DNA of 42,138 bases, from NCBI GenBank assembly GCA_964372275.1, contig CAYJRR010000020.1, forward strand, positions 1 through 42,138, read 5' to 3'. The stretch's first letter is position 1, and every line of letters begins with the position of its first letter. A program made the translations under genes and the position numbers. Below the pieces are notes generated by a model. It was not told the origin of the DNA and did no database searches. It saw nothing but the letters and a program-made list of their open reading frames with translations. This stretch comes from an uncultured bacterium (GTDB taxonomy: Bacteria > CAYJRR01). This document shows positions 1 through 42,138 of the stretch, piece by piece.

Positions 1-2
1 CC

Positions 3-107
3 GTCGACCTGGCGCGGGTGGAGGACGGCTTCGGCGCGGCATCGTGGATCCTGCCGGAGCCTTCGGAGACGCCGCTTCATCGACGTAGGCTCGCTCACCG
101 GCCGTGA
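3..107 (+). CDS. 3' end of a gene truncated by the window edge, probably an HTTM-domain / vitamin K-dependent gamma-carboxylase-like protein
   Basis: Frame from 3 reads [34 protein letters not shown]. The VDLA..WILP tail resembles HTTM protein C-termini. Its TGA overlaps the GTG of the receptor gene (GTGA). Confidence 0.5.
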   Translation, partial: VDLARVEDGFGAASWILPEPSETPLHRRRLAHRP

Positions 108-2387
108 CCGCTCCGCTCCTTCCGTCCCTGCTGCTGTCCGCGCTCGTCGCCGGATCGAACGGCGCGGCGTCCGACGGATCGGAGGCACGGGAGCTCTCCT
201 CGATGACGTTCGTCGTCACCGAGCGCCCGCTCGACCCTTCGCGGATCGCCGGCTCCGCGCACGCCGTCCCCGAAGAGGAACTGCGCGCCGCCGAGGCCGA
301 CGACGCGCACCGCGTCCTGGCGCGGCTCCCCGGTATCTACCTCCGCACCGAGGACGGCTTCGGCCTGCGCCCGAACATCGGGTTACGCGGCGCCAGCTCC
401 GATCGCAGCGGCAAGGTCACGCTGATGGAGGACGGCGTGCTGTTCGCACCGGCCCCCTACTCCGCCCCCGCGGCCTACTACTTCCCCCTCGTCACCCGAA
501 TGACCGCGGTCGAGGTCTACAAAGGCCCGGCGGCGATCCGCTTCGGCCCGAACACCGTCGGCGGGAGCGTGAACCTCGTCACCCGCTCGGCGCCGGCCGG
601 GACCGCCGGCGAGATCGACGTCGCGTCGGGCGAGCGCGGCTACTTCAAATCGCACCTCCACGTCGGCCACGCCGGCCCGCGCGGCGGCGTGCTCCTCGAA
701 GGGGTCCACCTGCGGAGCGACGGCTTCAAGACGATCGACGGCGCCCCCGGAGGCGCCGCGCTTGGTCCCGGAAAGACCGGCTTCCGGAAGAACGAGTGGA
801 TGCTGAAGGGGCACCTCGATCTCGACGGTGGGCGACGCCGCTTCGAAGCGAAGCTCGGCGACGCCGACGAGCGGTCGAACGAAACTTATCTGGGGCTGAC
901 CGACGCCGACTTCGCGGCCGACCCGTATCGCCGCTACGCCGCCAGCCGGCTCGATCGCATGCGCTGGGTGCGCTCGCAGTACCAACTGTCGTACGTCGAG
1001 GCGATCGGCTCGACCGGAAACGTCCGCGCCACCCTCTACCGGAATCGCCTGCACCGGGTCTGGCGCAAGCTCAATCGCTTCCGCGGAGGGCCCCCGCTGG
1101 AGGAGATCCTGAAGGCGCCCGACGGAGGGCAGTCGGCGGTCTACGCGGCGATCCTTCGCGGCGAGGAGGACTCCTCCACCGACGAGCAGACGCTGCTCCT
1201 CGGGACCAACGACCGGACGTTCTTCGGTGAAGGCGTCCAGGCGACCGCCAACGCCACCGCGACCCACGGGCGCTTCGCCCACGCGCTGGAGCTCGGCGCG
1301 CGGCTTCACAAGGACGGCGTCGACCGCGTGCACTCCGAGGACGGCCATCGCATGCTCGGAGGGGAGCTCACCCCCTCGGGAGAGCCGACGGAGATCGTCC
1401 TCGACAACGCCGCGACGACCAACGCCCTGGCGCTCTACGCGCAGGATCGGATTGCCGTCGGCGACCTTCTGCTGACACCGGGCCTCCGGGCGGAGTGGAT
1501 CGCCAATCGCCATCGCGATCGCTCGACCGGCGAGGAGACGAGGCACGAGGACGTCGTCCTGCTCCCGGGGATCGGCGCCCATGTCCAGGTGACGCCGTCG
1601 CTGGGGCTCCTCGCCGGCGTGCACGAAGGTTTCAGTCCGGTGTCCCCCGGCCAGACGGGCGACGTCCGGCCGGAGACGAGCGTCAATTACGAGGCCGGCG
1701 GCCGCTTTCGCGGCGACGCCGCGACCGTCGAGCTGATCGGCTTCTTCAACGACTACGTCAACCTGACCGGCGAGTGCACCTTCTCCAGCGGCTGCCCCGA
1801 CGAGGCGCTCGGCCGCCAGTTCAACGGCGGCGCGGTCCACGTCTACGGGCTGGAGGCGACGGCGGGGCGGCGCGTCCCCTTCGACCGGTTCGAGCTCCGG
1901 CTCGAAGCGAACTACACCTTCACCCGCTCGTCGTTCCGGACGGGATTCCGCTCGGACAACCCTCAATTCGGCGAGGTGGAACCGGGGGACTCGCTCCCCT
2001 ACGTCCCGGAGCATCAGGCGTCGGGGCTGCTCGCGGTCGCCCGCGGAGACTGGTCGGCCCGGATCGCGGCCACCTACGTCGGCGCGATGCGCGAGGTGGC
2101 GGGACGGGGACTTCCGGCCGCCGGCGACGCGACCGACGCGCACGCCGTCTTCGACCTCGCCGCCGCGCGCGCGCTCGGCGCGCGCGGCCAGGTCTATCTC
2201 ACCGTAGACAACCTGCNNNNNNNNNNAAGCGCGTGTCCTGATTTTCCATTTCGGTCGTCTCGGCACGCTCACCGTCGACAACCTGCTCGACGCCGAGTAC
2301 ATCGCCGCCCGGCGCCCGTTCGGCGCCCGCCCGGGCAGGCCACGCGAGGCACACCTCGGCGTCCGCATCGCCTTCGGAGGCCCGTAA
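104..2387 (+). CDS. TonB-dependent receptor, FecA-like (probable iron uptake), interrupted by an assembly gap
   Basis: Signal peptide; plug motifs [41 protein letters not shown]; beta-barrel. After the gap another frame gives the true C-terminus [39 protein letters not shown] (TAA 2385-2387). Confidence 0.9.
2217..2226. other. Assembly gap; 19 nt duplicated across it (2198-2216 vs 2268-2286)
   Basis: N run; ctcaccgtagacaacctgc before the gap and ctcaccgtcgacaacctgc after 41 nt of unrelated sequence. Confidence 0.9.
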
Positions 2388-2423
2388 GCGCGGAGCGTGG
2401 CCCGCCCGGATCGGGGCGTCCGG

Positions 2424-2867
2424 TCAGCCGGAGGTGTCGAGGACCAGCGACACCGCGGTGATCGGTTCCTCTTCGTTCTCCGGCCACGTCACCTGGGCCG
2501 GTCCGTCGGACGCGACGATCGTCCCGGCCGTCCCGAGATCGAGGTAGGCGTCGACACAGTGGGTCCCCAGCTCGAGTCCGGAAAACGCGGTTTGGAACGG
2601 CGTGCCGGCGGACGTCAACGACACCCCCGCCGCGGTGTCGCTCTCGAGAACGGTCCCCTGACAGTCCATCCGTTCGACGTGCAGCGTCCCGGTCGGCCCG
2701 CAGCCACCTCCACCGCAGGTCACGTCGACGTCGATGTGGCCGGAGAACGCGTCGTCATCGTCGTCGTTTCCGCCGTCCCCACCGGTACAACCGGCGGCGA
2801 CGCCCACGACGTGCGTAGCGAGCGCGAGGAAGCGGAAAGGGAGTCGAGAGAGCATGCGGCCTCCCAT
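2424..2867 (-). CDS. Putative lipoprotein with acidic linker and small beta-rich domain
   Basis: Hydrophobic N-terminus, VAAGC lipobox, GGNDDDDD linker, extra cysteines. The start may be the ATG at 2855. Confidence 0.7.
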   Translation of the reverse strand: MGGRMLSRLPFRFLALATHVVGVAAGCTGGDGGNDDDDDAFSGHIDVDVTCGGGGCGPTGTLHVERMDCQGTVLESDTAAGVSLTSAGTPFQTAFSGLELGTHCVDAYLDLGTAGTIVASDGPAQVTWPENEEEPITAVSLVLDTSG

Positions 2868-2906
2868 CCTGCCCGATGGAGCCAGGAGTGCCCGCCCGGT
2901 GGGATC

Positions 2907-2953
2907 ATTCTAACGCGCCGGGTCGAAAGCCGCACCGAGGACCCCGATACAAT
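2907..2953. promoter_or_regulatory. Divergent sigma70-type -10 elements (TAGAAT on - at 2907-2912; TACAAT on + at 2948-2953)
   Basis: Near-consensus hexamers in a short divergent intergenic region of a GC-rich genome. Confidence 0.5.
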
Positions 2954-2961
2954 CGCCGTCG

Positions 2962-3368
2962 ATGCGACGCTCCATGGTCCGATCGTTCGAACGAACGCTG
3001 CGTGTCGCCCTGCTGATCGTGCCTTCGAACGCCCTTGCCTGGAGCGGCTCCGGATTTAGCGCCGCGTCGGATCGCTGGGTGTACGCCTGGCTCTACCGGC
3101 TCCTGATCGGTCTCGCGATGCTGTCGGCGGGGCTTTCCGTGTCATCGATCGCCTTCCAGGTCCACCGCCACCGCGCCCGTCGTTCCGGCGGCGCGCTNNN
3201 NNNNNNNCGCTGGGAAAGGTGGTCGCCGTCGTCATCGCGCTCGGCTCGTCGGGAATGGCCGCGCTGGTGACGATCTTCGCGCTCGAGGAGTCCCGCCCCG
3301 GGCACCTGGCATTCGCCGCCGCGCTCGGTCTCCTGGCCCTCGCCACCGTCGCGGCGGCCTTCCGTTGA
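2962..3368 (+). CDS. Small multi-pass membrane protein spanning an assembly gap
   Basis: Hydrophobic segments before the gap. After it the frame LGKVVAVVIALGSSG...LAFAAALGLLALATVAAAFR* ends at TGA 3366-3368. cgct flanks both sides of the gap. Confidence 0.6.
3198..3207. other. Assembly gap
   Basis: N run. Confidence 0.95.
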
Positions 3369-3431
3369 TACGGTGGCCGGGGCGCTGAACGAGGGCCACG
3401 CCGTCGTAGATTCCGCGGCCGCTATCGGGAC

Positions 3432-3453
3432 CGCGACCGCCCTCGCGGTCGCG
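3432..3453. terminator. GC-rich hairpin between convergent genes
   Basis: cgcgaccgc-cctc-gcggtcgcg, a perfect 9-bp stem just past the stop of the 122-aa gene; no U-tract. Confidence 0.4.
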
Positions 3454-3455
3454 TA

Positions 3456-3824
3456 CTAGTTCGAGTCGTCGACCCAGGCGTTGCGGTCGTTCTCGGTGAT
3501 CTCGAGCGCGCCGATCTTGGCGGCGAAGAGGAACTTGTAGCGGCGGGAGCCTTCGATCGTGATGCGGAAGCGGTCGCCGCCCACGTCCTCCAGCTTGTAT
3601 TCGGCGAAGTCCTCGATGTCGTAGCGCTTCTCCCCTTTGGGGCTGGCCGCCTCGTCGAACTTGCTCCCGGCGCCGCGCTTCTCGAGCCAGCGCCGCTCGA
3701 ACGGATTGCGCGGCTTGCGCTTGAGCGTCTTGCTCTCGAAAAAGGTGAGCAGCGCCTTCGACGAGGACTGGATCTGGGTCCTCATCGCGCGCCACTCGGC
3801 GACGTCCAACACGCGGTCCTTCAC
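3456..3824 (-). CDS. Hypothetical charged cytoplasmic protein (122 aa)
   Basis: K/E/F-rich composition unlike shadow ORFs; GGGGAGAG SD-like sequence upstream of the GTG; 24 nt downstream of the NTase gene. Confidence 0.75.
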   Translation of the reverse strand: MKDRVLDVAEWRAMRTQIQSSSKALLTFFESKTLKRKPRNPFERRWLEKRGAGSKFDEAASPKGEKRYDIEDFAEYKLEDVGGDRFRITIEGSRRYKFLFAAKIGALEITENDRNAWVDDSN

Positions 3825-3848
3825 GTTCGTCTCTCCCCGAGGCGCCGG

Positions 3849-4502
3849 TCACGCCATCTTGCGCGGGCGCACCTTCTCCAGAAGCGCCTCAATCATCCCG
3901 TTGCAGTGCCCCTGGACGGCGACGCCGCGCTGCAGGCGCTTCAGGATCTCCTGGATCCCGTCGAAGGCGTCGCGCACGTCCTCCTTGCTCGCCTTGGTCG
4001 CGGCCCGCCGCGGGTCGAACCCGGGCGCCGCCCCCATCAGCACCAGCGCGTTGACCGCGTCGACGGTCGCGTTCCAGTACTTGAAGGAACGCAGCCGCTC
4101 GACCACCAGGTCCTCCGGCGACACGACCCGGACGTCGACCCCGCCGACACGCACCACGATCCAGTCCTCGTTCGACCGCAACGTCGGCGACGGGAACTCG
4201 ACGAAAATCGAGCGCTGCTCGTGCGTCCAGCTCTTGCCGCGCTTCTCGAAGCCGAGCGCGGTCATCACCACGGCCAATTCCCGGCCCTCGGCGGCGATCA
4301 GGTCGAGATCGCCGGTGGCGTACTCGCCGGCGGTGTAGAACTCGACCGCCGCGCCGCCCACCACCACCGGGTACACGCCGACGCTCTTGAGCGCGATCGT
4401 CAGGATCGCGGCGATCTCGAGGTGCCGCTCCGACAGGTCGGTCATCGCCGCGGCCTTCGCCAGACGCGAGCGAAGCTCCTGGATATCGGCGACTTCGATC
4501 AT
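3849..4502 (-). CDS. Pol-beta superfamily nucleotidyltransferase (DUF6036-like)
   Basis: PVVVGGAAVEFYTAGEYATGDLDL (GG..DxD motif) and VVSPEDLVVERL. ATG at 4502, alternative GTG at 4511. Confidence 0.8.
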   Translation of the reverse strand: MIEVADIQELRSRLAKAAAMTDLSERHLEIAAILTIALKSVGVYPVVVGGAAVEFYTAGEYATGDLDLIAAEGRELAVVMTALGFEKRGKSWTHEQRSIFVEFPSPTLRSNEDWIVVRVGGVDVRVVSPEDLVVERLRSFKYWNATVDAVNALVLMGAAPGFDPRRAATKASKEDVRDAFDGIQEILKRLQRGVAVQGHCNGMIEALLEKVRPRKMA

Positions 4503-4561
4503 GGGGGGCACGAATTAGAGCACCCGCTTCGGGGGTTGGGCAAGCTACAGTGAAACCGCCG

Positions 4562-6166
4562 ATGGCCGATCGAGAACGGATCGGAACGCTCGAGAGCTTG
4601 CGGGCCGCAGCGACCTCCTGGCGGCTGGGATCGGTGGCGCTGCAGTCGTTCGCCTCCGGACTGCCGCTGGGGATCGTCTACAAGGCGCTCCCGGCCTGGC
4701 TCAAGTACGCCGGTTTCGACGTCAAGACGATCGGCTGGATCTCGCTGGCGCAGGCCCCGTGGGCGTTCAAGTTCCTCTGGTCGCCGCTGATGGACCGCTA
4801 CGTGCCGCCGTTCTTGGGCCGGCGCCGCGCCTGGATGGCGGTGGCCCAGGTGTTCCTGATCGCCGGGATCGCGGTCCTCGCCTGGATCGCCGGCCTCGAT
4901 CCGCTCCCGATCGGCGCCGTCGCCGTGGCGGCGGTCGCGATCGCCTTCTGGTCGGCGACGCAGGACATCGCCATCGACGGCTATGCCGTCGAGGTCCTGG
5001 AAAAGAGGGAGCACGGCATGGCCGTCGGCGCGCGGACCGCGGTCTATCGCGCCGCCTTCTTCATCGCCGGCGGGCTCACGATCACCCTGGCGCAAGGTTC
5101 GGCGGCGGACGGCGGCGCGGGGGCCGCCGGCGGCGGATGGGGGTGGCCCGCGACCTTCCTCGGCCTGGCGCTCCTCTACCTGCCGCTCCTGGGGGTGGTG
5201 ATCGCCAGCCCCGAGCCGGCCGTCCCGGCCCCGGCCCCGACGTCGCTCCGGGCCGCCGTCTTCGAACCGATGGTCGGCCTGTTCCGGACGGCGAGGGCGC
5301 TGGAGATCATGGCCTTCGTCTTCCTCTACAAGCTGTCCGACAACCTGGCGACGGCGCTGCAGACGCCGTTCCTGATCGAAAAGGGGTTCTCGCCGAAGGA
5401 CGTCGGGATCGCCGTTTCGACGCTCGGCGTCGCCGCCACGATCGGCGGCACCTTCCTCGGCGGTCTGTGGACCGACCGCATCGGCCTCGGGCACGCGCTC
5501 TGGATCTTCGGCGTGATGCAGGCGGTGAGCAACCTGGGGTTCGTCGCGATCGACCAGCTGGGGGTGAACCGCCCGGTGATGTACTCGGCAATCGCCTTCG
5601 ACACGATCACCCAGGGGGTCGCCACCGGCGCCTTCTTCGTGTTGCTTCTGCGGCTGACCCAGAAGCGATTCTCGGCGACGCAGTACGCGCTGTTCTCCAG
5701 CATCATGGCGCTCGGCCGGACGGTCACCGGGCCGCCGGCCGGGATCCTCGTCGACGCCATCGGCTGGACGCCGTTCTTCGTCTCGACCCTGCTCGCCGCC
5801 GTACCGGGGATGGCGATGCTCCACCGCTTCGCGCCGCTGGGAGTCCGCGAGCCGCGCCTGGACGAGGAGGTCTCGTCGAGCGGGCCGGCGGCACCGCTGA
5901 CACGCGCGCGCGTCGCGCTCCACGGACTGGTCGGAACGTCCGCCGGGCTCGCCGTCGGCGTTTCGTCCTCCGCGTTGCTCGCGGCGCTCAAAGCGGCTCG
6001 CGGGCCGGGTGCGTCGTTCGACCTCGGCGCCGCCGTGCTGGCGCTGCTGTCGCCGGAGACGACCGGACAGTGGATTCGACTGTGCGGACCGATCGCGTTC
6101 GGACTCGTCGTCGGCGTGGTGGTCATGGCGCTGTCGATCGCGCGCCGCGGACTGGCGCCGCGATAG
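4562..6166 (+). CDS. ampG: AmpG-family muropeptide MFS transporter with a C-terminal membrane extension
   Basis: FASGLP, PWAFKFLWSPLMDR, LGRRRAW, SATQDIAIDGY, FLYKLSD, FSATQYALFSS. Alternative GTG start at 4550. Confidence 0.92.
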   Translation: MADRERIGTLESLRAAATSWRLGSVALQSFASGLPLGIVYKALPAWLKYAGFDVKTIGWISLAQAPWAFKFLWSPLMDRYVPPFLGRRRAWMAVAQVFLIAGIAVLAWIAGLDPLPIGAVAVAAVAIAFWSATQDIAIDGYAVEVLEKREHGMAVGARTAVYRAAFFIAGGLTITLAQGSAADGGAGAAGGGWGWPATFLGLALLYLPLLGVVIASPEPAVPAPAPTSLRAAVFEPMVGLFRTARALEIMAFVFLYKLSDNLATALQTPFLIEKGFSPKDVGIAVSTLGVAATIGGTFLGGLWTDRIGLGHALWIFGVMQAVSNLGFVAIDQLGVNRPVMYSAIAFDTITQGVATGAFFVLLLRLTQKRFSATQYALFSSIMALGRTVTGPPAGILVDAIGWTPFFVSTLLAAVPGMAMLHRFAPLGVREPRLDEEVSSSGPAAPLTRARVALHGLVGTSAGLAVGVSSSALLAALKAARGPGASFDLGAAVLALLSPETTGQWIRLCGPIAFGLVVGVVVMALSIARRGLAPR

Positions 6167-6253
6167 CGGACCGCGCGTCGCGCACCCGGGGCTCGCCCGA
6201 CTCGTCCAAAGCGTCGGCGGGGCCGCGACGCGATGGCCGAAGTCAGCCATTCA

Positions 6254-6268
6254 TGTAGATTTTTTGCA
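6254..6268. promoter_or_regulatory. Candidate enhancer-binding protein site (TGTA-N7-TGCA) in an AT-rich tract
   Basis: Imperfect palindrome about 90 bp upstream of a sigma54 motif. Confidence 0.3.
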
Positions 6269-6352
6269 TCCGATCGTTTCCTTTCGACTCATCTGTCAAT
6301 TCATTTCGCGCACGCGATCAGCGATCTCGCGCGGTTAGGTCCAACCGTTCGT

Positions 6353-6368
6353 TGGCACTTCCCCTGCT
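6353..6368 (+). promoter_or_regulatory. Sigma54 (-24/-12) promoter
   Basis: TGGCACTTCCCCTGCT, exact GG-N10-GC spacing, about 70 nt upstream of ATG 6437. Confidence 0.7.
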
Positions 6369-6436
6369 TGGCGCGCTGTGTCAATCGCCGCGCCGCCGGG
6401 AGTCGGTACGGTTCTTTCGCAGGGAGAGGTGACCTC

Positions 6437-7207
6437 ATGAAAAACTCCGTTCGATTCGCCCTCGTCGCCGTGACCGCATCGTGGATCTCCGCCTCGGCGC
6501 AGGCCGCGCCCGCGGCCCCCAAGAAGAAGTCGCCGCCGCCGCCCCCGCCGGCCCCGTCCCCCTGGCAGATGCCCGAAGAGGAGGCGCCCGCGCCGGAGCT
6601 GGTCGCCTCCGCCGCCCCTGTGGCCGCGGCCCCGGCCCCCGTCGTCGCGGGGTTCGTACCCGGTATTCCGTCCTACCGTCCGACGGGTCGCTCCATCGGC
6701 ATCGGCGCCGGGTGGAACCTGCCGGCCGACCTCGGCACCCCCAATGAGGTCAGCGCGCGCATCCGCATGGCGTCGGGGTTCGCGATCGAGCCGACGGCGA
6801 AGCTGCAGGTGGGGAACACCACCTCCAAAGTCGACGACGCGAAGGTCAAGTCGACCGGCAGCGACCTCGGCTTCGGCGCGGCGCTTCGCAAGCCGTTCGT
6901 CGGACGCAGCCAGTGCGACATCGTCCTGATCGGCGCGGCCAACTTCGACGCCGCCACCACCTCCGGGAAGAACGAAGAGGGGGCGAAGGTCACCGACAGC
7001 CTGACCACCATCGGCGCGTCGTGGGGGGTCGGCGTGGAGCTGTTCCCGCGCGGGCACTGGTCGATCAGCTTCGACGCGATGAGCCCGGTGGCGGTGATGG
7101 CGACGACCGTCAACAAGGTCGGCGACGTAAAGACCACCACCACCAGCACGTCGTTCGGCCTGGTGCTCGATCCGACCGTCCGCCTGATGTCGCACATCTA
7201 CTACTGA
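6437..7207 (+). CDS. Putative outer-membrane beta-barrel protein with Pro/Ala-rich N-terminal linker
   Basis: GAGAGG SD; signal peptide MKNSVRFALVAVTASWISASAQA; alternating beta-strands; aromatic C-terminus HIYY. Confidence 0.75.
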   Translation: MKNSVRFALVAVTASWISASAQAAPAAPKKKSPPPPPPAPSPWQMPEEEAPAPELVASAAPVAAAPAPVVAGFVPGIPSYRPTGRSIGIGAGWNLPADLGTPNEVSARIRMASGFAIEPTAKLQVGNTTSKVDDAKVKSTGSDLGFGAALRKPFVGRSQCDIVLIGAANFDAATTSGKNEEGAKVTDSLTTIGASWGVGVELFPRGHWSISFDAMSPVAVMATTVNKVGDVKTTTTSTSFGLVLDPTVRLMSHIYY

Positions 7208-7237
7208 TCGAACGGCCTTTCGTCAGGAGGACTCTCA

Positions 7238-8512
7238 ATGAACACGTGGAACTGGACGGCAGCCCTCGCCGCGGCCGTCGGGCTGTCCGGCGTCGCCGGG
7301 TGCGACCTCGGCGACGACGGGGAGAGCGACGGACCTCCGGGCGGCGTCGTCTCGATCACCGCCTACAAGAACGGCGACCAGACCTACGCCAACGCTTCGG
7401 CCTTTTTCATCGCCCGGCTCGATACCTCCAACGGCTCTCAGCTCTCGTCCTACTCCGACAGCTTCATCCCCGACCTGCGAAGGGACCAGTGCGAGCTCCT
7501 CGAGGAGGAGGAGATCGAGTTGCCGGAGGCGATCGGTCTCGACGTCGGAAGCGAGGTTCTCCTCGCCGACTCCTCCGGCGACGAGATCGCGCTGGAGCCC
7601 GGGTTCGCAGAGGGTTCCTACGCGTCGACCGGCGAGATCGATCCCGAAGGGGGCGAGCGCTATTCGGTGTCGATCGAAGGAACGTCGGAGATCGAGGGCC
7701 GGACGTTGTCGGGCTCGATCCACTTCCCCGATCAACTGCTGCTCGATCGCTTCGCCGACGGCACGATCTCGATCGACTCCGACGAGGGGACCGACATCGA
7801 GTGGGAGCCGGTCGGCGCCGACGCGGTGGTGCTGTCCTTCCAGGGGGAGAAGAACGGACGCTGCCTCACCGAGGACGACGGCTCGTTCAAGATCCCCGGC
7901 GAGTTCGCCGAAGACCTCGGCGAGGGCGGATACTTCACGATCACCGCCGTCAACGAGTCCAAGACGAAGCTCGAGGGGCGCACGGTGCGGCTGGTCGGCG
8001 CCACCGGGCAGTCGGGAACCTTCACGGTGGAGGCCGGGGCCGGCGGCGGCGACGTCACGCGCTGCTCGATCGTGTGGATGTCGCCGGGCACCACGTCGGG
8101 AAAGATCCACGTCTACCTCGTCGACATGTCGGTCGGCCGGTGGTCGACCGGATCGAAGACCTTCGACGGCGAGGAGATCGTCGGCGCTCTTCTCTACGAC
8201 TACGGGAGCGGTGGGAGCGTCGCCGATCAGGCGGTCGCGTCGTCCGGCCAGTTCTCGCTGACGGTGGACGGATCCGCCGGCGGCGATGGCGTGTCGTTCG
8301 AGGATCCGAGCTCGCAGAGCTATTCGTCGGAGTCGGGAAAGACCGTCTCGGGCGGAACGGGCTCCTTCGACGGGGTCTTGACCGCTCCCGACGACGAGGA
8401 GGCCGAGTTCGGCGAGGGGTCGATCTCGATCACCTACGACGGAACGACCCTTTCGCTCGGGGAGTCCGGCGTCTACGCCCAGTGCTACGACGAGAACGCC
8501 TTCGCGCCCTGA
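7238..8512 (+). CDS. Acidic beta-rich lipoprotein (424 aa)
   Basis: GGAGG SD; VAGC lipobox; highly D/E/S/G-rich. Confidence 0.8.
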   Translation: MNTWNWTAALAAAVGLSGVAGCDLGDDGESDGPPGGVVSITAYKNGDQTYANASAFFIARLDTSNGSQLSSYSDSFIPDLRRDQCELLEEEEIELPEAIGLDVGSEVLLADSSGDEIALEPGFAEGSYASTGEIDPEGGERYSVSIEGTSEIEGRTLSGSIHFPDQLLLDRFADGTISIDSDEGTDIEWEPVGADAVVLSFQGEKNGRCLTEDDGSFKIPGEFAEDLGEGGYFTITAVNESKTKLEGRTVRLVGATGQSGTFTVEAGAGGGDVTRCSIVWMSPGTTSGKIHVYLVDMSVGRWSTGSKTFDGEEIVGALLYDYGSGGSVADQAVASSGQFSLTVDGSAGGDGVSFEDPSSQSYSSESGKTVSGGTGSFDGVLTAPDDEEAEFGEGSISITYDGTTLSLGESGVYAQCYDENAFAP

Positions 8513-8610
8513 CGGTCGCGGTAGTCGAATCGGAACCGATGGTCGGATCCGTGACCGATGACGCGCTCGGCAATTCACGGTAGGGTCCCCTCCCCAATGG
8601 AGGTCCGCCC

Positions 8611-9351
8611 GTGACGGTGTCGAGCGCAGTCCTTCCGTCCGTCGTCCGCGTGACGACCCTCGTCCGCGCCGGCCTGGCTCTGGCCGTGACGCCGGTCTGG
8701 TTCGGCGTCGCCCCGTTCGCGCGTGAGGCGGCGGCGCAGCCGGTCGAAGTGTCGATGACGCCGACGCCCACGCCGACGCCGCCTCCGAAGGTCGCGCCGA
8801 TCCCGATCTATCCCGAGACCGGCGCTGGCGCGGCGCGCGGGTCGGCGGCAGAGCCGGGCGCCGTGAGCGGACCGTCCGACGCGGGCGCGACCGGCGCCTC
8901 CGGCGGCGTCCGCTTCGACCGCGCCGGGATGTTCGGCGTGGGGATCGCCATCGGGAACACCTCCACCGGCGGGACGGCCAAGCTCTGGATCTCCCCCGAG
9001 CTGGCGGTCCAGTTCGGCGCCGGTTCGGGTCCACTGGGGAACAACGTCCGCTTCCAGCTCGACCTTCTCTACTACTACTTCAAGTGGAACGAACCGACGG
9101 GGCTGTACTCCCTGCCGTTCTACGCCGGCGTCGGCGCGCAGTCGGGGATCTCGTTCGAGAACCCGTACCCCGCCGACCGCACCGACATGGGGATCCGCGT
9201 GCCCACCGGGATGTCGGTGGTCGTTCCCGGAAACCCGGTCGAGCTCTACCTGGAGATCGCCGCCGACGTGGGGAGCTACGACGACGACCTGGACGATCCT
9301 CGGGTCGTCTTCTTCCTCGACGGCCAGGTGGGCGCCCGCTACTACTTCTAG
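8611..9351 (+). CDS. Putative small outer-membrane beta-barrel (DUF3996-like)
   Basis: GGAGG SD; signal peptide; PT linker; FGVGIAIG..GGTAKLW, FYAGVG, MGIRVPTGM; C-terminal GARYYF Bam signal. Confidence 0.75.
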   Translation: MTVSSAVLPSVVRVTTLVRAGLALAVTPVWFGVAPFAREAAAQPVEVSMTPTPTPTPPPKVAPIPIYPETGAGAARGSAAEPGAVSGPSDAGATGASGGVRFDRAGMFGVGIAIGNTSTGGTAKLWISPELAVQFGAGSGPLGNNVRFQLDLLYYYFKWNEPTGLYSLPFYAGVGAQSGISFENPYPADRTDMGIRVPTGMSVVVPGNPVELYLEIAADVGSYDDDLDDPRVVFFLDGQVGARYYF

Positions 9352-9387
9352 CCACCGGGAAGCCGCTCCGTTCGAGGACCGCCACGC

Positions 9388-10692
9388 GTGTATCCGGCCC
9401 GCACCCGCCGAAATCGCCGCGTCCGCGAGCTGCGCCAGGGGGAGCCCGCGGTCCTCGGCGGGCGGCTGCGCAAGGACGGCGATCGGTGGCTCCTCGCCGA
9501 CGGAAGCGGGGAGGTCGAGGTCTCGGCGGCCGGGATCGATCCCGCGTGGGACGGCGCGCTGGTCGAAGCCGACGGAGTGGCGGGCCCGGCGCGGTTCGAC
9601 GCGCGCGAATGGGTCCGGGTCGCGCCGTGCCTGGGGCCCTCCCCCGACCCCTCGCTCGACCTGGCGGCGCTCGTTGCCCGTGACCGGCTCCTGGGGACGG
9701 TCCGCCGGTGGATGCGCGAGAACGGCTTTCTGGAGGTCGAGACGCCGACCCTGCTCCGTGCCTCGGGGCTCAACCCGCACATCGCCGAGCTGCGCTCCGA
9801 GTACCGGGAGCGTCCCGGTTCCGGGCGCGTTCCCTTGTGGCTCCGCACCTCGCCGGAGGTGTTCCACAAGCGCCTCCTGTCGAAGGGGGTCGAACGCTTC
9901 TACGAGCTGGGGCGCTTCTACCGGAACGGCGAGGCCGGACCGCTGCACAACCCGGAGTTCACCGGCCTCGAGTTCTACATCGCCTGGTCGGACTACCGCG
10001 CGATCATGGAGGCGACCGAACGCCTGCTCTCCGACGCCTTCGTCGCGGCGAGGGGGGCGGTCGACGGAGCGGCGCCCGCCGCGGAGCCGACGATCACGGT
10101 CGAAGGGGCCGTGGTCGACCTGTCGCCGCCGTGGGAGCGGATGACGGTCGGCGACGCGTTCCGGCGCCACGCGGGGGTCGACCTCGCCGCGGCCTCCGAC
10201 CTTCCGCGCCTTCGCCGGGCGGCGGAGGGGATCGGCGTGCGGGTCGCCGACTCCGACGCCTACGACGACGTCTTCTTCCGGATCCTGCTGGAGCGCGTCG
10301 AAGCGAGGCTCGGGGCGACGCGGCCGCTCTTCCTCCACGACTACCCGGCGTCGATGGCGGTGATGGCGAGACGGCGCGACGACGACCCTTCGATCGCGGA
10401 GCGCGTCGAGCTCTACGTGCGCGGCGTCGAGCTGGCGAACGGCTTCACCGAGCTGGCCGATCCCGCCGAGCAACGCCGCCGCTTCGAGGAGGACCGGACC
10501 GCCTACGCGCGTCACGTCGGCGCCGAGTCGGCCGATCTCCCGTTCGACGAGTCGTTCCTCGGCGCGCTCGTGCACGGGATGCCGCCCTCCTCGGGGATCG
10601 CAATCGGGCTCGACCGGGTGCTGATGCTGGCGCTCGGACGCACGACCCTGCGAGGCGTCCTCGCCTTCCCCTTCGACCCGCCGGACCGCTGA
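9388..10692 (+). CDS. epmA: EF-P lysine aminoacylase EpmA (GenX/PoxA) with N-terminal extension
   Basis: FLEVETP, LRTSPEVFHKRLL, YRNGEAGPLHNPEFT, FLHDYPA, ERVELY, ELANGFTEL, GMPPSSGIAIGLDR. Confidence 0.88.
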   Translation: MYPARTRRNRRVRELRQGEPAVLGGRLRKDGDRWLLADGSGEVEVSAAGIDPAWDGALVEADGVAGPARFDAREWVRVAPCLGPSPDPSLDLAALVARDRLLGTVRRWMRENGFLEVETPTLLRASGLNPHIAELRSEYRERPGSGRVPLWLRTSPEVFHKRLLSKGVERFYELGRFYRNGEAGPLHNPEFTGLEFYIAWSDYRAIMEATERLLSDAFVAARGAVDGAAPAAEPTITVEGAVVDLSPPWERMTVGDAFRRHAGVDLAAASDLPRLRRAAEGIGVRVADSDAYDDVFFRILLERVEARLGATRPLFLHDYPASMAVMARRRDDDPSIAERVELYVRGVELANGFTELADPAEQRRRFEEDRTAYARHVGAESADLPFDESFLGALVHGMPPSSGIAIGLDRVLMLALGRTTLRGVLAFPFDPPDR

Positions 10693-10708
10693 TACACTGG
10701 CCGGCTCG

Positions 10709-13372
10709 ATGGCCGAGCCCTCCCCGAAGCGCCGCCCGTGGCCGAGGCGGATCGCCCGCGCGACCGCCGCCGCCGCCGTGACCGGGCTCGCCATCGCCAT
10801 CGCCGTCGCCGCGTGGTTGCTCTGGTTCTTCCCCAATCGCCTGGCCTCCACCGCCGCGACGCGGGTGGCGAAGCGGTACGGCGTCGACCTCGTCGTCCAG
10901 GGACTCGCGCTCGAGCCGCTGCACGGCGTCTCGTTCGAGCGCCTCGCCGTCGGCGAGGAGGGGGTGGGCGGCGAGCCGCTCCTTTCGTGCGGCAAGGTCG
11001 CGCTCCGTTGGGAGTGGCGCGAGGCGGTCGACGACCGCCGGCTGCGCCTGACGGCCATCGACGTCGAACGACCGAGGATCGTCCTGGCGCGAAGAGACGG
11101 GCGCTGGAACGTCGAGCGTCTGCTCGATCGCGTCATGGACGCGCTCGGCGTCGCGACGGCCGGGGACGGAACGGAGTCACCGGACGTCCCGCCCGCAACC
11201 CCCGCTCCGACCCCGAGCGCGGTCCCGATCCACGAGCGGCTCGAGACCCAGGTACGCGATCTCGAGACGATGCTCGCCGGCCTGCCGGTCGAGGTCGCGC
11301 TCGACCGGGTGACGGTGCGCGACGTGGGGATCGTCGTCGAGACCGAGACCGGGACGCTCGCGTCGATCGAAGGCGGGGCGTTCGAAGGGAGTCTTTCGCT
11401 ACCGCGCGGAGGCGGCGGACGGCTCGTTGTCGAGGCGATGCCGGATCCTCCTCTCCGCCTCTCGGCCGCGCCCGCTCCGGGGATCGCCTTCGCCGGCACG
11501 CTGCGGCCGGAGGCGCGCGTCGAGTCCTTCCTTCCCCGGGAGACGAGCTTCACCACTCGAACGACGCTGCACGACGCGACACTCTCGATCGCCGGGCTCA
11601 TGCTGCCGGTCGACTTCGAAGTCGAGGGATCGGGCTCGGCGTCGCTGCCGGCGGGCGATCTCTCCGTCGAGCTGTCGAAGGTCTCCTGGGCCGGGTTCTT
11701 CGACGCCGTCGCCTCCTTCTCGGCGGACGACCTCGGCGTCGGCGGGCTGGAGGCGACGTGGAAGACGGCGGTGCGCGGCGATCGGCTGCCGCCGGCACTC
11801 GGTCGCGAGCTCCGGAAGGCGGCCCCGGCGGCGAAGCTGTCGCCGGGCGGGACGATCGACGGATCGCTCACCGGTCGGCTCGCCACCATCGAGCCGGACC
11901 GGCTGCGGGCCGATCTCGCGCGGGGCCGCCTGCCGCTCTCGCTCGAAGTCTCGAGTCGCGGCGTGACCGACGACCGGCCGATCTCGACCGACGTCGTCCA
12001 GGTGGGACGGATCGTCCACCGCGCCTTCGTGTCGGTCTCGCCGGAGCGGGTGCGGCTCAAGGCCGACGCCTCGATCGAGCGCCTGCGCGCTCCCGACCTG
12101 CTCGGGTCGGCGACGGTCCCTCTCCGCGTGGCGGGGGACGTGGAGGTGCGGTCGGATCTCGATGCCGCGCGGATCCACGCCGCCTCCGCCGAGGTGACTC
12201 CGATCGGACTCCGAATCGACGGATCGGGACGGGTCGCGGGCCTGAACGCCGCGCTCGCCCAGTACCAGGCTTCCGCCGCGAAGGGGGCCGACGCGCTCCG
12301 GGCGGGGATGGCGGCCGTCACCGACCTCGACGACATCCGGCTCACCGGCTCGCTGCGCCTGGCCCCGCGGGACGAGCGCGAGATCCTCGCCGGGGTCCAC
12401 GCGCGCGGCGCGCTCGAGGTCGAAGGCACGCTCACGCGCGGTCGCGGCCCGCACGGCCGCGTGCGCGGGACGCTTGCCGCCGACGGTTTCGGCGCGCGCA
12501 TGGAGGGGATCGCCGTCGAAGGGGTCGACGCCCGTCTCGCGATCGACCGGGAGCTGATCCTCGGCGGCCGTCCGCTCCTCTCGGGCATCGACGTCGCTTC
12601 CGACGACGCGGTCGTCTTCGATCCCGCCACCCGCGGCTACTTCGCCCGCCTGAGCTCGCTCGCCGCCACGGCCGACAACGTGCGCGTGGCGCGCGCCGCC
12701 GCCGGGAAGATCGAGGTGACCGACCTGTCGGCCGCGGTCCGCTACGACGGCTCTGCGATCCACGTCGACGCGGCGCGCATGCACCTCCTCGGCGGCGAGG
12801 TCGTCTCGCGGTTGATCCTGCGCCCCACGGCGAAGGGCCTCCACGTGGCGGCGGCCGGCGACCTGGCGGGGATCGACCTGCAACCGCTCCTGCTGGAGAA
12901 GCCGGTCGCCGATCCCGACGAGACCCGGGTCCACGTCGCGGCGGCGGCGGGTCTGTTCCTCTCCGCGACCGACCCGCTCGGCAGCCTTTCGCAGATGCGG
13001 ATGCGCGCCGACGCGATCGCCTCCGGGAAACGCGTCCTGGAGATGGGGCTCGCCTTCCTCGATCCCGAGTTCAAGGACCCGGTCTACAACTGGGCGCGCG
13101 ACATCAACAAGCGGATCGGCGGCCTCACGCGTCCCGAGATCACCCTGCTCGCCGACCGCGGGATGTACGACGTCGAGATCCGCTTCCCGTCGATGGGGAT
13201 CTCCAAGGAGGTGCGCCGAATCCCGTTGGAGCCGCTCCTCCGGCTCAAGTTCACCGAGCGGACGTTGGCGAGCCTGACGCCGTCGGCGGCTCTGTTGCCG
13301 CTGCTCGCCGCGCGCGGAATCGACGCCGACGGCGCGCCGCTGCTGCCCCCGATTGCGGAGGCGGACGAGTAG
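10709..13372 (+). CDS. AsmA/YdbH-like intermembrane bridge (beta-groove) protein, 887 aa
   Basis: Single N-terminal TM anchor; AsmA-N-like IDVERPRIVLARRDGRWNV; long repeating beta pattern; YdbH-like ARMHLLGGEV near the C-terminus; DUF1318 gene nearby. Confidence 0.7.
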   Translation: MAEPSPKRRPWPRRIARATAAAAVTGLAIAIAVAAWLLWFFPNRLASTAATRVAKRYGVDLVVQGLALEPLHGVSFERLAVGEEGVGGEPLLSCGKVALRWEWREAVDDRRLRLTAIDVERPRIVLARRDGRWNVERLLDRVMDALGVATAGDGTESPDVPPATPAPTPSAVPIHERLETQVRDLETMLAGLPVEVALDRVTVRDVGIVVETETGTLASIEGGAFEGSLSLPRGGGGRLVVEAMPDPPLRLSAAPAPGIAFAGTLRPEARVESFLPRETSFTTRTTLHDATLSIAGLMLPVDFEVEGSGSASLPAGDLSVELSKVSWAGFFDAVASFSADDLGVGGLEATWKTAVRGDRLPPALGRELRKAAPAAKLSPGGTIDGSLTGRLATIEPDRLRADLARGRLPLSLEVSSRGVTDDRPISTDVVQVGRIVHRAFVSVSPERVRLKADASIERLRAPDLLGSATVPLRVAGDVEVRSDLDAARIHAASAEVTPIGLRIDGSGRVAGLNAALAQYQASAAKGADALRAGMAAVTDLDDIRLTGSLRLAPRDEREILAGVHARGALEVEGTLTRGRGPHGRVRGTLAADGFGARMEGIAVEGVDARLAIDRELILGGRPLLSGIDVASDDAVVFDPATRGYFARLSSLAATADNVRVARAAAGKIEVTDLSAAVRYDGSAIHVDAARMHLLGGEVVSRLILRPTAKGLHVAAAGDLAGIDLQPLLLEKPVADPDETRVHVAAAAGLFLSATDPLGSLSQMRMRADAIASGKRVLEMGLAFLDPEFKDPVYNWARDINKRIGGLTRPEITLLADRGMYDVEIRFPSMGISKEVRRIPLEPLLRLKFTERTLASLTPSAALLPLLAARGIDADGAPLLPPIAEADE

Positions 13373-13390
13373 TCCGCGCATTCGCGCTCC

Positions 13391-13407
13391 ATGGGGGTCT
13401 CCCCCAT
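13391..13407. terminator. Short hairpin between convergent genes
   Basis: atggggg-tct-cccccat, 7-bp perfect inverted repeat. Confidence 0.35.
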
Positions 13408-13414
13408 ACCCGCT

Positions 13415-14173
13415 TCAACGGCAGCAGGCGACCGGGAGCGCGGTGTTGCAATTGACGTCGCCGGTGAACTTGATCTCCGTCGCCAGCCCGGGACCGGCCA
13501 CCGACTTCGGATCGGAGTCGACGACGGTGAAGCGCGTGCCCCGGTAGAGGTCGGCGGAGTTGTAGGTCCAGTTCCCGCAGGAGCCCTTGAACGAGTTGTT
13601 CGTCGGATCGGACGAGGAGTAGCGGTAGTCGTGCGACCCGAACGTCATCCCGGTCGTCCCTTCGCCGATCAGGCCCTGGTGAACGTTCCGGATCAGCTCC
13701 TCGTTGGTGCAGGCGTGCGCGCTCGGGACCTTGTCGGACTGCCCGGCGAAGACGAGCGTCTTGCAGATCTCGTCGGCGGCGCGGACCCCGATCCGGCCGG
13801 AGGCCGCGTTGTAGAGGATCTGTCCGGTCCGCCCGGAGATCTGTCCGCCGGGGGAGGCGAGCGTTCCGTTCTGCGCAATCGTCGGCGTGAAGGTCCCGAG
13901 GAACTTCCCCTCGTCGGGATCGCCCAGACGCGGGTCCTCGCTGGAGACGACGCGGTCGTAGTCGACGCGCAGCGTCGGAGGGGCGCCGCCGACGCCGGGA
14001 TCGCAGGTCAACCCCTCCCCGATGTGGAAGGTGTTGCAGTCGACCGAGAACGGGGCCGTGGTCTGCCCGTCGTCGTCGTCGTCTCCACGGGCGGGACCTT
14101 CCTTGACGCCGGTGCTGCCGCAGCCGGCGACCGCCAGGACCGACAACGTAAGAATTCGTTTCAAAGCGACCAT
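13415..14173 (-). CDS. Cys-rich lipoprotein, possible endostatin/C-type-lectin-like (DUF1554-like) domain
   Basis: MVALKRILTLSVLAVAGC lipobox; DDDDD linker; GVRAADEIC...SCGNWT...CNTALPVACC pattern. Confidence 0.75.
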   Translation of the reverse strand: MVALKRILTLSVLAVAGCGSTGVKEGPARGDDDDDGQTTAPFSVDCNTFHIGEGLTCDPGVGGAPPTLRVDYDRVVSSEDPRLGDPDEGKFLGTFTPTIAQNGTLASPGGQISGRTGQILYNAASGRIGVRAADEICKTLVFAGQSDKVPSAHACTNEELIRNVHQGLIGEGTTGMTFGSHDYRYSSSDPTNNSFKGSCGNWTYNSADLYRGTRFTVVDSDPKSVAGPGLATEIKFTGDVNCNTALPVACCR

Positions 14174-14225
14174 GACACACTCGCCCCGCTTCGTGCCCGC
14201 GGAACCGACCCGAATCGCGACAAGG

Positions 14226-14241
14226 AGCATCGACCGTACCG
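14226..14241 (-). promoter_or_regulatory. Candidate sigma54 promoter
   Basis: CGGTACGGTCGATGCT on the minus strand, GG-N10-GC, about 50 nt upstream of ATG 14173. Confidence 0.45.
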
Positions 14242-14449
14242 ACCGGCGATCGGGCGTCGTTTCCCTCGACGGCGCGCGAAGATCCCGCGCGGCGTGCGAC
14301 GGACGTGCACGCCACGACTGGGGGACGGCCGCCCCGACGAACCGCCGTTCGGAGGGGGGCTCCGGTGACGCCGATCCCCACCCGATCGAATGGAAGGAAG
14401 GGGCGTTCCGTCGAACGATCGCGCCGATTCTTCGATACGATACGCACCC

Positions 14450-15079
14450 GTGAACGCCGAACGACCGCTCCGCCGTCCGCCCCCGCGTCCCCCTCTCCCC
14501 CCGTGGGTCGTGCTGCTTCCGGCCCTCCTCCTGGCGACCGGGGGCTGTTTCAACCGCTTGTCCGGCCTGGTCGACGTGAACGTCCAGGTGGTCGACGAGA
14601 AGACGCTGTTGGAACGGCAGATCCTCGGCGCCTACCAGGGCCTGGAGACCGACCTGGTGATGGCGGCCTCCGTCCGCTCGGTCGACACCGAAGGGCGGCT
14701 GGTTCCGCTGCCCGACTACCCGGCCGGCCAGCGGGCGGCGATGGACGCGCTGCGGGTGCGCGAGTTCTACCGCGACGACGTCGACCGGTTGAAGGCGGAG
14801 GGGATCTTCGGCGAGGCCAGCAGCGGCTTGCTCACGGCGCGGGTCGACCTGGCGAAGGTCGACGCGAAGAAGGCGGCGCTGGCCAAATCGGTGATGGAGG
14901 CCGAGAACGGCGCGCGCCGGGCGCTGATCGACCGGATCCTGGAGACCGCCGAATCGCTCAAGCCGGAGGACCGCCCCAAGGTGGAGCGGGTCTTCGCGCA
15001 GATGAACCGCGATGCCGCGCGTGCCGGAGAGTGGATCCAGACCGACGACGGCGCGTGGACGCAGAAGGCCAAGCCGTGA
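14450..15079 (+). CDS. Lipoprotein with YnbE-like N-terminus and YdbL/DUF1318 domain
   Basis: LLLATGGC lipobox, VDVNVQV strand, then LKAEGIFGEASSGLL, ENGARRALI, FAQMNRDAARAGEWIQTDDGAWTQK (DUF1318 hallmarks). Confidence 0.8.
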   Translation: MNAERPLRRPPPRPPLPPWVVLLPALLLATGGCFNRLSGLVDVNVQVVDEKTLLERQILGAYQGLETDLVMAASVRSVDTEGRLVPLPDYPAGQRAAMDALRVREFYRDDVDRLKAEGIFGEASSGLLTARVDLAKVDAKKAALAKSVMEAENGARRALIDRILETAESLKPEDRPKVERVFAQMNRDAARAGEWIQTDDGAWTQKAKP

Positions 15080-18000
15080 CCGCGCCGGCCTGCCGCCCGG
15101 AACGTCGCCGGCGCCGTCGCGGCGCGATCCCGCTCGTCCCGTTGCTTCTGGGTCTCGCCGCCTGCCCGCGTCCGGTGCGGATCGAGGAGCGCCTTCCGCC
15201 GCCGCCGAAGCTCGTGCGCGGCCAAGTCGACGACGGCCCGCTCGGGAGAATCCGGCGTCCGTCGCGCCTGACCGCCGACCCGGCGCAGGAGTACGACCCG
15301 GCCCCCTCCCCGGACGGGACGGCGCTCGTCTACGTCGGCCACCGCCGCGGCAACGCCGACCTGTTCCTCCGCTTCCTGCCCGGGAGCGGGCGCGTCGGCG
15401 AGTTCCCGATCGCCGAGCACTTCGCCGCCGACACCGACCCGGCGTGGTCGCCGAACGGACGGCAGATCGCCTTCGTCTCGAAACGCGACGATCCCAAGGG
15501 GGACCTCTACGTCTACAACCTGAAGACGGGGGACGCCGTCCCGGACGCTGTTCGCGAAGCGCTCCTGGGTCGATTCCAGGAGTTGCTCGCGCGACCGGAC
15601 GCGGAGCTCTCCCCCGCCGAGCGCGAGCAGCGGGCGCGCGTCTCCCGCTATTTCGAAGGGCACGATCCCCTGCTCCGTTTTTCCGACACCGGCCGCGAAG
15701 TTCGCGGACCCGCATGGTCGCGCGACGGCGGCACGATCTACTACTCGGCGCGGCGGCCGGGGGAGCCGGAGAACGTCTGGGCCCTCGACGTGCTGACGCG
15801 GACGCCGACCGCCGTCACGACCGACGGCGGATTCGATCCGGCCCCCTCCCCCGACGGCAAGTTCCTGGCCTACGCCTCGCGCGCCGGCGATCCGAACGGC
15901 GGGCTGAAGCTGATGCGCCTGGCCGACCGGAAGTCCGTGTCGCTCACCATCGGCTCTCCGATCGACGGCCTCCCCACCTGGTCGACCGACGGGCGGACGC
16001 TCTTCTTCACCCGCTATGCCCACGACACCAACGGCGATGGGCGGCTCGATCTCGACGACCGACCCAGCCTCTACGCGGTGACGATGAGCTTCGCCGGCAC
16101 CGTCGTCGGCTCGGGGGGGATGATCGCCCCGATCCCCTGGCCGGTGACGCCGGCCGGCGGATACGACCTGTTCCCGGCCGTCGCCGGCGGGCGCCTCTTC
16201 TACTCCTCCGACGACGGAACGAACGCCGACCTGTGGGCGATCCCCGAGAGGGGGATCTTCCCGGAGCTCGCCTCCAGCCGCGAGGAGCTCGCGCTCGCCG
16301 ACGAACTGGTGAACGAGCCGCGGATGCGGCTTCTGCTGCTCGAGCAGATCGGCGCTCGGCGCCCGGGCGACGACGCCGCGGCACAGGATGCGCGTCTGGC
16401 CGCCGGACGGTTGCGGATCGAACGGCGCGAGAGCGGGGCCGCGGAGAGGCTGCTCGAACGGCTGGACTCGGCGACCGACTCCGAAGAGAAGGACGGCGAC
16501 GCGCGCGCCGCCTCCGTGCATCGGGCCCGCGCGCGCATCCTCGCCGCCGCCCTCGCCGCGCTCAAGGCCGAGAGCGGCGGATCGATCGACAAGTCGGCGC
16601 TGCGCAGGACCGCCGACGCGCTCGAGCGAGACGCGGCCGGCTTCGAGCCGGCGCAACGGGCGGAGGCCTACCTCGAAGCGGGCCTGGCGCGCGCCAGGGC
16701 CGGCGACCTCCTCCAGGCGACCGAAAGCTGGCAGCGCGCCGCGCGCGAGGAGGGGGGCGGCTGGGCCCGGGCCGAGGCCGGGCTCGCCGCGGCGTCCGCC
16801 TACGGCGACCTCGGCCAGGCCGACCGCAGCGTCTCCACCTTTCTCGCACTGCTGTCCGCCCATCCCGAGCTGCCGGTGCCGGCGGAGCGCCGCGCCGCCG
16901 TGGAGCGGGAGCGGAAGCAGCGTCTGGAACGGATCGACAAGCGACTGGGAGGATCCACGGAACGGCCGGCCGCGGGGATCGATCCGGCCGGCCTGCCCGA
17001 CGTCGGCGTGCCGGCGACCTACGGCGAGCGAGCCGCGGCGGGCGTCGCCACGGCGGCGATCCTGGGGAACGCCGACGCCCACGCCGCGATCGCCTCCCTG
17101 CGGGACCTTGCCACGCGCCACCGCGATCTCCCCGTGCTCCCCGCCCTGGCCCGCAACGAGATCGGGGACCTCTACCTTCGCGTCGGAGACGTCGAGTCGG
17201 CGACGCTGGAGTACCGCGCCGTGGCGGAGTCGGGACTCGACCGCCGGCAGGAGCAGCGCGCCCGGCTTTCGGCCGCCAAGGCGCTGCTGATCGCCGGACG
17301 GTACGCCGACGCCGTCGCCGCGGTCGGAGCTCCGCCGCCGGCCGGCGGCGCCGGCGCGAAGGCGTCGGCGGCGTCGGCGATCCTCGCCCGCCGGGCGCTG
17401 TCCGCCTACGTCCGCACGCTGTTGGCGAAAGCGGACGACGAGTTCCGCGACCGCGACTACGCGCTGGCCCGCAAGAGCTACCGCGCGGTGCTCGCCGTCG
17501 ACAGCCGCGAGGTCCGCGCCCACCGCGGGTTGATCGCCAGCGCCGCGGCCCTGGGGGAGGCCGACCGCATCGCCCAGGTCTACGAGGAGGAGGCGGCCTC
17601 GACGCCCGACGATCCGCTCATCCGCTACGGAGTCGGGCTCGCCTACTCCTACCGCGAGCCGGCGGAGACCTGGCTGGCCAAGGCGGAGAACGAATTGAAG
17701 GCGGCGGTCGCGCTCGACGACGCGGCCGTCTTTCCGCACCAGACGCTCGGATTCGTCTACGAGAAGCGGGAGGAGCTGTTCGGCGAGGAGGGCGGCTTCG
17801 AGCGCGCCGCCGACCAGTACCTGATCGCGCTGTCGCTGAACGAGGTGAAGGAGGACTACCGGAACGAGTCCGACCTGCTGCTCAACGTCGGGAACGCCTT
17901 CTTCAACCTCAAGAACCATCGCGCCGCGTACGACCACTACCGGCGCCGCGAGCGCGCGTCCGTCCCTTTCGACGTGAAGGGTCGGGAGCTCGTCTTCCTG

Positions 18001-21000
18001 GAGCGGATCGCGAAGTGCGCATTCGAGACCAACCGCATCGACGAGGCGCGCGATCGGTACGATCGCGCCCTCGCCTTCCTCGACTCGCTCGGGGAGAAGG
18101 ACCTTCCGGCCGAGTCCGCCGCCGAGCACCGCGCCCGTCTGCTCGACGAGCGGGCCTTCGCCCTCGACCGCGGCGGCCGGAAGTCCGAGGCCGCGGCGGC
18201 CTACCTCGACGCGGCCAAGGCGAACTCGATCGCCGGCAACGAGCAGAACTCGGCCCGCGCGCTGCGCAACGCGGCGATCAACCTGTTCGAGAACAAGGGG
18301 TTCGGGGAGCTCCCCGGGGAAGCGCGAACGCGCGGATGGGACGCTACGGGCGCCGACGCCGACCGGAAGCCCCTGGTCGACGCGCTCTCCTACCTCGAGC
18401 GGAGCCTCGAAGGGGTGAAGAAGGACGGCGTCGTCGAACGGACCGACGAACGGAAGAAGCGGGCGCTGTTCTCCTACGACATGAAGATCGGGCTTTCGGC
18501 CGACACGTCGGAGGCGTCCGAAGGGTTCTCCAAGGCCGGCGAGAAGGAGCTGATCTTCACCTTCCTCGGAAAGATCCACCGGGCGCTCGGGGACCCGGCC
18601 CGCGCCCGCGAACAGCTCGAGAAGAAGCGGGCGATGCTCCCGTCGCGTGTCGCCGACGAGCAGAAGGCGGCGGTCGAGTTCAAGCGGGCCCTGCTCGAGA
18701 ACCAGATCGGGGTTCTCTCCCACGCTCTGGGCGACGCCGACGCCGCCTGGCGGGAGCTCGCCTCCTCGTGGAAGCGGAGCGAGTCGCTTGCGAACGTGCA
18801 GGGCACCGTCGTGAACGCCGCGAACCTGGCATGGATCGCCCTCGAACGGAACGACGCCGGGCGAAGGCAGGAGGCGCGCTCGTTCGTGGACGCCTCGCTA
18901 TCGCTGCTGGAGCGCGCGGCGCTCGCCGATCCGGAACGGTACGTCCCGTTGCTGAAGGGCGCGCGTGGCCTCCTGCGCGTGGCCGATGCCGCGTCGCCTC
19001 GCCGCGGCACGCCGGGCGCGTCCGCGATGCCCGGTCCGGAACCGGCCGCAGGCGGGATCGACCCGGCGTCGATCGCCGCACGACTGCGCCGCCTCGAAGA
19101 CCAGGGCCGTCTCCTTGCAGAGGCGGACGCCGACCTGAACGCGGCGCTCGGGCTCCTGGCCAAGACCGAAACGCCGTTCCCGGGGATGGCGCGGCTGCAC
19201 GTGGCGCTCTCCCGCGCCTCGGCCGAGATCGCCTCCCGGCGCGGGAACGCGAAGGAGTCGGCCGATCGCTACGCGGCGACGGCGTCGCTGGCGCGATCGC
19301 ACGGGATGGACGCGGTCGCGACGCAAGCGGAGATCGCGGCGCGGCTCCTCGGACCGACCGGCGGCGCCGAGGACGCGGCCCTCGACGAGACCTTGACCCG
19401 GCTGGAGGCGGTGCCGGCGCCGGTGCTCGCGATCGAGCTCGACCTGGCCGGGATCGAACCGGCCTATCGCCGGCTCGCCGCGGCGAAGCTTGCCGGGGGC
19501 GACGCCAACGGCGCGTTCTCGACGATGGAGCGACTTCGCGCCCTGCAGCTCGTGGCGCGCGCCGGCGGCCGGATTCCGCGGGGATCGGGGGCCGACGTGC
19601 GCGCGGCGGCCGACACCGTCCGGGATCGACGGACCGCCCTGCTCGCCGCCTACCGCGCCCTGAACGACGAGAGCGGCCCCGGCGACGGCGCGGAGAGGAA
19701 ACGGCGGCGCGACGCCTACGACCAGGCGGCGGCCGCCTGGAAGGGCGCGGTCGACGAGTGGGGCGGCTGGGACGACGTCGGATGGGGGCTGGCAACGCCG
19801 GCCGCGCCCGATCCGTCGGCGCTCTCGATGGCGGTGCCGCCCGACACCGTCTTCGTCTACTTCATCGCGACCGCCGACGCGTTGTGGTCGCTGCGGTGCG
19901 CCGACGGTGCCTGCACCGCGACCCGGGAGGGACCCTCTCCCGCCGAGGATCTCGCCGGTTCCCGGTCCGCGGCGGCGGCCGCCGTCGAGCGGGCCGCGGG
20001 AGAAGTCACGGGGATGGGTCGCGCGACCCTCGTCCTGGACGTCGGCCTGTTCGACGGCGAATGGATCCCCGCTTCGTTCCGCAAGAGTCGGATCGTCACC
20101 CTCCACAAGAGCGCCGGCAGCGTGATCGCGGGCTACGAGCACCGGGCGCCATACCGTGAGCGCAGGATCGTCGCCTCCGAGGCGGGGGCCGCGCAGCTCT
20201 TGGCCGACGCGCCGCGCGCCGACGAGATTCTCGTCGACGCCGCCGGCATCGTCCCCGCCGGGCGTCCGCTCGACGCGCACTGGGAGCTGACGCGGCCCGA
20301 GGGGCCCGCCCCCGTCCGCCGCGTCACCGCGGCCGACCTCCTCCTCGCCGGTCCGACGGTCTCGGCGATCGTCGCCCAGGTGGGAAGCCCGGCGGCGGGC
20401 GCCAAGGCCGATCCCGAGACCCTCCTCGCGCTCGCCGAGCTTTGGTTGCGCGCCGGCGCCGGCACCGTCGCGTTTGCCGAGTCGCCCCGCGCTTCGCGCT
20501 CCTCGGAGGCGTCCCTGCTCTCCGGCCATCCGGGGATGACGGCGTCCGAGCTGGCGACCTTCGGCGAGGAGGCGTACGCCGAGCTGTCGGCGCAGGTCTC
20601 CCAGGCGATGCAGGAGAAACGCTGGGACGACGCCTTGGTCCGACTCGAGCGCGCGCGCTACCTGATCGATTCGCTGCAGATTCCGGTTTCGCCGGCCGAG
20701 GTGGTCGAAGCGCAGGTGATGGCCGCCTACAACGCCGGGAGGTGGGCCGACGGGGCCCGCTACGCGGCCGAACAGGTGCGCCTTCTCGAGAAGGCGGGAG
20801 AAAAGGGGCTCCCGCTCGCCGACGCCTTGGCCAACCTCGGCGCCTTGCAGCAGCGCGCCGAGCGGTACGAAGAGGCGACGGCAACGCTCGAGCGGGCGTC
20901 GGAGGCGTACCAGGCGCTCGGCCAGAAAGACGGCGTCTCCCGCGCACTGACCTCGCTCGGGGCCACCTTCGAGCGCTGGCTGAAGACCGACAAGGCGCTG

Positions 21001-23451
21001 GAAGCGTTTCGCCGCGCGATCAAGACCCAGGAGGAGATCGGCGGACAGAGCGGCATCGGCGATCTGGAGCGGAAGATCGGCCGCGTCCATTACCAGTACC
21101 TCGAGGACTATGCCGAGGCCGAGGCGCATTTCGCCGCCGCGCGCGACGCCTACCGGGCGGCGAAAAACGCCGCCGGGGAGGACGAGGCCCGTCTCGAGCT
21201 GGGCCTCGTCGCGGAGCGGCGCGGGGAGCTGGAGGCGTCGAAGAAGGCGTATTCCGAGGTGCTGGACCGGGCGTCGGCGCGAAAGGACCGCGCGATCGAG
21301 GGCAAGGCGACGCTCTTCCTGGCCAACACCGCCTGGCTCTCCGGCGACTACCAGTCGGCGTTCGCGCGCGTTCGCGAAGCGCGGCGGATCGGGGCGGAGA
21401 CCGGCTCCGCGCGGCTCGATTTCCTGGCCCGGTCGACCGAAGGGCTCCTCCATTGGACGCTCAACGACCTGGCACGGGGGGTCGCGCTGCAAGAGGAGGC
21501 CCTTCTGCTCGCGCGCGGGCTCGACAGCCCGATCGACGAAGCGAGCACCCACAACAATCTCGGGATCCTGTTCCGGTCGGCGCGTGAATTCGACCGGGCG
21601 CTCGCGAGCTTCGAACGTGCGCTGGCGATCGACCGCCGGATCGGAAGCCGCTGGGGCCAGGCATACGACCTGCGGAACATCGGCTTGACGCACCTCCAGT
21701 CGGGAGAGATCTCTCGCGCGCGCGAGCCGCTCGAGTCGGCGGTGGCGCTGTCGCGCGAGATCGGCGACCGCGTCAATGGCGCCAAGGCGGAGCTGGCGCT
21801 GGCCGAGTTCCATCGCCTCCAGGGAGGCCGCGCCGGCGCCCCCGCGGGCAGCCTGCGCGACGCGAAGAACGGCTTCGCAAGGGCGCTGGCCCAGGCCGAA
21901 GCCTCGCATCTGCCGGAGGTCGCCTGGCGCGCCCATCGGGGACTCGCCCTGCTCGCGCGCGATGCCGGGGAGATTGCGACCGCGAAGGCGCAGCTCGACG
22001 CCGCGATCGGCGTCGTCGAGAACCTGCGCGGTTCGATCAAGGTGGAGGAGCTGAAGAACGGATTCATCGCCGACAAACTCGACCTCTACGACGACGCCAT
22101 CCGGCTCGCACTCGATCATCCCACGCCCGGAATCGACGCCGCGCAGGTCGCGTGGTCCTACTCCGAACGGTCCCGCGCGCGCTCGTTCATCGACCTGTTG
22201 GCCAATCGCAAGGTGGACCTCTCCTCCCCCGACGATGCGCGGCGCCTCGCCGAGCAGCGCCGCCTCAAGGCCCGTCTGTTCGCGGCCGAGGACGCGCTGG
22301 CGAAGTCGGCTCCGGCCGAGCGGCCCGCCCGGGAGAAGGAGTTGGCGACGCTGCGCGAGAGCTATCGCGATCTGTTGCTCGAGATCCGCGCGGCGAACCC
22401 CAAGTTGTCGGCCTTCGTCACCGTCGAGCCGCCGACGCTGGCCGACGTACGCAAGGTGATCGGCTCCGACACGGCGCTCCTCGAGTACCACGTCGCCGCC
22501 ACCGAGACCTACGTCTGGACGATCACCGACGGATCGATCCGGGTGGAGCGGCTGGGCATCGGCCGTGACGCGCTGGCGGCCGCGGTCAAGGCATACCTCT
22601 CCAAACTGGAGGCGATCCGTCCGGTCGACGCCGAGTCGCGCGAGCTGTGGGAGCTGCTGCTCGCCCCGGCACTCCATCCCGAGGCGCGGAAGAAACGCTA
22701 CCTGGGGATCGTTCCCCACGGCACGCTCCACTACGTTCCGTTTGCGGCCTTGAAAGAGGGGAACGAACACCTCGTCGACCGCGCCTCGCTCTTCTACGTG
22801 CCGTCCGCCGCCGTCCTGCCGTTGACCGGCGGCGGAGTCGCTCGACCGGCCGAACGTACCGCCTCGCGCGTCCTTGCCATCGGAAACCCCGACCTGGGAG
22901 ACGCGTCGTTCGCGCTGCCGTTCGCGGAGCTCGAAGTCGGTGACCTGCGCCTCGATTTTCCCCAGATCGACGTCATGACCCGCGATCGCGCCACCGAGCG
23001 CTGGGTGCAGAAGAACGTCTCCGACTACCGCGTGATCCACTTCGCCTGTCACGGCGAGTTCGACGCGGTCAACCCCCTCTTCTCGTCGCTGCGCCTGGCG
23101 CGCGAGCAGGAGGCGGACGGCGCCCTCACCGCGGCCGAGATCTTTGGACTTCCGCTCAAGGCGGAGCTGGTGACGCTCTCCGCGTGTCGCACCGGACTCG
23201 GCAAGATCGAGGCGGGGGACGAGCTGATCGGCCTCAACCGGGCCTTCCTCTACGCAGGAACGCGCAGCATCATGAGCACCCTCTGGCGCGTCCACGACGG
23301 GTCGACCGCCGTCCTGGTGAAGCACTTCTATCGGGGATTCGCGCGCGAACCGAAGGCCGACGCGCTACGCGGCGCGATGCGGCAGGTCCGCGAGTACTAC
23401 CCGCACCCGGCCTACTGGGCCGCCTTCGCCCTCACCGGCGAGTACCGCTGA
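15076..23451 (+). CDS. Giant lipoprotein (2791 aa): TolB/PD40 propeller, TPRs, degenerate CHAT-like domain, TPRs, CHAT (caspase-like) protease
   Basis: GTG overlaps the upstream TGA (GTGA); basic N-region plus LLLGLAAC lipobox; PD40 repeats (PAPSPDG, PAWSPNG, PAWSRDG, PTWSTDG); TPR helices; CHAT motifs IVPHGTLHYVPF, HFACHG, LVTLSACRTG, STLWRV, HPAYWAAF. Confidence 0.92.
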   Translation: MTAPACRPERRRRRRGAIPLVPLLLGLAACPRPVRIEERLPPPPKLVRGQVDDGPLGRIRRPSRLTADPAQEYDPAPSPDGTALVYVGHRRGNADLFLRFLPGSGRVGEFPIAEHFAADTDPAWSPNGRQIAFVSKRDDPKGDLYVYNLKTGDAVPDAVREALLGRFQELLARPDAELSPAEREQRARVSRYFEGHDPLLRFSDTGREVRGPAWSRDGGTIYYSARRPGEPENVWALDVLTRTPTAVTTDGGFDPAPSPDGKFLAYASRAGDPNGGLKLMRLADRKSVSLTIGSPIDGLPTWSTDGRTLFFTRYAHDTNGDGRLDLDDRPSLYAVTMSFAGTVVGSGGMIAPIPWPVTPAGGYDLFPAVAGGRLFYSSDDGTNADLWAIPERGIFPELASSREELALADELVNEPRMRLLLLEQIGARRPGDDAAAQDARLAAGRLRIERRESGAAERLLERLDSATDSEEKDGDARAASVHRARARILAAALAALKAESGGSIDKSALRRTADALERDAAGFEPAQRAEAYLEAGLARARAGDLLQATESWQRAAREEGGGWARAEAGLAAASAYGDLGQADRSVSTFLALLSAHPELPVPAERRAAVERERKQRLERIDKRLGGSTERPAAGIDPAGLPDVGVPATYGERAAAGVATAAILGNADAHAAIASLRDLATRHRDLPVLPALARNEIGDLYLRVGDVESATLEYRAVAESGLDRRQEQRARLSAAKALLIAGRYADAVAAVGAPPPAGGAGAKASAASAILARRALSAYVRTLLAKADDEFRDRDYALARKSYRAVLAVDSREVRAHRGLIASAAALGEADRIAQVYEEEAASTPDDPLIRYGVGLAYSYREPAETWLAKAENELKAAVALDDAAVFPHQTLGFVYEKREELFGEEGGFERAADQYLIALSLNEVKEDYRNESDLLLNVGNAFFNLKNHRAAYDHYRRRERASVPFDVKGRELVFLERIAKCAFETNRIDEARDRYDRALAFLDSLGEKDLPAESAAEHRARLLDERAFALDRGGRKSEAAAAYLDAAKANSIAGNEQNSARALRNAAINLFENKGFGELPGEARTRGWDATGADADRKPLVDALSYLERSLEGVKKDGVVERTDERKKRALFSYDMKIGLSADTSEASEGFSKAGEKELIFTFLGKIHRALGDPARAREQLEKKRAMLPSRVADEQKAAVEFKRALLENQIGVLSHALGDADAAWRELASSWKRSESLANVQGTVVNAANLAWIALERNDAGRRQEARSFVDASLSLLERAALADPERYVPLLKGARGLLRVADAASPRRGTPGASAMPGPEPAAGGIDPASIAARLRRLEDQGRLLAEADADLNAALGLLAKTETPFPGMARLHVALSRASAEIASRRGNAKESADRYAATASLARSHGMDAVATQAEIAARLLGPTGGAEDAALDETLTRLEAVPAPVLAIELDLAGIEPAYRRLAAAKLAGGDANGAFSTMERLRALQLVARAGGRIPRGSGADVRAAADTVRDRRTALLAAYRALNDESGPGDGAERKRRRDAYDQAAAAWKGAVDEWGGWDDVGWGLATPAAPDPSALSMAVPPDTVFVYFIATADALWSLRCADGACTATREGPSPAEDLAGSRSAAAAAVERAAGEVTGMGRATLVLDVGLFDGEWIPASFRKSRIVTLHKSAGSVIAGYEHRAPYRERRIVASEAGAAQLLADAPRADEILVDAAGIVPAGRPLDAHWELTRPEGPAPVRRVTAADLLLAGPTVSAIVAQVGSPAAGAKADPETLLALAELWLRAGAGTVAFAESPRASRSSEASLLSGHPGMTASELATFGEEAYAELSAQVSQAMQEKRWDDALVRLERARYLIDSLQIPVSPAEVVEAQVMAAYNAGRWADGARYAAEQVRLLEKAGEKGLPLADALANLGALQQRAERYEEATATLERASEAYQALGQKDGVSRALTSLGATFERWLKTDKALEAFRRAIKTQEEIGGQSGIGDLERKIGRVHYQYLEDYAEAEAHFAAARDAYRAAKNAAGEDEARLELGLVAERRGELEASKKAYSEVLDRASARKDRAIEGKATLFLANTAWLSGDYQSAFARVREARRIGAETGSARLDFLARSTEGLLHWTLNDLARGVALQEEALLLARGLDSPIDEASTHNNLGILFRSAREFDRALASFERALAIDRRIGSRWGQAYDLRNIGLTHLQSGEISRAREPLESAVALSREIGDRVNGAKAELALAEFHRLQGGRAGAPAGSLRDAKNGFARALAQAEASHLPEVAWRAHRGLALLARDAGEIATAKAQLDAAIGVVENLRGSIKVEELKNGFIADKLDLYDDAIRLALDHPTPGIDAAQVAWSYSERSRARSFIDLLANRKVDLSSPDDARRLAEQRRLKARLFAAEDALAKSAPAERPAREKELATLRESYRDLLLEIRAANPKLSAFVTVEPPTLADVRKVIGSDTALLEYHVAATETYVWTITDGSIRVERLGIGRDALAAAVKAYLSKLEAIRPVDAESRELWELLLAPALHPEARKKRYLGIVPHGTLHYVPFAALKEGNEHLVDRASLFYVPSAAVLPLTGGGVARPAERTASRVLAIGNPDLGDASFALPFAELEVGDLRLDFPQIDVMTRDRATERWVQKNVSDYRVIHFACHGEFDAVNPLFSSLRLAREQEADGALTAAEIFGLPLKAELVTLSACRTGLGKIEAGDELIGLNRAFLYAGTRSIMSTLWRVHDGSTAVLVKHFYRGFAREPKADALRGAMRQVREYYPHPAYWAAFALTGEYR

Positions 23452-23483
23452 CGATTCCAGGCCGCGGACCCGGGCACCTGGGA

Positions 23484-23972
23484 TCAACGGGCGACGCCGC
23501 CGCCCGGGCCGCCGATCCCGGCGTCGCGCAGCAGCGCCGGCGCGTTGCTCACAGCGGTGCGGAGGACGTTGTTGTACTCGGCGCGGGTGTAGGTCCGGCC
23601 GGCGATCGAGACCTGGTTGATCATCTCGTTGATCTTGGCCGCGATCTTCGCCTCGTCCATCCCCGCTCCGGCCGTCTTCAAGCCGTAGGCCGCCGCTCCC
23701 AGACCGACGGTTCCCAGCGCGAGGCCGAGGCCCGTCCAGCCGACGATGTAGCCGCCGATGGCCGACCCGGCGCCGGCGATGGCGATGAGCGAACCGACCG
23801 CGATGTGGCCCGTCACCCTTCCCATCAGCGTCGTGTGGTCCCTCCGCATCTCCTCGACGGTGACGATCTCGTCGTCGGTTGCCGCCCGCGCGCCGGCACC
23901 GAACAGCATCGTCGCCGAAAGCGCGACCGACAGCGCCGCGCGACGAAGACCACCGACCACTTCGATCGTCAT
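23484..23972 (-). CDS. Secreted small protein with Gly/Ala-rich hydrophobic hairpin
   Basis: Signal peptide ending ARA; GSLIAIAGAGSAIGGYIVGWTGLGLALGTVGLGAAAYG; TACAAT -10 at 23996-24001 on the minus strand. Confidence 0.7.
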   Translation of the reverse strand: MTIEVVGGLRRAALSVALSATMLFGAGARAATDDEIVTVEEMRRDHTTLMGRVTGHIAVGSLIAIAGAGSAIGGYIVGWTGLGLALGTVGLGAAAYGLKTAGAGMDEAKIAAKINEMINQVSIAGRTYTRAEYNNVLRTAVSNAPALLRDAGIGGPGGGVAR

Positions 23973-24093
23973 GATGGAACCCCCCGCAAACCCGCATTGT
24001 ACCGCGCCGGAACGGGCTCCGCTACGGCGCCGACCCGTGGAATGCCGTGGCGGTTCACCTTGCGCCGGTCGCCGGAATTGCCTTTGGCGACGG

Positions 24094-24375
24094 CTACCTG
24101 GGCGTCCGGCCGGCCATCACCACCAGGCCGATCGCCGCCGCCCAGACGGCGAGCAAGAGGAAGATCAGCAGCCCCGACACGACGAGGCGCCGCAGTTTCA
24201 CCAGGATCAGGCCGACGCCCGCGGTCGCCCCTCCGAGCGCCGCGGCGGCGAACCGGAAATCGACGGGACCGATCCGGGCCGTCGCCCCTCCCAGTCGGTC
24301 GCCCAGCAACCAGCCGACGGCGGCCCCGAGGAGGACGGCGATGACCGATCGAACGGCGAAGAAGATCACCGGCAC
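24094..24375 (-). CDS. Small 3-TM membrane protein downstream of murA
   Basis: [24 protein letters not shown]...[25 protein letters not shown]; fills the gap after murA. Confidence 0.6.
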
Positions 24376-24410
24376 CGCCCGATCGTCGGCCTCATCGCCA
24401 CGACGGGATC

Positions 24411-25691
24411 CTACAGGATCTCGTCGCGCTCGCGTCGGATGTCGGCGCCGAGCGCCTGCAGCTTCCGCTCGATGCGCTGGTAGCCGCGGTCGAGGTGGTA
24501 GACGCGATGGACGTGCGTTTCGCCCTCCGCGGCGAGCCCCGCCAGGACCAGGCTCGCCGACGCGCGCAGGTCGGTCGCCATCACGTGCGCCCCGGAGAGT
24601 GATCGCGTGCCGTGGACGACCGCCGTCGGTCCCTCGATCCGGATCTCCGCCCCCATCCGATTGAGCTCGGCGACGTGCTGGAAGCGGTTCTCGAAGACCG
24701 TCTCGGTGATCACGCTCGTTCCGTTCGCGAGCGCCATCGTCGCCATGAACTGGGCCTGCATGTCGGTGGCGAACCCCGGGTAGGGCAGCGTCTTCACGTC
24801 GACGGCGGCGAGCGAGCCGGGGATCGAACGGACGACGATGGCGCCGCCCTCGACCGTCAGCGAGACTCCGGCGGCGCGCAGCTTGGTGGCGAGCGCTTCG
24901 AGATGCTGGAGCTCCCCTCCGCGCACCCGCACCTCCCCGCCGGCCATCGCCACGGCGCACAGGAAGGTCCCGGTCTCGATGCGGTCGGCCATCACGCGAT
25001 GGCGCATCGGACGGAGCTCGCGGACGCCGACGATCTCGATGACGTCGGTCCCCCCCCCCTTCACCTCGGCCCCCATGCCGCTCAGGGCCATCGCCAGGTC
25101 GGCGATCTCCGGCTCCTTCGCCGCGTTGCGCAGGACCGTCCGGCCGTCGGCGAGCGCCGCCGCCATCATCACGTTTTCGGTGCCGGTCACGGTGGGGAAA
25201 TCGAAGGTGAGGTCGGTCCCCTTGAGTCGGCGGGTGCGTGCCTCGACGTAGCCGTGCTCGAGCCGGATCTCCGCCCCCATCTGCGCCAACGCCTTCAGGT
25301 GCAGATCGATCGGGCGCGCTCCGATCGCGCATCCGCCCGGCAGCGACACCCGGGCGCGGCCCATGCGGGCGACGAGCGGGCCGAGCACCAGCACCGAGGC
25401 CCGCATCGTCTTGACGAGCTCGTACGGCGCCTCGGGCAGCGTGATCTCGGTGGCGTCGAGCGTGGTCACGGCCTCGCCGCTCCCCTCTTCCGCCCCCGAG
25501 GCGACCCCCATGTTCGCGAGCAGCCGCTTGAAGGTGGCGATGTCGCGAAGGTCGGGGACGTGGGTCAACCGGTGCACGCCCGGCGCGAGCAGCGATGCGG
25601 CGAGCAGGGGGAGCGCCGCGTTCTTGGCGCCGCTGATCTCGACCTCGCCCCCCAGGGGCCTGCCACCGCGAATGACGAGCTTGTCCACCAT
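24411..25691 (-). CDS. murA: UDP-N-acetylglucosamine 1-carboxyvinyltransferase
   Basis: [26 protein letters not shown] (catalytic Cys), [25 protein letters not shown]. Confidence 0.97.
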
Positions 25692-25831
25692 CCCTCCGGA
25701 AGAGGTAGCAACCGCCGGGCCGGCGGAGGATAGGTCCTCCCTCCGCGATCTTGCAACGAAATCCCCCGCCAACCCGCCTCCCGCGCGGCGTGGCGGGGAC
25801 ACGGCCGTGGAATTTTCGACTCGGATCGGAC

Positions 25832-26890
25832 CTAGGGCGATCCACCCGCGGCGCGGCGGAGGCGGTCGGCGATGGCGGGCCAAAGCCCGCCCGATTGCGT
25901 CACCGTTTCGGCGAAGAGCACACCGGCTCCGGAGTCGTCGAGCTCCCGCAGGGCGGCGAACAGATTTCGCGCCGCCTCGGCGTCGTCGCCGCGGGCGGAC
26001 AGGACGCGGACGATCACCTCCCGCGAGGTGGCCTGGGCGAAGCCCCGTCGCGCCGTTTCCGCATTGCCGGCAATGGCGAGCAGTCCGACGCGAGCCGGAA
26101 GCGCCGCGACGTCGGTCACCGGCAATCGGAGCAGCCGCAGCGGAGTCCGCGGGGCGTAGTGGCTGGCGAGCTGTCCGGGGGCGGAGGGGGGCGCGGAACC
26201 GGCCGAGGCGTCGGGCGGGACGATCTCGACGCCGGTGCCGGCGGCGCGTTCGATCTCCGCGGGCGAAACCCCGCCGGGGCGGAGCAGGCGCAGCCGGCCG
26301 CGATCGACGGCGACGATCGTCGACTCCACCCCGACCTCGCAGCGTCCGCCGTCGAGGATCAGGTCGACCCGGTCCCCGAGCTCGGCCCGGACGTCCTCCG
26401 CGCGGGTCGGGCTGATGCGGCCGAACCGGTTCGCGCTCGGCGCGGCGAGCGGGAATCCGACGCGCGCGAGAAGCGCGAGCGCGACCGGATGGCGGGGGAC
26501 GCGGACGGCGACCGTCGGCAGGCCGCTCGCCGCCAGGTCGGCGACGCCCGTGCCACGCGGCAGGACCACGGTGAGCGGCCCCGGCCAGAAGGACCGCGCG
26601 AGACGCTCGACGCATTCGCGGTCGGCGGCGGGGACCGACGATGCGTCGACGATCCCGCGATCCCCCAGCGTCTCGATTGCGTCCCGGTCCACCGGCCGGG
26701 TGTGGACGATCAGCGGATCGAACGAGGGGCGTTCCTTGGCGGCGAAGACGCGCGCCACCGCCGTCCCGTCGGCGGCGTTCGCCGCGAGCCCGTAGACCGT
26801 CTCGGTCGGAATGGCGACCAGGCCGCCCGCGAGAAGCCGCCTCGCGGTCCGCTCGAGGTTCTCCGGCGACGGCGGAAGGACGGCGGTCAT
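25832..26890 (-). CDS. sua5: L-threonylcarbamoyladenylate synthase (Sua5-type TsaC with C-terminal SUA5 domain)
   Basis: [58 protein letters not shown]. Confidence 0.95.
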
Positions 26891-27873
26891 CGTCCGGACG
26901 GCGCGAGCGGCTTCCGGCCGGCGACGACGCGCGGGTGGCCGGCGAGGTCGTCGGTCACCGAGACCCGATCGAAACCGGCGTCGCGGAAGATCTCCGCCGC
27001 GGCCGTTCCCTGCCCGGCGCCGATCTCGAACAACGCCCAGCCTCCGGGCGTGAGGACCGCGAACGCCGGCGCGGTCCAGGCACGGACGACCGACAACCCG
27101 TCCTCACCACCGTCGAGCGCCGCCCGGGGCTCGAAGTCGCGAACGTCGCGCGGAAGCCCGGCGAGATCGCCGCTCCGCACGTAGGGGGGATTGGCGACGA
27201 CCACGTCGAAGCGCTCACCCGCGACCGGCTGGAAACCGTCCCCCGCGCGGACCTCCACCCGTGGACGAGCGTCGACCCGATGCGACGATCCGCCCGACGC
27301 GCCCGCCGCGGCGGCCGCGTCGAGGATCGCCGCGACGTTGCGACGCGCGTAGGCCAACGCCTCGTCGGAGCGTTCGACGGCGACGACCTCCGCGGAGGGA
27401 AGGTCCGCCGCGATCGCGATCGCCACGCACCCGGAGCCGGTTCCGACGTCCAGGATCCGCACGCGCTCGCCGGCCGCCGCTGACCCCTCCCCGCCCGAAC
27501 GCCCGCGGGGGGCGCCTCCGCGCGCCAGGGCGAGCTCGACCAGGAGCTCGGTCTCGGGGCGCGGCACCAGCACCCCCGGACCGACCTCCAGCTCTTGCTT
27601 CCCGAAGCCGCGCCGCCCGACCAGGTAGGCGATCGGCTCGCCGGTGGCGCGGCGGCGCATCAGCTCGCGAAATCGGTCCTGCTCGGCGACGGAGACCGGG
27701 CGCTCGAACTGGAGGAAGACGTCGATGCGGCGGATCCCGAGCGCGTGCGCGAGCAACGTCTCGGCGTCGACCTTGGCCGATTCGTCCCCCTTCGACGCGA
27801 GCCACGGCGTCGCCACCCGCAGCAGCTCGGCGCAGGTCATCCGCTTCGACGATTGCGTGGCGGCGGCGTTCAC
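26887..27873 (-). CDS. prmC: Release factor glutamine methyltransferase
   Basis: [35 protein letters not shown]. Confidence 0.95.
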
Positions 27874-28490
27874 GGCACCGGCACCACGATCGGGATCTGC
27901 TTGGGATTCTCCAGCACGATCGTCAACGGCTTCCCCTTGCGGGTGACGTCGAACGAGATCTTGGCGGGGCTGTCTCCGAGGGCGACGTAGGCCGCGGCGA
28001 TCTCGTCGTGGGTACGGAACGCCATGTCGTTGACGGTGTGGATCACGTCGCCGGTCTCGAATCCGAGCCGGCGCGCGAGTCCCCCCTCCCGGAGTCCCGC
28101 CAGGCGAAAGCCGTCGGGGTTCGAGCCCGGCGACTCCGGATCCAGGTCGACCTCGGCGCCGATGCGGTCGACCCGCGCCAGGATCTCCCGGATCGCGTCG
28201 GCCGGCGCGAAGACGCGGATTCGCCCCCCCTCGACCTTGGGCTTGGAAAGCTTGTCGAGCAGTTCCTCGGGTACCGCTTCCGCGACCTTCGGCGACGGAT
28301 CGCCGGCGTGCGCCCCAACGAACCGTGCCTCGGCCTCCGCGATCCGCGCGCGAAGCGCGGCGATCTCCGCCTCCAGCGCCGGCTGCCGATCGCGCATCCG
28401 CTCCACCTCGCGCCGGACGACCACCAGGCTTCCGACGCTGACCACCAGGGCGAAACCGGAGAGCGCGAAGGCGAGCTGCGAAACCCTCAT
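27870..28490 (-). CDS. Membrane-anchored coiled-coil protein with GspC-type PDZ domain
   Basis: N-terminal TM, coiled coil, then GFRLAGLREGGLARRLGFETGDVIHTVND...FDVTRKGKP; 4-nt overlaps with both neighbours. Confidence 0.7.
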   Translation of the reverse strand: MRVSQLAFALSGFALVVSVGSLVVVRREVERMRDRQPALEAEIAALRARIAEAEARFVGAHAGDPSPKVAEAVPEELLDKLSKPKVEGGRIRVFAPADAIREILARVDRIGAEVDLDPESPGSNPDGFRLAGLREGGLARRLGFETGDVIHTVNDMAFRTHDEIAAAYVALGDSPAKISFDVTRKGKPLTIVLENPKQIPIVVPVP

Positions 28491-29572
28491 GCCGTCATCC
28501 CCCCTTGCGCCTCGCCCCCTTTGAGCGCCTCGGCCTGGTAGTGATTGATCACCGCGGTCAAAAGCTCGTCCAGATCGCCGTCCATCACCTCGGGGAGGCG
28601 ATGGAGCGACAGCTTGATCCGGTGGTCGGTGACGCGGCCTTCGTGGAAGTTGTAGGTGCGGATCCGCTCGCTGCGGTCCCCGGTGCCGACCTGCCCCTTC
28701 CGGTCGCTCGCGATCGCCTGCTCCCGCTCCTCGCGCTCGCGCGCCTTGAGCTTCGTCGCCAGCATCTTCATGGCCGTCGCCCGGTTCTTGTGCTGGCTGC
28801 GCTCCATCTGGCAGGAGACGACGATCCCGCTCGGGAGGTGGGTGATGCGGATCGCCGACTCGGTCTTGTTGACGTGCTGCCCGCCGGCGCCGCCCGAGCG
28901 ATAGGTGTCGACTTTGAGGTCTTCGGTCCGGATGTTGACCTCCTGCTCCTCGACCTCCGGCATCACCGCCACCGTCGCGGTGGAGGTGTGCTTGCGCCCG
29001 GAGGCCTCGGTCTCGGGGACGCGTTGCACGCGGTGGACCCCGCTCTCCCAGCGGAGCTGGCGATAGACGTCGCGGCCGACGATCGTGGCCACCACCTCCT
29101 TGAAACCGCCCCCTTCCGTCTCGTGGCAGTCGACCATCTCCAGCTTCCAGCCCTTCGCCGCGGCGTACTTCGAATACATGCGGAACAGGTCCCCCGCGAA
29201 CAACGCCGCTTCGTCCCCGCCGGTGCCGGCGCGCACCTCGAGGATCACCGTCTTCCCCTCGTACGGGTCTTTGGGGGTGAGCAGCCGCGCCAGCTCCTGC
29301 TCGACCTCCTCCCGCTCGGCGCGGAGCCGCCCGACCTCGTCGTAGGCCAACGCCGCCAGCTCCTTGTCCGGACTCCGCGCCAGCTCTTCGTTCTCGGCCA
29401 GCTCGCGCGCGAGCTTCTCGTGCCGGCGGAACGCCTCGACGATCGGCGCCAGGTCGTTGTGCTCCTTGGCGGTGCGCGCGAACTCCTCCCGGTTCGCGAC
29501 CAGGTCGGGGGAGGCCAGGCGCGCCGACAGCTCCTCGTACTTCTTGGCGATCGCTTGCAGGCGGTCTTGCAC
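28487..29572 (-). CDS. prfA: Peptide chain release factor 1
   Basis: EVRAGTGGDEAALFA, GVHRVQRVPETE (PxT motif), GGQHVNKTES, DRSERIRTYN; GTG start at 29572. Confidence 0.97.
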   Translation of the reverse strand: MQDRLQAIAKKYEELSARLASPDLVANREEFARTAKEHNDLAPIVEAFRRHEKLARELAENEELARSPDKELAALAYDEVGRLRAEREEVEQELARLLTPKDPYEGKTVILEVRAGTGGDEAALFAGDLFRMYSKYAAAKGWKLEMVDCHETEGGGFKEVVATIVGRDVYRQLRWESGVHRVQRVPETEASGRKHTSTATVAVMPEVEEQEVNIRTEDLKVDTYRSGGAGGQHVNKTESAIRITHLPSGIVVSCQMERSQHKNRATAMKMLATKLKAREREEREQAIASDRKGQVGTGDRSERIRTYNFHEGRVTDHRIKLSLHRLPEVMDGDLDELLTAVINHYQAEALKGGEAQGGMTA

Positions 29573-29580
29573 GGGGGCCC

Positions 29581-30642
29581 CTAGAGCATCGCCTTCTCGG
29601 CGACGACCGGTCCCCCGGCGATCCGCTCCTCGCGCGCGAGCGCCCCCTTCAGCGCCGCCAGCGACACCTCGATCTGCGGTCCGTCCGGCTCGCGCGTCGT
29701 GAGCCGTTGCAGGACCATCATCGGCTCGTAGAGCTGCCTCCAGCCGGGCCGCTCGGCGCACCGCCCGGCCCAACGAATGATCTCGTAGCTGATGCCGGCC
29801 ACCGGCAGCATCAGCGGGATCTTGATCGCGACGAAGACCAGGTTGCGAACCAGCTTGGGCAGCCCCGCCAGCGCGGGGAGGAGCGGAAAGATCGCGGCGA
29901 ACAGGGCGATCGAGACCAGGATCACGAACAGGAGGAAGGTCGTCCCGCAACGCGGATGCAGCCTCGGCCATTTGCGGGTGTGCTCGACGTCGAGCGGCTC
30001 GCCGTGCTCGAAGACGTGGATGCTCTTGTGCTCCGCGCCGTGGTACTGGAACACGCGCTGGATGTCGTTCATCCGCGAGATAAGCAGGATGTAGCCGACG
30101 AAGATCGCCACCTTGATCGCGCCGTCCACCAGGTGGAACGAGGACGAGGCGACGTCGGCCGAGATCCCGAGCCAGGGGTTCAGGTAGGCCGTGATCAGGT
30201 GGGGCACGACGACGAACAGGCCGATCCCGGCCGCGAAGGCGAACGCCATCGTTCCGGCCAGCGCCCAGCCGTGGAGCGTCGGCGTCCCCTCGCCCTCCGG
30301 CGACGGTCCGGACGGGCTGCCGCCATCGCCGGACGCCGGCGACTCGATGGACGCCTGCTCCGCCGACCAGGAGAGCGCCTGGTACCCGTTCGCCAACGTC
30401 TCGAACAGGAGCACCATGCCGCGCAGCAACGGCCAGCGGAAGAACGGAAGCCTCTCCCCGATCGAGTGCCAGTCCTGCTCCTTGACGACGATCTTTCCGT
30501 CGGGCCGGCGGCAGGCGATCGCCATCGCCCGCGGACTGCGCATCAGCACCCCCTCGATCACCGCTTGACCGCCGACGGCGCACTTCGCCGCCGCCAGCAA
30601 CCCCAGCTGGATCGAGAGACGGAGCGGGCCTACGCGTCGCAT
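29581..30642 (-). CDS. DUF1385 (YqhQ-like) membrane protein
   Basis: VGGQAVIEGVLMR, FQYHGAEHK, HPRCGTTF, LQRLTTREPD; typical position between rpmE and prfA. Confidence 0.92.
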   Translation of the reverse strand: MRRVGPLRLSIQLGLLAAAKCAVGGQAVIEGVLMRSPRAMAIACRRPDGKIVVKEQDWHSIGERLPFFRWPLLRGMVLLFETLANGYQALSWSAEQASIESPASGDGGSPSGPSPEGEGTPTLHGWALAGTMAFAFAAGIGLFVVVPHLITAYLNPWLGISADVASSSFHLVDGAIKVAIFVGYILLISRMNDIQRVFQYHGAEHKSIHVFEHGEPLDVEHTRKWPRLHPRCGTTFLLFVILVSIALFAAIFPLLPALAGLPKLVRNLVFVAIKIPLMLPVAGISYEIIRWAGRCAERPGWRQLYEPMMVLQRLTTREPDGPQIEVSLAALKGALAREERIAGGPVVAEKAML

Positions 30643-30688
30643 GCGAGATCTTCGGCAGCCACGACCGCGGCCGCCGACGGCGGTGCCC

Positions 30689-30937
30689 CTAGACGTTCGT
30701 CTTCTTCAGGGCCGCCGCCTTCGACTCCTTCGCGGTCGCGACCCCCTTGAACTTGGTGTTGAACTTCTCGACGCGGCCGGCGGTGTCGATCAGCTTCTGT
30801 TTTCCGGTGAAGAACGGATGGCAGGCCGAACAGATGTCGACCGTGATCTTCTTCAGCGTCGAGCCGGAGTCGATCTCGTTGCCACAGGCGCAGCGGATCT
30901 TGATCTCGTGGTAGTCGGGGTGGATTCCGGGCTTCAT
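30689..30937 (-). CDS. rpmE: 50S ribosomal protein L31 (Zn-binding type)
   Basis: [42 protein letters not shown]. Confidence 0.97.
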
Positions 30938-31100
30938 CGATCGTCTCCTACGGATGGCGCCGGTCGTTCCGCCGGTTGGCATCCGGCGGCGGCGTACGTC
31001 GGTTTCGGGAAACGGGGAAGATAGCGGACTGCCGGCGGTTCGGCAACGAGAACCGCCGCGCCGGAGCGCCCCGCGGCGTCTCCGGGCGCCGCGAAGAAGA

Positions 31101-32529
31101 TCAGCCTTTCCGGGCAGTTCCGATGGGCGTTGCCGCCGCACGCCCGGCGCGGTCGGCCGCGCTCAATGCCCCCTGCGAGTTGTCGAGGGAAAGCGCCCCG
31201 TCGGCCGGAGCGGGGTCGGTGACCGTGAGCTGACCCGCCTCGGCCCCACTCGCGCGCGACTGGATCGCGGCGACGGCGGCGGCGGCGGCCCCCTTGAGCT
31301 CGCCGGGGAGGAGCCCCTCGGTGAGCGGCGTAAGCTTCGGCACCGCCGCCACCGTCCCGATCCGCCCGAGCCCGCGCGCGGCGGCGGCGCGCGCGGCGCT
31401 GCGCGGCTGGTCGAGCAGCGCCAGGAGCGCCGTCTCGCCGGCCGGATCGCCGATCTCGGCCAGCGCCTCGGCGATCGCGATCTGCTCCTCCTCGTCGAGC
31501 AGGTCGTCCCGCCGCGCCAGACGATCGAGGCGCACCAGCGTCCCGCGCAGGCGATGGGCCCCCGCCCGACGGATCGCCGCGGTCCGCACACTCGCATGCG
31601 AATCATGGAGCAGCCGCTCGACCAGCCGCGGCAGGCGGCGAAGATGCCGCTCGCCGATTGCGGTGAGCGCCGCAATGCGCACCCCTTCCTCCACTCTTCG
31701 GTCGACGGCGATCGCCTCGATCGTCTCGGCCCCCGACGCGCCGAGGAACGTCGCGGCGTGAAGCCGCAGGGCCGGATCCGGATCGGCGAGGACCGATTCG
31801 GCGATCGCCGTCCGTTCGTCCTCGCCACGCGCGAAACGGAGGCGCTGGTCGAAACAGGCGCGGCGCACCGCCGGCTCCCGGTCGAAGACCATGATCTTCT
31901 CGAGGAGCGCTCCCTCCGGCGTCCGGTACGCGCGCCGGAGCTCGGCCGCCAGCTCCACCGCCATCCGCGCGGCGGGCCCCAANNNNNNNNNNCAACTCCT
32001 TCGCCACCCCGACCCCCTGCAGGCGGAAGCGAACCTCCCCGTCCTCGACCCAGCCCCCCGCCTCCACCACCGCGAGCAAGAGCTCCCGCACGCGCTCGTC
32101 GAGCATCGAACGCGGCGCGCCGTGGATCCGCACGCGACGGTCGAACGTGTCGTCTCCGGTCTGCAGCTCCGGGCTTCCGAGGGCCTTCCCGAGCCGCGCC
32201 GCAATCCCCTCCCCGTGGAAGGCGAGCCCCTTCACCATCGGGCCCGCGGCGAACACCTCGATCCGATCGGCGCGGCCAACGCTCGCGGCGGTGATACGGA
32301 CGGTCGCCCCTTCGTGCGATCGCCCCTCGACCTTCGACGCCCGGAGGAGTCCGCCCGGCACGAACGTCAGACCCAACGAACGGGCGGCGTTCTCGAGCGC
32401 ATCCCGGGTTTCGGCCGTCGGACGCCTCGTCTCGCCGGGGATGCCGGCGAGCGCCAGACGCGCCAACACCAGCATCGCTCCGGCAGCGAAGACGAGCTCG
32501 ACCACCTCCGGCACGTCGAACGCTCCCAC
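31101..32529 (-). CDS. Membrane-anchored HEAT-repeat protein spanning an assembly gap
   Basis: N-terminal TM and [17 protein letters not shown] in one frame; after the gap HEAT repeats ([34 protein letters not shown]) and a GQLT..GALSL tail; caa flanks both sides of the gap. Confidence 0.75.
31983..31992. other. Assembly gap
   Basis: N run. Confidence 0.95.
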
Positions 32530-32569
32530 CGCCGCGATCGTACACCCTGGCGATGTAGGATCGCGGTCG

Positions 32570-34270
32570 ATGTCGTTCTGGTCGCTCGACCTCGGAAACA
32601 CCAACACCGGGGTCGCGCGCTGGGATCCGGTGGAGGCGCGGCCGGTTCCGCTCGAGCTCCCGGAGATCTGCCGGAAGGCGGGGGAGCTCGATCCCCTGGA
32701 GACGCCACGGCTGGTTCCGTCGGCGACGCTCCTGCTCGAACGGCGGACCCTCTCGAGCCGGTTGGGGGCGCGCCCCTTCTTCGCCCGGCGGTTCTTCCTC
32801 GGTCGCCAGGCGCACATCGGGCGCACCGCGCTGGAGATGAGCGAGGTGCGCGCCACGCCGGCGTTCGTTCCGAACTTCAAGATGTCGCTCGAGCGCGAGC
32901 CGTTAAAACCGCTCGCCCGCGTGCGGAGCCGCTCCTTCGGCGCGCGCGACGTGGCGCGCGCCTTCCTGCGGGAGCTGTTCGCCGAGGTGAAGCGCGTGAC
33001 CGGCGAGCGGATCCGCGATCTGGTCGTCACCGCGCCGGTCGAGGCCTACGAGTCGTACCGCGCCGAGCTCGCCGCGATCGGCCGCTACCTCGGGGTCGGA
33101 CGGCTGCGATTCCTCGACGAGCCGGTGGCGGCCGCGCTCGGCTACGGCCTCGGCATCGATCGCCACCGCCGGGTGCTGGTGATCGACGTCGGCGGCGGCA
33201 CGATGCACGCGGCCCTGGTGCGCCTCACGCCGAAGGGGCTCGAGAGCGGAAACTGCGAGGTGCTCGGGAAGGAGGGGCGGGCGGTCGGCGGAAACCTCGT
33301 CGACCGCTGGATCCTGCGCGAGCTCGCCCGCCGCCTCGACTACCCGCTCTCGGAGGAGGTCCTGGACGACGGCCAGGCCTACTGGTTCCACCAGATGGTG
33401 AGCGAGGCGCGCCGGGTGAAGGAGGCGGTCTTCTTCCGCGACCGTGACACCTTCCGCCTCACCCCCCCCGACGACCCGAAGAGCCTGCGCGCTCGCCTTC
33501 ACGGCGCGCCGCAGAGCCTGGAGGTCACCCGTGCCGACGTGGTGTCGATCCTGGAGTCGAACGGCTTCTACCGCTACCTGCGCGAGAGCCTCGACGGCGT
33601 GGTGGAGCAGGCGCGCGCGCGCGGCGATGCGGAGGTCGACGACGTGCTGATGGTCGGCGGCTCCTCGCTCCTCCCCGACGTCTACGGCCTGGTCGAGGAG
33701 CGCTTCGGCCGGGACCGGGTCCGCGCCTGGCAGCCGTTCGAGGCGGTCGTCTTCGGCGCCTGCGCCTTTGCCGCCGGCGCCTTCGGACAGACCGACTTCA
33801 TCGTCCACGAATACGCTTTCGTGACCCACGACCCGAAGACGCACGAGCCGCAGTACACGACGATCGTCCCCCGCGGCACGCGGTTCCCGACCGGCGGCGA
33901 TCTGTGGCGCAGGCAGCTCGTTCCGACCTGCTCCCTCGGCGTCCCCGAGACGATCTTCAAGCTCATGATCTGCGAGATCGGAGAGAGCGCGAAGGGGGAC
34001 CGCCGCTTCGCCTGGGACGGCCACGGCAACCTGCACAAGCTCGGCGGGCGGCAGGCCGGCAGCCGCGGCGACGAGCGGCTGATCGTCCCCTTGAACGCCT
34101 CGAACCCGACGCTGGGCACGCTTCGACCGCCGCACCCGCCGAACGACCGCGCGCCGCGGCTGGAGATCGCCTTCGAGGTCGACGGTGACCGTTGGCTCTG
34201 CGCCACCGTCGACGATCTCAAGACCGGCCGGTCGCTCATGCGAAAGCAGCCGGTCGTTCGACTCCTCTGA
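32570..34270 (+). CDS. Atypical Hsp70-family ATPase (not canonical DnaK)
   Basis: LDLGNTNT, DEPVAAALGYG, VIDVGGGT, VLMVGGSS; divergent short C-terminal domain with no DnaK lid. Confidence 0.85.
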   Translation: MSFWSLDLGNTNTGVARWDPVEARPVPLELPEICRKAGELDPLETPRLVPSATLLLERRTLSSRLGARPFFARRFFLGRQAHIGRTALEMSEVRATPAFVPNFKMSLEREPLKPLARVRSRSFGARDVARAFLRELFAEVKRVTGERIRDLVVTAPVEAYESYRAELAAIGRYLGVGRLRFLDEPVAAALGYGLGIDRHRRVLVIDVGGGTMHAALVRLTPKGLESGNCEVLGKEGRAVGGNLVDRWILRELARRLDYPLSEEVLDDGQAYWFHQMVSEARRVKEAVFFRDRDTFRLTPPDDPKSLRARLHGAPQSLEVTRADVVSILESNGFYRYLRESLDGVVEQARARGDAEVDDVLMVGGSSLLPDVYGLVEERFGRDRVRAWQPFEAVVFGACAFAAGAFGQTDFIVHEYAFVTHDPKTHEPQYTTIVPRGTRFPTGGDLWRRQLVPTCSLGVPETIFKLMICEIGESAKGDRRFAWDGHGNLHKLGGRQAGSRGDERLIVPLNASNPTLGTLRPPHPPNDRAPRLEIAFEVDGDRWLCATVDDLKTGRSLMRKQPVVRLL

Positions 34271-34414
34271 CGCCCCGCCGATGTCCCGGGCGCGACCGAC
34301 CGATCGCAAGCGCCGCCGAGGCGCGATTCCTACGCCGGGGACAACCCCGCCCCAGGTGTAGGAAATTCGACACGCCCACGGTTGCCACGTCGCGTCATTC
34401 CAGCCGGTTACGTT

Positions 34415-34430
34415 CGGAATGAAGGTTGCT
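34415..34430 (+). promoter_or_regulatory. Candidate sigma54 promoter with upstream inverted repeat (34327-34364)
   Basis: CGGAATGAAGGTTGCT, GG-N10-GC with a consensus TTGCT; ttcctacgcc...ggtgtaggaa palindrome upstream. Confidence 0.45.
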
Positions 34431-34468
34431 TCAAGCGGCGCCCACCCCGAACCACGGAGGCCGCCCCC

Positions 34469-35386
34469 ATGAAGCGCATCGTTCTCTCCCTCATCACCTG
34501 TCTCGCCTCGGCAAGCGCCGGCGCCACCTCGCTCCACCCCGACACCTTCGCCGCCCCGGCGACCTTCTCCGGCCGCGTGGTCGTCGAGAAGCGGATGTGC
34601 GTCACCACTCCCTGCTACAACGGCGTCTACCTCGTTCCGAACGGCAGCGACAACCGCCTGCCGATCGACGGCCCGTTCCGCGCCGACCTCGAGGCGTTCG
34701 ACGGCCAGCTCGTCACTGCCAAGGGGATGAACCGGATCGGCGGATTCAAGGTCGAGGAGTTCGCCCCCGGAAAGTCGCCGTCGTTCATCACCGGAAAGGT
34801 CGTCGACGTGACGAACTGCCCGCCGAACGCGTTCTGCGCCCCGAAGATGGCGATCGAGACCGCCGGCGGCGTGACCTACGACGTGGCCGACGACGCGATG
34901 GCGATGAATCTCGCCGGCCTGGTCGGCGCGACCGTCACGCTGCGCGGCGAGTACAAGAACCAACCGCTCGGACCGATGCTCCCGGCCTTCAAGACCGTCT
35001 TCCAGCCCAACAAGAAGGCGAACGTGATGGTCCGCGGCAAGCTCTCGCCACTGTTCCACATCATGGCCGGCGGCGTTCAACCGATGATCTATCTCCCCGG
35101 CCACGAGTGGCCGCGCTACGGCCTCGACTTCGGAAACGGGACGCTGCCGGTGTACTCCTCGAAGAACTGGTGGAACCGCAACGAGATGACGGTGTGGGTC
35201 TCCGGCACGTTCGACGGCGGGAAGTTCCGCTCGAAGAAGGCGAGCCGCGGATTCGCCGAGGAGCTCCCCTGGATGCCGACGCCGCTGGCGACCGAGGGCT
35301 CGAACGTCGCCCGGGGCGACGCGACGACGGGGATCCCGCAGAGCGGGGCCGCCTCGGCGGCGACCGGCGGCGGCCAGCGCCGCTGA
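34469..35386 (+). CDS. Secreted hypothetical protein with repeated small beta domains and Cys pairs
   Basis: GGAGG SD; signal peptide MKRIVLSLITCLASASAGA; CVTTPC and CPPNAFC motifs. Confidence 0.8.
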   Translation: MKRIVLSLITCLASASAGATSLHPDTFAAPATFSGRVVVEKRMCVTTPCYNGVYLVPNGSDNRLPIDGPFRADLEAFDGQLVTAKGMNRIGGFKVEEFAPGKSPSFITGKVVDVTNCPPNAFCAPKMAIETAGGVTYDVADDAMAMNLAGLVGATVTLRGEYKNQPLGPMLPAFKTVFQPNKKANVMVRGKLSPLFHIMAGGVQPMIYLPGHEWPRYGLDFGNGTLPVYSSKNWWNRNEMTVWVSGTFDGGKFRSKKASRGFAEELPWMPTPLATEGSNVARGDATTGIPQSGAASAATGGGQRR

Positions 35387-35428
35387 GTCCCCGCGCCATC
35401 GTCGGAGAGAGTCTCGGATGAAACGAGG

Positions 35429-35451
35429 GAGGCGGGCGGTGACGCCCGCCT

Positions 35452-35452
<1 letters not shown>
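35429..35452. terminator. Hairpin at the 3' end of rho, between convergent genes
   Basis: gaggcgggcg-gtga-cgcccgcctc, perfect 10-bp stem; no adjacent U-tract. Confidence 0.55.
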
Positions 35453-37653
<2,201 letters not shown>

Positions 37654-37874
37654 CGATTGTCCTTGGGGATGACGTCCGGCGAGCGCTCGCCGGGGCCCGA
37701 ATCCACGGGTCCATCACCGCGTGAATCGGAGGTGTGCGGCGCGAAACGTAGGACGCGCATCCCACCGGGTCAAGTGGAAATCGGGTCGGTTCGCCCGTCG
37801 GGCCCGTTCGGGACCTCCCGAACGCCCGGTTTCCGGTCCGGCCGCGAGGTCCTTGAAGGCGCTCGTCCCCCTTC

Positions 37875-37883
37875 TGTTATAAG
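37875..37883 (+). promoter_or_regulatory. Extended -10-like element TGtTATAAG upstream of pccB
   Basis: AT-rich motif 6 nt before GTG 37890; TTGAAG at 37853-37858; no SD. Confidence 0.45.
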
Positions 37884-37889
37884 ACCGCC

Positions 37890-39446
37890 GTGAGCTCCGC
37901 CTACGACAAGAAGCTCGAGGAGCTGGAACGCCGCCACCGCGAAGCGGAGGCGGGGGGTGGCAAGGCCCGCATCGAGAAGCAGCACGAAGCGGGGAAGCTC
38001 ACCGCCCGTGAGCGCCTGGAGATCCTCCTCGATCCCGGTTCGTTCTCCGAGATCGACAAGTTCGTGACGCACCGCTGCGCCGACTTCGGGATGGCGAATC
38101 AGAAGGTGCTCGGGGACGGCGTCGTCACCGGGTGGGGAACGATCGACGGGCGTCTGGTCTGCGTCTTCGCGCAGGACTTCACCGTCTTCGGCGGCTCGCT
38201 TTCCGGCGCCTACGGCCGAAAGATCTGCAAGGTGATGGACCACGCGATGAAGGTGGGCGCGCCGGTCATCGGCCTGAACGACTCCGGCGGGGCGCGGATC
38301 CAGGAAGGGGTGGAATCGCTGGCGAGCTACGCCGAGATCTTCCTCCGCAACGTCACCGCCTCGGGAGTCGTCCCCCAGATCTCGGCGATCCTCGGTCCCT
38401 GCGCCGGCGGGGCCGTCTACAGCCCGGCGATCACCGACTTCATCGTGATGACCGAGAAAACCTCCTACATGTTCGTCACCGGACCGGACGTGATCAAGAC
38501 GGTCACGCACGAGGAGGTGACCAAGGAGAAGCTCGGCGGCGCCGTCACCCACAACGCCAAGAGCGGCGTCGCACACCTGATGGCGCCGGACGAGACGGCG
38601 ACGCTGAACCTCGTCCGCGAGCTGGTCTCCTACCTCCCCTCGAACAACCACTCCACGGCGCCGACTCGCGCCACCACCGACGACCCGTTCCGACTGGAGC
38701 ACAAGCTGCGGCGTCTGGTCCCCGACGAGCCGAACAAGCCTTACGACATGAAGGAGATCGTGCGGCTGGTGGCCGACGACGGAGTCTTCTTCGAGATCCA
38801 GGAGCACTTCGCCAAGAACATCCTCTGCGGCTTCGTGCGGCTGAACGGGAAGAGCGTCGGCGTCGTCGCCAACCAGCCGGCGGTGCTGGCCGGGGTCCTC
38901 GACATCGACGCGTCGGTGAAGGCGGCGCGATTCGACCGCTTCTGCGACGCCTTCAACCTCCCGCTTCTCACCTTCGTCGACGTGCCCGGCTTCCTTCCCG
39001 GCACGGCGCAGGAGTTCGGCGGGATCATCAAGCACGGGGCGAAGCTCCTCTACGCGTTTGCCGAAGCGACCGTCCCCAAGGTCACGATCATCACCCGCAA
39101 GGCCTACGGCGGGGCCTACGACGTGATGAGCTCCAAACACATCCGCGGCGACGTGAACTACGCCTATCCGACCGCCGAGGTGGCGGTGATGGGTCCCGAC
39201 GGCGCGGTGAGCATCATCTTCCGGAAGGAGTTGGAGCAGGCGGCCGACCCGGAGGCGGAGAAGCGGCGGCTGGTCGCCGACTACCGGGAGAAGTTCGCAA
39301 ACCCCTACCACGCCGCCTCGCTCGGCTACGTCGACGAGGTGATCCGTCCCGAAGAGACCCGGGTCAAGGCGATCCAGGCGTTCGAGATGCTCCAGAACAA
39401 GCGCGACACCAACCCCCCGCGCAAGCACGGCAACATCCCCCTGTAG
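37890..39446 (+). CDS. pccB: Acyl-CoA (propionyl-CoA) carboxylase, carboxyltransferase subunit
   Basis: [65 protein letters not shown]. Confidence 0.95.
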
Positions 39447-39456
39447 AGGCGGTCTC

Positions 39457-40992
39457 GTGGCCCACGCCCCCTTCCCGTTCCGGAAAGTGTTGATCGCCAA
39501 CCGGGGCGAGATCGCGGTGCGGATCGCGCGCGCGGTGCGGGAGCTGGGGGCGACGCCGGTCGCGATCTTCTCCGAGGCCGACCGGAACGCGCTCCACGTA
39601 CGGGTGGCGGGGGAGGCGTACCCGGTCGGTCCGCCGCCGTCGCGCGAGAGCTACCTCTCGATCGAGCGGGTCCTCGCCGCCGCGAAGCGCGCCAAGGCCG
39701 ACGCGATCCATCCCGGATACGGGTTCCTGTCCGAGAACGCCGAGTTCGCGCAGGCGGTGGTCGACGCGGGGATCACCTGGGTGGGACCGCCGCCCAAGGC
39801 GATCGCGCAGATGGGTTCGAAGACCGGTGCCCGCGACCTCATGCGCGCCGCCGGTGTGCCGATCGTTCCGGGCACCCCGGGACCGGTGACCGGTCTGGAC
39901 GAGGTCCGCGCGGCGGCCGACGCCGTCGGCTACCCCGTCCTGATCAAGGCGGCCGGCGGGGGCGGGGGCAAGGGGATGCGGCGCGTCGACGCCCCCCCCG
40001 ACCTGGAGGCGGCGCTCCGGACCGCGCGCTCGGAGGCCAAGAGCGCGTTCGGCAACGACACGGTGTACGTCGAGAAGTACCTGCGCGAGCCCCGCCACAT
40101 CGAGATCCAGGTGTTGGCCGACCACCAGGGGAACACGCTGCACCTGTTCGAGCGCGAGTGCTCGATCCAGCGCCGGCATCAGAAGGTGATCGAGGAGTCG
40201 CCGAGCCCGGCGCTCGACGAGGCGACTCGCGCGCGGATGTGCGAGGTGGCGGTCAAAGCGGCCAAGGCGGTCGGGTACGTCTCGGCCGGGACGTGCGAGT
40301 TCCTGTTCGACGCCGAGCGGAACTTCTACTTCCTGGAGATGAACACCCGTCTCCAGGTGGAACATCCGGTGACCGAAGCGGTCACCGGCGTCGATCTGGC
40401 CAAGGCGATGCTGCGCATCGCCGCCGGCGATCCGCTGCCGTATGCGCAGGAGCAGATCACGCGGCGCGGGCACGCGATCGAGTGCCGCATCTACGCCGAG
40501 GATCCGGAGCGAAACTTCCTTCCCAGCCCGGGCCGGATCACGGCCTATCGCCCTCCCGCCGGTCCGGGCGTCCGCGTCGACGGCGGGGTCTACGCCGGAT
40601 ACGACGTTCCGGTCCACTACGACCCGATGATCGCGAAGCTGGTCACTTTCGGACTGTCGCGTCAGGCGGCGATCCACCGCATGTCGCGGGCGCTGGCGGA
40701 GTACACCATCCACGGGATCAAGACGGCGATCCCGCTCTACCTGCGGATCATGAAGGACCCGGCGTTCCTCGCCGGACGGTTCTCGACCCACTACCTGACC
40801 CCCGAGCTCCTGCGCGGCCCCTTCGGTGACGGCGACGGCGCCTCGCGGAGCCACGCGCTTCTCGCCGCGGCGGTGGCGGCCTTCGAGCGCGATCGCCATG
40901 CGCGCGTCCTTCCCGGCGCCCGGAACACGGCCGGCGTGTCCGCCGACGGGTGGCGCTGGTCGATGCATCCGGCCGGCCGGAGGGGATCATGA
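39457..40992 (+). CDS. Biotin carboxylase subunit of acyl-CoA carboxylase (PccA/AccC-like)
   Basis: [59 protein letters not shown]. Confidence 0.95.
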
Positions 40993-41510
40993 TCTATCTC
41001 CTCGCGCTCACCGGCCGGGAGCATCGCGCCGCTGTCGAAGAGGCCGGACCCGGGCGTTACCGGATCGTGCTCGACGGGGAGGAGCACCTGGTCTCCGCCA
41101 CGCTCGCGGAGCCGGGAATCTATTCGCTCCTCGTCTCGCCACCGGGATCGGAGACCGACGGCGGGATCTCGTTCGAGGCGGACGTCCTGCCTTCGAACGA
41201 CCACCTCCGCATCGCGATCCAGGGGGAGTCGTTCGACATCGTCGCCATCGACGAACGGCGGAAGCGCCAGCGCACGGCCGCCGGCGTCACCGAGACCGGC
41301 GGCGAGGTCCGATCGCCGATGCCCGGCAAGGTCGTCCGGGTGCTGGCGACCGCGGGAAGCGCCGTCCGCCGCGGTCAAGGGCTGGTGGTGGTCGAGGCGA
41401 TGAAGATGGAGAACGAGATCGGCGCGCCGAGGGACGGAACCGTCAAGCGCATCGCCGTGACCGAAGGGCAGGCGGTCGAAGGGGGAGCCCTCCTCGTGGA
41501 GATCGAGTAG
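40989..41510 (+). CDS. Biotin carboxyl carrier protein
   Basis: SPMPGKV and the EAMKMENE biotinylation motif; ATGA overlap with the carboxylase gene. Confidence 0.93.
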
Positions 41511-41521
41511 GAACCCGAACG

Positions 41522-42138
41522 ATGAACGAGGGCTCCAAGAGGACATTCGTCACCGGCAGCGGCCTTCCGGTGAACGAGGTCTACGGACCGGCGGACAGCC
41601 CGGCGGAACGGTACCTCGAGGAGGCCGGATTTCCGGGGGCGGCGCCGTTCACGCGCGGCGTGCAGCCGACCGGTTACCGCGGCCGGCTATGGACGATGCG
41701 GCAGTACGCGGGGTTCGGGACCGCCGACGAAAGCAACAAGCGGTTCCACTACCTCCTGGCGCACGGGCAGACCGGTCTGTCGGTGGCGTTCGACCTGCCG
41801 ACGCAGATGGGGATCGACGGGGATGCGCCTCGCGCCGCGGGGGAGGTCGGGCGGGTGGGAGTGCCGATCTCGACGATCGACGACATGCGTCGGCTGCTCG
41901 CCGACCTGCCGCTCGACCGGATCTCCACCTCGATGACGATCAACTCCACGGCCGCCATCCTTCTCGTCCTCTACCAGGCGGTGGCGATGGAGCGCGGGAT
42001 CGATCCCCGGAAACTGCGCGGGACGGTCCAGAACGACATCCTGAAGGAGTACGCGGCGCGGGGAACCTACATCTACCCACCCGGGCCCTCGATGCGGATC
42101 GTCACCGATCTGTTTTCGTACGCGAAGGAGGCCCTCCC
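41522..42138 (+). CDS. Methylmalonyl-CoA mutase substrate-binding (large) subunit, truncated by the window end
   Basis: Own translation, absent from the ORF track: [54 protein letters not shown]. Confidence 0.93.

Follow-up and report, generated by a model that had tools for sequence, protein, structure and literature searches.

We have analyzed a group of three genes in the window, the whole 42,138-nucleotide stretch of DNA considered here. The coordinates of the genes and of their predicted domains are collected in Table 1. The open reading frames coincide exactly with those of the original prediction, as does the length of the giant third protein when it is counted from its GTG codon. Codon-position G+C backs all three frames, with GC3 values between 0.87 and 0.91 (0.91 for gene 1). 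The TGA stop of gene 2 and the start of gene 3 overlap as GTGA at 15076-15079, as predicted, and from this arrangement gene 3 appears to be translationally coupled to gene 2; overlaps of 1-4 nt between the same two genes are seen in the related loci L005 and L007. Three start codons are candidates for gene 2 (ATG at 14390, GTG at 14450 and GTG at 14510), and the database call corresponds to the 189-aa form.

Table 1. Genes and predicted domains of the locus (positions in the window)
Feature	Coordinates	Strand	Description
gene 1	10709..13372	+	AsmA-like protein, 887 aa; start 16 nt 3' of epmA; ORF and translation
orphan lipoprotein gene	13415..14173	-	252 aa, Cys-rich, lipobox LAVAGC; GC1/2/3 0.59/0.53/0.90
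gene 2	14390..15079	+	lipid-anchored YdbL-like (DUF1318) protein; 229 aa from first ATG
gene 2 N-terminal extension	14549..14776	+	residues 54-129 of the 229-aa form
gene 2 DUF1318/YdbL domain	14777..15067	+	PF07027
gene 3	15076..23451	+	2791-aa lipoprotein; GTG start
gene 3 PD40 (TolB-like) beta-propeller	15265..16254	+	residues ~64-393; PD40 match; boundaries set from sequence
gene 3 TPR / alpha-solenoid scaffold	16255..22632	+	residues ~394-2519; TPR_12, TPR_1, TPR_16 and SNAP matches
gene 3 CHAT caspase-like protease domain	22633..23439	+	C-terminal; predicted; PF12770

The three genes do lie on the same strand, as had been claimed, but they are not contiguous. An orphan lipoprotein gene on the minus strand, overlooked in the original prediction, separates gene 1 from genes 2 and 3, which begin about 1 kb (1156 nt) away. 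Because of this intervening gene, gene 1 belongs here to a different transcription unit than genes 2 and 3. Insertion of the orphan gene may have split the module in the window genome, so that gene 1 would probably be co-transcribed with epmA and genes 2 and 3 would be expressed from a promoter of their own. A consensus scan of positions 13200-15200 for promoters and terminators returned no match. The orphan protein has no Pfam, NCBIfam or PADLOC family, its best Atlas score is 0.76, and no match to its gene at E≤1e-4 appears in the tblastn output for the 45 other DUF1318 loci, an output that lists only gene 3 and AsmA-like matches. The orphan gene thus stands outside the conserved module. A 325-aa plus-strand ORF in the same region (13391-14368) was rejected as non-coding, since its G+C peaks at codon position 1 instead of 3. 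The neighbours of the locus are housekeeping genes, namely epmA and a TsaC-like gene.

The predicted AsmA-like rod and the YdbL-like lipoprotein

The gene 1 product begins with a hydrophobic stretch (residues ~17-41), as expected of an N-terminal membrane anchor. In its AlphaFold2 model (pLDDT 83.9) a helix at residues 11-39 is followed by about 40 beta strands. The top Foldseek match of this model is LPD-3 (9cap_A; E 7.2e-8, probability 1.00), and Vps13 (6cbc_B) is matched with probability 0.98; both names are those of bridge-like lipid-transfer proteins. In a VIA structure comparison LPD-3 aligned over 549 residues (41-839 of the gene 1 model) with Z 8.6, and Vps13 gave Z 9.2 with an rmsd of 4.2 A. 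Closed beta-barrels reached Z scores of 9-12.7 in the same comparison, equal to or above those of the lipid-transfer proteins (8.6-9.2), and what speaks for an open groove is therefore how Foldseek ranks the matches, how far the LPD-3 alignment extends and that an N-terminal anchor is present. Structures of TamB and YhdP are not among the 50 VIA entries listed, which we do not take as absence of likeness. With this caveat about barrels, the 887-aa protein models as the expected beta-groove, an anchor helix and a long run of strands with LPD-3 and Vps13 as best Foldseek matches. It is predicted from the model to be an inner-membrane-anchored, long open beta-sheet rod of the AsmA-like or bridge-like lipid-transfer kind, the repeating beta-groove superfamily.

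The Pfam scores of gene 1 lie under the cut-offs for AsmA (PF05170, 22.6 vs 29.8), DUF748 (PF05359, 29.2 vs 50) and the YdbH-like family (PF11739, 16.3/14.9 bits vs 26.3), and all three matches are confined to residues 8-143. The AsmA cut-off is exceeded by homologues that the A2/A3 profiles join to gene 1, the one in L005 scoring 35.1 bits and the one in L039 42 bits. A full HMMER scan with the gene 1 profile found 4307 relatives at E≤1e-3; a word-index search returned the query alone, probably swamped by Ala-rich words. Gene 1 had been described as YdbH, and with 887 aa it is close in length to the E. coli protein (879 aa), but the identification is not supported. The YdbH-like Pfam match covers just profile positions 3-83 of 893, and hhalign of the A3 profile against E. 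coli YdbH gave a probability of 0.45%.

The product of gene 2 is a lipoprotein, and both profile and fold identify its C-terminal half as a YdbL domain. All 19 aligned sequences share the cysteine of the lipobox LATGGC (Cys53, at 14546-14548). The DUF1318 match scored 42.1 bits (range 42-44) against a cut-off of 27, and hhalign against residues 25-107 of E. coli YdbL gave a probability of 95% with E 2.6e-8. The top Foldseek match is the YdbL crystal structure 28oj (TM 0.81, rmsd 2.3 A). There are 55 database relatives of about 195 aa with 47-73% identity. In contrast to E. coli YdbL, a soluble periplasmic protein of ~87 residues in its mature form, gene 2 is lipid-anchored and carries an N-terminal extension of ~80 residues that is specific to the family and almost invariant. 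Conservation within the family is highest in a motif of this extension, VNVxVVDEKTLLERQILG. The extension has no Pfam match even at E 10, and an Atlas look-up of the N-terminal part returned solely DUF1318 clusters of ~190 aa, with scores below 0.8.

According to bioRxiv 10.64898/2026.03.16.712125, E. coli YdbL grips the C-terminal amphipathic helix of the lipoprotein YnbE and tunes the assembly of the YdbH-YnbE bridge, and free YdbL is degraded by DegP; YdbH alone is described as too short to span the periplasm in PMC11126948. The YnbE-interface residue R61 of E. coli YdbL corresponds to an invariant Arg of gene 2 (R136 in the 189-aa form), the sole mappable residue among the interface residues listed in the preprint. 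Gene 2 had been proposed to be a combined YnbE-YdbL lipoprotein. The YdbL domain and the lipid anchor were confirmed, but a YnbE part was found neither by Pfam, nor by the six-frame genome search, nor by hhalign, in which alignment A1 matched E. coli YnbE at the lipobox alone (probability 1.6%). As for the anchor, strand and helix pattern of YnbE, the anchor is there; in the AlphaFold2 model of the 189-aa form, a monomer without a partner, the first ~16 mature residues are coil of low pLDDT, followed by helices at 30-54 and 72-96. The YnbE family PF13617 (Lipoprotein_19) had no match at E≤1 in a six-frame search of the whole genome, which is 94.6% complete, and a separate YnbE gene thus appears to be absent from the genome as assembled. 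In 15 clusters of related loci the AsmA-like ORF ends 107 nt or less before the DUF1318 match, leaving no space for ynbE. The collection of YnbE genes for a profile was dropped after yielding 1 in 201 genomes.

The locus resembles ydbH-ynbE-ydbL of E. coli in part. In most relatives a gene for an inner-membrane-anchored beta-rich protein is likewise followed just downstream by a YdbL/DUF1318 gene. The differences are the lack of YdbH-specific similarity and of a YnbE gene, the coupled gene for a 2791-aa PD40-TPR-CHAT lipoprotein and, here, the opposite-strand gene that splits the set.

The giant PD40-TPR-CHAT protein

The prediction that the giant is an exported lipoprotein agrees with its signal sequence of 30 residues, which precedes the propeller and ends in the lipobox LGLAAC with Cys30. 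A signal sequence is present in all 12 giants inspected, and a lipobox in 8-9 of them. The relatives are 2460-2870 aa long and have the same domain order; PF26549 and PF26550 are listed for giants in precomputed data.

The PD40 match of gene 3 scored 91.4 bits over 4 stretches in Pfam. Among named families, TolB models match residues 59-312 best, but their scores of 72.1 and 46.8 are far below the cut-offs of 343 and 405, placing the protein outside the TolB family (TIGR02800). TolB likewise has a periplasmic PD40 beta-propeller, which binds the lipoprotein Pal; here the propeller is only ~12% of the protein, the TPR scaffold occupying ~2000 residues, and no tol-pal genes are adjacent. The middle part (residues ~1260-1850) is poorly conserved and has no Pfam match at E 10. 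A second, dead CHAT module in this part was considered but found no support in gene 3 of the window, with a BLASTP E value of 3.2, no Pfam match at E 10 and no match to the CHAT HMM of the giants; hhalign of this part against the CHAT domain gave a probability of 66% over 47 columns only. In L055 a second module of this type is clearly recognizable (E 3e-10), its His replaced by Arg and its Cys by Glu, and L013 shows a weak one.

The C-terminal CHAT match (PF12770) scored 204.6 bits against a cut-off of 24, and 210.8 in a second search. The dyad consists of His2659 (23050-23052) and Cys2704 (23185-23187) and both residues are present in all 11 giants inspected. The closest solved sequences are the TPR-CHAT chains of Csx29/Craspase (7x8a_D, 8d9f_A, 7y9x_B), to which the domain aligns with E 2e-5 and with the CHG and AC motifs in register; the aligned residues of Craspase we take to be H585 and C627. 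The dyad is intact, and the domain is a predicted protease. The PD40, TPR and CHAT domains claimed for the giant are all found in its sequence. The type III-E TPR-CHAT protein is a switch-like protease. Gene 3 is not a member of that family, since the Csx29 model NF041237 scored 50.8 bits, far short of its cut-off of 300; Csx29 is an RNA-guided protein of the cytoplasm with ~700 aa, whereas gene 3 is exported, and among the flanking genes scanned there were no cas genes. PADLOC assigned no defence family, returning only a weak TPR match.

Another extracytoplasmic TPR-CHAT protein with a His-Cys dyad in a diderm host is DdvA of M. xanthus, a periplasmic protein for which signal-triggered autoproteolysis is proposed in PMC11506125. 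By analogy the giant might be an envelope sensor that detects phage, a predator or damage and responds by cleaving itself or a partner, with the DUF1318 protein as inhibitor or adaptor and the AsmA-like protein as bystander or target. The same TPR-CHAT end and intact dyad in gene 3 are in keeping with such a role. However, DdvA is described in that source as a transmembrane anti-sigma factor of 991 residues, whose zinc domain is cytoplasmic and whose active site is incomplete, whereas gene 3 is a lipoprotein with a propeller that is preceded only by the 30-residue signal, and it has neither a transmembrane nor a cytoplasmic anti-sigma part. It falls outside the DdvA-like group, and its neighbours are housekeeping genes that include neither a sigma factor nor CRISPR or known defence genes. 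We consider a sensor of this kind very unlikely.

A different role for the AsmA-like protein would be that of a lipoprotein conduit, moving the acyl chains of the giant, of the DUF1318 protein or of both through the periplasm to either the outer membrane or the surface of the cell, with the YdbL domain as a holdase. This is suggested by GspN of type II secretion, which according to PMC12802150 is a single-pass membrane protein with an AsmA-like beta-taco fold, tied to lipoproteins and required for their transfer to the surface; gene 1 is predicted to have a comparable fold and matches the GspN model TIGR04411, and genes 2 and 3 both encode lipoproteins here. But that match is weak (22 bits, far under the cut-off of 50), GspN proteins are ~250-280 aa long and encoded in gsp operons while gene 1 encodes 887 aa without gsp neighbours, and the window shows no genes for type II secretion. 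Furthermore, the giants of L005, L007 and L020 have a plain signal peptide without a lipobox Cys despite the AsmA-like gene in all three loci. A conduit function is, in our judgement, highly improbable.

Distribution and synteny of the three genes

Related loci were collected through gene 2, giving 46 loci that fall into 37 clusters. Retrieval used two motifs of the long DUF1318 form, and the counts below are therefore conditional on that form; many of the metagenome contigs possibly derive from related organisms. A pattern scan of genome contigs with gene 2 alone gave no confirmed locus, while the alignment-based scan succeeded. The giant lies downstream of the DUF1318 gene in 31 of the 37 clusters, and the long DUF1318 form occurs without a downstream giant in the other 6. 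Among the 31 giant-bearing clusters a same-strand AsmA-like gene is found upstream in 18 and is absent in 8, the flank being too short in the remaining 5; the proportion is thus 18/26 where the flank can be judged, usually with a distance of 107 nt or less (6.4 kb in L005). The 8 clusters without it have no AsmA-like gene within at least 1.2 kb upstream (within 10 kb for L010-L012 and L055), and AsmA-like relatives are found only elsewhere in their genomes.

The gene order AsmA-like, DUF1318, giant recurs across deeply separated lineages, the three-gene form being spread over five clades of the DUF1318 tree, each with separate support, and the co-occurrence in other genomes that the original prediction requires is thereby confirmed. 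The form is also present in genome G056, whose kinship to the window genome is at the domain level only, with 34% identity between the gene 2 products. The trio is rarely seen yet widely conserved, in several phyla that have been little studied. At the centre of these arrangements stands the DUF1318 gene, which is also paired with the giant alone or with the AsmA-like gene alone. We found no publication on the combination of AsmA-like, DUF1318 and PD40-TPR-CHAT genes or on its function.

These distributions bear on the possibility that the locus combines two separate functions, a local ydbH-ydbL pairing and a giant that is an independent periplasmic protease or scaffold merely co-transcribed with the small lipoprotein gene, for example because both serve envelope housekeeping. 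Such an arrangement could account for the cluster L039/40/44/45, which has the DUF1318 and AsmA-like genes without the giant, for the 8 clusters with the giant and no adjacent AsmA-like gene, and for the separate transcription unit of gene 1 in the window. Nor does the giant explain the almost invariant motif in the N-terminal part of gene 2, since loci lacking the giant have this motif as well. On the other hand, a reverse scan from the N-terminal half of the giant identified 8 loci, all on contigs already found via DUF1318, and all 8 carry the DUF1318 gene. The linkage of the giant to DUF1318 and the conservation of the full order in five distinct clades would be difficult to account for if no function were shared, and we regard two separate functions as unlikely.

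A possible link between an intermembrane bridge and proteolysis

The reading that we favour, at roughly even odds (about 0.5), is that the locus encodes a variant of the YdbH-YnbE-YdbL-type envelope module plus a giant exported protease, including the case in which the giant is a scaffold-protease linked to the bridge. The three proteins would be in contact and might then form a trans-envelope machine coupling traffic to proteolysis, as originally envisaged. Gene 2 would reside in the outer membrane, where its YdbL pocket and conserved N-terminal strand-helix segment could join the far end of the AsmA-like rod to the giant. The giant would be long enough to cross the periplasm and may act as a regulated scaffold-protease that cuts bridge components, or clients at the bridge; proteolysis might thereby control the assembly or turnover of the intermembrane connection. 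A complex prediction with residues 540-887 of gene 1 and mature gene 2 gave 0.00 in two runs, a value that we count neither for nor against such contact.

In its most specific form this model would be a proteolytic checkpoint, in which the YdbL-like lipoprotein docks the giant, as a periplasm-spanning, outer-membrane-anchored caspase-like protease, on the far end of the AsmA-like bridge. The giant would then cut the bridge, its cap, or clients offered to it by the propeller and the TPR arms, and the cut would open, close or dismantle the connection. This version is speculative and, as a whole, quite unlikely. If it were true, lipid flow to the outer membrane would be under protease control, and we know of no bridge-like lipid-transfer protein, whether of bacteria or of eukaryotes, that is regulated in this way.

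The route of phospholipids to the outer membrane and the assembly and control of AsmA-like bridges are open problems, and to our knowledge E. coli YnbE and YdbL are the sole accessory factors studied to date. The trio described here comprises a lipid-anchored YdbL-type helper, lacks YnbE, and includes a predicted 300-kDa exported caspase-like protease apparently coupled in translation to the helper. If the three proteins cooperate, they would provide a concrete case, accessible to experiment, in which proteolysis acts on a bridge between membranes, and an exported CHAT protein that is among the largest would gain a role. Even without cooperation, the long lipid-anchored form of YdbL, with the invariant motif in its N-terminal part, points to a different mode of capping AsmA-like proteins.

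Organization of the locus

The window comprises one entire contig (42,138 bases) of a metagenome-assembled genome of 4.6 Mb with 71% G+C. Among the species genomes compared, this genome is the only representative of its phylum: a phylum-level search returned it alone, and no kin below the domain level were present in sets of 60 and 200 relatives, all of which were classed as "same domain". The features of the locus are summarized in the table. The TonB-dependent receptor and outer-membrane beta-barrel genes upstream of the set, along with an MFS transporter gene, confirm a diderm envelope.

Features of the locus; nucleotide positions refer to the window and residue numbers to the product of gene 3
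Feature	Position	Strand	Remarks
TonB-dependent receptor gene	89-2461		upstream of the set
MFS transporter gene	4391-6166		upstream of the set
Outer-membrane beta-barrel protein gene	6167-7207		upstream of the set
Gene without family	7238-8512	+	
Gene without family	8611-9351	+	
epmA (EF-P lysine aminoacylase)	9388-10692	+	TIGR00462, 310 bits
Gene 1 (AsmA-like)	10709-13372	+	887 aa ORF
Orphan lipoprotein gene	13415-14173	-	252 aa, Cys-rich; G+C at codon positions 1/2/3 0.59/0.53/0.90
Gene 2 (lipid-anchored YdbL-like, DUF1318)	14390-15079	+	229 aa from first ATG; alternative starts GTG 14450, GTG 14510
Gene 3 (giant PD40-TPR-CHAT protein)	15076-23451	+	2791 aa ORF
Gene 3, lipobox	residue 30		
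Gene 3, PD40 propeller	residues ~64-393		
Gene 3, TPR/alpha-solenoid	to residue ~2519		middle part poorly conserved
Gene 3, CHAT domain	residues 2520-2788		204.6 bits
Convergent gene	23484-24116	-	closes the set

The original prediction of three same-strand genes, all on the plus strand, is borne out by the ORFs and by their codon-position composition; third-position G+C is 0.87-0.91 in the frames of genes 1, 2 and 3, which are therefore considered coding. The predicted GTGA coupling of the last two genes is likewise seen in the sequence, with the GTG start of gene 3 lying on the TGA of gene 2. The public gene call for gene 2 is a 189-aa form. What the prediction had missed is that a gene on the minus strand occupies the 1-kb "gap" separating genes 1 and 2, so that the set is not an uninterrupted same-strand array. 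This gene encodes an orphan lipoprotein with a run of Asp past the lipobox and a Cys-rich C-terminus ending in ...ALPVACCR. It had neither family nor relatives in any search made and no counterpart in 45 related loci, and it has the appearance of an insertion specific to this lineage that splits the three-gene set. Because this gene intervenes, gene 1, whose start lies 16 nt past the end of epmA, and genes 2-3 belong to different transcription units in this genome. In L047, a DUF1318 locus unrelated to that of the window, an EF-P gene (L047:10668-11225) lies directly 3' of the DUF1318 gene; that two EF-P pathway genes, epmA here and EF-P there, adjoin parts of the module may be coincidence.

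Conservation of gene order

Related loci were gathered with two motifs that belong to the long form of DUF1318, and all counts given here are conditional on that form. Apart from the window itself, the collection comprises 33 metagenome loci, 11 loci of species genomes and one of a genome whose relation to that of the window is at the domain level only. These 46 loci collapse into 37 clusters at >=90% identity, a sample made up of short contigs in which related organisms are not independent. The giant gene is directly downstream of the DUF1318 gene in 31 of the 37 clusters. Co-occurrence of all three genes in other genomes, on which the original prediction had staked itself beforehand, was found in 18 of these 31 clusters, where profile searches reveal an AsmA-like gene upstream in the same orientation; in 15 of these 18, at most 107 nt separate its end from the DUF1318 match. 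In 8 of the giant-bearing clusters the 1.2 kb or more covered upstream hold no AsmA-like gene, and the other 5 have too little upstream sequence for a decision. The full three-gene form occurs in five separately supported clades of the DUF1318 tree. Genomes that have the DUF1318-giant pair with no adjoining AsmA-like gene carry AsmA-like relatives elsewhere (E values of 1e-13 to 1e-29).

The giant is absent from six clusters, one of which keeps the AsmA-like gene. In the low-G+C metagenome clade of that cluster (L039-L046), the place of the giant after the long DUF1318 gene is taken by a transposase or a membrane-anchored protein of 343-347 aa. The latter, which belongs to no Pfam family, carries its membrane helix at the C-terminus, and its gene overlaps the DUF1318 gene in L043 by 16 nt. 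The transposase, an IS-type DDE enzyme, is encoded immediately 3' of the DUF1318 gene in L044 and L045. When the giant's N-terminal half served as the query in a reverse scan, eight loci were returned, all on contigs found earlier via DUF1318. The firmest link is between DUF1318 and the giant, with the DUF1318 gene as the hub.

Properties of the three proteins

The Pfam matches of gene 1 are N-terminal and below threshold: AsmA, 22.6 bits (cut-off 29.8); DUF748, 29.2 bits (cut-off 50); and YdbH-like, 16.3 bits (cut-off 26.3). Its homologues in two other DUF1318 loci, L005 and L039, exceed the AsmA cut-off. When gene 1 was combined with three syntenic homologues into a profile, a search of 1.84 billion representatives returned 4307 proteins at E<=1e-3, which are mostly 1200-1400 aa long and have the C-terminal 550 residues in common. 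The AlphaFold2 model (41-sequence alignment, pLDDT 83.9) has a single N-terminal helix (residues 11-39) followed by about 40 beta strands nearly without break. In Foldseek the top match was LPD-3 (E 7.2e-8, probability 1.00), a bridge-like lipid-transfer protein, and the fourth was a fragment of Vps13 (probability 0.98). In VIA-align comparisons the model matched LPD-3 over 549 residues (model residues 41-839, Z 8.6) and Vps13 with an rmsd of 4.2 A (Z 9.2). The 887-aa protein is thus predicted to form a beta-groove, the second point set beforehand, although VIA-align fails to tell groove from barrel here because closed beta-barrels score Z 9-12.7. On these matches, the model and the homologues, we class gene 1 as AsmA-like. 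The more specific identification as YdbH had to be abandoned: the YdbH-like model matched over its first 83 positions only, and hhalign against E. coli YdbH gave a probability of 0.45%. A second AsmA-like candidate in this genome, a 1733-aa open frame on another contig with a weak AsmA match (C12:21664-21804, plus strand, 15.2 bits), is possibly a TamB- or YhdP-type paralogue.

Gene 2 is the sole DUF1318 gene in the genome, matching PF07027 with 42 bits (cut-off 27) and E. coli YdbL residues 25-107 with an hhalign probability of 95%. The best PDB match of its model (pLDDT 83) is the YdbL crystal structure 28oj (TM 0.81, rmsd 2.3 A), and the YdbL domain is the C-terminal half of the protein. 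E. coli YdbL has neither a lipobox Cys nor an extension of about 80 residues, whereas gene 2 has both; the Cys is kept in 19 of 19 aligned relatives, and the extension carries the best conserved stretch of the family, the motif VNVxVVDEKTLLERQILG. The YnbE part that had been attributed to gene 2 found no support. Its N-terminal part has no Pfam matches even at E 10, PF13617 (YnbE) has none across the genome at E<=1, and the hhalign alignment to E. coli YnbE is confined to the lipobox. The genome has no ynbE gene, and in relatives the AsmA-like and DUF1318 genes lie too close together to accommodate one. The N-terminal segment comprises, in succession, a lipid anchor, a part without order in the monomer model and a helix, and it may take YnbE's role, by analogy and not by homology.

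The genome has no CHAT gene besides gene 3, whose CHG and AC motifs are in register with those of solved Craspase TPR-CHAT chains. The predicted catalytic pair, His2659 and Cys2704, is conserved in all 11 related giants inspected. The related giants have 2460-2870 aa and the same domain order. All 12 giants inspected begin with a signal sequence; a lipobox is present in 8 or 9 of them, and the signal is a plain one in L005, L007 and L020. A second, internal CHAT-like module lies in the middle part of the giants of two other loci, clear in L055 (15996-16850) and weak in L013, and is not demonstrable in gene 3 of the window. In L055 the catalytic His is replaced by Arg and the Cys by Glu, and by these residues such giants appear to combine a dead and a live protease domain in one protein. 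Databases name the giants just "CHAT domain-containing protein"; precomputed annotations place PF26549 and PF26550 on nearly all of the relatives P0213-P0250, and these families may already define part of the giant.

Possible mode of action

Full-text literature searches centred on DUF1318 and on CHAT-domain proteins gave no description of this three-gene combination. We regard the locus as a variant of the AsmA-like/YdbL module in which YnbE is missing, the helper is lipid-anchored and a giant protease is coupled to it. In published work (bioRxiv 10.64898/2026.03.16.712125; PMC13748024), YdbL holds YnbE, a lipoprotein of the outer membrane, by its C-terminal helix and tunes assembly of the YdbH-YnbE bridge, and free YdbL is degraded by DegP; YdbH by itself is too short to cross the periplasm (PMC11126948). 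By analogy, we think that the lipid-anchored YdbL-like protein would sit at the outer membrane and link the end of the AsmA-like rod to the giant, in which the propeller and the TPR arms would hand targets to the putatively active caspase-like domain; proteolysis would then control how the bridge or its clients are assembled or turned over. Competing explanations are that the proteins have independent envelope functions and are merely co-transcribed, or that the giant is a DdvA-like sensor (PMC11506125). A third, a lipoprotein conduit resembling GspN (PMC12802150), is weakened because an AsmA-like gene is present even in the loci of the three giants that lack a lipid anchor, directly upstream in L007 and L020 and 6.4 kb upstream in L005.
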